Shown: one piece after another, positions 1 to 51,011 of the stretch
Layout: every line of letters begins with the position of its first letter
How positions within the stretch are numbered: position 1 is the first letter of the stretch
From: Candidatus Segetimicrobium genomatis
Lineage (GTDB): Bacteria > Sysuimicrobiota > Sysuimicrobiia > Sysuimicrobiales > Kaftiobacteriaceae
NCBI GenBank assembly: GCA_005882295.1
Contig: VBAI01000006.1
Coordinates: 1-51,011 of the forward strand
Length of the DNA: 51,011 bases
Reading direction: 5' to 3'
Program-made: the position numbers and the translations under genes
The notes under the pieces: model-generated
The model's input: the letters and a program-made list of their open reading frames with translations, nothing else
Database searches by the model: none
What the model was told of the DNA's origin: nothing

Positions 1-782
1 CATACCGTCACGTTGAATGGTCTGACAGCCGGCACCCTTTATCACTACCGCGTGAAGTCCAAAGACGCCGCCGGCAATCTCGCGGTCTCGCCCGACGCGG
101 TGTTTACCACCGCGCCACCTCCAGACACCACCCCGCCGGCGGTCTCCATCACCACCCCGGCGGCGAATAGCTCGGTCTCCGGCACCATCACGGTCTCCGC
201 AACCGCCGCAGACAACGTCGGCGTCGCCAGCGTCCAGTTCAAGCTGGATGATGTCAACCTCGGCCCCGAGGATACGGTGGCCCCATACAGTCTTTCCTGG
301 AACACGGCTACCGTCGGGAACGGCTTGTACGCCCTCACTGCCGTGGCGCGCGACGCCGCCGGGAACACGGCCTCAGCCGCGGTCACTGTCACCGTGAGCA
401 ACGACCTCACCCCGCCCGTGCTCTCCGGCGCGACCGCCTCCGCCCTCAGCGTGGATACGGCCGCGATCTCCTGGACCACGGACGAACTCGCCGACTCGCA
501 GGTCGAGTACGGCCTCAGCACCGGCTACGGCAGCGCGTCAGTGCTGGACGCCAGCAGGGTGACGGCGCATACCGTCACGCTGAATGGTCTGACAGCCGGC
601 ACCCTTTATCACTACCGCGTAAAGTCCAAAGACGCCGCCGGCAATCTCGCGGTCTCGCCCGACGCGGTGTTTACTACCGCGCCGCCTCCAGACACCACCC
701 CGCCGGCGGTCTCCATCACCGCCCCGGCGGCGAATAGCTCGGTCTCCGGCACCATCACGGTCTCCGCAACCGCCACGGACAA
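1..782 (+). repeat. Intragenic tandem duplication, 567-bp period
   Basis: Bases 1-213 and 568-780 differ at about 5 positions by hand alignment (about 97-98% identity). Identity falls to about 75% further into each unit. Confidence 0.85.
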
Positions 783-1401
783 CGTGAGCGTGGTCGGCGT
801 TCAGTTCAAGCTGGATAACGCCAACCTGGGCGCGGAGACTACCATCCCCCTCTACACCTTCACCTGGAACACCACCACCGTCGCCAACGGGACTCACACC
901 TTGACGGCAGTGGCCAGAGACGCGGCGGGTAACGTCGCCATTTCCGCGCCTGTGAGCGTGATGGCGGCCAATGGAGATGTTCTACCGCCGTCCATGCCTA
1001 CGGGGTTGACCGCAACCGCCGTCAGTTCCTCGCAGATCTTCCTGGTCTGGTCGCCGTCCACCGACAATGTGGGTGTGGTCGGCTACAAGATCTTTAGAGA
1101 CGGCATGCAGGTCGCCACAAGCAGCACCTCTGCCTACCAGGACACCGGGCTGTCGCCGGTTACCACCTACAAATACACGGTCGCCGCCTTCGATGCGGTA
1201 GGGAATACCTCTGCGCCGTCGGCACCCGCGTCGGCGACCACGCTCTTCAAGAGCGCACAGGGTGTGGTGCCCGCCTCCGCAGGAGTCACCCCCTCCGTGA
1301 CCATCGCAGGCGCCGGCCCGTCAACCGCCTCCCGGAGGTCGGTGTCGGCGGCATCTCCCTTCCTGCCAGCCGGTACGCGGCGTTGCGTTACCGCAGCATG
1401 A
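1..1401 (+). CDS. Secreted/cell-surface protein fragment (5' end off-window) made of alternating fibronectin-III-like and bacterial Ig-like modules
   Basis: Frame 1 is open from base 1: HTVTLNGLTAGTLYHYRVKSKDAAGN repeats the internal module at 568. There are two FN3-like + Ig-like units (SVSGTITVSATA.DNV.V..VQFKLD...AVARDAAGN) with a 189-codon period. A third FN3-like module follows (LTATAVSSSQIFLVWSPSTDNVGVVGYKIFRDG). The stop at 1399-1401 overlaps the convergent gene by 14 nt. Confidence 0.7.
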   Translation, partial: HTVTLNGLTAGTLYHYRVKSKDAAGNLAVSPDAVFTTAPPPDTTPPAVSITTPAANSSVSGTITVSATAADNVGVASVQFKLDDVNLGPEDTVAPYSLSWNTATVGNGLYALTAVARDAAGNTASAAVTVTVSNDLTPPVLSGATASALSVDTAAISWTTDELADSQVEYGLSTGYGSASVLDASRVTAHTVTLNGLTAGTLYHYRVKSKDAAGNLAVSPDAVFTTAPPPDTTPPAVSITAPAANSSVSGTITVSATATDNVSVVGVQFKLDNANLGAETTIPLYTFTWNTTTVANGTHTLTAVARDAAGNVAISAPVSVMAANGDVLPPSMPTGLTATAVSSSQIFLVWSPSTDNVGVVGYKIFRDGMQVATSSTSAYQDTGLSPVTTYKYTVAAFDAVGNTSAPSAPASATTLFKSAQGVVPASAGVTPSVTIAGAGPSTASRRSVSAASPFLPAGTRRCVTAA

Positions 1402-2968
1402 GACTCGCCCACGCCACTGGGCCCAGGGCGGCGCGCAACGCCCCGACATCGACGCCCGGATCGCTCCCTGCGTCGGATGCCTGACTGTACCGACTGGACG
1501 CAGCTAGCCGGTAGTCTCCCTGCAGAAGATTCACAAAGCCGATCGCATCGACGGACGGCGGGAAGAAGTTTTGGGGAGGATAGCGGCCATCGCGGCCAAC
1601 GAGCACGTTTCCCTCGAATACGGCGCCCGGGAAATACGTGGCCAGCGTGCGCCCGGGGTCTCCGAGGGTGCCGTCCCCGCTCACCCCGTTTTGGTTGAGG
1701 CGCGCGATGTTATTGGTGAAGACGAACCCGCTCTGGGTCTTCCGCTCGGGGACAATCACGGACGCGACGATGGGGCTGCCGCTCTGCAGGGCCGTGTTAT
1801 GGTCGATGACGACATCGGCCGCGCCGTCCATCATCCACACCAGCGTCCCGCTAAAATAATTGCCGTCCCCCTGCGGGCCGCCGATGTCTGTGAACAGGTT
1901 GTTGCGAATCACGATGCGGCGGGTCTGCTGGCTCGGGCGGAGATAATCCCAACCCAGGAGCTGGATGCCGGCGACAGAGTGACGAACGACGTTGTCGGTA
2001 AACGTGATGTCAGCGACTTCCGACCACGGCGCCCGACCCTGCTGGTTCCGCGGTGTGAACACAACTGCAAATCCGTGCTGATCGGCCTGGATCCAGTTGT
2101 GCTCGAAGATGTTGCCCCTGACGACGACGCGGCGAGCGTTCTTGAGCTCGAAGAGGTTCTTGACGGTCCAGGGAATCCCGGCGTACGCGGGATCTCCCAC
2201 GCGCCACGACAGCGGTTTGTCGAAATGGTTGCCGCGGATCTCGATGTCGGCGGGTACGAGGTGGTCAATCGCCGGATCGGCCCCGCCAAACATGACGTTC
2301 TCCCCCGCCGCCTCGAGGTAGTTGTTGACGATCTGAAACGGGCCGGGCCCGTTCCAGCCCGTGATCGCCTGCGAATCCGCGCCGCGGTCGTGGAAGTCTG
2401 ACAGATAGGAGCCGACGACGGCCAGGCGGGCCCCGTTCAGGACGATGCCCCGGCGGACGCTGCCCGCTGGCGTCCCGTGGATGTAGCAGCGGTCAATGAG
2501 GATGTCGGTGGGAATCCGGTCCAGCGAATTCTGCCGCGGGGCCTCCAGACGGACGAGGTTGGAATTCACCGGGCTGGTGGTAGTCACTTCGATCCCGATG
2601 ATGCGGTAGCGAGCCGCCTTCGACGCCGTGGTGAGCGCGGGTGCCGCGTTCGGACTTACGATTTTCGGCATCAGCGTCGCGTCGCTCGGCGATACACGGG
2701 AGCCGGATGGAGGCAGGCGCTCGTGCGCGGAGGACCGGATCGTGATCCATTCGGATCCGGGCTTGCTTGGCAGGACGAAATTCCCGATGAACGTGGCGCC
2801 GGCGGGGAGCTCGAGGACATCGCCAGGATGCGCCGCGGCGAGGGCCGCCTGGAGATCGAAGGGGGACCCAGACAAGCCTGATGACGACCGGAGCAGTCGC
2901 AGGCCAGACGCGCCCAGCAGGAGCACGATGCCGGCCGCCATGAGGACCAGCCGGGCGTGCGTCCTCAT
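1388..2968 (-). CDS. Secreted right-handed parallel beta-helix protein (candidate polysaccharide lyase/epimerase/hydrolase), paralogue 1
   Basis: Signal-peptide-like N-terminus MRTHARLVLMAAGIVLLLGASG (ATG at 2968; the ORF is open to 3001). About 70% identical over the core to the 8780-10345 product (RCYIHG...RRGIVLNGARLAV.GSYLSDFHDR.ADSQAI.GWNGPGPF...YLEAAGENVMFGGADP). The periodic N/G-rich turns are typical of pectate-lyase-fold proteins. Confidence 0.65.
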   Translation of the reverse strand: MRTHARLVLMAAGIVLLLGASGLRLLRSSSGLSGSPFDLQAALAAAHPGDVLELPAGATFIGNFVLPSKPGSEWITIRSSAHERLPPSGSRVSPSDATLMPKIVSPNAAPALTTASKAARYRIIGIEVTTTSPVNSNLVRLEAPRQNSLDRIPTDILIDRCYIHGTPAGSVRRGIVLNGARLAVVGSYLSDFHDRGADSQAITGWNGPGPFQIVNNYLEAAGENVMFGGADPAIDHLVPADIEIRGNHFDKPLSWRVGDPAYAGIPWTVKNLFELKNARRVVVRGNIFEHNWIQADQHGFAVVFTPRNQQGRAPWSEVADITFTDNVVRHSVAGIQLLGWDYLRPSQQTRRIVIRNNLFTDIGGPQGDGNYFSGTLVWMMDGAADVVIDHNTALQSGSPIVASVIVPERKTQSGFVFTNNIARLNQNGVSGDGTLGDPGRTLATYFPGAVFEGNVLVGRDGRYPPQNFFPPSVDAIGFVNLLQGDYRLAASSRYSQASDAGSDPGVDVGALRAALGPVAWASLMLR

Positions 2969-3013
2969 GGGCGGCCGAGCCCGTCGTGATCGCGCCGGCA
3001 TCGACCACCCGGC

Positions 3014-3950
3014 TCAGGGCCCCAGAAGGCGGAAGGCGGCAACGTTGAAGTACTCCTGGTCTGCGGTGATGCGGAGGACGTGTGTGCCGGCGGTAAGGGA
3101 GATGCTACCGAGACCGACCCACCAGAAGACGTCCCATGACCCGGTGTCGGGCACCACCACCGAGCCCGTGACCGGCTGGGTGTCGACGTCCACATGGACC
3201 CGGCTGGCTACGTCCCACCGCCGGCTCACCAGCAACTCGAGCCGATACATCCCCGTCTGCGGGACCTGGATGGTGTATTGCAGCCACTCCCCGGTCTGGA
3301 AGTTGTTGACCACATACGCGCCGTTCGAGTAGCGGCTGATATCAACATCCACGTCGGGGCGGTATTGCCCGCCCTGGTTGCCCGGCGTGAGGTCGTGGTA
3401 GGCGACGCCCTCCCCGCCGTGATCGAAGTCTTCCGCCTCGATCTGCCCCGGCACCGCCGCCGGGGTGCCCGCGAAGGGTGATTCGGCCGGCAGTATTCGC
3501 AGGGCCGCGAAGTTGAAGTACTCCTGGTCGGCGACAATCCGCAGGACATGGGGGCCTGCCGTCAGGGTGATCCCGCCGACACCGACCCACCAGAACGTAT
3601 CCCACGACCCGGTGTCGGGCACCACCACCGAGCCTGTGACCGGCTGATTGTCGATCTCCGCGTGCCAGCGGCTGGTGAGGTCCCACCGGCGGCTCACCAG
3701 CAGGTCGAGCCGGTAGGTCCCCGTCTGCGCGACCTGGATGGTGTACTGCAGCCATTCTCCGGTCTGGAAGTTGTTGACCACATAGGCGCCGTTGGGGTAG
3801 CGGATGATATCGACGTCTTCAGCGGGACGGTACTGGCCGCCCTGATTCCCCGGCGTCAGGTCGTGGTAGGCAACGCCTTCGCCACCCTGGTCGAAGTCTT
3901 CCGCTTCGATCTGTCCCGGCACTGTGGCGGGGCTGCTGAACTTCGCGATG
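3014..3950 (-). repeat. Tandem 468-bp duplication encoding the two CBM6-like modules
   Basis: gttgaagtactcctggtc recurs at about 3044 and about 3512. The two units align along their length at roughly 85% identity by eye. Confidence 0.8.
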
Positions 3951-6148
3951 AAGGCATCCCCGGGACCGTCACTCCCTGTTTGCAAGGCCCCCGCAGTCGT
4001 CGGGAAGTTGGTTGAGGCTGTGCGGCCGGCGACAAGAATGTGCCCTGCAGCGTTGACGGCGATGCCATAGCCCAGGTCGTTGTTGCCGCCGCCGAGGAAG
4101 GTGGAGTAAAGCAGCCCTGTCCCGCCCGGATTTACCTTCGTCACAAAAGCATCGGCGTAGCCGCTCTGCACGGTCTGAAAAGCTCCAGTGGTGGTCGGAA
4201 AGTTCGACGAGGCGGTATAGCCGGTCACATAGGCGTTCCCGTCGGCATCGATCGCGACCTCGTAGCCAACGTCAACCACTCCCCCGCCGAGGTAGGTGGA
4301 GTAGACCAGTCCCGAACCCATCGGGTTCAACTTCGTCACGAAGGCATCGTAGGCGGCATCCGGATTGGCGGAGTTGTGAAAGGCCGCCTGAAAGGCGCCC
4401 GGGGTCGTGGGGAAGTCTGGTGAGCTCGTGTAACCCGTGACATAGGCGTTCCCCGCGCCGTCGACGGCGATGCCATAGCCCTCCTCGGCCGCCCCGCCAC
4501 CGAGGTAGGTGGAGTAGACGAGTCCCGACCCGCCCGGATTTACCTTCGCGGCAAAGACATCGAGGGACCCGCTGCTGGCCGTCTGAAATGCCGTCGTGGT
4601 CGTGGGAAAGTTCGTTGAGTTCGTGTAGCCTGTGACATACGCGTTCCCCGCGGCGTCGGTGACGATGTCGTAGCCGACGTCAGCGGCTGTACCGCCGAGG
4701 TAGGTAGAGTAGGCCAGGCCTGACCCGCTCGGATTCACCTTCGTCACAAACACGTCGGTGGTGCCGGCGAAGTTCGTCTGGATCGCTCCGGGCGTCGTCG
4801 GGAAGTTCGCGGAGTCCGTGAAGCCGGTCACATACGCGTTCCCGGCTGCGTCGACCGCGATGCCGGGAGCCCGTTCGTAGCCGCTGCCGCCAAGGTACGT
4901 CGAGTAGGCCAGCGCTGACCCGTTCGCATTCACCTTCGTCACAAACGCGTCGATGTTGCCGCTGAACGACGTCCGAAAAGCCCCCGCGGTCGTCGGGAAA
5001 TTCGTTGAGCTCGTGTAGCCCGTGACATAGGCGTTCCCGGCGCCGTCGACGGCGATGCCATAGCCCTCATCAGCCGCGGCGCCGCCGAGGTAGGTGGAGT
5101 AGATCAGTCCCGAACCCGTCGGGTCTACCTTGGCCACAATCGCGTCGGCTGAGCCCCCGGAGGCCGTCTGGACGGCCCCTGTCGTCGTCGGGAAATCCGT
5201 CAAGGTAGTGGAGCCGGCAACGTAGGCGTTCCCTGTGGCGTCGATGGCCACATCGTAGCAGACCTCAAATCCGCTGCCCCCAAGGTAGGTGGAATACAGG
5301 AGAACCGGGTCGATGATCAGCGGCCGGCTTCGGTCATACGCGGCTACCTGGAAGCCGACCCGCCGGGGCCCCAGCACCACGTAGTCCCCCGCAATCGCCC
5401 GGCGCACCCCATTCACATCCTGGTAGATCGCGGGTTTGCGCTGGCGCAGGTCGCCCACTGCGGTATGCAGCACCAGGTCGCCATGCGCATCGACCACAAT
5501 GCCATCCGCCCCCTGGAACTCCACCCGTATCGCCCCGGGCTCTGCCCCCGGCCCGACGACGAAGTCGTACTCCAGGCGGCCCTGGGTGCCGTGGTGGATG
5601 AGGTCGATCCCAGGGTAGACGCCCTGGTAGACCACCTCCGCATAGGTGGGGATGTCCGCGTGCCACTGCGCGGGGTCGTTGCCGAGGAAGTAGTTCACGA
5701 TGCCCGGCAGCTTCTCGACGCCCGCCACGCGTGGCTGCGCGGTTGCTCCGGCCAGGTGCATGCGCACTTCAGCCGTGCTGACCAACGCCTGTCCCGCCGC
5801 GGGCATTGCGTCAGGCGCGCGCAACACCAGCACCGCCTCGCTGGGCGTCAGAAACAGTGTGTAGCCGCTCCCCCGCGTCAGGAACTTCACCTGCGCATCG
5901 ACCTGGCCGCGGTTGACTTCAAAGCCCGGGAGCAGCCGGCCGAACGACTTCACGACGCGTGCCGTGGCGGTCGGGTCCGCAGCGACCGCCAGCTTCGGCG
6001 CACCCGCATGCGGCCCCGCAGCCGACGGCCCCGGAGCGGGTACGCTCATCAGGACCGCCGCCGTGATGCCGGCCATGACGCGCGGAATAGCGGGGCGCCG
6101 CGACCTGCGCGTTCCTGTGAGCATCCCCATCACCTCCATGTTGACCAT
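3014..6148 (-). CDS. Secreted protein: N-terminal FE.NRGQ-type domain, seven-bladed SBBP beta-propeller, two C-terminal CBM6/35-like carbohydrate-binding modules
   Basis: ATG at 6148 is preceded by GAGGA 5 nt upstream. N-terminus MVNMEVMGMLTGTRRSRRPAIPRVMAGITAAVLMSVPAPGPSAA. Seven repeats of YSTYLGG....G.AVD..GNAYVTG.T.S.NFPTT.GAFQT. Two copies of GQIEAEDFD.GGEGVAYHDLTPGNQGGQYRP...NNFQTGEWLQYTIQV.QTG.YRL.LLVS. The 78 codons upstream to 6382 are rejected as a GC-driven extension. Confidence 0.8.
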   Translation of the reverse strand: MVNMEVMGMLTGTRRSRRPAIPRVMAGITAAVLMSVPAPGPSAAGPHAGAPKLAVAADPTATARVVKSFGRLLPGFEVNRGQVDAQVKFLTRGSGYTLFLTPSEAVLVLRAPDAMPAAGQALVSTAEVRMHLAGATAQPRVAGVEKLPGIVNYFLGNDPAQWHADIPTYAEVVYQGVYPGIDLIHHGTQGRLEYDFVVGPGAEPGAIRVEFQGADGIVVDAHGDLVLHTAVGDLRQRKPAIYQDVNGVRRAIAGDYVVLGPRRVGFQVAAYDRSRPLIIDPVLLYSTYLGGSGFEVCYDVAIDATGNAYVAGSTTLTDFPTTTGAVQTASGGSADAIVAKVDPTGSGLIYSTYLGGAAADEGYGIAVDGAGNAYVTGYTSSTNFPTTAGAFRTSFSGNIDAFVTKVNANGSALAYSTYLGGSGYERAPGIAVDAAGNAYVTGFTDSANFPTTPGAIQTNFAGTTDVFVTKVNPSGSGLAYSTYLGGTAADVGYDIVTDAAGNAYVTGYTNSTNFPTTTTAFQTASSGSLDVFAAKVNPGGSGLVYSTYLGGGAAEEGYGIAVDGAGNAYVTGYTSSPDFPTTPGAFQAAFHNSANPDAAYDAFVTKLNPMGSGLVYSTYLGGGVVDVGYEVAIDADGNAYVTGYTASSNFPTTTGAFQTVQSGYADAFVTKVNPGGTGLLYSTFLGGGNNDLGYGIAVNAAGHILVAGRTASTNFPTTAGALQTGSDGPGDAFIAKFSSPATVPGQIEAEDFDQGGEGVAYHDLTPGNQGGQYRPAEDVDIIRYPNGAYVVNNFQTGEWLQYTIQVAQTGTYRLDLLVSRRWDLTSRWHAEIDNQPVTGSVVVPDTGSWDTFWWVGVGGITLTAGPHVLRIVADQEYFNFAALRILPAESPFAGTPAAVPGQIEAEDFDHGGEGVAYHDLTPGNQGGQYRPDVDVDISRYSNGAYVVNNFQTGEWLQYTIQVPQTGMYRLELLVSRRWDVASRVHVDVDTQPVTGSVVVPDTGSWDVFWWVGLGSISLTAGTHVLRITADQEYFNVAAFRLLGP
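3968..5299 (-). repeat. Seven tandem SBBP-type beta-propeller repeats of about 58-60 codons (coding repeat)
   Basis: Seven occurrences of L.YST(Y/F)LGG followed by GNAYV(T/A)G and NFPTT in the translated product. Confidence 0.8.
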
Positions 6149-6230
6149 ACGGATCCTCGCCCGGGGGCGGCAGGTGGACGCGCCTCCGCCTGGCGGCTCG
6201 ACCAGACATTGCCGTCCGTGGAAACTCAGA

Positions 6231-7574
6231 TTAGTCGCCAGAGGGGGGTACGTGCATCGCGGACACCTCGAGCGAGGGCCGCAGCCTCGCGGAGTGGGAC
6301 CCGGCAGCGCCGCGGGTGAGATCGACGACGATGTGCTCGGGACGCGAGGCAGCGAGCGCGCGCCGCGCCTCCTCGCTTGCACTGCCGATCACGAGGACCT
6401 CCGCGTGGTCCAACATCGCTTCGACACTCTCGCACATCAGCGAGGCGATGTGCGGAATCTCCTCCTCGATATAGCGGCGGTTCGCGCCAACCAGCCTGGC
6501 CACCGCGACGTTGGGATCGATGACCCGCACGTCAAGACCCTTGCCGATCAACGCCTCCACCAGCGCCACCATCGGGCTCTCGCGGAGGTCGTCGGTGCCC
6601 GGCTTGAACGCCAGACCCACGACGCCGACACGCCGCTTGCGTGTGCCCAGCACGGCCTCGATGGCCCGGCGAACCTGGAGTTCGTTGGAGGGCAGGATTG
6701 CCGAGAGCACGGGGGACGGGAGGTCAGCGGCCCGCCCGGCGGAGACGAGCGCCCGCAGATCCTTGGGGAGACACGACCCTCCGAAGGCGAAGCCGGGGCG
6801 CAGGTACGCCTCGGAGATGTTGAGTTTATGGTCCATCAAGAACACCCGCATGACGTCGTGCGGGTTCACCTCCCACGCAGCGCACAGGTCACCGATCTCA
6901 TTCGCAAAACACACCTTCAGCGCGTGGAACGCGTTGGAGACATATTTGATCATCTCCGCCGTGCGCACGGCGGTCTCGATGAACGGCGCGGCGACTCCGT
7001 CATAGAGTGACCGCACCACTGCGGCGGTCGCCGGATCGGCGCACCCCACGAGCACGAATGGCGGGTCCGCAAAGTCGTGCAGCGACGAGCCCTCGCGCAT
7101 GAACTCCGGGTTCACTGCGACCCGCACCGGGCCATCCAGCAGACGCCCTGCCCCCGCCGACAAGGCTGGGATCAGCACGCCCTCGGTCGTGCCTGGCAGG
7201 GCCGTGCTGCGCAGCACCACCGTGTAGGCGCGATCCCGGCGGCGGAGGGCGGACCCGATCTCCCGCCCCACCTGCTCCACGGCGCTCACATCCGGCCGCC
7301 CGTTCGCGCGGCCGGGCGTGCCGACGCAGATCATCGCCAGGTCCGTCTCACCGACGGCGTCGTCGCTGGAGGTCGTGGCCCGCAGATACCCCTGCTGAGT
7401 CATCTCGGCCAGTACGGCTTCCAATCCGGGCTCAACGACCGGCGGCGTGCCGGCGTTGACCATGGCCACCTTCTCCGCATTGACATCCACGCCGATCACG
7501 CGGTGTCCGGCCCTCGCCAGCCCCGTCGCGGTCACACACCCCACATACCCCAGCCCAAAGATGCTAACGCGCAT
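6231..7574 (-). CDS. algD: GDP-mannose 6-dehydrogenase (AlgD-like)
   Basis: [55 protein letters not shown] tracks P. aeruginosa AlgD ([31 protein letters not shown]...SPIVEPGLEALL) as I recall it. Also present: [53 protein letters not shown]. Confidence 0.8.
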   Translation of the reverse strand: [447 protein letters not shown]

Positions 7575-8814
7575 GACGAGTCACCAGCTCTTCGCACCGG
7601 GCTTCAAACTCCCGCGCTACCTGAGACCACGAGTACCGCTCCGTCACCAGACGCCGTCCCGCGTCGCCGAGCGCCTTCCTGCGCCCGGGATCGCGGAGGA
7701 GCGACACTGTGGCGGACGCGAAGGCGGCGGGATCATCCGCGGCCACGAAGTGCCGCCCGGCAGTGAGGGGGAGACCTTCTGCGCCGATCTTTGTCGAGAC
7801 GACCGCCTTCCCCATGGCCAGCGCCTCGAACAATTTGAGGCGCGTGCCTCCGCCGATTCGCAGCGGGACCACATAGACGGCCGCCTCGGCGATATGGGGA
7901 CGGATGTCATCGACCGTCCCCGTGACGCGCACGCCGGAGGCGGCGGCCGCGCTCCGCAATCGCGGTGTCGGGTTCCGTCCCGCCACGGTGAAGGACACTG
8001 CCGGGATCTCGCGACGAATCGCGGGCAGAATCTCATCCAGGAAGTATAGGATCGCATCTTCATTCGGGTACCAGTCCATCGACCCGGTGAAGACGAGATG
8101 CGCAGGGGACTCCACAACACCGTTTGGGGCGAAGTGCGCCGGGTCGACGCCGGTGGGAATCGCGAACACGCGCGCCCCTGGGGCCAGCGCGGCCAGCATG
8201 TCCCGATCGCGCGGGGAGACCGCGAGGGTCAGGCTGGCCTGAGCGCAGGCGTGGGCTTCCCACCGCCGCATCTTCCGCCACTCGAGCGCGAGCGCGGTGC
8301 GCCACCAGAGCCGGGGGTCGACCCGTCCCATCCGCTTCCAGATCACATGCTCGACGTTGTGGGCAAAGAACACGATCGGTGTGGGGCCCGCGGTGGGGAT
8401 ATTCGGCGTGGCATTGAGGAAGTCGGCTACGCAGAGATCCACCCCACCGCTCGCCAACATTGCCTCGACCTTGCGACGCAGCGCGGGGACCCGCCATCGC
8501 CAGAAATGCACCGGACGCACTGACAGCCAGGATCGGAGCAGCGCAGCCACGAACCGCGCCTCCCCCGGCTTGGGGGCGGCGTGGGGGACGGACATCACCT
8601 GTTCGCACCGGGACAGGGCGGCGGCAAGCGCATCCGGGTCGTCTCCCACCCCCCGGGTCGTCACCACGGTCACCTGGTGCCGGCGCGACAACTCAGCGAG
8701 GATGTGAAAACTCCGCAGCCGGCCGCCCGCATTGGGCGGCCACAGCCCGCTCACGTTCACCCACAGGATGCGCACGGGGCTACGGCCCCCACCACTGGAG
8801 CAGCGCTCCGACAA
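7564..8814 (-). CDS. Glycosyltransferase family 4
   Basis: C-terminal GT-B signature VVPLRIGGGTRLKLFEALAMGKAVVSTKIGAEGL. N-terminus RILWVNVSGLWPPNAGG. An alternative GTG start at 8775 would remove the 35-nt overlap with the upstream gene. The stop overlaps the algD start by 11 nt. Confidence 0.75.
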   Translation of the reverse strand: MSERCSSGGGRSPVRILWVNVSGLWPPNAGGRLRSFHILAELSRRHQVTVVTTRGVGDDPDALAAALSRCEQVMSVPHAAPKPGEARFVAALLRSWLSVRPVHFWRWRVPALRRKVEAMLASGGVDLCVADFLNATPNIPTAGPTPIVFFAHNVEHVIWKRMGRVDPRLWWRTALALEWRKMRRWEAHACAQASLTLAVSPRDRDMLAALAPGARVFAIPTGVDPAHFAPNGVVESPAHLVFTGSMDWYPNEDAILYFLDEILPAIRREIPAVSFTVAGRNPTPRLRSAAAASGVRVTGTVDDIRPHIAEAAVYVVPLRIGGGTRLKLFEALAMGKAVVSTKIGAEGLPLTAGRHFVAADDPAAFASATVSLLRDPGRRKALGDAGRRLVTERYSWSQVAREFEARCEELVTRHAR

Positions 8815-10345
8815 GAGCGCCGACGTCTACCCCGATATCGCGCCCGTCGGTCCCCATGTTGGCGTACGGGCTCGTCGAGGCCAGCCGGTAGTCGCCGGCA
8901 GCGGCGTTGACAAAGCCCACGTCATCCAGCGACGCGGGAAAGAAGTTGTCCGGGGGATATTGGGCCGCATTCCCGCCCACCAGCACATTGCGGGCGAACA
9001 CGGCGAACGGGAAATAGGTGTCGAGGGTGAGCATCGGGTTGCCATACGTGTTATCGCCGCCCACCCCGTAGAGGTTGTGCGGAGCGATATTGTTGGTGAA
9101 GACGAACCCGATGTGCGCCCGGCCGGCCGCCGCGATCACGCTGTCGGTCTGGAACGCCGTGTTGTGGTCGATGACCACGTCCGCCGCCCCGTCGATGAGC
9201 TGGAACAGCCGCCCGAGCCCTCCCCATCGTGGACCACCGACATCGTCGAACAGGTTGTTCTGAATCAGAATGCGCTTCGTCTGCTCGCTCGGATAGTTAT
9301 TGTCCCAGCCCAGGAGATGGATCCCATTGGCGGTGTGTCGAACGACGTTGTTGACGAAGGCCACGTCTTCGACGACAGACCATGGTGCCCCGCCGTCTTG
9401 ATTGCGCACCGTGAACAGGATGGCGAACCCCGGCTGCTGATCAAACCAGCTGTACTCAAAGCTGTTGCCTTCCACACGCACGCGCCGCGCGTTCTTTAGC
9501 TCAAAGAGGTTCTTGACGACCCATGGGATCCCGGCGTAGTCCGGCTCGTCTGCCTTCCAGGACAGCGGCTTCGCAAACCGATTGCCCCGCACCTCAATGT
9601 CAGCGGGGACCAGTCCCGGGATCGTGGGATCGGCCCCACCGAACATCACGTTCTCCCCCGCCGCTTCCAGGTAGTTGCCGATGATCGTAAACGGCCCCGG
9701 CCCATTCCAGCCCGCGATGGCCTGGGAGTCTGCGTCGCGGTCGTGAAAGTCCGACAGATACGAACCGATCACGGCGAGGCGGGCGCCGTTGAGCACGATC
9801 CCTCGGCGGATGTTCCCGCTGGCGGAGCCGTGGATATAGCAGCGATAGAAGACGATGTCCGTGGGAACTTGATCGACTGACGTCTGCGCGGGTGACTCCA
9901 GGTGAATCAGGTTGAGGCCGTCGGCGCTCGAGGTCGTGACTTCGATCCCGACGAACATGTAGTGATGGGCTCCGGCCGCCGTGCGGATCGCCGGGAGCGC
10001 GTTGGGGCTGATGATTTTCGGCATGAGTGTCGCCTGCGCGGGCTGCAGGAGGACGCCCGGCGGCGGCAGGCGCCAGAATGCGGATGAGTACACTACGACC
10101 CAACCCGTTCCGGGCCTGCTGGCCAGGGTGAAGTTGCCAACGAACGTGGCCCCGGCCGGCAGTTCAATGAAATCCCCTGGCTGGGCTGCGTCAAGAGCGG
10201 CCTGTAAATCGCCGCCTGACGGAACCCTGACCACCCGGGGCAAGGATGGTGCCGTCGCACCGAGCGCGGCCGCGGGCGCGCGTAGTGGAACACCACACGC
10301 CATCACCGCGAGCAGGGAAAGCAGCAGAAGACGCGTCATACGCAT
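8780..10345 (-). CDS. Secreted right-handed parallel beta-helix protein, paralogue 2
   Basis: ATG at 10345 has GGGAGA 6 nt upstream. An alternative ATG at 10339 forms an ATGA overlap with the asnB stop. Signal peptide MRMTRLLLLSLLAVMACGVPLRAPAAALG. Paralogous to the 1388-2968 product, including the DFHDR motif. Confidence 0.65.
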   Translation of the reverse strand: MRMTRLLLLSLLAVMACGVPLRAPAAALGATAPSLPRVVRVPSGGDLQAALDAAQPGDFIELPAGATFVGNFTLASRPGTGWVVVYSSAFWRLPPPGVLLQPAQATLMPKIISPNALPAIRTAAGAHHYMFVGIEVTTSSADGLNLIHLESPAQTSVDQVPTDIVFYRCYIHGSASGNIRRGIVLNGARLAVIGSYLSDFHDRDADSQAIAGWNGPGPFTIIGNYLEAAGENVMFGGADPTIPGLVPADIEVRGNRFAKPLSWKADEPDYAGIPWVVKNLFELKNARRVRVEGNSFEYSWFDQQPGFAILFTVRNQDGGAPWSVVEDVAFVNNVVRHTANGIHLLGWDNNYPSEQTKRILIQNNLFDDVGGPRWGGLGRLFQLIDGAADVVIDHNTAFQTDSVIAAAGRAHIGFVFTNNIAPHNLYGVGGDNTYGNPMLTLDTYFPFAVFARNVLVGGNAAQYPPDNFFPASLDDVGFVNAAAGDYRLASTSPYANMGTDGRDIGVDVGALVGALLQWWGP

Positions 10346-12255
10346 GATCGTTCTCCCATGATGGTGGGGACGGGTTCTTCCCCGTCGAGAAAGATTCGTT
10401 GCCAGATTTCGAGGTTCACCAGCAGCCAGAGGCGGTCCCCATGCTCGGCTCGTCCTGCGCGATGCTCCTCGGCCAGGTGTCTGAGGCCCGCGGGCTGGAA
10501 GAACCCCCGCCCCAGCGCCCGCGGGCTGAGCACGAACTCGTCCACGATCGGCCAGAACGGTCCGCGCAGCCATCCCCCGACCGGCACTGGAAACCCCATC
10601 TTCCGACGCGTGAGAATCGCGCGCGGCACGAGGTCGCGCAGGGCCTCGCGCAGCACGACCTTGGTCTGCCATCCGCGGAGCTTGACGCGGGCCGGCAGGG
10701 CCGCCGCGTATTCCACGAGCTCGTGGTCCAGGTACGGCACACGGCTTTCGACTGACGCCGCCATGCTCATCTGGTCCTGCTTCATCAGGAGCTCAACGAG
10801 GTACGTCTGGAGGTCGGTGTGGCTCATCCGTTCCAGGGTTCCACCAGGAGCCTCTGCAAAGCAGCCGAGTTCGTCGGCGTACGGATCCCGCCCATCCAGC
10901 AGCCCGTCGGCCAGCAGCTGCTGCTGCATGGTGACAGGGAAGACGGCGAAATTTTCATAGACCAGCTCTCGGGGCGTCGGCTCGAGCGCGAGAAACGACC
11001 GCCGCGCGTAGCGACGCACCGGCGCGGGAAGCGAGGGAATCGCGACACGAATGCCGGTGCGCACCGCCCGGGGCGCCAGAGCCCGGTAGACCCGGCCCAG
11101 CCGTTCATTCCACGGCGTCACCTTGTACCACGGGTATCCCAGGAAGAGCTCGTCAGCCCCTTCCCCCGTCAGCACGACTTTCACGCGCTGCTCCGCCGCC
11201 AGGCGCGAGACAAAGTACAGGGGGACACTCGACGGAAACGCGATCGGTTCGTCCTCATGCCAGATCAATCTGGGGAGCGCGGCGAAGAACTGCGCCGGCG
11301 AGACCACGACCTCATGATGCCGGGCGCCCACGGAGCGGGCCAGGAGGCGCGCGTACGCCAGCTCGTTGGCGCCGGCGTCGTCGAACCCGACGGCGAACGT
11401 CTCGATCGGCTCCGGCACCATGCGCGCCATCAGCGCGGCGATCCCGCTCGAATCAAGTCCGCCGGACAGGAATACTCCCAGGGGCACATCGCTCATCAGA
11501 TGGCTGCGCACCGCCGCCTCAAGCCGCTGGCGCAGCTCCCGGGCCCGGTCATCGAGGCGGAGCGGCGTGTGGTCGATCGCCATGGGCAGCCGCCAGTACC
11601 GCCGCAGCTGAGGCGCGTCCCCGGGGGACCAGGAGAGCGTGCGGCCAGGCATGAGTTTCCGGATCCCGCGGAACAGCGTCTCCTCGCCGGCGATGAACCG
11701 CGTGGCCAGCAGCTCCGGGAGAACCGACTCGTTGAGGGCCACCCGCACCCCCGCCGCCAGGATCGCTTTGATCTCCGAGCCGAAGAGCAGTTCCTGATCC
11801 GTGACCGCGTAGTAGAGGGGTTTGATCCCGAGCCGATCCCGCGCCAACAGCAGCCGCCGCCGCCCCCGGTCCCAGATCGCGAAGGCGAACATCCCCCGCA
11901 GCTGCTCCACGCAGCGCTCGCCCTCCTCTTCGTAGAGGTGAAGAATGGTCTCTGTGTCGGATCGCGTCTGGTAGCGGTGCCCCCGCGCTTCCAGCTGGGG
12001 CCGGAGGACCGGGTGGTTGTACAGTTCACCGTTGTAGGTAATCCAGACGGAGCCGTCCTCGTTGGCCATGGGCTGATGGCCGCCAGCGACATCGATAATG
12101 GAGAGGCGCCGCGCGGCCAGCCCGACCGGCCCTGCGATCCACACCCCCTGATCATCCGGCCCGCGATGGCGCAGCGCGTCCCGCATACGCACGAGACGCG
12201 CTTCGGGCACGATCTCAGTTGGATCGAACCTCACGATGCCGGCGATGCCGCACAT
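10336..12255 (-). CDS. asnB: Asparagine synthase (glutamine-hydrolysing) family amidotransferase
   Basis: N-terminal nucleophile MCGIAGIV (class II glutamine amidotransferase). SGGLDSS PP-loop motif in the synthetase domain. Length 639 aa. Confidence 0.85.
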   Translation of the reverse strand: MCGIAGIVRFDPTEIVPEARLVRMRDALRHRGPDDQGVWIAGPVGLAARRLSIIDVAGGHQPMANEDGSVWITYNGELYNHPVLRPQLEARGHRYQTRSDTETILHLYEEEGERCVEQLRGMFAFAIWDRGRRRLLLARDRLGIKPLYYAVTDQELLFGSEIKAILAAGVRVALNESVLPELLATRFIAGEETLFRGIRKLMPGRTLSWSPGDAPQLRRYWRLPMAIDHTPLRLDDRARELRQRLEAAVRSHLMSDVPLGVFLSGGLDSSGIAALMARMVPEPIETFAVGFDDAGANELAYARLLARSVGARHHEVVVSPAQFFAALPRLIWHEDEPIAFPSSVPLYFVSRLAAEQRVKVVLTGEGADELFLGYPWYKVTPWNERLGRVYRALAPRAVRTGIRVAIPSLPAPVRRYARRSFLALEPTPRELVYENFAVFPVTMQQQLLADGLLDGRDPYADELGCFAEAPGGTLERMSHTDLQTYLVELLMKQDQMSMAASVESRVPYLDHELVEYAAALPARVKLRGWQTKVVLREALRDLVPRAILTRRKMGFPVPVGGWLRGPFWPIVDEFVLSPRALGRGFFQPAGLRHLAEEHRAGRAEHGDRLWLLVNLEIWQRIFLDGEEPVPTIMGERSCV

Positions 12256-12300
12256 GCGAATGTTTTACCCGGATGCGGGGGGGTGGTGGTGCTCACGTGC

Positions 12301-13092
12301 CTAGCGTGGGATCAGTTCACACTGCACGATCGAGGTCAGGAATTCCCGGGTCAGCGAATTGAACAGGTACCGGAATCGCCTGATGGGGACTGCCTCAAAT
12401 CTCGCGATCTTGAAGTCACTCTCTGCCAGCAATCTCATGAACCCACCGACGGTCATCTGGTTCAGTCCGCCCTCGATCTCAGAAAACCGCGTGGCGCCGT
12501 CGGATTTGTAGTCGGACCACCAGCGCATCAACGCGCGCTCTGTGAAGATGAGATGCGCCCACGGGAAGATGGAGAAGAGGTGGCCTCCCAACGGATGACA
12601 CCAGGGTGGCCCGAACGACACGAGGACTCGACCATCGTCTTTGACCAGTCGCCGCATCACCTGCAACACTTCGGCGGGCCGGTCATAGTGCTCGAAGCTG
12701 TCGATGGAGACGATCAGATCGGCCTTCTCGTCCGCGTGCCTGGCAAAGACGCACCGGTCACCCACCCCGGCCTCTTCCGCAGCGGCCTGGGCAGTCCGCA
12801 GGACGTGATCACGGATGTCGATCCCGATGACCTTCCTGGCGCCGTGCCGCGCCATCTCGATCGCCTCGGCGCCGAACCCGCATCCGAAGTCGATCACCAC
12901 CCTGCCCCGCACCCGCTCCCAGATCTGGGGGCCGAACAGCACCTCCACCTTGCTGCGGCTCTGATACGCCACACCCGCGCAGGGATCGCGCGGACCGACG
13001 CGTGCCGTCATCCGCCGCAGCAGAAAATATCCGACTGATCCGCCAATCAGACCGGGGCGCGTCGGCGTCCCATTCAGCGCAGGCGGCATCAT
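12301..13092 (-). CDS. Class I SAM-dependent methyltransferase
   Basis: Motif I VIDFGCGFGAEAIEMARHGARKVIGIDI. ATG at 13092 forms an ATGA overlap with the GT2 stop (13089-13091). Confidence 0.7.
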   Translation of the reverse strand: MMPPALNGTPTRPGLIGGSVGYFLLRRMTARVGPRDPCAGVAYQSRSKVEVLFGPQIWERVRGRVVIDFGCGFGAEAIEMARHGARKVIGIDIRDHVLRTAQAAAEEAGVGDRCVFARHADEKADLIVSIDSFEHYDRPAEVLQVMRRLVKDDGRVLVSFGPPWCHPLGGHLFSIFPWAHLIFTERALMRWWSDYKSDGATRFSEIEGGLNQMTVGGFMRLLAESDFKIARFEAVPIRRFRYLFNSLTREFLTSIVQCELIPR

Positions 13093-14213
13093 GTCCGATC
13101 GGTCTCGACCCGCGCCCATGTCACCGACAAACGGCCGAGATAATAGTATGGCACCGCCCACAGCGCCGCGAGGTGGAGCGCGACAAAGGACAGGATCAGC
13201 GACGACAGGCGTGAGCGCGCGCCTAGCCACCCCCCAAGCGCGATCAGGCCCACGCCGACCATCGCCGCGAGGGCGATGCGGTACCCTGGGCCCTCGGCCA
13301 GCGCCGAACTGACAAGCATCAGGAGGAAGCCGTACGGACAGGCGAGGCGGAAGACCTTATGCACGATGAAGCGCCCCCAGAGAGGATTTCGTGCTGGATT
13401 CAGACAGCCCCGAAGCGTATGACAGATCTGCACGAGGCCGGCCATCGTCCGCACCGTGCGGATGAACTCGCTGCGGACCGAGCGCGTCGCCACATCAAGA
13501 CTCCCGGCCTTCTCGGCCATCACGATGCGGCGGCCGCTCTGGGCGATTGTCTGGGGAACGTACACGTCGTCCATGATGGTGTCTGGTGGGATCTCGGGCA
13601 GATCCGCGGTCCGGACCGCGTAGAGCGACCCGGTGGTCTGCACCATCGAGCCGGAGCGCGATTCGGACTTCCAGATGAATCCCTCGTACGTCCAATAGAC
13701 GTCGCCCGTGACCCGGAGGTCCCCGGAGACAACGCCCACGTGCGGATCGGCGAGATGAGCGACCAGCTCTCGAATCGCCCCTGCGGTGAGCTCCTGGCGA
13801 GCATCCACGAGGATTGTGATCGGGGTGTCGATGTGCCGACGGGCGAGATTGATGGCGGTGGGTTTTCCGCTCCGTCGCGACGTGCGCAACAGGCGAATCC
13901 GCGGATCGCCTGCGGCCCGTTCCCGCACGATGCGGTCCGTGTCATCGGTCGACGCATCACTCACCACGATGATCGAGAGCTTCTCTTGAGGGTAGTCCTG
14001 GTGGACGAGGATGTCGAGCTTACGTCCGATCAGAGCGGCTTCATTCGCCGCGGCCATCACGCAGGTCACAGATGGCAGCAGAGGGTCTGGGAGGTACCGC
14101 GCCTTGGTGGGGACGGATCGCAGGCGCGCCAGGCATGCCACCCAGAGTGGATAGCCGAGGTAGGAGACGACCACGAACCCCAGACCTGTCCAGAAGAGCG
14201 TGCGCCAGATCAT
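13089..14213 (-). CDS. Glycosyltransferase family 2 (membrane-associated)
   Basis: LSIIVVSDASTDDTDRIV and VDARQ motifs. N- and C-terminal hydrophobic segments. ATG at 14213 overlaps the upstream stop (ATGA). Confidence 0.75.
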   Translation of the reverse strand: MIWRTLFWTGLGFVVVSYLGYPLWVACLARLRSVPTKARYLPDPLLPSVTCVMAAANEAALIGRKLDILVHQDYPQEKLSIIVVSDASTDDTDRIVRERAAGDPRIRLLRTSRRSGKPTAINLARRHIDTPITILVDARQELTAGAIRELVAHLADPHVGVVSGDLRVTGDVYWTYEGFIWKSESRSGSMVQTTGSLYAVRTADLPEIPPDTIMDDVYVPQTIAQSGRRIVMAEKAGSLDVATRSVRSEFIRTVRTMAGLVQICHTLRGCLNPARNPLWGRFIVHKVFRLACPYGFLLMLVSSALAEGPGYRIALAAMVGVGLIALGGWLGARSRLSSLILSFVALHLAALWAVPYYYLGRLSVTWARVETDRT

Positions 14214-16378
14214 CGGCTGGGCACCACGCTCCTCAGGGCATCCTCTCGTTGGAGAGAGACGTCGTTGTCCCGTACGATCAGGACCTCGCCGGAGTCTTCG
14301 AACACCACACCACCCGGTGCGGCGCCATCGGTGACACGCAGCGACACCCGCGGCGGGGACGCCAGAGGACTGGCCACGGGGTGGAGGAGGGTGATCACAC
14401 GCAGCGGCAGGCGCGCCACGGTGGAGTATGTCAGCATCGGCGCTGGCTGGCGCTGGCCGTAGGTCGGCGATACCCACCCCTGGAGCGGGGCCAGCCGGCC
14501 TGCGCACACCTCCGCCGTAAGGGTGGCGGTCGAGAACGCACGCATCAGGAGACCGCAGCCTCGCCGGCCCACCGCGCGGGCCCAGCGCGTGGCATCCACC
14601 GTCACCGGCATCGGCGCGAACTGGAAACGGAGCTCCACCCGGTGCTCTTCCCTCCCTGCCAGGTCATCAACGACAATCCAGTACCGGGGCTTGACGAATA
14701 TGATGCGGCGCCGGTGCGTCACCGGATCGGGGAGGCGGTGATACGCATCGTGCTCAGCGTCGGCGAGATCGAGGTTCTTCGTAGACACCCACTGGCGCAG
14801 GTGTGCCCGGGGTCGCGCTATCCACTTGAACGGACCGGCGGGTGTGGCATGCGGCTGGTCATCCACCCACACCGTGGAGTGGGCCGCTGTGCCCCGGAAG
14901 AAATCACGCCATGCCGGGTGCAGCGTGTAGCCGTCTGTGCCGGGATCGACGAGGAAGGGCTCCCCGAAGGCCGTGCACTGTAGGCTCAGGAGGTCCGCGT
15001 GCCCGTGCGCTCCACTGATCGCGCTGCCGAGCGGTCCACCGTCGAAGACCAGCTGGTGCGCATCTCGCTCCCATCCCGTCTGCATGATGGCGTAGCCGCC
15101 GTCAGGGAACAGGCGCGACGGCGTGGCCCGCGGCGGCTGGGGGGTGAGTGCGGCGAATGCTGTCTGGCCGGCCGCCCCCAAGATCCACGAGACGTCCGGA
15201 GCCGGGCCGTCGGCGGCCCACGCGTAGTCGGAGCGGGCAAAGAACGCCGCCGCGACCGCCATGACACCTCGCAGGTCATCGGCCGCGCGTGGCGTGAGCG
15301 GGAGGAGCCAGCCGCCGTCGGCGTCGCCGATCAACGGCATCGAGCCGTCCGGGCGCCGCACGGCCACCAGGAAGTCGAGCAAGCGCTGCAGCCGGTCCAC
15401 CACTGATTCTGGAACCCCGATGCCATTTCGGCGGGCAAGGATCAGAAAGTGCAGATAGATCTCGGCCGTGTAGCGCTGATAGTACGTGGACTGCTCAAAA
15501 TACACGCCGTCGGGCAAGATCTGGCGCTCGCACTGCGCAACGAGAATCCGCCGTCCCAGCGCCTCCCACTGCCGGGCGCGGGGGAGGTCTGGGAACAGCA
15601 CCCCCGCGTAGTAGAGCGCGAGGGCCTCACCCGTCAGATGCGTATTGGGTGAGAAATAGTAGGAGAGATATCGCTCCACGTGCCGGGCATGGTCCTCAAT
15701 CCCCGCAACCATCGCGGCGCGCAGCCCGCCGGAAAGCGCCGGGGAGCCCTCGAACAGGGCCAGCGCCCAGCACCAGGAGATCAGCCTGAACCCTACCTCC
15801 AGGCTGCTCGCCCAGTTGATGCCCATCCCAACGGGATTGGCACGCATCCACTCTTTCACATACCGGCCGAAGAAGTCCGCGTACCGCTCGTCGCCAGTGA
15901 ATCGGTACGCCTGGCCGAGATAGAGCAGCCACTGGTGGCGGTTGAGCTCCCAGACCACCTTGCTATCTCCGACCAACGCGGAGTCGAGCGGATCGAGGTG
16001 ACTCCAGTGAACAAATGGCGCGCGGCGACCCGACGTCGGGTCCAGGTGCCAGTCCACAGGATCGCCGAAGTCGAGTGCGCGGTAGCCCAGCAGATCGAAG
16101 CGACCCCGGCACAGGGCGTCTGCGACGGCGATAATTCGGCGGCCCTGCGGCAGGGACGCGAGCATTCGCGCCGTGGCGTGGGCGTGGGCCGCGCCCTCGA
16201 AAAACCGGCTCAGGACCATTCCTGCGCGCGGGTGGCGCACCCGCGCCGGTCCAGCCGCCGGGCGAACCGCAGAGACCGTTCGGTCGACCCATTTCCAGGC
16301 TTCCTGACGGCACCGCACCACCATCTCGGTGAACGGCATCCGCAGGACGCGCTCCGCCCTCATACCGACGGCCCTCAT
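14210..16378 (-). CDS. Heparinase II/III-like (alginate-lyase-fold) protein with no recognisable signal peptide
   Basis: DPVDWHLDP...VWELNRHQWLLYLGQAY...INWASSLEVGFRLISW and GHGHADLLSLQ...FLVDPGT motifs. ATG at 16378 forms an ATGA overlap with the flippase stop. The 327 upstream codons of the ORF are rejected because they lie antisense-frame over the flippase gene. Confidence 0.7.
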   Translation of the reverse strand: MRAVGMRAERVLRMPFTEMVVRCRQEAWKWVDRTVSAVRPAAGPARVRHPRAGMVLSRFFEGAAHAHATARMLASLPQGRRIIAVADALCRGRFDLLGYRALDFGDPVDWHLDPTSGRRAPFVHWSHLDPLDSALVGDSKVVWELNRHQWLLYLGQAYRFTGDERYADFFGRYVKEWMRANPVGMGINWASSLEVGFRLISWCWALALFEGSPALSGGLRAAMVAGIEDHARHVERYLSYYFSPNTHLTGEALALYYAGVLFPDLPRARQWEALGRRILVAQCERQILPDGVYFEQSTYYQRYTAEIYLHFLILARRNGIGVPESVVDRLQRLLDFLVAVRRPDGSMPLIGDADGGWLLPLTPRAADDLRGVMAVAAAFFARSDYAWAADGPAPDVSWILGAAGQTAFAALTPQPPRATPSRLFPDGGYAIMQTGWERDAHQLVFDGGPLGSAISGAHGHADLLSLQCTAFGEPFLVDPGTDGYTLHPAWRDFFRGTAAHSTVWVDDQPHATPAGPFKWIARPRAHLRQWVSTKNLDLADAEHDAYHRLPDPVTHRRRIIFVKPRYWIVVDDLAGREEHRVELRFQFAPMPVTVDATRWARAVGRRGCGLLMRAFSTATLTAEVCAGRLAPLQGWVSPTYGQRQPAPMLTYSTVARLPLRVITLLHPVASPLASPPRVSLRVTDGAAPGGVVFEDSGEVLIVRDNDVSLQREDALRSVVPSR

Positions 16379-17958
16379 GCGCCACGCTCCGGCGCCGTCT
16401 CGGGCGCACGCTCGCGAGGCGCGACCCGGCGGCGCCGCGACAGCCATCGCCGGATCGCCTCCTGCTCCTGCGGGGTGAGGACGCTGAGTGCCAGCGCGGC
16501 TGCGGCATACAGGACGGCGAACGTGCCGGCACCGATCCCCAGCACGGCCAGCGCAGTCACCCCGGGCGTGTGGCCCACGAGGATCTGCCGGACGAGCGCG
16601 GTGGCCAGCCCGGCCACCGCCGCCGCGACGCCCAGCCTCGCCACGCCGCGAAAGGCGGCCAGGTCGCTCCACGACATGCCCAGGATGCGGGCCACCTTGC
16701 CGGCCAGCAGCACGCGTTCCACGAGCGTCACCCCAACCACCACGGCGGCGGGGGCGACCAGGTCGAATCGCCGGACGGCGATCCACAGACCTGCCAGCAG
16801 CACGGTCACCAATCCTGTCCGCACCCGGACAAGGAACGGGAGGTGTTCCGGGCATGCGCGGAAGACCGCATCGCAAGCCGGGAACACGATGGTCAGCGGG
16901 ACCAGTGTCAGGTAGACGGCGAAGATCGGCCAGCTGGCCCGGTATTGCTCCGTAAACAGAACGGTGATGAACTCCCGACCGGTCACCAGCAGCAGGGCGT
17001 AGAGGGGGAATGCGACTGCGGCCAGGGTGCGCACCGATTGTGCCGCCAGGCGGACGATCTCCCGTGTCTCGTTTCGCTTCCGCAGTTCGCTCGCCCGGCG
17101 AATTGCCACATACCCGACCGACTCCACCAGGACGCCCATGATCGGAACCTGAAAACAGCCCACCGCGTACACGGCGTACACGGCCGCATCGTACCGGTGC
17201 GACACAAAGTAGTGGTGCACCCACCCCTGCAGCCACCAGATGATCCCGGCGTACGCCAGCGGCAGCGCGTAGGCGAGTTGTGCCCGCACCAAGCGCCACT
17301 CGGGCGCCCAGCGCGCTGCAGAAAATCGCGAGCGCACGTACCAGGCCATGAGGGCGCACTGCAGGAACCCGTGCACCACCGCCGCATACGCCAGCGCCCG
17401 CACGGACCCGAAGAGGCTCGCGGCGGTAATGAACAACCCGCTGCGCAGAACCTGGCTCACACCGATGAAGAGCGCGGCCAGATGCGCTTCCCCGTTGGCG
17501 ATGGCCACGAATTCCACGAACGATGATCCGACCAGCAGGAGCATCACCAGCCCGATCTCCGGCGCGTAGGCCGCCAGATCAGGGGAACTCAGCAGCGCCG
17601 CCGGCAGTGCAGGAAAGACGCTGACCAGCACACCTCCGATAGCGCCCATGAACATGTGCACCAGGAGGATATTCCTGACCACCTGGGCCTTTCGCTCCGG
17701 CTCTCGGGGGAAGAAGAAAAACGCGCTCAAGGCGAATCCCAGCGGGAGGATCACCACCGCGGTATCCACCAGGAGGAATAACTGCTTGTACACGCCGAAC
17801 TCGCGCACCGGCAGCCGGCGGACGAGCAGCAACGGCACGGCAAGGCCGAGGGCGAAGACGGTCGTCTTGGCGGCGATCAGCCACAGCGTGCTCTGCGCCG
17901 GTGAGATGTGTCCGCGGAGCGGCGGCCGCGACGCCATGTCGTCAGACAGAAAGGTCAT
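16375..17958 (-). CDS. MOP-superfamily polysaccharide flippase (Wzx-like)
   Basis: About 12 predicted hydrophobic helices. Typical Wzx-type N-terminus (LWLIAAKTTVFALGLAVPLLLVRRL). ATG at 17958 forms an ATGA overlap with the upstream stop. Confidence 0.7.
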   Translation of the reverse strand: MTFLSDDMASRPPLRGHISPAQSTLWLIAAKTTVFALGLAVPLLLVRRLPVREFGVYKQLFLLVDTAVVILPLGFALSAFFFFPREPERKAQVVRNILLVHMFMGAIGGVLVSVFPALPAALLSSPDLAAYAPEIGLVMLLLVGSSFVEFVAIANGEAHLAALFIGVSQVLRSGLFITAASLFGSVRALAYAAVVHGFLQCALMAWYVRSRFSAARWAPEWRLVRAQLAYALPLAYAGIIWWLQGWVHHYFVSHRYDAAVYAVYAVGCFQVPIMGVLVESVGYVAIRRASELRKRNETREIVRLAAQSVRTLAAVAFPLYALLLVTGREFITVLFTEQYRASWPIFAVYLTLVPLTIVFPACDAVFRACPEHLPFLVRVRTGLVTVLLAGLWIAVRRFDLVAPAAVVVGVTLVERVLLAGKVARILGMSWSDLAAFRGVARLGVAAAVAGLATALVRQILVGHTPGVTALAVLGIGAGTFAVLYAAAALALSVLTPQEQEAIRRWLSRRRRVAPRERAPETAPERGA

Positions 17959-18926
17959 CCCTTGCCCACGGCCGCCGAAAAGTACGGCGTGACCAGTTTT
18001 AATCCCTCTGCCAGAGACACGCGGGGCTGCCACCCGAGGAACCGGCTGGCCCTGCGGATGTCTGGGCGCCGGACCTTGGGATCATCCTCAGGCAATGGGC
18101 GGAACACGATCCGGCTCCTGCTGTTGGTGGTGCGGATGATCTCCTGGGCCAGTTGATGAATGGTGACTTCTTCAGGGTTCCCCAGATTCAGGATGTTGCC
18201 GTCCTGCCCGCCCTGGGAGGATCCGTCGAGGGTGAGAAACTTGAACAATCCGTCTACAAGATCGGAGACATAGCAGAACGACCTGGTCTGCGACCCGTCT
18301 CCGTAGACGGTGAGCGGTTCGCCGAGCAACGCCTGAGCCATCATGGTCGGCAGCGCTCGCCCATCCTCCAGTCGCATCCGGGGCCCGTAGGTGTTGAAGA
18401 TCCTGGCGATGCGGACCGGCACACGGTGCGCCCGATGGTAGGCCATGGTGATGGCCTCAGCGTAGCGTTTGGCTTCGTCGTAGACGCTCCTCGGGCCCAC
18501 GGGATTAACGTAGCCCCAGTATTCCTCCGACTGCGGGTTCTCCCGGGGGTCTCCGTAGACTTCGGAGGAGGACGCCAGCAAGATCACGGCCCCTTTCCGA
18601 TTGGCCAGTTCCAGGGCGTGATAGGTGCCAGCGGCCCCGACCTGCAGGGTGTGGATGGGATACTGCGCGTAATCCTTGGGGCTCGCCGGGCTGGCGAACT
18701 GCAGGACATAGTGCACCGGTCCATCGATCTCGATCGGCTGGGTCACATCGCCCTGGAGGAATGTGAACCGGGGATGATCCCGGAGGTGCTGGACATTCAC
18801 CACTCGTCCGGTCAACAGGCTGTCCAGGCACAGCACCTCATACCCTTCCGCCAGGAGGCGCTCGCACAGATGAGACCCCAGAAAGCCAGCGCCGCCGGTG
18901 ATCAGGACGCGATCCGCTGCGGTCAC
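17955..18926 (-). CDS. UDP-glucuronate decarboxylase (UDP-xylose synthase-type SDR)
   Basis: VLITGGAGFLGSHLCERL, SSSEVYGDP, YDEAKR catalytic motif, IARIFNTYGPRM. GTG at 18926 forms a GTGA overlap with the upstream stop. Confidence 0.8.
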   Translation of the reverse strand: MTAADRVLITGGAGFLGSHLCERLLAEGYEVLCLDSLLTGRVVNVQHLRDHPRFTFLQGDVTQPIEIDGPVHYVLQFASPASPKDYAQYPIHTLQVGAAGTYHALELANRKGAVILLASSSEVYGDPRENPQSEEYWGYVNPVGPRSVYDEAKRYAEAITMAYHRAHRVPVRIARIFNTYGPRMRLEDGRALPTMMAQALLGEPLTVYGDGSQTRSFCYVSDLVDGLFKFLTLDGSSQGGQDGNILNLGNPEEVTIHQLAQEIIRTTNSRSRIVFRPLPEDDPKVRRPDIRRASRFLGWQPRVSLAEGLKLVTPYFSAAVGKG

Positions 18927-20287
18927 GGCCGCCCGATCGAATAATATTCGAACCCTGCCGCCCGCACGACGGCGGGGTCGAACAGGTTCCGGCCGTCGAT
19001 GAGGAGCGGGACTTCCATCAGCTCGCGCAGGCGCGGCAGATCGAGCTCGAGGTATTCCTTCCACTCGGTGAGCACCACCATCAGGTGGGCCCCGGCCGCC
19101 GCATCGTACGGCGACGCGCAAAAGACCAAGCCATCAGGGTCCTCGGGGACCACCCGCCTGGCGTTGTCCACGGCCTGGGGATCGTGGACCCGCACCTTTG
19201 CACCTTCCGACCTGAGGCGCTTGATGATCTTCAGGCTGGGGGCTTCGCGGACGTCATCGGTCATCGGCTTGAAGGCCACCCCCAGAATCCCCACCGTTTT
19301 TCCGCGCGGAATCCATACTACCTGACGAATCTTGTGCAGCAGACGGTCCACCCGGGCCTCGTTGATCTGCTCCACCGCGCGCAGCAGGCTGACGTCAACT
19401 CCCTGCTGCGCCCCGATCTGAATGAACGCCCGGAGATCTTTGGGCAGACAGTACCCTCCGAAGCCCGCTCCGGCCCGCAGGAACGCCCCGCCAATCCGGG
19501 GGTCCTGGCCGAGCCCACGCGCCACCTGCGTGACATCCGCGCCCGTCGCCTCGCAGAGATCGGCCACCATGTTGATGAAGGAGATCTTCATGGCCAGAAA
19601 GGCGTTCGCGGCGTGCTTCATCAGCTCGGCCGTGGCGGGGTCGGTGACCACGACGCGATCGTCCACGCCCAGGGGGGTCCCCGATGTCTCCGCGAGCCGC
19701 TGCAGCAGCGGGCGGTAGATCCGCAACAGCAGGTCGCGTGACCGTTCGGACTCTACGCCCAGCACCACCCGGTCAGGGTTGAAGAAGTCTCGCATCGCGC
19801 TGCCCTCGCGCAGGAACTCCGGATTCACCGCGATGTCGAACTCGTGATTGGTCCCGGTGCGGTGGCGAAGGATCGTGCGCTTGATTTGCGCCGCCGTGCG
19901 GACCGGGCTCGTGCTCTTCTCCACAACCAGTTTGTACCCATTGAGCCGCTGGGCGATGATGCGCGCGACGGATTCCACCTGCGAGAGATCGGCCGACCCG
20001 TCATCACGCTGCGGGGTGCCGACACAGACGAAAATGACATCGGCCGCCTCCACCGCCGCCGGGACGTCGGTCGTGGCGCGAAACCGCGATGAATCCAGGT
20101 GCCGGCCCAGGAGCGCCTCGACGCCCGGCTCGTAGAACGGCAGTTCCCCTGCCGCGATGCGGCGCACCTTGTCCGCGTCATCGTCGGCGCCGAGCACTCT
20201 CCACCCCAATTCAGCGAGACCGAGCGCCGTCGGCATACCGACGTGCCCCAGTCCCACGACTGCAATGGTCAGTTCCGCATTGTCCAT
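18923..20287 (-). CDS. ugd: UDP-glucose 6-dehydrogenase family enzyme
   Basis: IAVVGLGHVGMPTALGLAELG Rossmann motif, NPEFLREGSA, GFGGYCLPKDL catalytic Cys. ATG at 20287 shares one base with the upstream TGA (TGATG). Translationally coupled to the decarboxylase gene. Confidence 0.75.
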   Translation of the reverse strand: MDNAELTIAVVGLGHVGMPTALGLAELGWRVLGADDDADKVRRIAAGELPFYEPGVEALLGRHLDSSRFRATTDVPAAVEAADVIFVCVGTPQRDDGSADLSQVESVARIIAQRLNGYKLVVEKSTSPVRTAAQIKRTILRHRTGTNHEFDIAVNPEFLREGSAMRDFFNPDRVVLGVESERSRDLLLRIYRPLLQRLAETSGTPLGVDDRVVVTDPATAELMKHAANAFLAMKISFINMVADLCEATGADVTQVARGLGQDPRIGGAFLRAGAGFGGYCLPKDLRAFIQIGAQQGVDVSLLRAVEQINEARVDRLLHKIRQVVWIPRGKTVGILGVAFKPMTDDVREAPSLKIIKRLRSEGAKVRVHDPQAVDNARRVVPEDPDGLVFCASPYDAAAGAHLMVVLTEWKEYLELDLPRLRELMEVPLLIDGRNLFDPAVVRAAGFEYYSIGRP

Positions 20288-21399
20288 CAGCACGCACCTC
20301 GCCTGTGCGGCCCGTTCGTCCTCTGGCGTGCCTGCGCAGCCGTCCCCTGGTAGACGGCGCTCCACTGGGATCGGACATGCGCCCAGGTGTACCCCTGAAC
20401 CTCCTCACGGGCTCGCCGCGCGATGGTGACGGCGAGTTCTCGATCGTCGAGCAGGCGGGTCACGGCGTCGGCCAACGCCGCGGGGTTTGCGGGGGGAACG
20501 ATCAGGCCGGTCTCGCCATCGCGCACCAGCGCGCCGAGATCGCCGGTGGCGGTGGAGATGACCGGCAGCCCCGCCGCAAAGGCTTCGAGCACCGACACCG
20601 GCTGATTGTCGATCAACGAAGAGTTCATAAAGATGTCGCCCTCCTGATACAGACCGGGCATGGCCTCAGGCTCGACCCGGCCCAAGAATCGGGCGCCGTC
20701 GATGCCCAGGGCCGCGGCGAGCCGGCGCAGCCGGCCCTCCTCGCTGCCGTATCCCGCCACCGTCAGGGTGGCCTCCGGGTGGCGCGCCCGCACCCGCGCG
20801 AATGCCCGCAGCGTGTACTCCACCCCGTAATGGGGTTCGAGGTTGCGGGTGGAGAGCAGCGCGGGGCGCAGGGGATGCCGTTCCCGGTAGACGAATCGCG
20901 CCGTGTCCACGATGTTGCGGATGACGCGCGTCCGGTAGCCGTGCCGGGCAAAGACATCCTGCAGGTATTCGGACGGCACCACGATCTCGTCTGCCAGGCG
21001 CAGCCAGGGATGCACCAGCAATCCCCACCGCGCGAGATGATCTGCGGCTTCTCCGCTGTGGTAGTGCAGGACGACGCGCGTCCCAAAACTGCGCGCCGCG
21101 AGCATCGCCGGAAGTGGCGAGAGCACGAACGACCAGTACGAAGCGGAGAAGATGTGCGCCACCTCCCGCCCCCGAAGCCGGAGCAGCGTGGGCACGTAGA
21201 GGGCTTCGTTGAGGGCCGTCCTCGCGTACCGCACTCCTCGAAGCCAGCGTAACCCGGGTGGACACGGCGGGTTGATCGGGATGAAGAGCACGTCGTAGCC
21301 GTCGCGCTGGAGGCCGTGCGCGAGCGCTCGGACCTGGACCGCGTGCCCGCCCAGAATCTCCATGCTCGGCGCGATGAGCGCCACCGTGGGGGTGCTCAT
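20287..21399 (-). CDS. Glycosyltransferase family 4
   Basis: QPVSVLEAFAAGLPVISTATGDLGALVRDGETGLIV GT-B C-terminal motif. ATGA overlap at 21396-21399. Confidence 0.75.
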   Translation of the reverse strand: MSTPTVALIAPSMEILGGHAVQVRALAHGLQRDGYDVLFIPINPPCPPGLRWLRGVRYARTALNEALYVPTLLRLRGREVAHIFSASYWSFVLSPLPAMLAARSFGTRVVLHYHSGEAADHLARWGLLVHPWLRLADEIVVPSEYLQDVFARHGYRTRVIRNIVDTARFVYRERHPLRPALLSTRNLEPHYGVEYTLRAFARVRARHPEATLTVAGYGSEEGRLRRLAAALGIDGARFLGRVEPEAMPGLYQEGDIFMNSSLIDNQPVSVLEAFAAGLPVISTATGDLGALVRDGETGLIVPPANPAALADAVTRLLDDRELAVTIARRAREEVQGYTWAHVRSQWSAVYQGTAAQARQRTNGPHRRGAC

Positions 21400-22466
21400 C
21401 CGAGTCCTCGGATGCGCGCTGTGGGTTGTCCGCGCATCTCCCCTCTCCTCTGCCGCCGGACTCTCAGGAGGTCCTTGAGCATCTCCCGCAATCCGGATGC
21501 CGCGACGACGAACTGGGCGAAGGTCATATGGTCGTTCACGCCGATCCGCCGGACCGCATACGGATCGGCCGCCGGGTCGTGCAGACCCTCGATGACGGTG
21601 ACGGCGCTGCGGTACCCGGCCCTGATCGCCGCCTCGACGGCGTCGGCGGAGAACTCCCCGTGAGGATAGCACAGCCACGTGACCGGGCCTCCCACCACAG
21701 ACTCCAACACACGCTTGGACTCCGTGAGCTCCGCCAGCAGCGCGTCCCGGCTCAGGTGAAGGAACGAGTCGTGGGAGCGGCCGTGGCTTCCCACGGAGAT
21801 TCCGTCTCGCGCCATCTCGCGCAACTCGTCCGCCGAGAGCGACCCGCAGATCGCCGGCGTCTGGTCATCCACGTCTAGGTCCACGGCCAGCCCGGCGAGC
21901 AGGGCCTCACGCCTGCTGGGCGGCAGCGTGAGGAGTCTGGGTGAGAGATCTGTGAGGGTGGTCTGCTTGTCCTGTGCCGTGGCCAATGGGAACTGCTGGA
22001 TCCCGTCGACGTCGATGCGCACAGACGGACGCTGCGTGGCCGCGATCATGGCGCGGAGGCGATCCCACCAGAAGGGGCGGCCGTGCACCAGGAAGTCGGT
22101 GACGACGAACACCGTCGCCGGCAGTCCGAGCCGCCGCAGGATGGGATAGGCGTGGCGGTAGAAGTTGGCGTATCCATCGTCGAAGGTAATGGCGGCCAGG
22201 GATCGTCGATGCCGGGATCCAGCCGGCAGATCGCGGATCTCATCCAGAGGGACGACCTCGTAGTGCGTTGCCATGTAGCGCATCTGCCGTTCGAAGAGGG
22301 CCAGACGGAGACGCAGGCCGTCGTAGTTGGCGACGGGATCCGGCCCGCTGGTATACACATCGTGATAGGCGAGGATCACAGCTTTTCGCCGGTTCAGCCA
22401 GGCGGCGGCCGAGGTGACCCCCGCCGCCACGAACAACCGGTACGCGAGTTCCTTGATGACACCCAT
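21396..22466 (-). CDS. Polysaccharide deacetylase (NodB homology, CE4)
   Basis: ITFDDGYANFYRHAYPILRRLGLPATVFVV and SHGRSHD motifs. N-terminal membrane anchor MGVIKELAYRLFVAAGVTSAAAWL. The start lies 5 nt after the upstream stop. Confidence 0.75.
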   Translation of the reverse strand: MGVIKELAYRLFVAAGVTSAAAWLNRRKAVILAYHDVYTSGPDPVANYDGLRLRLALFERQMRYMATHYEVVPLDEIRDLPAGSRHRRSLAAITFDDGYANFYRHAYPILRRLGLPATVFVVTDFLVHGRPFWWDRLRAMIAATQRPSVRIDVDGIQQFPLATAQDKQTTLTDLSPRLLTLPPSRREALLAGLAVDLDVDDQTPAICGSLSADELREMARDGISVGSHGRSHDSFLHLSRDALLAELTESKRVLESVVGGPVTWLCYPHGEFSADAVEAAIRAGYRSAVTVIEGLHDPAADPYAVRRIGVNDHMTFAQFVVAASGLREMLKDLLRVRRQRRGEMRGQPTARIRGLG

Positions 22467-22471
22467 CGCCG

Positions 22472-23554
22472 TCAGGACGAACCTCCGTCCTGGAAGCGCA
22501 TGTACCACTCGCTTTCCAGCCGGCTGAAGAACGCGTCGCCATCCTGAAACGCCTGGGTCACGTGCGGGTCCCGCGAGTGCACCAGCGTCCAGTTCCCCCG
22601 GTGGCGGAAGAAGCACCCGCGGGCCGAGTACGCGGCGATGAGCCGCGGGTCGATCCGGCCGACGAGCGCGAGCATCCCCTCGTGCCTTGCCTGGGCGAAG
22701 AGGTAATCGAGCACCTCGCCAATCTGGTCCTCTCGGGCGCCGACCTGCAGCACTTCCCCCACACCGCCCCGCGATCCGCAATACAGGTACCAGCCGACAA
22801 TCTCGCTCGAAGGACCGCGAACGAGGACCTTGTGCAGCCGTCCGGATCCCGGCTTCCGGGCGAGGAGCTCCAGCAGCAGCCGAGCCGTCTGGCCATCGTA
22901 GGCGGGACGGAGCGCGCGGGTCTGCGTGAACTCGTTGACGCACGCGGCGAGCGTCTCGCCATCCAGATTATCCCCGAGCATTGTCGGCGCCGACGTCCGC
23001 AGCGGGTTGCCCGGTAGTCGCGCCGCTGCAGCATCCACCAGGCGACTCAGCGCCGTCCAGGCGGGTGATCCCCGGCCGGAGCGCGCGGCCGCGAACTCGG
23101 CCGGGCGGAGGACCCGCACCCAGTACAGGCTATAGAGGAGCGCGGTCCTCGCGCCCAGCCCCTCGAAGAGTTTCCGCGAGACCTCCCCCGCCTCGTCCGC
23201 CACCGTCAGGTCCTGCCGGCCCGCCAGGAGGGTTTTGATCAGTTCGATCCCGGCCAGCGATGCGCGATAGGCCGGCTCGACGATGAAATGGGCGGTAATG
23301 ACCGCGCTGATCGGCCGGCCGTGCACGGTCATCCGGCGCGGCATGATCCCGAGGAACCCCACGGGCGCACCATTCCCGTCCTCGTACACCAGGGACGGCT
23401 GGTCGAGCACCCATGGGGGATCAAGAAACATCTCCTTGAAATAGGCGCGGTAGACGTCTCCATCTGTGGCCGGCGCGCCGGGGAGGAGGACCCGGCGGTG
23501 GAGGTCGATCACCTGCGGGATGTCGCCTTCCTGCAACGCCCTCACACGGCCCAT
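22472..23554 (-). CDS. Large GNAT-family acyltransferase (Eis-like two-domain type)
   Basis: N-terminal GNAT-like core (RALQEGDIPQVIDLHRRV...GFLGIMPRRMTVHGRPISAVITAHFIVEPAYRASLAGIELIK). 360 aa. Family assignment by eye only. Confidence 0.5.
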   Translation of the reverse strand: MGRVRALQEGDIPQVIDLHRRVLLPGAPATDGDVYRAYFKEMFLDPPWVLDQPSLVYEDGNGAPVGFLGIMPRRMTVHGRPISAVITAHFIVEPAYRASLAGIELIKTLLAGRQDLTVADEAGEVSRKLFEGLGARTALLYSLYWVRVLRPAEFAAARSGRGSPAWTALSRLVDAAAARLPGNPLRTSAPTMLGDNLDGETLAACVNEFTQTRALRPAYDGQTARLLLELLARKPGSGRLHKVLVRGPSSEIVGWYLYCGSRGGVGEVLQVGAREDQIGEVLDYLFAQARHEGMLALVGRIDPRLIAAYSARGCFFRHRGNWTLVHSRDPHVTQAFQDGDAFFSRLESEWYMRFQDGGSS

Positions 23555-23568
23555 GGCAGCCCGGCGAC

Positions 23569-24048
23569 CTAGCCCCCGTACTCCCAGGGAGATGCGGCGA
23601 TCGTGAGCGGCGAGACGACCTCACGGCACACGGCATCGGCGACCTCAAGGATGACCACGGCATGATCCCCACCCGTCTCGAAGATCTGCCGGACCGTACA
23701 CTCAACGTACGCGGGTGCGCCCGCGAGGACCGGCATGGTGGTCGTCCCTTCCACAAACGGCTCGTCGTTCAGGTGGCCGTCCATCACCCTGGTCGGGCGA
23801 AAGAACTTTGCGGCCAGCGGTTGCTGGGTGTCGCCCAGGACGTGGACCACGGCAGCCCGGCTCTCGGCGAGGCACTGGAAGAGGTTGCTGTCCCTGCGGA
23901 TCGCCGTCATGAGCAGGGGCGGCCTGAAGGACGCCTGCGACATCCACGTCACGGTGGCGGCGCCGTAGTGCGATCCGCGCCGCGACGTCACGACGTACAT
24001 GCCGTTGCTAAACATGCGCAGGGTGCGCTTACGGGCCTGGAGATCCAT
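23569..24048 (-). CDS. Flavin reductase (split-barrel, HpaC-like)
   Basis: MFSNGMYVVTSRRGSHYGAATVTWMSQASFRPPLLMTAI is typical of the flavin reductase-like domain. AGGAG 7 nt upstream of ATG 24048. Confidence 0.7.
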   Translation of the reverse strand: MDLQARKRTLRMFSNGMYVVTSRRGSHYGAATVTWMSQASFRPPLLMTAIRRDSNLFQCLAESRAAVVHVLGDTQQPLAAKFFRPTRVMDGHLNDEPFVEGTTTMPVLAGAPAYVECTVRQIFETGGDHAVVILEVADAVCREVVSPLTIAASPWEYGG

Positions 24049-24089
24049 TCCGCTGCTCCTTGTGATCGACGGGGGACCGGACGATCGGC

Positions 24090-24425
24090 TCAGTGATCGA
24101 TGACCAGCGGATTCGTCCGCGTGGAGATCGTTGGACCTGAGGGCGGCTCGGTGCCTCCGTGTCCCGGGTGGGGCTGTGCACCGTTCCGACTGTTGACGAA
24201 CTGGGCGATGCGGCGGATCGTCCTGAAGTTGTCGAGTTCCAGTTCCTCCAGGGGGACCGCAATCCCAAACTCCCGCTCCAGATGAAGCAAGAACTCCACG
24301 AACGCCAGGGAGTCGATGGCCCCCGTCTCAAACAGGTCGAGATCGGCTGAGGGAATTTCCAGATGGAGCGCCCGCGCCAGAATTTGGGCGACGCGCGCTT
24401 CCACCACCGCGGTCGCGTCAGGCAT
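24090..24425 (-). CDS. Acyl/peptidyl carrier protein
   Basis: Phosphopantetheine attachment motif LFETGAIDSLAFVEF. ATG at 24425 overlaps the upstream GNAT stop by 8 nt. Carries an unusual Pro/Gly-rich C-terminal tail of about 30 aa. Confidence 0.75.
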   Translation of the reverse strand: MPDATAVVEARVAQILARALHLEIPSADLDLFETGAIDSLAFVEFLLHLEREFGIAVPLEELELDNFRTIRRIAQFVNSRNGAQPHPGHGGTEPPSGPTISTRTNPLVIDH

Positions 24426-24963
24426 CGCTGCCCCCGCGGTGCTCTGGGGCCAGAATGTCAAACCACAGGCGGTCACGCGGCTGGCCGTCGATCTCGTGGC
24501 ACTGGCGCCGTCGTCCGATCAATTGAAACTTCAGACGCTCGGCGATCCGGCGCGCGGGATGGCCCTCGACAATCCACGCGTTCACGGCGTGCAGCTGCAG
24601 ATCCCGGAACGCCAGGGTCAGCATGGCCGACACCGCCTGGGTCCCATAGCCCCGCGCCCGGAAGGACTTATCGCCCACCACGACCCAGATGCGCGCCGTC
24701 TTGAACTGCGGGTTAATCTCGCTGAGCCCGACCACGCCGACCGGCGGGCCGCCCCCCCTCACGGCGAACGCGCGCAGCAGATGGGCCTGGTGCTGCGTCA
24801 TGATCTGCAGGCGGTCGGCCGTGAGATCCTGCTGGCCGTCGCCGAAGTCGAGCCACTGAGAGTTCTCCTTCTGTGCTAACCACCCCGCCACGAGCGCGAC
24901 GAGCGCAGGGCTGTCGACGGGGATAAGCGTCACCCCCCCAGACTGTTCCAGTAATCGTGTCAT
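24418..24963 (-). CDS. GNAT N-acyltransferase (RimJ/RimL-like), paralogue a
   Basis: GVVGLSEINPQFKTARIWVVVGDKSFRARGYGTQAVSAML...RDRLWFDILAPEH. GAGGA 5 nt upstream of ATG 24963 (the ORF is open to GTG 24993). Roughly half the positions match the 27263-27808 product by eye. Confidence 0.7.
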   Translation of the reverse strand: MTRLLEQSGGVTLIPVDSPALVALVAGWLAQKENSQWLDFGDGQQDLTADRLQIMTQHQAHLLRAFAVRGGGPPVGVVGLSEINPQFKTARIWVVVGDKSFRARGYGTQAVSAMLTLAFRDLQLHAVNAWIVEGHPARRIAERLKFQLIGRRRQCHEIDGQPRDRLWFDILAPEHRGGSDA

Positions 24964-25005
24964 CGCCGTCCTCACGGGACTCATCGGCGGCACATCCCCT
25001 CGCGC

Positions 25006-26232
25006 CTACGCCACGGGCACCGGTCGCCGCCAGGTCCCGGCAGATGCCGCCCTCAACAACGGAGGACTGGGAAGAAATCGGGGACCATGACGCAGCGCCC
25101 AGGTCTGCAACGTCTCGACAATCGCATCCAGACCAGCTTGCTGAGCGTATGCCAGCGGTCCACCCTGCTGCGGCCATCCCAGCCCGAGCGCAGCGCCACG
25201 ATCCGCATCGTCAGCCGAGGCCACAACCTCCTCGGCGAGACAGTGGCCGATCTCATTGATCATCTGCCAGATCGGACGGGTGGAGAGTTCCGCCGGGCTG
25301 GGGGAATGTGCCCCGTTCCGGCCGATCAGGGAGTAGATCCGGGGGTCCACCGCTCCTCCGTCGCGGTCCCGATAGAACCCCTTCGCACCGTCACGGCGAC
25401 TGCCGTGATGACCCGCGTCGAGGACCGGCCAGAGACGCCGGAGATACGCCACGCGCTCCCCCAGATGTGGCGACACGGCATCGTACACGCCTCGGAAGAT
25501 CTCGATTCCGACCGCATCCATCAACCGGAATGGGCCCATCGCCCAGCCAAAGGCTTCCATCGCGTCATCCACGGCGTCGATGGCGGCTCCCTCGGTCACC
25601 AGCGCGATCGCCTCATTGAGATAGACCAGGAGGATCCTGGTGGTGAAGAACCCTGGACAGTCCCCCACGATGAGCGGCACCTTGCCCTGCCAGTCGACCA
25701 TCGCCTGCGTGCGGTGCAGGGTCAATGTGCTGGTCGCTTCGCCGGGGATGATCTCGACGAGCCGGTAGCGGTACGCAGGCCAGAAGTAATGCGCGCCGAT
25801 GACGCGGTCCGGCCAGGCCGCGGCCGCCGCAATCCTGGAGATGGGGATGGCCGAGGTATTGCTGGCAATGATGCATGCCGGGGAGACGCCTGCCTCCACG
25901 GCCGCCAGCACGGCATGTTTCGTCTGGAGATTCTCGACGACGGATTCGATCACGCACTCCACTCCGGCGAGATCGGCATAGGACGCCGTGAGATGCATGC
26001 GGCTCAGCCGGTCACGCGCCTCGAGCGCGGTGATGCGCCCGCGGCGGACATCGGACTCATACGCGCGCTCCAGCATCCCTGCCGCGCGCTGGAGACCGCC
26101 ACGGCGCGGCGCCACCACGACAACCGTGGCACCCAGATCGGCGAGCACCCGGGCGATCCCGGCTCCCACCGTCCCGGCACCGACCAGGCCACACCGACGC
26201 ACGTCCGACCCGTTCCGTGCGGCACCGCTCAC
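25006..26232 (-). CDS. 3-hydroxyacyl-CoA dehydrogenase family protein
   Basis: NAD-binding GLVGAGTVGAGIARVLA, NTSAIPI, and a C-terminal 3HCDH helical domain. GTG at 26232 forms a GTGA overlap with the KAS III stop. Confidence 0.7.
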   Translation of the reverse strand: MSGAARNGSDVRRCGLVGAGTVGAGIARVLADLGATVVVVAPRRGGLQRAAGMLERAYESDVRRGRITALEARDRLSRMHLTASYADLAGVECVIESVVENLQTKHAVLAAVEAGVSPACIIASNTSAIPISRIAAAAAWPDRVIGAHYFWPAYRYRLVEIIPGEATSTLTLHRTQAMVDWQGKVPLIVGDCPGFFTTRILLVYLNEAIALVTEGAAIDAVDDAMEAFGWAMGPFRLMDAVGIEIFRGVYDAVSPHLGERVAYLRRLWPVLDAGHHGSRRDGAKGFYRDRDGGAVDPRIYSLIGRNGAHSPSPAELSTRPIWQMINEIGHCLAEEVVASADDADRGAALGLGWPQQGGPLAYAQQAGLDAIVETLQTWALRHGPRFLPSPPLLRAASAGTWRRPVPVA

Positions 26233-27266
26233 GGGGTCCCGTCACCTCCGTTGTCGCACCACCGGTATGTCACCGCCCCCCACGCCATCCCCGCCCCGAC
26301 GGCGGGCATGACCAGCCAGTCCCCGTTTTGGAATTTCCCTTCTTGCCTGGCCTGATCCAACGCCACGGGAATCGAGGCCGCGGAGATATTCCCGGTTCGT
26401 GGATATGTGATCACGAACTTCTCCCAGGGGAGTTCGAGGCGCTGGGCAACCTCACGCAGGATGGTGCACGAGGCCTGGTGGGGGATGACCCATGCGATCT
26501 CGTCCAGGCTCAGGCCCGCCCGCGCCACCGCCTCGAGCATGCAGTAGGCAAAGCGGTCAACCGCCCACCGCTGAATCTCCGGGAACTTCAGGCGCCAGTA
26601 CGCCAGGCCCTGATCAAGCACGGCCTGGCAGAGCGGCGTCTTGCCGCCGCCGCCCGGGATCCAGACGTAATGGCCGAGGTCCCCGTCCGATCCCGTGATG
26701 AATGACCGCACCCCGTAGCCGGAATTTCCATTCCGCCGCTGCAGCAGCACGGCTCCTGCGCCGTCGCCAAAAATCGTCAGCGGCATGAACTTCTCCGGAT
26801 CACACAGCCTGGTCAGGGTGTCCGCCCCCACCACCAGAGCGGTTTCGTAGTCCTGGGTGTCGAGCAGGCTGCTGGCGACCAGCAGGCAGTCTACGAATCC
26901 TGTGCAGGCGGAATCGAGCTGGATGACCTTGGCCTTGGAGCCCAGATTCGCCTGCATCATCAACGCCGCCTGGGGAAGGCGGTAATCATTGGTGATGGTG
27001 GCCATGACAATCACGTCCAGGTCTTGGGGGTCAAGACCGCCGTCGTGAAGGGCCCGTCGGGCCGCGACGGTCCCCAGATCGGAGGAGCACTCGCCGGGCC
27101 GTGCCCAGTGACGCGCGATGGCGCCGTGGTGGGTCCGGGACCACTCATCCAGGCTCGCCCCTCCGGCCCTGGCCCGGTCGTAATCCAACTCCATCGCCTC
27201 GAGCTCATCATTGGTGACGATGCGCTCGGGTAGGTAGGCACCGATGCCGGTGATGACTTTGTTCAT
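26229..27266 (-). CDS. 3-oxoacyl-ACP synthase III (FabH-like condensing enzyme)
   Basis: MNKVITGIGAYLPERIVTNDELE. Active-site Cys context LDSACTGFV. C-terminal IPHQAS and GNISAASIP motifs. ATGA overlap at 27263-27266. Confidence 0.8.
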   Translation of the reverse strand: MNKVITGIGAYLPERIVTNDELEAMELDYDRARAGGASLDEWSRTHHGAIARHWARPGECSSDLGTVAARRALHDGGLDPQDLDVIVMATITNDYRLPQAALMMQANLGSKAKVIQLDSACTGFVDCLLVASSLLDTQDYETALVVGADTLTRLCDPEKFMPLTIFGDGAGAVLLQRRNGNSGYGVRSFITGSDGDLGHYVWIPGGGGKTPLCQAVLDQGLAYWRLKFPEIQRWAVDRFAYCMLEAVARAGLSLDEIAWVIPHQASCTILREVAQRLELPWEKFVITYPRTGNISAASIPVALDQARQEGKFQNGDWLVMPAVGAGMAWGAVTYRWCDNGGDGTP

Positions 27267-27808
27267 GGCCCCAGATCCCTGCGTGCACCGGCGGCGCCGT
27301 CTTCGTCCAGCTCCTGATGCTCGGAGGCCAGAATATCGAACCAGAGCCTGTCGTAGGTGCGTCCGTCGAGGTAGTGGCACTGCCGCTGCCGCCCGATGAG
27401 GTGCAGTTGTAGCCGATGTCCAATTTCAACCGACGGGTTGTGGACCACGGCCCAACTGCTGATGGCCCGCAGCCCCAGCTCGTGAAACCCCAAGCTGAGC
27501 ATCTTGGAAACGGCGCGGGTCGTGTACCGGCGGCGGGCGTAGGATTTGTCCCCCAGCACCGCCCAGGCCGTGGCTGTTTTGAAGTGGCGATCCACGTGGC
27601 TGAGGCCGACCACACCGATCAGGGTGTCATCGTCGTCTGCCGTGAAGACCCGCAGGACGTTCGCCTGCCGTTGCGCCATGATCTTGACGAGCGCCGGGGT
27701 AAAGTGCGGTAGGCCGCCGAAGTCCAGCCACTTGGAGTTCTCGGGATCCGCGAGCCAGTCCGCGACGAGCGCAATCAGCTTCGGCGAGTCAAGCGGGATG
27801 AGTCTCAT
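27263..27808 (-). CDS. GNAT N-acyltransferase (RimJ/RimL-like), paralogue b
   Basis: MRLIPLDSPKLIALVADWL...GVVGLSHVDRHFKTATAWAVLGDKSYARRRYTTRAVSKML...YDRLWFDILASEH. The start overlaps the adenylation gene stop by 20 nt. Confidence 0.7.
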   Translation of the reverse strand: MRLIPLDSPKLIALVADWLADPENSKWLDFGGLPHFTPALVKIMAQRQANVLRVFTADDDDTLIGVVGLSHVDRHFKTATAWAVLGDKSYARRRYTTRAVSKMLSLGFHELGLRAISSWAVVHNPSVEIGHRLQLHLIGRQRQCHYLDGRTYDRLWFDILASEHQELDEDGAAGARRDLGP

Positions 27809-29423
27809 GGCGTGCGGCCTCCGGCTGTCGGAACATTTCCGCCACGCGGCGGCGGTCGATCTTCCCGTTGGGATTGGTCGGCAACGTCTCTACCGACAAC
27901 CAACTGGCAGGGAGCATGTATGCGGGCAGGAGGCGGCTCAGTTCCCCGCGCAGCTCGGTCGGCGTCAGCGACCGACCGGGCAGCGGGACGTAGGCGCAGT
28001 AGATGCTGGCCCCCTCAAACCCCTCCGTCGGAAGTGCGATCACCGCGACCTCTTGCAGGATGCCGAGGGCATGCAGGGCGGCTTCGATCTCGCCGAGCTC
28101 GATTCGGTAACCGCGGCTCTTGATCTGTGCGTCCGCGCGTCCCAGGAAGTACACGAGGCCGTCCGTCCCCACCCTGGCCAGATCACCGGTCCTGTAGATC
28201 CGCTCCTCCGGGTGGGAACTGCGCGGATTGGTGAGAAATGCCGCGCGGGTCTTCTCCGGATCGCCCCAGTAGCCTGGGCTTAGGCCAACACCGCCGATGA
28301 AGAGCTCTCCGACCTCCCCTGCCGGAACCGGCCGGAGATCCTCGTCGAGCACATAGAGCACCTCGCCGTCGCATGGCTGGCCGATCGGGACCGGCGCGGC
28401 GTCCTCCGGGCAAGCCGGCACCGTGTAGTAGCTGCTGGCGACCGTTGTCTCTGTGGGGCCATAGAGGTTGGTAAAACGCACGCCCGGCAGCCGCCGCATC
28501 CAGTACATCAGCGCGGGGGTGGGCAGGACCTCGCCGCACCACATCACCCGTCGAAGGGCCCGAAAATCATGGACCCGCACCACATCGAACTTGGCCATGT
28601 AGTTCAGCGCCGACGGAACAGAAAACCATTGGGTCAACTCCGACCCTCGGATGAACTCGGCGAGTTTATTCGGCAGCACGTTCAACTCCGGGGGAACCAG
28701 GTGCAGCTCGGCACCGGCCGCAAACGTCCCGAAGATATCCAGCATGGAAAGATCGAAGTGCAGGGGGGAGTGGCCCGAGATCCGGTCCTGAGGGCGCATC
28801 TCAAAGTACGGCACGGCCCACTCGATGAAGGCGATCATGTTGCTGTGCGTAATCACCACGCCCTTCGGGACGCCGGTGGATCCTGAGGTGTAGAAGATGT
28901 GCGCCGGATCACGCCGCTGCGTGGATGCCGCCACGGGCGACCCCGCGTATCTGTCGAGGTCGCGCGCCGAGAAGTCTGCCCACACCGGCTCCGCCTGGGT
29001 CCCGTCGGACTGGACCCAGCCGACCCGGGTCGACTCACGCCACCCTTCGCCGGCCATCAGGGTCTCCAGGAGGCCGCCCACCGGGCCGGCGGCCAGCATC
29101 CAGCGCGGTTCGCAGGAGGCGATGATCTTGGCCAGCCGCGGCGCCGGGCCCGCCGGATCGAGTGGCACGTAGATTCCGCCAGCCTTGTAGATGGCGACGA
29201 TTGCCATGATCGCGATCGGGCTCTTGGGCATGAGCAGGCACACGCGGTCGCCGGGTTCGCATCCGGCGTCGAGCAGGCAGCGGGCCAGGCGGTTCGAAAG
29301 ATCTTCAAGTTCCCCGTAGGTCAACCGGTCCTCGCCCAGCACCACCGCTCCGGCGAAGGGCCGCTGCCGGGCCTGTCGGGTGACCCACTGGTCCAGGCGC
29401 TCCACGGAGGCTGCCCCGCTCAT
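27789..29423 (-). CDS. Stand-alone adenylation enzyme (ANL superfamily, NRPS A-domain/DltA-like)
   Basis: Core motifs YTSGSTGVPKGV, NLYGPTETT, YRTGDLAR, GRADAQIKSRGYRIELGEIE, PNGKIDRR. ATGA overlap at 29420-29423. Confidence 0.8.
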   Translation of the reverse strand: MSGAASVERLDQWVTRQARQRPFAGAVVLGEDRLTYGELEDLSNRLARCLLDAGCEPGDRVCLLMPKSPIAIMAIVAIYKAGGIYVPLDPAGPAPRLAKIIASCEPRWMLAAGPVGGLLETLMAGEGWRESTRVGWVQSDGTQAEPVWADFSARDLDRYAGSPVAASTQRRDPAHIFYTSGSTGVPKGVVITHSNMIAFIEWAVPYFEMRPQDRISGHSPLHFDLSMLDIFGTFAAGAELHLVPPELNVLPNKLAEFIRGSELTQWFSVPSALNYMAKFDVVRVHDFRALRRVMWCGEVLPTPALMYWMRRLPGVRFTNLYGPTETTVASSYYTVPACPEDAAPVPIGQPCDGEVLYVLDEDLRPVPAGEVGELFIGGVGLSPGYWGDPEKTRAAFLTNPRSSHPEERIYRTGDLARVGTDGLVYFLGRADAQIKSRGYRIELGEIEAALHALGILQEVAVIALPTEGFEGASIYCAYVPLPGRSLTPTELRGELSRLLPAYMLPASWLSVETLPTNPNGKIDRRRVAEMFRQPEAARHETHPA

Positions 29424-30430
29424 CGCGCCACCGCCTGGACGGCCCGCTCGAACACCGCCCGGGTATGGAGGAGGTCGTCCGCGCTGCGGGGGACGTCGAG
29501 GATGAAGACGCGGTGCCCGAGGCCGACATACCGGCCGACTTCTGCGGCCACCCGGTCGTAGCTCCCCACCAGATACGGGCAGTTCGTCTGGTAGTTCTGG
29601 AAGGGAACCATCCAGTACGGACTGGAGGGTCGCTCCTCCGTGGTGCCAGAGAGCTGGTGATGCCACACCGAATCCGACACCTTTGTCGCCAGTTGCCGGG
29701 TCAGCTGGCCCCGGCGGTCTTCCGGGAAGCGCGCCTGAGCAATCTCCCACGCCTCTCGCTCGTGCTCCCGCGCGATGATGCCGACCCTGACCCCAAACGG
29801 AATCCCCGGCGGCGGGGCGGCCTCGTCCTCAGCGGGTTGGGGATATTTGACAGCGGTCGCTCCGATCGCCCGCGCGGCGGCGAGGCCCGCCTCCGACGAT
29901 CCGGAGATGAAAATGCCTGGAAACAGCTCGACGGGTAGCGCCGGAGTGAGCTTCAACTTGTCGACAGTGTAAAACTCGCCGGCGTAACTCACGGGTTCCC
30001 CGGTGAGGAGTCGCTTGATGATCGTCGTGTACTCGGTGAGGCGATCGTACCGCTTGTCGTGCGGCGTGGGGTCACACAGGGCGAGCAGATCGTTCTTGAA
30101 GCCTCCGGCCACCATGTTGAGGTAGACCCGCCGTCCGTGCAAGTAGGCCAGCGAGGCCACCTGCTTGGCCACGGCGTATGGGTGCATATACACGGGCTGC
30201 ACCGCGACCAGCGGGCAGAGGTGGGTGGTGTGTTGAATGATCAGCTGCGCCACAAGCCAGGGGTCGACCTGACTGTTGTCCGAATACACGAGGATGCCGG
30301 TGCAACCGGCCTCGTCGCTCCAGCGCGCGACCTGGACGACATCCGCGCCATAGCGGTCGCGTACGGTGAGGCTACTGGCGGGACAGGTCGAAAAGAGTTC
30401 GACCGCGACATCACGGGCTCCGCGCTCCAT
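29420..30430 (-). CDS. Luciferase-like (LLM class) flavin-dependent monooxygenase
   Basis: VELFSTCP...GILVYSDNSQVDPWLVAQ...YLNMVAGGF...HDKRYDRLTEY is typical of the LLM fold. ATG at 30430; an alternative GTG at 30439 gives a GTGA overlap with the GT4 stop. The 220 upstream codons are rejected. Confidence 0.7.
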   Translation of the reverse strand: MERGARDVAVELFSTCPASSLTVRDRYGADVVQVARWSDEAGCTGILVYSDNSQVDPWLVAQLIIQHTTHLCPLVAVQPVYMHPYAVAKQVASLAYLHGRRVYLNMVAGGFKNDLLALCDPTPHDKRYDRLTEYTTIIKRLLTGEPVSYAGEFYTVDKLKLTPALPVELFPGIFISGSSEAGLAAARAIGATAVKYPQPAEDEAAPPPGIPFGVRVGIIAREHEREAWEIAQARFPEDRRGQLTRQLATKVSDSVWHHQLSGTTEERPSSPYWMVPFQNYQTNCPYLVGSYDRVAAEVGRYVGLGHRVFILDVPRSADDLLHTRAVFERAVQAVAR

Positions 30431-30435
30431 CTCAC

Positions 30436-31710
30436 TCACCCCATCACACCCCATCCACCGGGCGTCGTGCTCAGAAGGCCCCGCCGCCCCGCTCCGTCCA
30501 GCAGGGAGGCGTAGAGGGCGCCAGTCTCGGAAGCATAGCGCTGATCGGTGAAGAACTGCTCCACCCGCATCCTGCCGGCTGCTCCAAACCTCACCGCCAC
30601 CTCCTGGGTGTGCAGCAACCTGGTGATCGCAGCCGCCAGCGCCGGCGCGTCCCCCGGCGGCACGATCAGCCCAGTCATTCCGTCCTGAACAGCCTCCGCG
30701 TTGCCGCCCACGTCTGTGGCCACCACGGGGACGCCCGCGGCCATCGCCTCCAGCAGGGCGTTGGAAAGTCCCTCGCCTCCAACGGAAGGCAGCACGAACA
30801 CGGCAAGATCTGAGAGAATTTCCGGCACATCGACACGGAACCCCGTGAACACCACGCGATCGTTGAGGCCCAGACGCGCGGCGTACTGTTGCAGCTCCGC
30901 TCGGTAGGCAACGTCGTTCACGATGGCGCCATCTCTCTTCTGAAGCAAGTGGTCGCCGACGACCAGAAAGCGTGCCTGGGGGAGTCTCGCGGCCACCATG
31001 GCTGCGGCCTCGAGAAAGTGCTCCACGCCCTTCAGCCGGACCAGCCGGCAGACGACACCGACCAACGGCGCCTGAGGCGGTAGGCCCCACTCCTGCCGAA
31101 ACCGGCTCAACCCGGACCGCCGCGGGAACTTCGACAGATCAATACCCTGCCGGATCACCACGATCTTCCGCGGATCGAACCCATCTCCGATCAGGTACTG
31201 CCGCACCGCCTCGGCGTTGACCGTGATGCGGTGGGCCAGGCGGCAGACCAGCCGATGTGCCCGCTGTTGCAGCGGGGTAAGATAGCCGCCCGTATCCTGG
31301 ATCGAGGCCACGACGACAGGAGCACCCGCCAGCCGGGCTGCCGGAATGGCAAACGCGTTGGCGTAAAAGTTGTACGTGTGCACGATCTGGATCCGCTCCC
31401 GCCTCAGGTGCCGGGCGAAGCGGAGCCGTTCGCGCCAGGCGCGCACGCCGTGGAGCCTGGCGACCTCGTATTCGGCGATCGGAATTCCTCGATCCGCGAC
31501 TTCGCCGAGCAGTTCGCCCCATCGGCGCAGACACCCGAATTGCACGTCGAAGCGGACCGGATCGAGCGCCCTCGCCAGACTCACGGTCAGCCGCTCCGTC
31601 CCCCCGAGGGCAAAGTTCGGCAGGAATTGCAACACACGAATCCGGTCCGTCCGGACCCCGTCCCGCCCAGGCGCGTGGGTCTCGAGGCCTGCGGGCACGG
31701 TGCCGATCAT
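30436..31710 (-). CDS. Glycosyltransferase family 4
   Basis: IRVLQFLPNFALGGTERL and EGLSNALLEAMAAGVPVVATDVGGNAEAVQDGMTGLIV. ATGA overlap at 31707-31710. Confidence 0.8.
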   Translation of the reverse strand: MIGTVPAGLETHAPGRDGVRTDRIRVLQFLPNFALGGTERLTVSLARALDPVRFDVQFGCLRRWGELLGEVADRGIPIAEYEVARLHGVRAWRERLRFARHLRRERIQIVHTYNFYANAFAIPAARLAGAPVVVASIQDTGGYLTPLQQRAHRLVCRLAHRITVNAEAVRQYLIGDGFDPRKIVVIRQGIDLSKFPRRSGLSRFRQEWGLPPQAPLVGVVCRLVRLKGVEHFLEAAAMVAARLPQARFLVVGDHLLQKRDGAIVNDVAYRAELQQYAARLGLNDRVVFTGFRVDVPEILSDLAVFVLPSVGGEGLSNALLEAMAAGVPVVATDVGGNAEAVQDGMTGLIVPPGDAPALAAAITRLLHTQEVAVRFGAAGRMRVEQFFTDQRYASETGALYASLLDGAGRRGLLSTTPGGWGVMG

Positions 31711-33122
31711 CGTGGGGCCGCTGTCAGCGCGGGGGTGGGGAGTCCGGCCTCATAGACGGCGCCCACCGCTACCGCCAGCCCAGCGAAGTAGTAAAAGTAC
31801 AGATGATACGCGACCGGATACGCCAGCGCAGAGACCGTAAAGGCGACGAGCGAAATCCAGATCCCCCCGGCCAGCGCGGACAACTCGTGCAGTGCTGGGT
31901 CTCCGCCGCTGCGTCGAGCGATGCGCCCGGCGTGTCGCAGGCACCCGCCGAGTAAGAGGATGAACAGCGCCAGCCCAGGCCATCCGAGGTCCACCGCGTA
32001 CTCGAGATACACGTTGTGGACCGGCTGCCACATCGGACCCCGAAGCTGGTTGAGGACGAGGATATTGTTCCCGAGCCCGGCCCCGACGAGAGGGTGGCTC
32101 AGCGCAAACTCCATCGCGATCTGCATATCCCTGGCGCGTTCTTGGGACGACCCGGTGGGGTCACCAGCCACATGCGCGATGGTGGCAAGGCGGTCCACAT
32201 ACCCTGACGGCAACAGGGGCACGGCCACAAGCGCCAGGACCAGTGCCGCCGCCACCCACTTCCACGCGCGCTTCCGAGGCAACGCCCGAAGGGAGAGGGC
32301 CAGGCTGACCAGGAGCGTGACAAACCCGGTCCGGGAGAAGGTCGCGACAATCGCCGCCGCATTCAACACCATGAGGCCGATCAGCAGCCCGCGCGCGGCC
32401 GGCCGGCGGGTGACGCGCAGAAGCGCGGCCATCAGCGGCAGGATGAGGTTCAGCATCAACGCGAGGTCGCCGGGATCGCCCGTCAGCGCTGCACAGAGAG
32501 CGGGGGGATCGCAGAAGCCCACGATCCGGCCCGCAATCATGCGTTTCAAGATCAAGTTCACCACACCGGTAGCGGCGAGCGGCGTCGCCATGAGGCTGAG
32601 GCCCCATACCGCTGTGCGCAACCTGTCCAGGGTCGTGATCGTGCTACCGAGGAGCCAGAAGACGAGCATCGACCTTGGAAAAAGACTGCGCAGCGCCTGA
32701 GGGGTTGGGACAGGCCCGCTGGACAGCTCGGTGAGGACGAGTGGGGCGTCGCTTCCCGCGCCCGGTGACTGCGCTTGACTGTCCCCGCCCACCGCGGTGG
32801 AGAGCGGGAGCGACAAGGCAGCCCAGCCGAGCAATACCACGGCGATCCACACTTCGCGCGTGAACCGTATCAGCGGCCGCCGGTGAGTCACCTGCGTCCA
32901 GCAGTGCGCCGCCACGGCCAGCCCGCCGGTCAGCAGGGCGATGCGCAGGCGCGCGAGTTCGGGCAGGAACGTCTGCGGAGACAGCAGCAGCACCACTGTG
33001 AAGGACATCAGCGCCCAAAACGGCACGGCGCTCCCTCGCGCTCGCTCCGCGGCCAATCTCGGCAGGGCCGATGGAGGCGCGGCATGCGGCCGCCACCACT
33101 CCGTTCCTATGCTTTGGGTCAC
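31707..33122 (-). CDS. O-antigen ligase/polymerase-family membrane protein (Wzy-like)
   Basis: Multi-pass hydrophobic protein with the Wzy_C-like segment HNVYLEYAVDLGWPGLALFILLLGG. GTG start at 33122 (uncertain). Confidence 0.65.
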   Translation of the reverse strand: MTQSIGTEWWRPHAAPPSALPRLAAERARGSAVPFWALMSFTVVLLLSPQTFLPELARLRIALLTGGLAVAAHCWTQVTHRRPLIRFTREVWIAVVLLGWAALSLPLSTAVGGDSQAQSPGAGSDAPLVLTELSSGPVPTPQALRSLFPRSMLVFWLLGSTITTLDRLRTAVWGLSLMATPLAATGVVNLILKRMIAGRIVGFCDPPALCAALTGDPGDLALMLNLILPLMAALLRVTRRPAARGLLIGLMVLNAAAIVATFSRTGFVTLLVSLALSLRALPRKRAWKWVAAALVLALVAVPLLPSGYVDRLATIAHVAGDPTGSSQERARDMQIAMEFALSHPLVGAGLGNNILVLNQLRGPMWQPVHNVYLEYAVDLGWPGLALFILLLGGCLRHAGRIARRSGGDPALHELSALAGGIWISLVAFTVSALAYPVAYHLYFYYFAGLAVAVGAVYEAGLPTPALTAAPR

Positions 33123-33200
33123 GTACTTTGGGTCACGATGATCTGAGATGTTCGGTTTCGGCTCGCCGGGCCCGCCCGATCGTGACAGCTCGACGTCCTA

Positions 33201-33968
33201 TCACTCTGGTTCTGGATCTCGCGCCATGTCCTGAGAACCGTCGGCGCTCCCCGCCCCTGCCAGGGCCACGGCCCGGGGGGCGGCCCGGTGCCAGGGCTGC
33301 GCTGCTCGGGGGGTCCGGCATGCGTGGGGGGTTTCCCACGCTCGTCGCACGGTATTGAAGACAGAGAGCAAGAGCAGGCGGATATCCAGCCACAGGCTCA
33401 TGTGGTCGACATATTCTAGATCGTGGACAAGCTTCTCGTGGTTGTTCCTGATGGCGCGCGCACACACTTGGGCCATCCCGGTGAGGCCTGGGCGCACGCC
33501 GAACCGGCGGTTGAACCCGGGGATCCTGGGTTGATAGACTGCATACTCCTCCACCGGCATGGCCCTGGGACCCACCAGACTCATCTCCCCCCGCAGGATG
33601 TTGAGCACCTGCGGGAGTTCATCCAGTGCCATCGGACGGAGCAGACTGCCAACCCGTGTCACATGGTCCCGTCCAGGCAGCGTCCATGGGCGGACGACCC
33701 TGTCGGCCCCCCGCACCATCGTCCGAAACTTAATGACGGTGAACGGCTTGCCCCCCTTGCCCACCCGCAGCTGGGTGTAGAACACCGGTCCTCGATCATC
33801 CAGCCAGATGGCCAGCGGAATGACGACCCAGAGCAGCAGAAACACCGGCAGGAGCAAGAGGTGTGCGCCAACCACGACGCAGAGGTCGAAGACGCGCTTG
33901 TACGGCGGGTCGGCCTCCAGGTAAGTGTCTCGAGCCATACTCCTCTGGTGGGTAAGACTGGTCGCCAT
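33201..33968 (-). CDS. Polyprenyl-phosphate sugar-1-phosphate transferase (small bacterial sugar transferase, EpsL/WcaJ C-domain type)
   Basis: KRVFDL...PVFYTQLRVGKGGKPFTVIKFRTM...LDELPQVLNILRGEMSLVGPRA. GAGGT upstream of ATG 33968. Carries an atypical C-terminal tail of about 45 aa. Confidence 0.8.
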   Translation of the reverse strand: MATSLTHQRSMARDTYLEADPPYKRVFDLCVVVGAHLLLLPVFLLLWVVIPLAIWLDDRGPVFYTQLRVGKGGKPFTVIKFRTMVRGADRVVRPWTLPGRDHVTRVGSLLRPMALDELPQVLNILRGEMSLVGPRAMPVEEYAVYQPRIPGFNRRFGVRPGLTGMAQVCARAIRNNHEKLVHDLEYVDHMSLWLDIRLLLLSVFNTVRRAWETPHACRTPRAAQPWHRAAPRAVALAGAGSADGSQDMARDPEPE

Positions 33969-33980
33969 CCCTTTACCTCG

Positions 33981-34769
33981 CTAGGACTCGAGCCCGCTCC
34001 CTGTCGAGCCCCGTCCCCGGCGCCCGCCACGCCGGTGGTACCCGGAACTGTAATAGTACCCGTAGTAGCCGGAGAGTGGACGATCATCACCGTTGAAGAC
34101 GATACCAATGACCTTCGAGGGTTCCATCAGGTTCAACGCTTCCTCAATCAGCGGCCGGGGCGTCCGGTGCGCTGCGATGACCATCACAAACCCATCCACC
34201 CGGTCGGCAATCAGCCGAGAGTCCGGAACCGGCACCAGCGGGGGGGTATCCACCACGATGTAGTCGTACTGCCGCCGGGCCTGCTCCAGGATCGTATTGA
34301 GACGCGGCGACCTCAGCAGTTCGTAGGTCACCGTCAGCGCGCGGCCTGCCGGAACCATCGCCAGGCGGTGCCGCGGATGCTGGCGGACCACATCGCTCAG
34401 AGCAAGGTCGGGATCGAGCATGAGATCGACGAGCCCCGGGCTCTGGGCAGTCAACCCCAACCGATTGGCCAGCGACGGGGTGCGCAGATCGAGGTCCACA
34501 ACCAGAATGCGCGCCTCGGGGGCATGTGCCAGGGCCCCGGCGAGGTTGATGGCGGTCGTCGTCTTCCCGTCACCGGCAATAGGGCTGGTGACGGCGATCA
34601 CCCGTTTGGTGGCGTGGAGCTGCTCGAGTACATAGCGCAGGGTCCGGTACTGGTCGGCCTCAAACGAGGTGGGATCAACGAGACTGACCAGATGTCCGTC
34701 CAAGCCATTCTCGCGCCACGGGGACTCTTCAGGCTGTGCGCGAACCTGGGTCACAGGACTCCGCATCAT
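33981..34769 (-). CDS. BY-kinase (CpsD/EpsB-type tyrosine autokinase ATPase)
   Basis: Walker A VTSPIAGDGKTTTAINLA, Walker B-like YIVVDTPP, C-terminal Tyr cluster LSGYYGYYYSSGYH. GGAG upstream of ATG 34769. Confidence 0.8.
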   Translation of the reverse strand: MMRSPVTQVRAQPEESPWRENGLDGHLVSLVDPTSFEADQYRTLRYVLEQLHATKRVIAVTSPIAGDGKTTTAINLAGALAHAPEARILVVDLDLRTPSLANRLGLTAQSPGLVDLMLDPDLALSDVVRQHPRHRLAMVPAGRALTVTYELLRSPRLNTILEQARRQYDYIVVDTPPLVPVPDSRLIADRVDGFVMVIAAHRTPRPLIEEALNLMEPSKVIGIVFNGDDRPLSGYYGYYYSSGYHRRGGRRGRGSTGSGLES

Positions 34770-34820
34770 GCCCTGCTCCTCACTCGATTGGTCCCTGCCA
34801 CGCCAGAAACCACGGTGGCA

Positions 34821-36230
34821 TCAGAAGCGCCCGGTCGCGAGGAGCCGGACAAGGAGGTCATTTGAGCGGGCCAGATAGGCTGAGGCTGCGACCACAGTCA
34901 CGGCGGTGAGACCGGCGGCGAGGGCGCTCAGAAAGAACCGCAGGCGACGCCCGCGTGCATCCCCACCCGTGATAATCGGCGGAATGCTGACCAGCACGGG
35001 CACGCTGGTGAATGCGCGCAGGTCGTCGAGCGTGTGGAAGGACGTATCACGCGCCTCGGCCAGCCCGGCCACGCCGACGGCGCCCGCCGCCGACATCGCC
35101 AGCCCCACCAGCAGGATGAGGAGACGGCGCGGGGCCACCGGATGTTGGGGCGCCACCGCGGAGTCCAGGATGCGCAGTTGCCCGCCCTGCGGGCCCTGCT
35201 CCATCCGTTCTGCCAGCCGCGCCTCTTCGTAATGCTGCAGCAGTGACTGGTAGATCTGCTTCGTGGCCTCATACTCTCGGGAGAGCTGGAGATCCTCATC
35301 GGTGCGCGAGACGGGCGCGGTCCCCGGACCCGCGGCGGCGATGGTCCGCCGGAGCGCGCGTTCCTCGTCGCGGAGCGCGGTCAGCTGAGCTTCCACCTCG
35401 GCGATCCCGTCGCGCAACTGGCGTGCCTGGTTCGCGGAATAGGTTGCGATGGAGGTCGGCTGGGGGGAGCCGCTGACCTCGGTCAGGCGCTTGACGAGGC
35501 CGTCACGCCGTTCTCGTGCCTGGGCCTGTTTCTCGATGTTCACCCGCAACTGCCCGTTGAGCCGATCCATCGCCTGCGGGGTCGGGCCCTGCAGATTCAC
35601 AGGCGGCGCGGCACGGCCTCCCTGGCGCTCACTGAGCCTGCGCTCCAAACCCTCGAGCTGCAGCCTGGCATCCTCGAGCTGCACGCGCAGGAACTGAGTC
35701 GTGCCCGCGGCCTGCTGCTGGCGGATGTTGGCGTTCTCCTCGACGAAGAGCATGGCCAGCGCATTGGCCACCCGCGCCACGGTGTCGGGATCACGCCCCC
35801 GATAGCTCAGGTTGAGCGTGATGGTCCAGTCCCGCCCGATCGGGTCCCGAATCTCCTGGAACTGCAATCCGATGTCCCGGCGAAGGCGCGCCGCGATCTC
35901 CTCAGGGGTCGCCCGCGCGCGCAACTCCGGATAGAGGTTGTACTGCGTGATCAGCTCCACGAGGCGCGAGCGACTGAGAATCCGCTGGCTGATGGTGCGC
36001 AGCCTGGTCTCCAGCTCGCTGGCCACCGACGGACCAACCAGGCGCTCCTCGACCTGCTGAGGCTCCACGATCAGGGTCGCCGTCGATTCGTAGATCGGCG
36101 GCATGGCACGCGTCGCCCCTGCGGTCGCAGCCAGGGGGATCAGGAAGGCCAGGACGGCCAGCCACTTCCGGCGGTGCCACACCGCGAGCGCCGCATCAAA
36201 ACCGGAACGCGTCTGCAACGTATTCTGCAT
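34821..36230 (-). CDS. Polysaccharide co-polymerase / chain-length determinant (Wzz/GumC-like)
   Basis: N-terminal TM (WLAVLAFLIPLAATAG), a long coiled-coil periplasmic region, and a C-terminal TM pair. Adjacent to the BY-kinase. Confidence 0.75.
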   Translation of the reverse strand: MQNTLQTRSGFDAALAVWHRRKWLAVLAFLIPLAATAGATRAMPPIYESTATLIVEPQQVEERLVGPSVASELETRLRTISQRILSRSRLVELITQYNLYPELRARATPEEIAARLRRDIGLQFQEIRDPIGRDWTITLNLSYRGRDPDTVARVANALAMLFVEENANIRQQQAAGTTQFLRVQLEDARLQLEGLERRLSERQGGRAAPPVNLQGPTPQAMDRLNGQLRVNIEKQAQARERRDGLVKRLTEVSGSPQPTSIATYSANQARQLRDGIAEVEAQLTALRDEERALRRTIAAAGPGTAPVSRTDEDLQLSREYEATKQIYQSLLQHYEEARLAERMEQGPQGGQLRILDSAVAPQHPVAPRRLLILLVGLAMSAAGAVGVAGLAEARDTSFHTLDDLRAFTSVPVLVSIPPIITGGDARGRRLRFFLSALAAGLTAVTVVAASAYLARSNDLLVRLLATGRF

Positions 36231-36276
36231 GCTACGAGACTCCCGTCGTTGTCATCGTCAGGACCGGCCCATGCCG

Positions 36277-36385
36277 GCCAAGTGGGGCGGACGGCGCCAC
36301 TTGGTTGGACCGAGGTCCGCGGTCACGACCGGCGGCGTTCGCCGGCCGTTCGGAGTCCGCCCCGCGCGCCCCCGTCTCACCTGAC
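36277..36385 (-). ncRNA. Conserved GC-rich structured element, copy A (between the propeller-1 stop and the wzz-like start)
   Basis: 36288-36369 aligns with 43568-43648 at about 68 of 82 positions with one 1-nt indel (hand alignment). Contains an 8-bp hairpin, ccaagtgg/ccacttgg. Contains a 9-bp stem, cggccggcg/cgccggtcg, that is maintained in copy B through GC<->GU changes. Confidence 0.5.
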
Positions 36386-36411
36386 CGTCCCCACAAATCA
36401 CGGGCACGCGC

Positions 36412-38331
36412 TCATCGAGGTCCCGCGTCGTGGGCCTGATTGTTCCCCTTCTCGAGGGTTCCGGACACGTCCAGGATGATGAACCCAAATGCGTCCCTGA
36501 TCACGATCCGCGCGGTGTCGCTCGTACCCGGCTCCCCGGCATCGGTGAACGTCCACTCCACCGTGTAACCGCTGACGCCGTTGTAGCGCCCGGTGCCACT
36601 GCCGCGATGTGTATCAAACGACGCGCTCGGTGGATCTGGACTGATGCTCGGATCATCGGAACACGAGGCAGACGAAACCTGCTCGAGGTGGAACCTGTTG
36701 CCGCTCGCCCAGTTGACTTCCAGCGCGTCATGACCTCGGCTGGGCGGACAGAGCAGAACAAAGCCATACGTCACTTTCGTGCCGTCGCTGGCAGAGAGCC
36801 GCCCACCGCCGGTCATCCGGCCGGGCACCGTCCCCCCGGGCGGCGGGGCGGTGATGGCTCCACTGTGGAATTCGAAGTGCTTGTTGCCTTTCAGGTACGC
36901 GCCAGCGATCCGTTGTGTCGCGTACACTCCCGTCAGGCCCGATGGGAACCCGTTGCCGGCATCCCCGATCGGCGTCCCATCGACAGACAGCAGTGGATTG
37001 GGCATCGGCGAGAACCGCTGGATCCCCGACCCGCCCACCGGCGTGACCTGGTGCACAGTGGGGACGATCGCCGTCCGCAGGGGAGACACCTCCTCGTCGA
37101 ACATCCTGGCAATCACCTTGACCACAGGCGTCGAAAACGTCTGGGCCGCGACGATGGTGCAGACACGGTTCGGGAAGGACGCCTGGTCGGCCTCGGCCTG
37201 CGTCAGCACGCTGACGGAGTTCCCGTTTCCTTCTGTGAAGACGACTTGCAGCTGGTCGCCTGACCCCACGGTCACAATCTGCTGAGGATTACTCAGCCCC
37301 GGGGTGGTGTATTCGCAAATCTCGTTGCCGCTGAGCCGCCCGATCTTGCCGGAGTTGGATTCGGAAAACCAGATGTTCCCGTTCGCATCTGCGGTAATGA
37401 TCCCGTTTGGGTTTTGTTCGCTCTCACTCATGAACAGAGGCGGCCTGATGAAGGCGGGCTGGGTTGGGATCGGCCAGATGCTGATCGTGTCGTCCGCTGT
37501 GCCGAGAATCCCGTCCGCACCGAGGTTCACCCGCACAATGCCGTCTCCGAACACGGAGGAGGTGACGGTGGCGTATGGGCGGCCCGCCGGGTCGATCGTG
37601 ACGTAGCTCGGGTTCCCGCAGCTCGCGCCACCGCTGCCACACGATCCCCCGAAGTTCCATACCGTGGCTTCCGCTGTCGGGGGGTGGACCCGGCTGATGC
37701 GGCCTTCCCACGGCTGGGCCAGAAAGACGTCCCCCGAGGCCTCGTCAACCTCGACCCCAAACACCTGTGAGGTCGGCGGCAGCAATCCATTGTCCGTCGC
37801 ATAAGAACGGAAGCAGTCAGTCCCGGCGAGGTGCACATACAAAGGTTCGTTCTGCTGCCCGCCCACCCACACATCGCCCGCGCCGAAGGAGGCCCCGCAG
37901 GGCCCTCCCGCCAGCACGGGCCCACCTCCGCGATTGATATCCACTCCGCCGGGGAACCCGCTGGAAGGCGGCACAGGCATGGTGAGGGAATACCCACCCG
38001 GCATCGTCTTCCCATACCACACAAAGACGTTGCCCTCCGGGTTCCAGTACGAAACCCCGGAAGGTCCTCCGGGATTGGTGCCGCGTGCGTACACGGTCAC
38101 CACGGTCGGAAAACTCGTGCCGTGCCCGGTGAGCCCATCAGGATCCTCCACCGATTCGCCGGGTGTCATCCCCAGGCTGATGGACGGCGGGATGGGGGTG
38201 GCCGTATCCCAGACTTTGACCGTGGCCGCTGGCGGATCCACCGCCGATGCCAGCCTGGTGCCGGCGGAGACACTCATCACCATCACCAGGACCAGCACGG
38301 AAACAACCGCCCGCGCCTTCATCGATCGCAT
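36412..38331 (-). CDS. Secreted Vgb-like/NHL-like beta-propeller protein with an extra C-terminal TGGG...GNNQAH domain (propeller 1)
   Basis: GGAGGA 5 nt upstream of ATG 38331. Signal peptide MRSMKARAVVSVLVLVMVMSVSAG. Repeat ANGNIWFSESNSGKIGRLS resembles streptogramin-lyase-type blades. Clearly paralogous by eye to the 41994-43493 product. The C-terminal 137 aa (36412-36825) are homologous to the 43917-44522 product. Confidence 0.65.
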   Translation of the reverse strand: MRSMKARAVVSVLVLVMVMSVSAGTRLASAVDPPAATVKVWDTATPIPPSISLGMTPGESVEDPDGLTGHGTSFPTVVTVYARGTNPGGPSGVSYWNPEGNVFVWYGKTMPGGYSLTMPVPPSSGFPGGVDINRGGGPVLAGGPCGASFGAGDVWVGGQQNEPLYVHLAGTDCFRSYATDNGLLPPTSQVFGVEVDEASGDVFLAQPWEGRISRVHPPTAEATVWNFGGSCGSGGASCGNPSYVTIDPAGRPYATVTSSVFGDGIVRVNLGADGILGTADDTISIWPIPTQPAFIRPPLFMSESEQNPNGIITADANGNIWFSESNSGKIGRLSGNEICEYTTPGLSNPQQIVTVGSGDQLQVVFTEGNGNSVSVLTQAEADQASFPNRVCTIVAAQTFSTPVVKVIARMFDEEVSPLRTAIVPTVHQVTPVGGSGIQRFSPMPNPLLSVDGTPIGDAGNGFPSGLTGVYATQRIAGAYLKGNKHFEFHSGAITAPPPGGTVPGRMTGGGRLSASDGTKVTYGFVLLCPPSRGHDALEVNWASGNRFHLEQVSSASCSDDPSISPDPPSASFDTHRGSGTGRYNGVSGYTVEWTFTDAGEPGTSDTARIVIRDAFGFIILDVSGTLEKGNNQAHDAGPR

Positions 38332-38382
38332 GAGAATCCTCCAGAGAGGAAGCCAACGTCCTTGCATGCGTGACCCGTGCAT

Positions 38383-38398
38383 CTGGATATTTATCCAG
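38383..38398. promoter_or_regulatory. AT-rich perfect palindrome CTGGATA-TT-TATCCAG between the nusG-like gene and propeller 1
   Basis: Read directly at 38383-38398. The half-site GGATATTT resembles the GATATTTCC box of the recurring promoter-like module. Confidence 0.35.
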
Positions 38399-38461
38399 GG
38401 CATCCGGGTGCCCCAATCGGGTGAATCCCGGCATCGCCGGATGAAAAGGTCCCTATGGCAT

Positions 38462-39088
38462 TCAGGTGGGGACCACATCGGTGCAGTCCACTTCTACGGC
38501 AACGCTTTGCTGCAGCAGCGCCACGGAGAGCACGAGCAGGCCCCGGCGCGGGTCCTGCCGCACCAGGATGCCCTGCACATCAGCCAGCGGCCCGCGGATG
38601 ATGCGGACACGCTGTCCTTCTTGCAAATAGGCGTGCGGGAGGACGGGAAGACGGGCTCCGACCACAGTTTGCACCGCCTCAATTTCCTGATCCGGTACGG
38701 CAGACAGGCGGTCCCAGCGCTCACCCAGAATGGCGACCAGCCCCCGGGCCTTTCGCACCTCGATGTAGTGAGCCTTGTCCATGGCAGACCGCAGGAACAA
38801 ATATCCGGAAAACATCGGCACCCGGATGCGCCGCCGCGCTCCTCCGCGCCGCGACCACACCTCCACGGTGGGCAGGAACAACTCAAACCCCCGCGCGATG
38901 AGCTGGTCGTAGACCAGTCGCTCGCAGTGACTACGAGTCCATAACGCATACCATCGCGAGCCCGCGACAGGCGTGGCCTCGGCGAGATCATAGCGTCCGG
39001 GATGTGATGGTGTGATAGAAGTCGCAACTGGCAAGGCTTCGCCCCCTTCGGTTCGCGCCGTATCGGGCTCAAACCGAGTCGTCACCAT
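38462..39088 (-). CDS. NusG/RfaH-family transcription antiterminator paralogue (NGN + KOW)
   Basis: NGN-like WYALWTRSHCERLVYDQLIARGFELFLPTVEVWSRR...PMFSGYLFLR. KOW-like LQEGQRVRIIRGPLADVQGILV. Start uncertain: ATG 39088, or the ORF is open to GTG 39151. Confidence 0.75.
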   Translation of the reverse strand: MVTTRFEPDTARTEGGEALPVATSITPSHPGRYDLAEATPVAGSRWYALWTRSHCERLVYDQLIARGFELFLPTVEVWSRRGGARRRIRVPMFSGYLFLRSAMDKAHYIEVRKARGLVAILGERWDRLSAVPDQEIEAVQTVVGARLPVLPHAYLQEGQRVRIIRGPLADVQGILVRQDPRRGLLVLSVALLQQSVAVEVDCTDVVPT

Positions 39089-39248
39089 AGCGAATTTATT
39101 TTTCCCACAGAGTCTGCTCTCGACAATGACCGAGTCGCCGCTGGATTCCACGCGGCGGCAGGGAGAGCGCCCCTGGTCAAACGAGGTGAGGGACTCGAGA
39201 GCAGGCTGTGATTCCAGATGCGCACGCCGAAAGGCTCACTGCCTACAC

Positions 39249-39343
39249 GATATTTCCCCGCGGACCGCCTCAAAATCGGGTCGGCGCCGAGATGGATGCC
39301 GGGAAAAGACCTGATGTGAACATGGGGAAACACCTGATGTGGG
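39249..39343 (-). promoter_or_regulatory. Promoter-like module, copy 1 (upstream of the nusG-like operon head, in the divergent intergenic region)
   Basis: Plus strand: GATATTTCCCC at 39249. GGGAAAAGACCTGATGTGA at 39301. GGGGAAACACCTGATGTGG at 39324. Boxes are 23 bp apart and the first box lies 53 bp from the GATATTT box. Confidence 0.55.
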
Positions 39344-39536
39344 ATCTCTCATTGGATAGCGCCCGGTGATGGTCGGGGGAGTCCCCATCAGGTGCTGAAC
39401 CGCCTGATCCTCGGCAGTTTTCTCCGGCTCACCCCGCAGGCTCTGTGGGAAAAAGACCCTAGTGGAGATAGGCAGCCATGAGGCGCCAGCTCCACTGGTG
39501 AGGGCGGGGGCGTCTGTGGAGGGTTGGTAGTCTGTT

Positions 39537-40757
39537 GTGGTCCCCAAGGCATTCGATGCACTGGTGCTTGACGCACGGTTGAGGCAGGCGCTCGTCGCGG
39601 TGCGCTCCCTTGGCCGGCGGCACCTTGCGGTCGCCGCACTAGAGAATTCCAGCGCCCCGCCGGCGTTCTGGTCCCGGTGGTGCCGGCAAGGATTTGCCTG
39701 CCAGGCGGACGACGCCAGCCCTGGCTATCTGGCCTATCTTGAGCAGGTGCTGGAACGTATGGGCGTGGGCGTGCTGATTCCCTCGGCCGATGGCACGATC
39801 GCGCTGCTCCGCCGGCACCGCGCGCGGCTGGACGCGCGCGTACGGATTGCGCTGGCGGACGAGCCATCGCTGGCCGTTGTGGTGAACAAAGAGCGCACCC
39901 TGGCGATGGCGAGGCATCTGGGGATCGGTGTCCCGCCGAGCGTTGTCGTCGGCACGGCGAGTGAGGTGCCGGCCGCTCTGAACGAGATTGGTCTTCCGGC
40001 AGTCGTGAAGCCCAACGAGTCATGGGCCGAGGGTGTGGGGACGCGAGTCGTGTCCCAGCTCGTCACCACCCCTGGCGAAGCCCACCGTGCCGTCGAGGCA
40101 TTGACGCGCGCGGGGGGCGTCACGCTGCTCCAGCCCCTGCTCTCGGGAAGGCGCGAGGCCGTCAGCCTCCTGTACGCCCGCGGGCGGATCTACGCGCGCT
40201 TCGCGCAATGGGCAAAACGAACCCGACCGCCGCTGGGGGGAGAATCGATTGTGCGCCAGAGCATCGCCGTCCCCGCTGACATTGGCCGTCAGGCCGAACA
40301 GCTGGTCCGGGAACTCGACCTTGAAGGCTATTGCGAGGTCGAGTTCCGGCGTGACGGGACCGGCGTGCCCTACCTGATGGAGATCAACCCGCGACTCTCG
40401 GCATCCGTGGAGATCGCGGTGCGGTCGGGAGTTGACTTCCCGTACCTGCTGTACCAGTGGGCGAGCGGCGGGCCGATTGAGACGGTGACGGGCTATCGGA
40501 CCGGCACCTGGATGCGATATCTGCTCGGCGACATCATGACGACCATCGCCGCAGCCAGGCAGCGGGGGCGGCCAGGTGTGCCGCCACCGGCCCGGGCGAT
40601 GCTGGACTTCGGCCTGGCGTTCTTCCAGCCGATGGGGTACGACTGTGCCGATTGGACCGATCCGCTCCCCGCGGTCAAGGCGGCCGCGAATTTCATGCGT
40701 CAATCGGTCAAGGTCATCGGCCGAACCCTGCCCCGTTCCTGGAAGCAAGTTCTGTGA
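39537..40757 (+). CDS. ATP-grasp family ligase
   Basis: GLPAVVKPNESW, GVTLLQPLLSGRREAVSLLY, and the EVEFRRDGTGVPYLMEINPRLSASVE Mg/ATP-binding motif. GTG start at 39537. Confidence 0.7.
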   Translation: MVPKAFDALVLDARLRQALVAVRSLGRRHLAVAALENSSAPPAFWSRWCRQGFACQADDASPGYLAYLEQVLERMGVGVLIPSADGTIALLRRHRARLDARVRIALADEPSLAVVVNKERTLAMARHLGIGVPPSVVVGTASEVPAALNEIGLPAVVKPNESWAEGVGTRVVSQLVTTPGEAHRAVEALTRAGGVTLLQPLLSGRREAVSLLYARGRIYARFAQWAKRTRPPLGGESIVRQSIAVPADIGRQAEQLVRELDLEGYCEVEFRRDGTGVPYLMEINPRLSASVEIAVRSGVDFPYLLYQWASGGPIETVTGYRTGTWMRYLLGDIMTTIAAARQRGRPGVPPPARAMLDFGLAFFQPMGYDCADWTDPLPAVKAAANFMRQSVKVIGRTLPRSWKQVL

Positions 40758-41977
40758 TGCGTACCCTGAGGATGGACGCGTCGCATCCTTCTCCGCCGGC
40801 GGCGCGGTATGATGCCGTAGTCGTCGGCGCGGGTCCGTACGGTCTGTCCACCGCGGCCCACCTCCTGGAGTCGGGCCTCGCGGTCGCCGTCTTTGGGAAG
40901 ACGGCGGAGATGTGGCACCGCCACATGCCCAAGGGGATGTTCCTGCGATCCCACTGGTGGGCAACCAGCCTTTCCGATCCACGCCGGCGGTTCGGATTCG
41001 ACCGCTTCTTCAGCGACTCTCAATATGAGAAATGTTATCCCGTGCCGCGGGAGGTGTTTCTCGACTACGCGTGCTGGTTCCAGCGCCACGCCGTCCCCAC
41101 TGTCGACAACACCTATGTCTCGTCGGTTGAACGGCGCGGCGACCACTTTCTCGTCACACTGGCCGACGGACGGCAGGTGCACAGCGCGACGGTGATCATG
41201 GCCACGGGTCTCGCCTACTATGCGCACGGGCCGAACCAGTATCGTGATTTGCCCGCAGCGCTTGTCTCGCATTCCAGCGCCCACAGCGACCTCACCCGGT
41301 TCGCGGGACGGCGAGTCATCATCATCGGCGGCGGGCAAAGCGCGGTGGAGTATGCGGCGCTGTGCCGGGAGGCCGGAGCCAGCGTCCATCTCGTCACGCG
41401 TCGACCCATTACCTGGCTGGTCCCAGATCGGCAGAACCGCAGCACGCTGCTGGACCGCATCCTGGCCCCAGACGCCAGCATCGCGCCGGGGTGGAAAAAC
41501 CTGCTGCTGGAAGCCATGCCCTATGCCTTCTACCGTCTCCCCCAGCCGCGCAAAGATCTATGGATCCGCACGTATTACCTCGCCGCCGCCTCCCATTGGT
41601 TGAAAGAGCGCGTGCTCGGCAAGGTCACATTGCACGAAGGCTGTGTGGTGGGGAAGACAGAGCCGCGGGACGGCGAATTCGAGGCGGTCATTTCTGACGG
41701 CACGCGGGTCAGCGCCCATCAGCTGATCCTGGCCACGGGATACCGCGTGGACCTCGGCAGGCTGACGATGCTCCATCCGGCGCTGCGGGCCGAAATTCGC
41801 GCGGACCAGGCCAGCCCGCTGTTGAATCCCTGGTTTGAAAGCAGCGTGCCGGGACTGTACTTTGTCGGACTGACCTCGTTGCGCGCTTTCGGTCCCCTGT
41901 TTCGATTTGTGGCGGGATGCGATGCGACGGCGTGGCGCGTGGCGAGATCCATCGTCCGGACCCGCGCGCGGCGCTAG
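40757..41977 (+). CDS. FAD/NAD(P)-dependent oxidoreductase (flavin monooxygenase-like, two dinucleotide-binding motifs)
   Basis: YDAVVVGAGPYGLSTAAHL and RVIIIGGGQSAVEYAA. ATG at 40757 shares one base with the ATP-grasp TGA (TGATG). Confidence 0.65.
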   Translation: MRTLRMDASHPSPPAARYDAVVVGAGPYGLSTAAHLLESGLAVAVFGKTAEMWHRHMPKGMFLRSHWWATSLSDPRRRFGFDRFFSDSQYEKCYPVPREVFLDYACWFQRHAVPTVDNTYVSSVERRGDHFLVTLADGRQVHSATVIMATGLAYYAHGPNQYRDLPAALVSHSSAHSDLTRFAGRRVIIIGGGQSAVEYAALCREAGASVHLVTRRPITWLVPDRQNRSTLLDRILAPDASIAPGWKNLLLEAMPYAFYRLPQPRKDLWIRTYYLAAASHWLKERVLGKVTLHEGCVVGKTEPRDGEFEAVISDGTRVSAHQLILATGYRVDLGRLTMLHPALRAEIRADQASPLLNPWFESSVPGLYFVGLTSLRAFGPLFRFVAGCDATAWRVARSIVRTRARR

Positions 41978-41993
41978 CCCTCTGGCGCGGATC

Positions 41994-43493
41994 TCAAGGC
42001 GACCCGATGATCGCTCCGCTGGTGACCTCGAAGTGCTTGTTCCCTTTCAGATACGCCCCTGCGATCCGGTTCCCCCCGTAGACGCCCGTGAGGCCCGAGG
42101 GGAAACCATTGCCTGCGTCCCCGCTGGGGGCCCCGCCCAGCGACAGCAACGGGTTGGGCATCGGCGAGAATCGCACGATGCCAGTCCCTGCGTCGATTCC
42201 CGCCACCTGAAAAACTGTCGGGGTGATCACCCATCGCACCGGCGGCACCGTCTGATCGAGCATCGCCGCGGTGGCGAAGAGGACGGGTGTCGCGAAGGTG
42301 GAGGGAGCCACGGGAGTGCAGACGGAGCCGGCCAGATCGGCCTGGGCCTGCGCGAGCACGCTGACGGAGTTGCCATCACCCTCTGTAAAGAGCGCCTGCA
42401 CCTGGCTGGCCGAACCGGTCACCGCGATTTGTTGCGGGTTCAGGAGTCCGGCAGTCGTATACACGCAGATCTGGTCACCGGCTGTCCCCAGCACGCCGGA
42501 GGGGCCGGGACTCAGCCGCCCGATCGCATTCGCATTCGTCATTGCAAACCACATGCTTCCGTTGGCGTCTGCGGCGAGACCATCGGGATTTCCGAACTGC
42601 GCCGATTCTTCGAGGAACATGGGCGGCCGGCGGAACGCGGACACGCCGTTGACGGTGGGGATCGGCCACACGGTGATCGTGTCATCCGCGTCCCCAAGAA
42701 TCCCATCGGTGCCGGGATTCACGCGAATGATGGCGTCCCCGAGGACCGAGCTGTATGAGGTGGTGTAAGGAAGTCCAGCGCGATCCACCGTCACAGACGA
42801 CGGATTACCGCAGGTCGCGCTGTTGCAGGAGTCTCCAAAGTTCCACGCCGTGACGAACCCGTCCGAAGGGTGAACCCGGATGATGCGGCGCTCCCAAGGC
42901 TGCGCGACGTACACGTCCCCCGTCGAGGCATCCACCTTCACGCCCCAGGCCTCCCCGAACGGCCCGGTCAGCCGATTGTCCGCGCCATAGGAGCGGAAGC
43001 AGTCCGTCCCGGCGAGGTGCACGTAGAGGGGTTGGTTCTGCTGCCCACCGACCCACACATCACCCGCGCCGAAGGACGTCCCGCAAGGCCCTCCCGCCAG
43101 TACGGGCCCGCCGCCGCGATTGATATCCACCCCGCCTGGAATCCCCGTAGAGGGGGGCTTCATGGGTTCAGGCGCCGTGGGATCGGGATAGCCGGGATAC
43201 GGACCCGAGCTGGTCACCCCGTACAACACGAACGTGTTGCTGTCAGGGTTCCAGTACACGACCCCGGACGGCGCCCCCGGGTAGGTACTGCGCGCGTAGG
43301 CGGTGACGATGGTGGGCAGAGTGGTGCCGTGTCCGGTCAAACCGGTCGGGTCTTCGAGCGACACACCGGGGGTCAGCCCCAACGGAACGGCCGTATCCCA
43401 GACCTTGACGGTGGCGGGGAGAGCCACCGATGCATAGGTCCATGAGGTAACAAGCAACAACATGACAGATACGAACGTCACCCGTCGCACCAT
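41994..43493 (-). CDS. Secreted Vgb-like/NHL-like beta-propeller protein (propeller 2, lacks the C-terminal domain)
   Basis: GAGGTG 6 nt upstream of ATG 43493 (the ORF is open to GTG 43502). Signal peptide MVRRVTFVSVMLLLVTSWTYASVA. Shares ATVKVWDTA, GIPGGVDINRGGGPVLAGGPCG.SFGAGDVWVGGQQN.PLYVHLAGTDCFRSY and GNGFPSGLTGVY...IAGAYLKGNKHFE with propeller 1. Confidence 0.65.
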   Translation of the reverse strand: MVRRVTFVSVMLLLVTSWTYASVALPATVKVWDTAVPLGLTPGVSLEDPTGLTGHGTTLPTIVTAYARSTYPGAPSGVVYWNPDSNTFVLYGVTSSGPYPGYPDPTAPEPMKPPSTGIPGGVDINRGGGPVLAGGPCGTSFGAGDVWVGGQQNQPLYVHLAGTDCFRSYGADNRLTGPFGEAWGVKVDASTGDVYVAQPWERRIIRVHPSDGFVTAWNFGDSCNSATCGNPSSVTVDRAGLPYTTSYSSVLGDAIIRVNPGTDGILGDADDTITVWPIPTVNGVSAFRRPPMFLEESAQFGNPDGLAADANGSMWFAMTNANAIGRLSPGPSGVLGTAGDQICVYTTAGLLNPQQIAVTGSASQVQALFTEGDGNSVSVLAQAQADLAGSVCTPVAPSTFATPVLFATAAMLDQTVPPVRWVITPTVFQVAGIDAGTGIVRFSPMPNPLLSLGGAPSGDAGNGFPSGLTGVYGGNRIAGAYLKGNKHFEVTSGAIIGSP

Positions 43494-43561
43494 GTGCATC
43501 ACCTCAAGAGGTGCCGTGAGAGTTATTTTCGTGATAGCCTTCTAGGCACTGCCGGACCAGG

Positions 43562-43662
43562 CAAGGTGGACGGCGCCACTTGGTCTGACGAGGTCCATGG
43601 TTACGGCCGACGGTGGGCGCCGGCCATCCGGAATCCGCCCCGCGCGCCGTCCGCCCCACCTG
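43562..43662 (-). ncRNA. Conserved GC-rich structured element, copy B (in the leader of propeller 2)
   Basis: See copy A. Lies between promoter-like module copy 2 and the propeller-2 start. Confidence 0.5.
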
Positions 43663-43735
43663 GTTCGGCGATTGATGGTTCCTACAGTGCACTCTAGATC
43701 GGGATTTCCGCATCCGGAAGCTCACTTCCCAAGAA

Positions 43736-43826
43736 GATATTTCCCACAGGCGCATCCGGCACCGACGAGATCCAGCAGACATCACCGAGGAAAAGACCGG
43801 ATGTGATAGGGGTAAAATCCTGATGT
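43736..43826 (-). promoter_or_regulatory. Promoter-like module, copy 2 (upstream of propeller 2)
   Basis: GATATTTCCC at 43736. GAGGAAAAGACCGGATGTGA at 43787. GGGGTAAAATCCTGATGT at 43809. Same 53-bp and 22-bp spacings as copy 1. An additional shared box: CGCA..CCG.AAG.CTCACT at 39221 and 43708. Confidence 0.55.
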
Positions 43827-43916
43827 ACTCTCCTCCCAATGTGTGAGCGGGCACAGCAACCGGGGGAGCCCCTCGCCTGGGCTCCCCCGGAGCAGGACGT
43901 GACCCGTTGCATACCT

Positions 43917-44522
43917 CTACGTGAACGCGAACGGATCGGGCAGGCTGTCGCAAGACGGCGGGGCGCTCGGCGCCGTGTTCGACCGGTTGCCCTTGTGGAG
44001 CTGGATGTTGCCGCCCGACAGGAAGTTCTGGTTCAGATAGATGAGCGATCCACCGTAGAATAGCGCGATCCCGAACGCGTCACTGTTGCGGCCCGGCTCT
44101 CCCAGGTCCCGCATCCGGACGCGATACTGCACGGGGCCTCCCGCATTCGTGTCGGCGTTGCCGCAGATATCACGGGTGCCGCGCGGATGCCCGTTCTTGT
44201 CAGGCGGGTAGTCGGCGACCACGATGTACCCGGTGACATCCCGGGCGTGGACGTGGAAGGGACTCTGTCCAAACGCTCCCCCGTGGTCGACGTAGTTCCC
44301 GTTCCCCCACCAGTCGCCGTTCTTCACGCCGCCGTGCCACCCGAAGTTCGCCCGGGAACCCGGCACGGATGTGACTGAATACGGGGGCGGCGGGGTGAAG
44401 ATAAATCCTCCGCCGGTGATGAAGTCGAGCCCCACCGGCCACGCGCCGGCGGGGGTCGCGATGGCGGCTATCAGCCCTCCGATCAGGAGGGAGATCGCAA
44501 GTTTCATTCCGAGGTTTCGCAT
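43917..44522 (-). CDS. Secreted protein consisting of a stand-alone TGGG...GGNIQLH domain
   Basis: GGAGGAG 6 nt upstream of ATG 44522. Signal peptide MRNLGMKLAISLLIGGLIAAIATPAGA. Shares ITGGG, FGW, FHV, DLGEPG..D and L.GGN.Q.H motifs with the C-terminus of propeller 1. Confidence 0.6.
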   Translation of the reverse strand: MRNLGMKLAISLLIGGLIAAIATPAGAWPVGLDFITGGGFIFTPPPPYSVTSVPGSRANFGWHGGVKNGDWWGNGNYVDHGGAFGQSPFHVHARDVTGYIVVADYPPDKNGHPRGTRDICGNADTNAGGPVQYRVRMRDLGEPGRNSDAFGIALFYGGSLIYLNQNFLSGGNIQLHKGNRSNTAPSAPPSCDSLPDPFAFT

Positions 44523-44543
44523 CGTCGTCTCCTCCTGTGAGGG

Positions 44544-45197
44544 TTACGGTATCGCCGCCGACGCAGACGCGAGCGCCAGGTCGACGGACCCATCAAGTGT
44601 AGTAATGTGCAACGCAGTCACGGCGATGCCGCTGGCCGACTGCGTCACTTCGTTCAGCACGATCATGAGACCCCCCACGTAGACCGTCTGGTTCGGGTCT
44701 CCGGTAGGGACGATCGACACGCCGTTCACGACCAGGCCGTCCACCAGGGAGTAGCCGTAGGTAGACGACCCCGCAAAAGCGTTGGCCATGACAAACGCGG
44801 CCGAAATCGTGCTGCCCCCGCCCGACAGGACCAGGTCGCCGAGGGACGACGCAGACGCGACATAATCGCCGTTGCCAATCGTCGTGGCCTCCAGGGTGCC
44901 CGCGGTGCCGAGGCCCGCGATGCTCGCAGTGTCCAGCGACGCGGCGAGTGCGTCAGAGGCACTCGTCAGTGTGCCCGTGGACAGAAGCGTTGTTGTAGTC
45001 CCGGCGATAGTCACCACCGCCCCCGTGGCGCCCGTGACGTCCGGCGAGATTGATGTTCCGCCTCCCCCGGGCAGCGGTAATGGGAGGGGCAATGGCAAGG
45101 GCAGCTGCGCGCTCGCCGGACCGGGGCCCGCGGCGAATACGGTCAGCCCAACGACCAGCGCAACAATGCCCAACCGCACATACCTCGTGGTACTCAT
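44544..45197 (-). CDS. Secreted Ala/Gly/Thr/Ser-rich protein with a post-signal (LP)6 tract
   Basis: GGAGG 6 nt upstream of ATG 45197. MSTTRYVRLGIVALVVGLTVFAAGPGPASA then QLPLPLPLPLPLPGGGG. The C-terminal part (VYVGGLMIVLNEVTQSASGIAVTALHITTL) is beta-rich. The family is not recognised with confidence. Confidence 0.55.
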   Translation of the reverse strand: MSTTRYVRLGIVALVVGLTVFAAGPGPASAQLPLPLPLPLPLPGGGGTSISPDVTGATGAVVTIAGTTTTLLSTGTLTSASDALAASLDTASIAGLGTAGTLEATTIGNGDYVASASSLGDLVLSGGGSTISAAFVMANAFAGSSTYGYSLVDGLVVNGVSIVPTGDPNQTVYVGGLMIVLNEVTQSASGIAVTALHITTLDGSVDLALASASAAIP

Positions 45198-45398
45198 CAC
45201 TAGCCTCCTCTCGTCTGGCAGTGCTCTCCGAGTATTCCGTTACAACTTTTAGAGCAGGTGGGCGCAGACCAGCCGCGGGTAAATCCAGGAACGACGGGCG
45301 GAAGAATTACTATCTATCAAACGGCGGACGGAAAATCCCACTCCATTGCGAAGAGAGACCTGCAGTCATTGCCTGAGTGTGATTCAGGGTGTTCCCCC

Positions 45399-47159
45399 TC
45401 AGTTCCTGACGTCGAACGCATCCACGACGATGTAGGCTTCGCCATGCGACGCCACGGGATCCGTGGCGGTGCCGGTCACCTCAATCATCAGCGTGTGGCT
45501 ACCAGAGGCCAAGCTACCAGAGGTCCACATCGCACCGGTTGCGGCCGGCCGCGTGGGCGCATACGTATCGACCGCGCCGACGAGAGCGCCGTCAAGATAC
45601 ACGCGCGCGATGCCGCAGAACTCGCACGGGAATCCAATCCAGGTGACCCCCGTGCCCGTGAACGACAGCGTCGCCGTCGCACCGGCGGTTTGTGATCCTA
45701 CGATGATCCCGTTGCTCGATGTGACCCCGGTGAATGCGTCGTCGAACGCCTGCCACGCACCGGCGGGGGCCAGGAGCGCGCCGCTCTCTTCAACACGCGT
45801 CACCGTGGCGCGAACCGGGAGGCTCTGCGTGACAGCGCCGTAGGCATTGAGATACCCGGCCCCAACCTCGTGCAGCGCGTAGCCCGGCATGGGTGTCGCA
45901 CTCGCGATCAGAATCGTTTTCACCTGGTCGGGACTCAGCGCCGGATTCGCCTCCAGCATCAACGCCGCGGTGCCCGAGACATGCGGGGTCGCCATGCTGG
46001 TCCCGCTGGCCACCGCGTACCAGACGGCGTCGGTCCCGAGCCGGAGGAGATCGACAGCGAAGAACGTGTTGATAACGATTCCCGTCGTGGCGCGCGCTGC
46101 GGCGATGTTCACGCCGGGCGCAGTAATCGTGGGATGGTAGAGGGGATCGCCGGCGATACCGCGCGACGAGAAATCCGCCAGCGTCTTGCCGTCTTTTGCG
46201 CCGGCCGCAACACAGATTACCCACGGTGCCACACAATACGGATTGAGGGTGTTGGTGGCGGGCCCGGCATTCCCGGCGGCGAAGACCACCACCAGGCCGG
46301 CGTCATGGGCCATCTTGCTGGCCACGTTGATGGGATCATCAGCCGAGAAGGATCCCGTGGTCCCCCAGCTGTTGGAGATCACGCGGATGCCGTACCGGCT
46401 GCGATTTGCCAGCACCCAGTCGAAGCCCTCCAGCGCACTGAGGACGAAGAGAAGTTCCCCCGCCCCAACCCCGACCAGATTGGCGCCGATGGCCACTCCC
46501 CGGTACTTCCCGGCCAGCGCAGCGCCGGTGCCGGCCGCGATCGAGGAAACGTGAGTGCCGTGGCCGCTGGTCGTGTCCGTGTTGGCGATGCCTTCCAGCA
46601 CGACCGAGCCGATCCCGAAGAGATCGGGCGTGATCTTGACATTTTGAATCACTTTGCTCCCAAACGGCAGGTCCGGATGTGTCGCGTCGATCCCGGTGTC
46701 AATCACCGCCACCGTGACACCTTTGCCGGTGATGCCCAGATCGTTCCACACGCGGTCCGCCCCGATCAGGGGGACACTCTGGTTGAGAAAGTATGTCAGC
46801 TGGCGGTTGCCATAGGCGGAGCGGACACCGGGGAGGCTGAGCAGGGCCTTGATCTGTGTGCTCGTGCCCCGCACCGCCAGCATGGGCAGCACGCGGAAGG
46901 ACACGACATCCACACCAGTGGCGGTGACCGCGAGCACATCACTTGCCGCCGGCACATGATCGAAGGTCAGCACCGCCTCGATGATCTGCCCGATCGGAGC
47001 TGTCTGCAGAATCTGCTGCAGGATCGGATCAAGCGCGGCGGTGGAGACAATCGGCAGGGGCAAGATCGGCAGGGGCAATGGGATCTGCGCCGCGGCGAAT
47101 CCGTTGAGGCAGGCCACCGCCGCGAGGGTCCACACCAGCACACGCCATCGGTTCCGCAC
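45399..47159 (-). CDS. Secreted subtilisin-family (S8) serine protease with a C-terminal beta-sandwich-like domain
   Basis: Catalytic triad contexts VAVIDTGIDATHPDL, GHGTHVSSIAAG, SGTSMATPHVSGTAALM. GTG 47159 has GGAGGG 5 nt upstream. Signal peptide, then AQIPLPLPILPLPIV. Confidence 0.85.
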   Translation of the reverse strand: MRNRWRVLVWTLAAVACLNGFAAAQIPLPLPILPLPIVSTAALDPILQQILQTAPIGQIIEAVLTFDHVPAASDVLAVTATGVDVVSFRVLPMLAVRGTSTQIKALLSLPGVRSAYGNRQLTYFLNQSVPLIGADRVWNDLGITGKGVTVAVIDTGIDATHPDLPFGSKVIQNVKITPDLFGIGSVVLEGIANTDTTSGHGTHVSSIAAGTGAALAGKYRGVAIGANLVGVGAGELLFVLSALEGFDWVLANRSRYGIRVISNSWGTTGSFSADDPINVASKMAHDAGLVVVFAAGNAGPATNTLNPYCVAPWVICVAAGAKDGKTLADFSSRGIAGDPLYHPTITAPGVNIAAARATTGIVINTFFAVDLLRLGTDAVWYAVASGTSMATPHVSGTAALMLEANPALSPDQVKTILIASATPMPGYALHEVGAGYLNAYGAVTQSLPVRATVTRVEESGALLAPAGAWQAFDDAFTGVTSSNGIIVGSQTAGATATLSFTGTGVTWIGFPCEFCGIARVYLDGALVGAVDTYAPTRPAATGAMWTSGSLASGSHTLMIEVTGTATDPVASHGEAYIVVDAFDVRN

Positions 47160-47190
47160 GTCATCCCTCCGCGTGAGTCACAGTCGTGGT

Positions 47191-47282
47191 GATTATTTCC
47201 TGACCCCGGCAACGCTTGCAGACAGCAACCTGAATCAGCGGCGGGGAAATCCCTGCACTCGCAATAAGGAAATCCCTGAGAT
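47191..47282 (-). promoter_or_regulatory. Promoter-like module, copy 3 (upstream of the S8 protease)
   Basis: GATTATTTCC at 47191. GGGGAAATCCCTGCACT at 47243. AAGGAAATCCCTGAGAT at 47266. Boxes are 23 bp apart and 54 bp from the GAT(T)ATTT box, which lies about 32 nt upstream of the start codon. Confidence 0.5.
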
Positions 47283-47290
47283 CGGAAAGG

Positions 47291-47599
47291 CTATGCTGGG
47301 GCGCTTGGCGGATGAGGCCGCGTGCCGGCGCCGAGGACCACCTCGATCACGGTGTCTCTGGGCCTCCTCCTGTCCGCACGGCGCCGCTCGACCGCGACCG
47401 CGCGCTGCTGCGCCCGCCGCTCGCTGTGGCGCCGGTCCACAATAATCTCGACACCTTCGCGTCCGGCAAATGCCTTGGCGAGCAAGTCCACGACGTCAGC
47501 ATGGGTGCGGGGCACGATGATGGTGATCCGTTCGTGATCCCCATTGGAGTACTTGTCTCCGGCCAACAGGGTGATAAATGAAAGGACCAACGATTCCAT
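47291..47599 (-). CDS. Small Arg-rich hypothetical protein (IVDRRHSERR...ERRRADRRR type)
   Basis: ATG at 47599, 7 nt after the ANTAR regulator stop. MESLVLSFITLLAGDKYSNGDHERITIIVPRTHADVVDLLAKAFAGREGVEIIVDRRHSERRAQQRAVAVERRRADRRRPRD. No strong SD sequence. Confidence 0.35.
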   Translation of the reverse strand: MESLVLSFITLLAGDKYSNGDHERITIIVPRTHADVVDLLAKAFAGREGVEIIVDRRHSERRAQQRAVAVERRRADRRRPRDTVIEVVLGAGTRPHPPSAPA

Positions 47600-47606
47600 T
47601 GCGCGC

Positions 47607-48374
47607 TCAGGTCGATGAAGGAATCCGCGAGAGACGGGGGGACTTCCGGGGCCAAGGCCAGGGGGGCCGGCGCTTGGCGAGCACGCCGAGGATGAGGTTG
47701 ATGCATCCGGCCAGATCGGCCTGCCCAAACCATTGCTGCTCAACCGCCAACAACCGCGCCGCCGTCTCGCCAAGCGGTCTCCCCGTGTCTCGGCTGCGGC
47801 GGTTCATGTACTGAAACGCTTCTGCTTCCCCAAGGTCCAGCCGCCGCATCAACAGCGCCTTCGCGTGCTCGAGCACCACTCTGGTGCGCAGGGCCTGCTG
47901 CAGATCGCCGACCTGCTCGCACAGGATTCGAAACTCTCCGAATCGGGTGAGGGCCGCTGTGAGAGCGGACTCCAACGCGATGACATCTGACGGCCACAGC
48001 AGATGGGCCAGGACGCCTGCCTCCTGGGCGCGCCGCACGTGATCATCGACGCCGTAGTCAGCAACCAGGACGAGGGGCATGGCCCGCCTGGCGAGGATCG
48101 CGCGGGCCGCCTCGATGCCGCCCAGCGGTGGCAGGTGCAAATCGAGCAGGAGGAGATCCGGTTCCAGGCTTGAGGCAGACGCCAGCATCGCCGCTTGATC
48201 CCTGACGACGCCCAGCACATGATGGCCCAGGGCGTCCAGTTGCGCAGACAGGCGGGACGCGACGAACTCCATCTCCTCAGCAATCAGCACCCGCAACTCT
48301 CGCACGACTACCCCCAGGCGGTCTTGATGATCTGATCGGCGGCCATCCTGAGCCTCGACTAGTATTTTCCTCAA
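47607..48374 (-). CDS. Response regulator with ANTAR RNA-binding output domain (AmiR/NasR-like)
   Basis: Receiver domain (LRVLIAEE...DLLLLDLHLP...). ANTAR helix pattern RVVLEHAKALLMRRLDLGEAEAFQYMNRRSRDTGRPLGETAARLL. Start uncertain: TTG 48374, or an internal GTG. Confidence 0.75.
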   Translation of the reverse strand: MRKILVEAQDGRRSDHQDRLGVVVRELRVLIAEEMEFVASRLSAQLDALGHHVLGVVRDQAAMLASASSLEPDLLLLDLHLPPLGGIEAARAILARRAMPLVLVADYGVDDHVRRAQEAGVLAHLLWPSDVIALESALTAALTRFGEFRILCEQVGDLQQALRTRVVLEHAKALLMRRLDLGEAEAFQYMNRRSRDTGRPLGETAARLLAVEQQWFGQADLAGCINLILGVLAKRRPPWPWPRKSPRLSRIPSST

Positions 48375-48450
48375 TCGTGGGGCGGAGGAAACTACGGAAG
48401 ATGCCCAAGATGCAGACGGAAAACTCCCTCAACGCGACCGGGGGAACAAC

Positions 48451-49170
48451 CTAAGGACGAATCAGACCCTGCCGGATGGCGTATCTGACCAACCCCGCTG
48501 TGGCGTGGATGTCCAGCTTGGCCATGATCCGCATGCGGTGCGATTCTGCCGTTTTCGTACTGATGCCGAGGTCCTGGGCGACCTCTCGCGTCGTCTTCCC
48601 CTCCGCAACGAGCCGGAGCACCTCACGCTCACGAACGGTGAGGGGGTGGCTGCTCAGTTCGTGCCGGGCCAGATACGCGTTGACGATGGCCTGGGAGATG
48701 CCGGGACTCAAGTAGATCCCGCCGGCCATGACATCACTGATCGCCTGCAGGAGATCCGCGGAGCTTTGGGTCTTCAGCACGTATCCAGTAATCCCGACCT
48801 GCAGCGCCTTCGCAACGTAGGGCTCTTCTGAATACATGGTCAACAAGATGGCGCGGGTGTTGGGTGAGACCCGGGTGATCTCCTGGGCCGCCTCGGAGCC
48901 GCTGAGCTGCGGCATGGCGAGATCGAGGATCGCCACATCGGGGGTGACCTCCTGCGCCAGCCGGATGGCCTCGCGGCCGTCATCGGCTTCCGCAACGATT
49001 TCGAACCCATACCGCTCCAGGAGGGTTCGGATCCCCTGCCGGAAAATTACATGGTCGTCTGCCAGGAGGATACGCAGCGGTTTTGTGTCCGTAGCACCGC
49101 TGGTTCGAGTTGATGTGGCGGCGTGCGATCGGTTAGCGCCCACTGGCCATCCCACCCAGTCCAGCGTCAA
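48451..49170 (-). CDS. NarL/FixJ-type response regulator (receiver + LuxR HTH)
   Basis: LRILLADDHVIFRQGIRTLLE...PDVAILDLAMPQLSG. HTH: LTVREREVLRLVAEGKTTREVAQDLGISTKTAESHRMRIMAKL. There is no ATG before the receiver, so the start is TTG 49170 or a downstream GTG. Confidence 0.8.
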   Translation of the reverse strand: MTLDWVGWPVGANRSHAATSTRTSGATDTKPLRILLADDHVIFRQGIRTLLERYGFEIVAEADDGREAIRLAQEVTPDVAILDLAMPQLSGSEAAQEITRVSPNTRAILLTMYSEEPYVAKALQVGITGYVLKTQSSADLLQAISDVMAGGIYLSPGISQAIVNAYLARHELSSHPLTVREREVLRLVAEGKTTREVAQDLGISTKTAESHRMRIMAKLDIHATAGLVRYAIRQGLIRP

Positions 49171-49378
49171 TTCACTTTCCCTGCAACTACCGTAGGGGAG
49201 GATATGGAGAGCGCCAATCGGGCAAGTACCTGAATTTTGTGGGGGAAAAGCTGGAGCAAAGGCTGCGAATTATGCGGATAAGTTGGCCAGAAAACACCCA
49301 CAGCTCAATCAGCCCCGCGGCCAGATTCCCTGTGATGGGTGGGAAAATACGTGAAAGATCTCTCGAAAACGGGGCGAG

Positions 49379-50311
49379 ATGACCGGCAACTTGAGAAAGG
49401 CCAAGGAGTTTCAAGCTCATGTTCCATCGCTGGGTGCCTTTGCCCTGGTGATGATGACTGTGCTCATGGCTCAGGGGAACCTGCAGGCCCAGACGCCGCG
49501 CCCCGGTCCATGCGCCGACGCCCGTACCATGGTCGGGGTTGGGGTAAGGGATGTGATGGCAGGGTACCTCGAGGCAGGAGTCCGTTGCCCCATCACGCCC
49601 CCACTGACTCTCCTTTTGGGGTGGCGGTACACCGCGCAACGAGGATACGCGTGGCCGGTGGGGATCCTGAGCTACGAGCAGCCTCTCTCCCCGACGTGGC
49701 TGATGAACCTTACCGCAAGTCTCCATGAGAGACCAGGAGACTACGAGATTGACCGACTTCCCGAACTGAGGCTGAAGTGGACTCCGCAGCTGGACGACGC
49801 CCTCGTTTCCCCGTCTGTGGACCTCTTCACAGGATACATTCGGGTAGACACTCCGATGGCGGAGACGGAACGCAGTGGGGCAGCCCTCAGTCTCTCTACG
49901 CGGTCTTTTGTCTCCGACCCTCGCACCAACGTCTCGGCATCCGGTAAGGTTGCGAAATACTGGTATGGTACCGGCGAGTCGTACTCTTACTGGACCGGCT
50001 CATTGACGGTGGCCGTTAGACCTGTCACGGTAACCGAGTTCGCCCTCATCTATTCCGAGACGCAAGGATTCGGGACCAGCCCGCTGGTCTTCGACCTGGC
50101 CACACCGGACCGAACCGTGACTGGGCGTATGGGGTTCATGTTGAACTCGGGGGATGTGGTATTTGTCTCTGCCGTCCTGAGCCTGCTGACCTCCCCGACA
50201 CGCATGGAAGAGTATGATCTATCGTGGTCGAAGCCTGGCGAGTGGGCGGCCACGGTGACCTGGCGGCTTACGGATGACAAGGTGCTCTTTGGCTTCACTC
50301 TGCCTCCCTAG
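49379..50311 (+). CDS. Hypothetical secreted beta-rich protein (possible outer-membrane protein)
   Basis: Signal-peptide-like MTGNLRKAKEFQAHVPSLGAFALVMMTVLMAQGNLQAQ. Alternating hydrophobic/aromatic pattern toward the C-terminus (YWYGTGESYSYWTGSLTVAV, VLFGFTLPP). No family recognised. Confidence 0.35.
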   Translation: MTGNLRKAKEFQAHVPSLGAFALVMMTVLMAQGNLQAQTPRPGPCADARTMVGVGVRDVMAGYLEAGVRCPITPPLTLLLGWRYTAQRGYAWPVGILSYEQPLSPTWLMNLTASLHERPGDYEIDRLPELRLKWTPQLDDALVSPSVDLFTGYIRVDTPMAETERSGAALSLSTRSFVSDPRTNVSASGKVAKYWYGTGESYSYWTGSLTVAVRPVTVTEFALIYSETQGFGTSPLVFDLATPDRTVTGRMGFMLNSGDVVFVSAVLSLLTSPTRMEEYDLSWSKPGEWAATVTWRLTDDKVLFGFTLPP

Positions 50312-50337
50312 GATCGGCGTCGGCTGGTACGGAGTCA

Positions 50338-50973
50338 CTAACGCGTCGCACGCGGCCGGCCAGACCCGCCAGGAGTGGTTTGGCTGGTGGGAAGTGCGCT
50401 ACCAGTTTTAGGCGGCACGCGGGGCGGGGGGACCGGAGTCCGCACCGCTTCGGAGATCGCTCTTGCGGATTCGAGGGGCTGGGGCTGCGCCGTGGTGTCC
50501 GGCGCCGCGTCGGCACGGGGGGAGGCGGATGCGGTCGCACCCGTCTCGATGCCCATCTCCCGGAGGCGCTTCGTCGCGGCCAGCAATCTGGCCTCGACGG
50601 CCTGGACGGCTCCTTCCAGCGATGATCCGATGTCGTAGAGCTGGCCGATTTCGCGGAAGCTCTCGTCAATCACTGCCACGAGCTCTGCGCCCAGGCGCAC
50701 CTTCTGATCGAGGGTGTGCTTCACTTCCGCCTGCATCTTGGCGACGTTGTGCAGTTCGTGCTCCAACTTGCTGCGCACGTCCGTGAGCTCACTGTCCTTG
50801 CGGGCCAGCTCCACGGCGACTTCCTGCTTCATGGTCTCGACCACGCGCGCGCCGCGAACTTTCGTCTCGGCCAGTTGCTTGACCACGCCGGGGCGTGCAC
50901 GGGAAGAAGCGAGGAGCCAGCCTACCGCGAGCCCTGCGACCACTCCAATGGCGACAAGCACAGCATCCGGCAT
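50338..50973 (-). CDS. Hypothetical membrane-anchored coiled-coil protein with a Pro/Ala-rich tail
   Basis: N-terminal TM MPDAVLVAIGVVAGLAVGWLLA, followed by heptad-like charged helices. No family recognised. Confidence 0.35.
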   Translation of the reverse strand: MPDAVLVAIGVVAGLAVGWLLASSRARPGVVKQLAETKVRGARVVETMKQEVAVELARKDSELTDVRSKLEHELHNVAKMQAEVKHTLDQKVRLGAELVAVIDESFREIGQLYDIGSSLEGAVQAVEARLLAATKRLREMGIETGATASASPRADAAPDTTAQPQPLESARAISEAVRTPVPPPRVPPKTGSALPTSQTTPGGSGRPRATR

Positions 50974-51011
50974 CGCACACCCCTCGATAGGTCCTTGCCC
51001 TCACCGAGGGG

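Follow-up and report, generated by a model that had tools for sequence, protein, structure and literature searches.

Organization of the cassette and its operon

A cassette of nine consecutive genes on the minus strand of the window (the whole analysed stretch of 51,011 nucleotides) is embedded in a Wzx/Wzy-type exopolysaccharide (EPS) operon of ~37 kb, whose genes encode a NusG-like antiterminator, Wzz, a tyrosine kinase, a priming transferase, Wzy, glycosyltransferases, Wzx, a deacetylase, an AsnB-like protein and UDP-sugar dehydrogenases. Frame analysis of GC3 and the ORF calls bear out the existence of the cassette, its gene order and its flanking genes as given in the initial annotation; the interval assigned to it there, 23569-30430, however, holds only eight of the genes, and the ninth, encoding the large GNAT, lies just outside. 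The family assignments of all cassette genes were upheld by profile-HMM searches of Pfam and NCBIfam. In the order of transcription, with the flanking genes, the features are:

30436..31710, minus strand: GT4 glycosyltransferase, immediately upstream (context; Glyco_trans_1_4, E 4e-39)
29420..30430, minus strand: LLM flavin-dependent monooxygenase (Pfam Bac_luciferase, E 7e-33)
27789..29423, minus strand: stand-alone NRPS-type amino-acid adenylation enzyme, or A-domain (AMP-binding, E 1e-83)
27263..27808, minus strand: small RimL/RimJ-type GNAT "b" (Acetyltransf_3 and Acetyltransf_1)
26229..27266, minus strand: FabH-like beta-ketoacyl synthase III, or KAS III (ACP_syn_III and ACP_syn_III_C)
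25006..26232, minus strand: L-3-hydroxyacyl-thioester dehydrogenase (HADH), the dehydrogenase half of FadJ/FadB, 408 aa (3HCDH_N, E 1e-47, and 3HCDH)
24418..24993, minus strand: small RimL/RimJ-type GNAT "a" (Acetyltransf_3, E 1e-11)
24090..24425, minus strand: acyl/aminoacyl carrier protein, ACP (PP-binding, E 6e-13)
23569..24048, minus strand: NAD(P)H:flavin reductase (Flavin_Reduct, E 7e-27)
22472..23554, minus strand: tandem-GNAT acyltransferase, the large GNAT, 360 aa (weak Acetyltransf_9 match)
21396..22508, minus strand: polysaccharide de-N-acetylase (context; Polysacc_deac_1, E 1e-26)

Neighboring genes overlap by 4 nt at the LLM/A, GNATb/KAS and KAS/HADH junctions, by 8 nt at GNATa/ACP and by 20 nt at A/GNATb, and the other junctions (HADH/GNATa, ACP/flavin reductase and flavin reductase/large GNAT) are gaps of 12-41 nt. 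Public gene callers choose an alternative start for the LLM gene, at 30454, which gives a protein of 344 aa. Within the cassette, no terminator-like or promoter-like signal rises above chance. In agreement with the initial annotation, genes for a thioesterase, a PPTase, a dehydratase and an enoyl reductase are all missing from the scanned genes of the window.

The N-terminal part of the flanking deacetylase is PgaB-like, and deacetylases recur close to the cassette in five related loci (L003, L012, L083, L084 and L097). No sugar aminotransferase is encoded in the window, and the de-N-acetylase is the likely source of the acceptor amine. The best NCBIfam match of the GT4 protein is the XrtA-associated TIGR03088, below its cutoff; the cassette itself differs from the XrtA-associated ligase/ACP pair.

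Protein families of the cassette

The A-domain scores above the NRPS adenylation cutoff (TIGR01733, 398.5 bits against 317.4) and below the cutoffs of the DltA models. In the PDB it is closest to the second A-domain of LgrA, which activates glycine. The hand-derived 10-residue specificity code is DLLFMCLVAK, and the consensus of the orthologues, DLFFLCLIAK, is found in 27 of 36, with Asp235 and Lys517 retained. The code of the cassette is about equally near to those for Gly, Cys, Ala and Ser, and the predicted substrate is a small neutral alpha-amino acid fitting a glycine- or alanine-like pocket. The ACP carries a DSL phosphopantetheine site, matches the DltC models at 45 bits (cutoff 68) and, weakly, the OlsHI ACP model, and is 81% identical to its orthologue in L003. 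The cassette is distinct from a standard Dlt system, in line with the initial annotation.

The best NCBIfam match of the LLM monooxygenase is SsuD (105 bits; cutoff 510), and SsuD in the PDB matches it at E 2e-22 only. At the functional sites of SsuD, Cys54 is replaced by Gln and His228 by Gly, and the region of the Arg297 loop is not kept. Judged by its sequence, the enzyme represents a distinct SsuD-related subfamily, whose orthologues across phyla share 64-81% identity; its gene adjoins the A-domain gene in 32 of the 36 loci carrying both. The flavin reductase, matched below cutoff by models of the HpaC, FerA and RutF types and found in 33 of 80 related loci, is the likely partner of the LLM.

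The two small GNATs are paralogues with 51% identity. GNATb matches no NCBIfam family and has 368 homologues, nearly all metagenomic; in a profile search it matched the structures of YdaF/RimL, SpeG, AAC(6') and MccE, which likens the small GNAT to N-alpha/amine acetyltransferases, MccE included. It groups with the KAS III-adjacent GNATs of L001, L007 and L014, and the Gly of its pyrophosphate loop is replaced by Arg (RRRYTT versus xRGYAT in the family). GNATa weakly matches RimL and PseH, and groups with the core-type GNATs (order A-GNAT-ACP) of L004, L021, L002 and L012. The large GNAT has no NCBIfam family, and Pfam yields only the weak match listed above; its 99 homologues are mostly labelled "hypothetical protein". 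Among PDB folds, its AF2 model (pLDDT 93.7) comes nearest to N-myristoyltransferases (E ~4e-14, TM ~0.56), which predicts an N-myristoyltransferase-like tandem GNAT.

KAS III exceeds the NF006829 cutoff (268 against 249 bits), its nearest PDB entries are true FabH enzymes, and it retains the Cys112/His244/Asn274 triad and Trp32. The FabH residues Arg151 (CoA clamp) and Arg249 (AcpP docking), however, are substituted in all cassette KAS III orthologues, which fits a primer bound to the cassette ACP at least as well as acetyl-CoA. HADH matches FadJ residues 301-702 at 309 bits, and in the PDB it is closest to the FadJ alpha subunit.

Related loci and modularity

The cassette was compared with ~100 related loci, all from MAGs or metagenome contigs and spanning at least seven phyla, of which 80 were counted as genome loci. 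The arrangement LLM-A-GNAT-ACP(-reductase)(-tandem GNAT) recurs across phyla in these 80 and in further metagenome loci. The relatives stay in polysaccharide loci, nearly always in a Wzx/Wzy-type context: at least two homologues of the glycan genes of the window are present in 38 of the 48 loci of at least 12 kb, and L100, a representative Gemmatimonadota locus without such homologues, contains other GT4, polysaccharide-lyase and LMW-PTP genes. The previously proposed carrier-protein-dependent tailoring cassette within a glycan operon is supported.

The single linear nine-step route suggested initially is not supported in that form. KAS III and HADH are a rare add-on, present in 5 of the 80 genome loci and inserted at positions that vary between lineages; the closest overall relative, L003, consists of LLM-A-GNAT-ACP-reductase-large GNAT without them. 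Since most loci lack the pair, Claisen extension is an optional elaboration outside the basic logic of the system, although extension of the aminoacyl unit is possible in this window. The minimal versions L097 (LLM-A-ACP-tandem GNAT) and L099 lack the small GNAT entirely. Some Betaproteobacteria apparently lack LLM and A, but wherever the flanks are long enough, the locus does contain the LLM-A-ACP-tandem GNAT block, or at least the genes at its start, at a distance of ~2-9 kb. What the comparison shows is a nesting of modules instead of a single obligatory line, with a conserved core of LLM-A-ACP and a GNAT-fold transferase, frequently joined by the small GNAT and the flavin reductase.

The large GNAT co-occurs with ligase and ACP sets, including those without the small GNAT or without the LLM, and the minimal sets of L097 and L084 (deacetylase-ACP-ligase-SDR-tandem GNAT) indicate that these are its partners. 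Which GNAT off-loads the ACP is nevertheless uncertain, because Gemmatimonadota loci have no tandem GNAT within 10 kb, and L097 and L099 have no small one.

Proposed mechanism and alternatives

Families, folds and synteny show that the cassette combines an NRPS-type A-domain, a dedicated ACP, an LLM whose gene is coupled to that of the A-domain, a reductase and two kinds of GNAT-fold acyltransferase in an EPS operon. We propose, at somewhat less than even confidence, that it is a modular system which depends on the carrier protein and tailors exopolysaccharide with aminoacyl groups. The A-domain would adenylate a small neutral alpha-amino acid and load it onto the ACP, and the LLM, with FMNH2 from the reductase, would oxidise the tethered aminoacyl group. 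Hydroxylation beside the thioester would be the most likely reaction, by analogy with BtrO/BtrV, of which BtrO hydroxylates the butirosin side chain while it is bound to the ACP (PMC2922099), and with the MOx domain of MtaG, which alpha-hydroxylates carrier-bound glycine (PMC11411415). The alpha-amine would then be acylated by the RimL/MccE-like small GNAT(s). In this window, KAS III and HADH may add an optional 3-hydroxyacyl (C4-type) unit; we slightly favor its serving as an N-cap, which would produce a group of the N-(3-hydroxybutanoyl)-aminoacyl type, with one-step extension of the aminoacyl chain almost as likely. Finally, the N-myristoyltransferase-like tandem GNAT would transfer the completed acyl group off the ACP to a sugar amine that the neighboring de-N-acetylase has uncovered, which would account for a thioesterase being unneeded.

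A strictly linear route is possible, if unlikely: an aminoacyl-ACP, its amine probably protected by a small GNAT, would prime KAS III, one malonyl extension would yield a gamma-amino-beta-ketoacyl thioester, and after reduction by HADH and hydroxylation by the LLM a GNAT would transfer the gamma-amino-beta-hydroxyacyl group to the glycan. KAS III always directly follows the cassette ACP or reductase, its close metagenome relatives all lie inside cassettes of this type (9 of 9), and the loss of Arg151 and Arg249 suggests a dedicated carrier-bound substrate. Protective-group chemistry in butirosin assembly was reportedly described by Li et al. in 2005. The small GNAT present in every KAS-containing locus seen could similarly mask the gamma-amine (compare PMC11350588), and as the GNATs of these loci are not a single clade, a change in donor specificity need not be assumed. 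Against this, most loci that share the conserved A-domain code lack KAS III and HADH, which places these two outside the core logic; L090 and L091 have KAS III without the HADH that follows it in other relatives, and the second small GNAT is left unexplained. No gamma-amino-beta-hydroxyacyl group is known to us as a glycan decoration. N-(3-hydroxybutyryl)-alanyl decoration, in contrast, is documented (PMC3210612).

The aminoacyl-ACP might instead donate its amino acid to polymer hydroxyls (as an ester), a lipid anchor or a protein, with the GNATs merely modifying the aminoacyl group. DltA and DltC are the best equivalog-type matches of the A-domain and the ACP, though below cutoffs, and AlmEFG and DltABCD set a precedent in the transfer of carrier-borne glycine or D-alanine to lipid A or teichoic acids. 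The lack of a sugar aminotransferase in the window also agrees with such a scheme. It is nonetheless improbable: no MBOAT (DltB), DltD or AlmG-type acyltransferase is encoded in the whole window, a de-N-acetylase and three GNAT-fold N-acyltransferases are adjacent, and in other loci the cassette occurs together with DegT-type aminotransferases or deacetylases.

Still less probable is a separate small molecule, such as an N-acyl amino acid, lipoamino acid or signalling compound, whose genes hitch-hike in EPS operons. Enzymes of the A-domain, ACP, KAS III, dehydrogenase and GNAT types do make N-acyl amino acids and molecules of the ornithine-lipid type, and the weak OlsHI match of the ACP points the same way, but the cassette includes neither an export nor a regulatory gene, sits with stop/start overlaps between Wzy/GT4 and deacetylase/Wzx genes, and keeps its glycan setting across many phyla, including the other glycan genes of L100. 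That the LLM and reductase form an ordinary SsuD/SsuE-type sulfur-scavenging pair unrelated to the rest is very improbable, despite the SsuD matches and the JGI label "alkanesulfonate monooxygenase" on LLM homologues, given the sub-cutoff score, the substituted SsuD sites, the overlap of the LLM stop with the A-domain start, their conserved adjacency and the lack of ssuABC transport genes.

No characterised cassette of this composition was found, as anticipated initially. The closest working analogues of the proposed tailoring system are NodB/NodF-type re-acylation and butirosin side-chain assembly, which employs ACP-tethered amino acids (PMC11350588), the LLM BtrO, a reductase and N-acyl transfer to an amino sugar. 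The O-antigen amino sugars are known to bear N-acetyl-alanyl, N-acetylglycyl and N-(3-hydroxybutyryl)-alanyl groups (PMC3210612, PMC7685785). Known N-acetyl-aminoacyl decorations, however, need no oxygenase and so offer no precedent for the role of the LLM, the most conserved gene of the cassette. The core gene set recurs, uncharacterised, in polysaccharide loci of numerous uncultured bacteria from soil.

Organization of the cassette and its host operon

The G+C content of the window (64-69%) makes raw ORF lists noisy, and third-position GC analysis delineates a single long array of minus-strand genes extending from ~38881 down to 1388. The cassette is hosted by this array, a Wzx/Wzy-type exopolysaccharide (EPS) operon. 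Upstream of the cassette, the operon encodes, in this order, a NusG paralogue, a chain-length determinant, a tyrosine autokinase, a priming phosphoglycosyl transferase, a Wzy-like polymerase and a GT4 glycosyltransferase. The downstream part starts with a deacetylase, a second GT4 enzyme, a UDP-sugar dehydrogenase, an epimerase and Wzx, followed by a heparinase II/III-like lyase, a GT2 enzyme, a methyltransferase and an AsnB-like amidotransferase. The upstream GT4 gene (30436-31710) and the polysaccharide deacetylase gene (21396-22508) enclose the nine cassette genes.

Genes of the cassette in transcription order
29420-30430, minus strand: LLM monooxygenase (LLM)
27789-29423, minus strand: stand-alone adenylation enzyme of the NRPS type (A-domain)
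27263-27808, minus strand: small RimL-like GNAT (GNATb)
26229-27266, minus strand: KAS III
25006-26232, minus strand: 3-hydroxyacyl dehydrogenase (HADH)
24418-24993, minus strand: small RimL-like GNAT (GNATa)
24090-24425, minus strand: ACP
23569-24048, minus strand: flavin reductase
22472-23554, minus strand: large (tandem) GNAT, 360 aa

Gene calls bear out exactly the order that the initial annotation had assigned to all nine genes. Its interval for the cassette, 23569-30430, contains eight of them, with the large GNAT gene falling just below; this slip in coordinates is the only one, and the observation was essentially right. For LLM, public gene callers choose an alternative start at 30454. 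At five of the cassette junctions, stop and start overlap by 4-20 nt; at the others, 12-41 nt separate the genes. A promoter and terminator scan of the cassette interior detected no pattern above the shuffled-sequence level, and an Rfam scan of the window gave zero matches. Thioesterase, PPTase, dehydratase and enoyl reductase, which had been reported as missing, were found in none of the scanned genes of the window.

Several flanking genes (AsnB-like amidotransferase, tyrosine kinase, chain-length determinant, Wzy-like protein and GT4) match families associated with XrtA/PEP-CTERM systems best, every score being below the curated cutoffs, and the scan of the window yielded no exosortase family match. 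For the AsnB-like amidotransferase, the best match is the XrtA/PEP-CTERM amidotransferase TIGR03108 (550 bits, cutoff 817); this gene and the gene for the heparinase II/III-like lyase (10336-12255 and 14210-16378, minus strand) both recur in related loci.

Other features of the operon and its borders were also observed. The NusG paralogue (38462-38881, minus strand), the best matches of which are the LoaP, UpxY and RfaH antiterminators, each below cutoff, leads the ~37-kb operon and is preceded by a promoter-like site (39016-38987); the related loci L003, L081 and L083 are likewise headed by NusG-like genes. Upstream of the operon, a divergent pair (39537-41977, plus strand) encodes an ATP-grasp enzyme of the ATPgrasp_Ter type and a class-B flavin monooxygenase-like protein (Pyr_redox_3, resembling Lys/Orn N-oxygenases). 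ATPgrasp_Ter genes are also located next to a large GNAT homologue in the locus L098 and within the EPS locus L083, and the divergent pair may be part of the same decoration machinery. Large proteins of secreted type are encoded at the distal end (1-6148), namely a Big_7/fn3 repeat protein, the plus-strand gene of which is truncated where the window starts, a beta-helix protein and a protein of 1044 aa with the architecture DUF7948-SBBP beta-propeller-CBM6; in L098, a similar Big_7/CBM6/lyase protein adjoins the large GNAT. Two operon genes (8780-10243 and 36412-38322, both minus strand) have no usable family assignment: one product, of 487 aa, has no Pfam or NCBIfam match, and the other, of 636 aa, has only weak matches to Vgb-lyase-like beta-propellers and post-COAP-1.

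Protein families encoded in the cassette

The A-domain exceeds the cutoff of the general NRPS adenylation model TIGR01733 (398.5 vs 317.4 bits), which is a better match than DltA, and falls short of both DltA models (NF003417, 276.9 vs 476 bits; TIGR01734, 264.7 vs 559.85 bits) and of the exosortase-associated ligase TIGR03098 (250.2 bits, cutoff 592.35). Among solved structures, it is closest to the second A-domain of LgrA, which activates glycine. Manual mapping of the ten specificity positions, starting from the A4-A5 motifs, gives the code DLLFMCLVAK, and 27 of the 36 orthologues have DLFFLCLIAK. The presence of Asp at position 235 and Lys at position 517 indicates an alpha-amino acid substrate, and the bulky hydrophobic lining of the pocket (Phe239, Phe278, Leu299, Cys301, Leu322) points to a substrate whose side chain is very small; in comparison with the codes of known A-domains, the choice is ambiguous among Gly, Ala, Cys and Ser. 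The ACP is a PP-binding domain protein that scores below the DltC cutoffs (NF003464, 45 vs 68 bits; TIGR01688, 37.2 vs 52.35 bits). Its ORF in the window, of 111 aa, includes a Pro/Gly-rich C-terminal tail of ~30 residues, which is missing from the orthologues of 85-103 aa in L081, L083, L097 and L100.

LLM belongs to the Bac_luciferase family (Pfam, E 7e-33), and its orthologues from different phyla are 64-81% identical. Homologues are publicly annotated as 'alkanesulfonate monooxygenase', a label that is unlikely to be right because the active-site residues of SsuD are mostly not conserved: among Cys54, Arg226, His228 and Arg297, LLM retains only Arg226, with Cys54 replaced by Gln and His228 by Gly in the alignment to E. 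coli SsuD (1M41), and the loop carrying Arg297 is not conserved. The top curated models, all of the SsuD type, score 103.6-105.7 bits against cutoffs of 510-518, and no NCBIfam model (release June 2026) reaches its cutoff for LLM, so that an SsuD sulfonate monooxygenase was rejected on both scores and active-site residues. The reductase belongs to the Flavin_Reduct family.

Both small GNATs are Acetyltransf_3 (RimJ/RimL-type) proteins. The curated NCBIfam models (release June 2026) include no matching family for GNATb and give only weak matches, far below cutoff, for GNATa (RimL, PseH, SpeG). The small GNAT profile matches YdaF/RimL, SpeG, AAC(6') and MccE, enzymes that transfer acetyl to amines, among them the alpha-amine of an aminoacyl group. 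At residues ~88-95 of GNATb, in the pyrophosphate-binding loop of the GNAT fold, the family pattern xRGYAT is replaced by RRRYTT/RRRFTI, with Arg in place of the conserved Gly, and the same holds for its three nearest homologues; this residue change may reflect a donor other than acyl-CoA. The subtype of the small GNAT (a or b) was considered as a marker of KAS III and HADH and rejected, since loci containing KAS III occur in both clades.

The large GNAT is a tandem GNAT that constitutes a separate family. It has only a sub-threshold match to Acetyltransf_9 and no matching NCBIfam model (release June 2026). Its structural model is confident (pLDDT 93.7), and the best PDB matches are N-myristoyltransferases (NMTs; E ~4e-14, TM ~0.56, 11-13% identity); there is no NMT match in Pfam, and the likeness is one of fold only. 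Assignment to FemAB/Acetyltransf_6 was rejected, both because L081 and L097 encode separate PF13480 proteins in addition to the large GNAT homologue and because the fold is NMT-like.

KAS III passes the cutoff of the FabH subfamily model NF006829 (268.4 vs 249 bits) and falls below that of TIGR00747 (247.5 vs 292.1 bits). The KAS III sequence of the window was compared with ten orthologues (L001, L007, L014, L027, L060, L081, L088, L089, L091, L092). The Cys-His-Asn triad and Trp32 of E. coli FabH are conserved, Arg151 is replaced by Phe or Cys and Arg249 by Thr, Asn or Gly; we take Arg151 to be the clamp for the CoA primer and Arg249 to be involved in AcpP docking. In addition, every cassette KAS III carries a 9-residue insertion after FabH position ~26, and Phe87 is also replaced. 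HADH corresponds to the dehydrogenase half of FadJ and is of the L-specific FadB/FadJ/Hbd type.

Conservation of the cassette in related loci

The small GNAT family comprises 368 homologues, nearly all metagenomic. Scanning of a genome collection yielded 80 loci, all from metagenome-assembled genomes and many cut by contig ends, which belong to Gemmatimonadota, Acidobacteriota, Rokubacteria, Nitrospirota, Burkholderiales/Betaproteobacteria, Steroidobacteraceae, Chloroflexi and others. Their gene content was determined by tblastn of all window proteins.

Loci with a match to each cassette protein, out of 80
ACP: 53
A-domain: 40
LLM: 37
Flavin reductase: 33
Large GNAT: 30
KAS III: 5
HADH: 5

Of the 36 loci with both an LLM and an A-domain gene, 32 have the two side by side. 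Homologues of at least two glycan genes of the window were detected in 38 of the 48 loci of 12 kb or more; L100, a representative Gemmatimonadota locus without such homologues, has other GT4, lyase and LMW phosphotyrosine phosphatase genes. In Betaproteobacteria the set is split, the GNAT-reductase pair being separated from a large GNAT-ACP-A-LLM block that lies ~2-9 kb away on the other strand, often at or beyond the edge of the fetched flank; where the flanks reach far enough, the absence of LLM and the A-domain from these loci proves only apparent. In L011 and L022, no part of this block was found within 10 kb.

The window carries the fullest version of the cassette among the loci compared, plus a second small GNAT. 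Its closest overall relative, L003 (ACP 81% and reductase 79% identical), has the order LLM-A-GNAT-ACP-reductase-large GNAT, without KAS III and HADH. The KAS III-HADH pair varies in position, being located after the small GNAT (L001, L100), after the ACP (L027, L060, L088), after the reductase (L081) or, in the window, between the two small GNATs; a metagenome scan identified nine close relatives of KAS III (72-76% identical), all within the cassette. Reduced sets, which contain more distant homologues of the large GNAT, are GT4-LLM-A-ACP-large GNAT in L097, without the small GNAT, LLM-ligase-109-aa ORF-GT4-methyltransferase-large GNAT in L099, and deacetylase-ACP-ligase-SDR-large GNAT in L084. 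Given this varied gene content, the system is nested: the core consists of LLM, the A-domain, the ACP and a GNAT-fold transferase, frequent additions are the small GNAT and the reductase, and a rare addition is KAS III with a reductase-type enzyme.

Further variants were noted in individual loci. In L090 (6741-8145) and L091 (4332-7507), which are two of the nine close KAS III relatives, KAS III comes after the reductase and HADH is missing, an SDR/epimerase-family gene and then the large GNAT being located directly downstream of KAS III; here, keto-reduction may be performed by another enzyme or skipped. The Gemmatimonadota loci L059, L068, L075 and L078 (~9.5-10.8 kb) have two ACP genes around the small GNAT (A-ACP-GNAT-ACP), and in L100 (17729-18103) an ACPS-type PPTase gene and the LMW phosphotyrosine phosphatase gene adjoin the cassette. 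Rokubacteria-type loci (L027, 13127-19809; L060, 13173-19627; L092/L093, 10287-16842) encode a further AMP-binding ligase that is distant from the A-domain (27-29% identity), and in L060, L092 and L093 the large GNAT is present a second time, downstream of KAS III-HADH, which suggests a second ligase/transferase pair.

Relation to known pathways and a proposed decoration route

Like the butirosin, Dlt/Alm and NodB/NodF/NodA systems, the cassette appears suited to the delivery of a carrier-protein-borne acyl or aminoacyl group to a glycoconjugate; it is a member neither of these systems nor of the SsuD enzymes or the XrtA-associated ligase/ACP pairs. In the butirosin set for the AHBA side chain (BtrI ACP, BtrJ ligase, BtrK decarboxylase, BtrO LLM, BtrV, BtrH and BtrG), we take BtrV to be the flavin reductase and BtrH the transferase. 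The likeness lies at the protein-family level, with a stand-alone ACP, an LLM and a flavin reductase encoded in adjacent genes. The cassette differs in loading by an NRPS-type (ANL) A-domain instead of the ATP-grasp ligase BtrJ, in lacking gamma-glutamyl protecting and deprotecting enzymes, in its GNAT-fold rather than BtrH-type transferases, and in its probable target, a polysaccharide rather than an aminoglycoside; the families of BtrJ, of the PLP decarboxylase BtrK, of BtrH and of BtrG are not represented in it. The butirosin pathway itself combines an ACP-tethered amino acid, hydroxylation by a two-component LLM/flavin reductase system and N-acyl transfer, without a thioesterase (PMC2922099, PMC11350588).

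As in the DltABCD and AlmEFG systems, a stand-alone A-domain and a small carrier protein would provide an amino acid for a surface glycopolymer or glycolipid, to which the cassette adds LLM, the reductase, the GNATs and KAS III/HADH. A standard Dlt system, an option that the initial annotation had left for checking, was rejected, as the DltA and DltC scores are below cutoff and no scanned gene of the window matches the families of DltB (MBOAT) or DltD; an AlmG-type transferase was not found either. The Nod-factor N-acylation set (NodB deacetylase, NodF ACP, NodE ketosynthase, NodA acyltransferase) offers a parallel in the re-acylation of a de-N-acetylated GlcNAc-type residue from a dedicated acyl-ACP with a dedicated ketosynthase, and the window has both a NodB-type deacetylase (Polysacc_deac_1) and a dedicated ACP (PP-binding). 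The cassette ketosynthase, however, is FabH-type whereas NodE is KAS I/II-type, the donor would be built on an amino acid, the polymer is an EPS of the Wzx/Wzy type, and the transferase is GNAT-fold, with no NodA family match in the scanned genes. In the NRPS modules MtaG and MelG (C-A-MOX-A-T-TE), a glycine-type A-domain is functionally paired with an LLM-type monooxygenase, the substrate of which is the residue on the carrier (PMC11411415). In these modules the oxygenase forms an inserted domain, and the chain is released as a terminal amide; the cassette proteins are separate, with no condensation or TE domain. XrtA/PEP-CTERM EPS loci also hold a ligase (TIGR03098) and ACP pair; membership was rejected, as the likeness of flanking genes is below cutoff and the window lacks an exosortase, a PLP decarboxylase and the associated hydrolases.

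The comparisons establish which parts are present, their order, families and folds, and that they are inherited together; the chemistry that follows is inferred. The A-domain would load a small alpha-amino acid onto the ACP, and LLM, using FMNH2 from the reductase, would oxidise the carrier-held amino acid. There are precedents for such oxidation: BtrO hydroxylates the ACP-borne side chain before N-acyl transfer to the amino sugar (PMC2922099, PMC11350588), and MtaG has an LLM-type MOx domain that hydroxylates glycine on its carrier (PMC11411415). The small GNATs would acylate the amine of the ACP-bound amino acid, and KAS III and HADH would provide a 3-hydroxy-C4 unit. Finally, the tandem GNAT may transfer the product from the ACP to a sugar amine made by the neighbouring deacetylase or, in other loci, possibly by a DegT aminotransferase. 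Groups of this kind, namely N-acetyl-alanyl, N-acetylglycyl and N-(3-hydroxybutyryl)-alanyl, are carried by 3- or 4-amino-6-deoxyhexoses of O-antigens (PMC3210612, PMC7685785). A weak point of the proposed route is that the known N-acyl-aminoacyl groups require no oxygenase.

For KAS III, a role in extension of the aminoacyl chain would fit about as well as production of an N-cap, because Arg151 and Arg249 are lost and a small GNAT is universal in the loci with KAS III. The single linear route of the initial annotation, with one Claisen extension and beta-keto reduction of the loaded unit, persists as one of these two roughly equal readings and concerns the optional module only. Taken as a whole, we propose tentatively, and with rather less than even confidence, that the cassette represents an unrecognised decoration spanning several phyla, in which an ACP-loaded small amino acid, oxidised by LLM and optionally capped or extended by a 3-hydroxyacyl unit, would be placed on de-N-acetylated sugars by a carrier-dependent NMT-like tandem GNAT, giving an oxidised (acyl)aminoacyl substituent new to glycan chemistry.

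A literature search, conducted mostly without subscription papers, found no characterised cassette of the same make-up, and no genetic assignment for the N-acyl-aminoacyl substituents of O-antigens was found in the literature checked; for the E. coli O123 and Salmonella O58 clusters, which correspond to N-(3-hydroxybutanoyl)-D-alanyl-Qui4N, the review names no genes for this group. The cassette, as yet uncharacterised, has an unusually wide distribution among uncultured soil bacteria. Its core set is highly conserved and often occurs in polysaccharide loci of abundant lineages from soil and groundwater, most of them uncultured (Acidobacteriota, Gemmatimonadota, Rokubacteria, Nitrospirota, Binatia, Burkholderiales and Steroidobacteraceae). 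If the proposal is true, it would add a new family of acyl-ACP-dependent tandem-GNAT transferases and a new carrier-protein-directed LLM oxygenase, and the cassette would offer concrete candidate genes for N-acyl-aminoacyl substituents, which O-antigen chemistry has long described. It would also constitute a new route to amino-acid-derived groups on exopolysaccharides, and such groups would change the charge, adhesion and aggregation of the polymer and its recognition by phages or enzymes.

Follow-up and report, generated by a model that had tools for sequence, protein, structure and literature searches.

A GC-rich hairpin element of 111 nt occurs twice in the 51,011-nt stretch of DNA analysed here (the window) and as a single copy in each of five related lineages of uncultured soil bacteria, where it heads the corresponding exopolysaccharide gene cluster. 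Judged by its sequence, it is a previously undescribed, conserved and structured leader element that is non-coding and lies on the transcribed strand. We tentatively read it, with somewhat less than even confidence, as a cis-acting leader or intercistronic RNA through which the NusG paralogue encoded in the locus would act on RNA polymerase. The observed basis for this reading is the conservation, structure, strand and position of the element and its association with the paralogue gene.

Two copies of the element in the window

Both copies are on the minus strand. Searching 51 kb with a two-copy nhmmer profile located copy A at 36276..36386 (E 2.7e-34; limits checked on the sequence) and copy B at 43555..43665 (E 1.1e-36). 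With the covariance model R1 they score 104 and 132.5 bits, respectively, and are referred to below as class-1 hairpin elements. No third copy was found in the 51-kb window by nhmmer or the covariance model. An initial annotation had matched the two regions by hand at about 68 of 82 positions with one 1-nt indel; over the same segments (36288-36369 and 43568-43648, minus strand) the computed identity is 67/82, with end or 1-nt gaps. It had also extended the similarity to about 100 nt (36277-36385), which nearly coincides with the limits of copy A. The local alignment of A with B scores 59, compared with 11.8 ± 2.5 (maximum 22) for some 2000 stretches of 111 nt drawn at random from the same sequence. 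Copy B has a minimum free energy of -75.6 kcal/mol, with a z-score of -4.1 against shuffles.

Copy A is intercistronic: it lies 26 nt past the stop of the propeller-1 gene (36412) and 46 nt before the start of the GNVR/Wzz gene (36230). Copy B belongs to a leader: a promoter-like module precedes it, and the propeller-2 ATG (43493) follows 61 nt further on. The placement of both copies, in the propeller-1/Wzz-like spacer and in the propeller-2 leader, had been given correctly from the outset. The claim that the element does not encode protein also stands: indels of 1, 2 and 4 nt separate the copies, which excludes a shared reading frame. In addition, the substitutions are paired across the stem and show no 3-nt period, and a conserved frame of the kind that would mark a leader peptide was not found.

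Secondary structure and covariation

Seven distinct copies from about six lineages were hand-aligned to the structure, and each row was checked against its source DNA. RNAalifold, run on the two window copies and then on all seven, predicts one long hairpin. This irregular hairpin of about 111 nt consists of a closing stem (P1), a middle region (P2) and an apical stem (P3), and it replaces the two-hairpin architecture drawn up initially. The 9-bp stem of that architecture is present in both window copies as P3 (10 bp if the closing A-U is counted); across copies the apical stem measures 6-10 bp. The second hairpin (ccaagtgg...ccacttgg) can be drawn in copy A, but the other lineages do not conserve it. 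Inspection of the aligned copies shows that the complementary arm of this local pairing (CCAAGUGG/CCACUUGG) is missing in L060, L061 and L066, and P1 is formed instead. The 3' arm of the second hairpin pairs with the upstream CAGGUG, noted earlier as a shared CACCTG, and so closes the one long hairpin.

The 41 proposed pairs are standard base pairs in 93.3% of alignment cells, against 31-46% when the partners are slid by 1-3 columns. Base-pair covariation, which the initial annotation had named as a check, was found: the score is 0.233 for seven sequences in a hand-fitted alignment, compared with 0.179 ± 0.017 for shuffles, and 0/500 shuffles reached it. Both partners change at seven pairs; five of these belong to outer P1, and P2 and P3 contribute one each. 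The outer half of P1 covaries between lineages (columns 2-12 with 105-115). For example, GGUGGGG/CCYCACC is replaced in L074 by GGUACGG/CCGUACC, a U-A pair has become C-G in L111, and two outer positions alternate between A-U and G-C. In P3 of L066 and L111, a G-C pair is replaced by A-U.

P1 comprises about 21 pairs. Its inner half (GGACGGCGC / GCGCCGUCC) is invariant and for that reason silent on pairing there. The stem carries a conserved C.A mismatch beside the inner half as well as a bulged G, and its 3' arm contains YGGCGCCGUCC, the most conserved stretch of the family. P2 contains asymmetric internal loops that harbour GGACC, GACC and CCAAG, and two alternative registers fit it equally well, with covariation favouring neither. 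The unpaired motifs GGACC, GACC (after P3) and CCAAG are invariant or nearly so; within CCAAG, AAG is invariant in 7/7 copies and the leading CC nearly so, the exceptions being L060 and L074. The apical loops are AACGC in copy A, CCCAC in copy B, and CUGC, CCCU or larger elsewhere.

In copy A (minus strand), the P1 5' arm (GGUCAGGUGAGACGGG-GGCGCGC) at 36364..36386 pairs with the P1 3' arm (UGGCGCCGUCCGCCCCACUUGGCC) at 36276..36299. Between the arms are the apical stem-loop P3 (ACGGCCGGCG-AACGC-CGCCGGUCGU) at 36325..36349 and, in the 3' asymmetric internal loop, the conserved CCAAG at 36300..36304. The corresponding parts of copy B (minus strand) are the P1 5' arm (AACCAGGUGGGGCGGACGGCGCGC) at 43642..43665, P3 (AUGGCCGGCG-CCCAC-CGUCGGCCGU) at 43603..43627 and the P1 3' arm (UGGCGCCGUCCACCUUGCCUGGUC) at 43555..43578.

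The helix is long, near-perfect and GC-rich, and RNase III recognises helices of about the size of P1. It could accordingly be an RNA processing or stability element, i.e. an RNase III-type site or a protective hairpin that sets the half-life of the downstream message and its stoichiometry. A location at the head of a message (copy B and the orthologues) or between cistrons (copy A) suits differential decay, and an element of this type would need neither a terminator nor any other partner motif. However, such sites rarely hold about 50 invariant positions across lineages with 61-75% protein identity. The invariant loop nucleotides and the conserved C.A mismatch also point to specific recognition rather than to generic double-stranded RNA, and we regard a processing element as an unlikely explanation.

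Gene context

Gene calls were taken from the public annotation of contig VBAJ01000235.1 (GCA_005884525.1) and domains from Pfam and NCBIfam. The locus is a PEP-CTERM-type exopolysaccharide locus. In transcript order it starts with a GerE-type response regulator, an ANTAR response regulator, a gene of 102 aa and an S8 peptidase; the ANTAR response-regulator genes of the window lie at 47607-48305. Response regulators of the ANTAR and GerE types are encoded in the loci and could be partners of the element in place of the paralogue.

Further downstream, the genes of a choice-of-anchor-P protein (44544-45197, minus strand) and a post-COAP-1 protein (43917-44522, minus strand) form a unit that ends in a strong terminator-like GC-rich hairpin at 43860..43890 on the same strand (CCGGGGGAGCC...GGCUCCCCCGG, then UUGCUGUG). 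It is followed at 43685..43826 (minus strand) by the promoter-like module upstream of copy B, presumed to function as a promoter, which contains two ACATCMGGnnTTTnCC direct repeats and then GGGAAATATCT, AGTGAGC and GTGCACTG. The propeller-2 gene (499 aa; 41994..43493, minus strand) is the sole gene after copy B before two convergent plus-strand genes, which encode a Pyr_redox/Lys_Orn_oxgnase protein (40757-41977) and an ATP-grasp protein (39537-40757). A second promoter-like module at 39230..39340 (minus strand) lies upstream of the gene of the specialised NusG paralogue (38462..39088, minus strand; 208 aa in the public gene call), which has NGN and KOW domains (Pfam NusG 3.7e-17, plus KOW). 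The propeller-1 gene (36412-38331, minus strand) comes after it. Because of the opposite-strand genes between propeller-2 and the paralogue, copy B heads a single-gene unit and the paralogue has a promoter region of its own. The earlier picture of one operon containing both copies is therefore abandoned.

The first gene after copy A encodes the GNVR/Wzz polysaccharide co-polymerase (34821..36230, minus strand). Copy A thus stands before about 25 co-directional polysaccharide genes, an array of about 35 kb that extends down to about position 1388. GNVR/Wzz is followed by an AAA_31 kinase-like ATPase, Bac_transf, Wzy_C and glycosyltransferases. Further along are luciferase-like, AMP-binding, KAS III and deacetylase genes, UDP-sugar dehydrogenases and an epimerase, then a flippase, heparinase II/III, Asn synthase, a 1122-aa SBBP/CBM6 protein and more genes up to the end of the array.

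The leader of the NusG paralogue in the window contains no class-1 hairpin detectable by the covariance model with filters off (38900-39600; best 6.6 bits), and it folds into a different hairpin. A relic third copy indicated there by a forced MAFFT alignment was rejected, the best covariance-model hit being found elsewhere in the leader. No convincing K-turn, attC site, sigma-54 promoter or ECF promoter was seen by eye in the flanks. In the window, L061 and L066, a scan for a canonical hairpin followed by a T-run detected no canonical intrinsic terminator downstream of the element.

Copies in related lineages

Homologues of the NusG paralogue (61-75% identical) were the sole route to the five further lineages, so the association of element and paralogue is partly built in. 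Each lineage has a single copy on the sense strand, 95-200 nt upstream of the start of the NusG paralogue. A promoter-like module precedes the copy and the paralogue gene follows it, and further upstream are in each case the same two genes and the terminator. The promoter-like module upstream of the element and the terminator-like hairpin before it are both conserved in L061, L066, L111 and L060. The hairpin is at 1084-1193 in L060 (covariance-model match with flanks 1070-1203, paralogue start 1335), 3563-3672 in L061 (3549-3688, paralogue start 3875) and 3620-3731 in L066 (3605-3750, paralogue start 3884; L067-L070 are identical). In L074/L075 it is at 5806-5916 (5791-5932, paralogue start 6001; L076 is partial), and in L111 at 1450-1559 (1436-1576, paralogue start 1774). 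No other block of these leaders is nearly as well conserved as the element, and the remainder is barely alignable between lineages. In L061, L074 and L062-type loci the paralogue gene is the first of the operon.

At six other paralogue homologues (L062, L071, L073, L077, L081 and L085) no class-1 element was detected by HMM or covariance model; the paralogue proteins without it are P0009, P0016, P0032, P0041, P0073 and P0093. In a clade of paralogues that lacks class 1, the same leader position is taken by a second conserved long hairpin (class 2) that looks unrelated. By analogy with the UpxY classes, class-1 and class-2 hairpins would fit cognate pairs with their paralogues.

A cis-regulatory RNA that works independently of the NusG paralogue would draw on the same conservation, structure and strand evidence. 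It could be an EAR- or put-like antiterminator, the site of another regulator (e.g. an ANTAR protein) or a ligand-sensing leader, and the conserved unpaired GACC, CCAAG and GGACC would be in keeping with a pocket for a protein or a ligand. We give this possibility a low probability. A search of the whole window against Rfam 15 produced no match at gathering score, including to EAR, put, c-di-GMP riboswitches and JUMPstart. Around both copies nothing credible appeared up to E 10, the hits being miRNA and snoRNA noise of 13-20 bits against thresholds of 71-268. ANTAR genes are present in the window and beside the paralogue in L060, L066 and L111, but they are also found at the element-less L062 and L073, and none lies within 6 kb at the element-bearing L074. 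As reportedly described by Ramesh et al. in 2012, an ANTAR target consists of two tandem short hexaloop hairpins, the second of which overlaps a terminator. The element, in contrast, is one long hairpin with apical loops of 4-5 nt and no detected terminator. A single extended hairpin without a multi-stem junction would also be unusual for a riboswitch, and nothing specific favours the riboswitch role that had been suggested earlier.

Strand and distribution

The seven distinct copies all head NusG-paralogue or exopolysaccharide transcription units and lie on the sense strand. They score 104-132 bits with the covariance model in the sense orientation and 16-27 bits in antisense, and the sense-strand cells of the alignment contain 29 G.U against 9 A.C. 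Minimum free energies did not differ between sense and antisense, and folding energy is consequently uninformative on the strand.

The DNA read for copies comprised the 51-kb window and about 150 kb of related loci. Within it there were no scattered or opposite-orientation copies such as a REP/MITE-like repeat would leave: two copies are in the window and one is in each related locus, at one syntenic position. The scatter irrespective of gene context that the initial annotation had considered damaging to its proposal was therefore not observed in this sample. Exact-pattern scans of three public collections recovered zero copies. The two-anchor pattern GCGGGGCGGA-N40-65-CAAGTGGCGCC gave 25 matches in genome contigs and 24 in metagenome contigs, all of which were chance matches according to nhmmer. 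A 16-nt pattern gave 24 matches in viral contigs, 0 of them fitting the covariance model. Since the genome and metagenome scans yielded chance matches alone, relatives were reached by walking from paralogue homologues.

This distribution bears on the possibility that the element acts as DNA, whether as a REP/MITE-like repeat, a cruciform operator for GerE-type regulators or a recombination site. The element is an imperfect palindrome found twice in a rearranged region of the window in which the promoter-like module and the propeller gene are duplicated too. Its antisense strand folds as well as the sense strand, and the conserved C.A mismatch is a G.U on the opposite strand. We nevertheless consider a DNA-level element quite improbable given the low copy number, the uniform orientation to the downstream genes and the synteny. 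The compensatory changes and G.U pairs fit a folded single strand and not a protein-bound duplex, and neither a transposase nor an integrase turned up among the genes scanned or called in the neighbourhood of the copies.

History of the two copies

Copies A and B share 76% identity. Either is 72-83% identical to the orthologues and 62-63% identical to the outlier L074; for copy A alone the values are 72-78% and 62%. As A and B are no closer to each other than to the orthologues, and leaders are otherwise barely alignable, the duplication is old and both copies have long been kept. It is very unlikely that copy A is a decaying by-product of rearrangement and that the leader copy (B and its orthologues) alone is functional. 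Copy A is indeed the most irregular copy, with a 1-nt deletion that leaves a bulged G, two A.C mismatches in P1 and the lowest covariance-model score of all (104 vs 109-132 bits), and no other lineage found has an intercistronic copy. However, it retains the invariant core, P3 and CCAAG, and it is as near to the orthologues as they are to one another, while neutral leader sequence has diverged beyond alignment.

Ten contigs of the population represented by the window encode an identical paralogue, are 99.85-99.95% identical and have both elements invariant. Being nearly identical, they are uninformative on variation.

The NusG paralogue and the proposed role

Specialised NusG paralogues regulate operons for capsules, lipopolysaccharide, toxins and antibiotics. 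To our knowledge, how such a protein locates its operon is understood for three of them only, RfaH, UpxY and LoaP, and their signals are all different. The paralogue of the window is, by its domain scores, a specialised NusG paralogue belonging to no named family. Its NCBIfam scores are all below the cut-offs: 92 bits for UpxY (NF033644, cut-off 100), 76.6 for RfaH (TIGR01955, cut-off 144.5), 75.1 for LoaP (NF033641 antiterm_LoaP, cut-off 125) and 44 for housekeeping NusG. Its nearest named homologues are from Candidatus Rokuibacteriota and NC10 bacteria, and the host of the locus is accordingly taken to be, in all probability, an uncultured bacterium of Rokubacteria/Methylomirabilota type.

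If the element is the cis-acting RNA of this paralogue, RNA polymerase would transcribe it in the 5' leader (copy B and the orthologues) or the intercistronic spacer (copy A), and the nascent hairpin would let the paralogue load in place of housekeeping NusG. Alternatively, the 3' arm could be exposed as non-template DNA, with the apical part serving as a pause hairpin. The modified elongation complex would then read the downstream genes without premature termination, which after copy A would mean about 35 kb of genes. That the element is transcribed, that the paralogue binds it and that antitermination follows are steps that we infer. A loading site for the paralogue had been among the roles first suggested. 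This putative role gains contextual support from the finding that in five other lineages the element is directly upstream of the orthologous paralogue gene.

The arrangement in the window, where the paralogue has its own element-free promoter and the element precedes two other units, is the layout expected of a factor and its target sites. Long polysaccharide operons like the one after copy A are also typical clients of RfaH, UpxY and EAR. Several findings speak against action through the paralogue. No canonical intrinsic terminator was detected after the element and no E. coli-type ops near the leaders. Copy B precedes one gene of 1.5 kb, which would hardly need processive antitermination, and the 111-nt hairpin far exceeds the LoaP hairpin or any ops element in size.

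It is doubtful, though conceivable, that the element represents a new kind of recruitment signal: a nascent-RNA hairpin of about 100 nt, in place of a 12-nt ops site in DNA or a small tetraloop hairpin, that exists in at least two classes co-varying with paralogue clades, and whose factor is unlinked from its targets, the propeller-2 unit and the 35-kb array. If true, PEP-CTERM exopolysaccharide clusters would be targeted in an operon-specific manner by hairpin classes, and one paralogue with its own promoter would serve both the propeller-2 unit and the polysaccharide array. Should the link to the paralogue hold, the range of recruitment signals would be widened and a hairpin would be linked to a fourth clade of paralogues, as yet uncharacterised, from a phylum that has no cultured members. 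Element and paralogue make a candidate RNA-protein pair that is immediately testable, and the covariance model could mark paralogue-controlled exopolysaccharide operons in soil metagenomes. Should the link fail, the element would still be a new family of structured cis-elements outside Rfam.

Comparison with known systems

Leader elements that serve specialised NusG paralogues or antitermination in polysaccharide operons are a kind of system that is already known. The element itself shares neither sequence, size nor fold with ops, opsX, the LoaP hairpin or EAR.

UpxY proteins of Bacteroides capsule operons are recruited at opsX pause sites in the leader, aided by nascent hairpins (PMC11685472). 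The loci described here are similar in having the paralogue at the head of a polysaccharide operon, with a candidate site containing a hairpin in the leader just upstream. Site classes also differ between operons in the UpxY system, as class-1 and class-2 hairpins do between lineages here, and UpxY is the best NCBIfam match of the paralogue, albeit below the cut-off. In contrast to the element, opsX is a short pause site that is read in the non-template strand and in the duplex DNA upstream, and its pause hairpin is short as well. An UpxZ-like gene is not evident here.

In the dfn and mln operons of Bacillus velezensis, a hairpin in the leader RNA is required for LoaP to counter NusA-dependent termination (PMC12691694). 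Shared features are the cis-acting hairpin in a 5' leader, the long biosynthetic operon and the specialised NusG paralogue, the cis-action being presumed in our case. The LoaP hairpin is small, of UNCG type and followed by a NusA-dependent intrinsic terminator, whereas the element is 111 nt long with AACGC, CCCAC or CUGC loops and no detected terminator. It therefore lacks a UNCG tetraloop, and the factor falls outside the LoaP family by score. The LoaP system is also from another phylum and makes a polyketide, not an exopolysaccharide.

The RfaH/ops system likewise combines a specialised NusG paralogue, long polysaccharide operons and a leader element, whose role in the present loci is putative. 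As with RfaH, the factor gene in the window is separate from the putative target sites. However, ops is 12 nt long, compared with 111 nt and covarying stems here, the Rfam JUMPstart model is unmatched, and the paralogue scores far below the RfaH cut-off. The E. coli-type ops sequence GGCGGTAGnnTG has three matches with one mismatch in the window (4.1 expected by chance), none of them near either leader.

EAR of the B. subtilis eps operon is a structured intra-operon RNA of at least about 100 nt that gives processive antitermination and is located in Bacillales exopolysaccharide-operon spacers near chain-length and kinase genes (Irnov & Winkler 2010, as summarised in PMC7858274). Unlike the mechanism proposed for the present element, EAR acts without a dedicated NusG paralogue, and its Rfam model is unmatched here. 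The EAR fold is also more complex than a single long hairpin. In most lineages the present element is in a 5' leader and not between cistrons, but copy A occupies an intercistronic position similar to that of EAR.

Hairpins in the leaders

A second conserved long hairpin, class-2, was found in the NusG-paralogue leaders of lineages without the class-1 element (L062:7451-7559, L073:3015-3121 and L077:2201-2304). Its outer stem is formed by GAGGGCYCYCAYC and GRUGRGRGCCCUC, with compensatory changes present, the inner part reads GAGCCGG...GGUCCGGU, and CCAAG or CACAAG occurs in the apical region. In a rough NJ tree the paralogues of these three loci form one clade. The window's own NusG-paralogue leader (39100-39205, minus strand) contains neither the class-1 nor the class-2 hairpin. 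It folds differently, with a 10-bp stem CUGCUCUCGAG/CUCGAGAGCAG around CGCCGC...GCGGCG (MFE z about -2).

The two propeller genes of the window are paralogues, with 74-76% DNA identity between 36842-37931 (propeller-1) and 41998-43117 (propeller-2). The class-1 hairpin lies 3' of propeller-1 but 5' of propeller-2, and the element was therefore not simply co-duplicated with the propeller gene.

Motifs flanking the class-1 element

Upstream of the class-1 element a promoter-like module is conserved (in L061:3410-3545 and L066:3455-3600, among others), and the window carries it in duplicate (43685-43826 and 39230-39340, both minus strand). It consists of two direct repeats, ACATCAGGnnTTTYCCC, approximately 23 nt apart, followed by GGGGAAATATCT, GCAGTGAGC and GTGTACTG. 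The paired direct repeats look like a response-regulator site, and no consensus promoter of the sigma-70 type was found.

A further A-rich motif, (G)GGGAAAAATNAC, recurs 3' of the hairpin, just ahead of the first gene. It is located at 43520-43535 and 39095-39110 (both minus strand) in the window and at about 3783 in L061, 3863 in L066 and 1685 in L111. The motif is similar to the upstream GGGGAAATATCT block, so that the hairpin is flanked on both sides by like motifs.

Genes upstream of the leader

Two genes lie upstream of the leader (43917-45197, minus strand). By NCBIfam, one encodes a choice-of-anchor-P protein and the other a protein with a post-COAP-1 domain. The post-COAP-1 domain is also found at the C-terminal end of propeller-1, and together these genes and this domain mark the locus as a predicted PEP-CTERM/exosortase-type exopolysaccharide system. 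Between this upstream unit and the leader, after the post-COAP-1 gene, stands a strong GC-rich terminator-like hairpin (43860-43890, minus strand; CCGGGGGAGCC-loop-GGCUCCCCCGG), which is kept in L060, L061, L062, L066 and L111.

A gene for an ANTAR-domain response regulator repeatedly adjoins these NusG-paralogue loci: it is found in the window (47607-48305, minus strand) and in L060, L062, L066, L073 and L111. A STAS/anti-sigma kinase/SpoIIE/PAS-HisKA_3 partner-switching cassette lies upstream in L062, L071 and L074.

Duplications in the polysaccharide array

Segments 1588-2680 and 8968-10033 are paralogous, with 71-76% identity and an offset that stays at about 7353 nt throughout. Each falls within a minus-strand ORF; these two ORFs, of 537 and 630 aa, have no Pfam match, so an uncharacterised gene is duplicated here within the polysaccharide array. 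Within ORF 3014-6382, a 195-nt unit is repeated in tandem five or six times with 67-81% identity (3978-5270, minus strand). The repeats are coding sequence for the SBBP beta-propeller blades of a protein of 1122 aa, in which DUF7948 and two CBM6/CBM35 modules are present as well.
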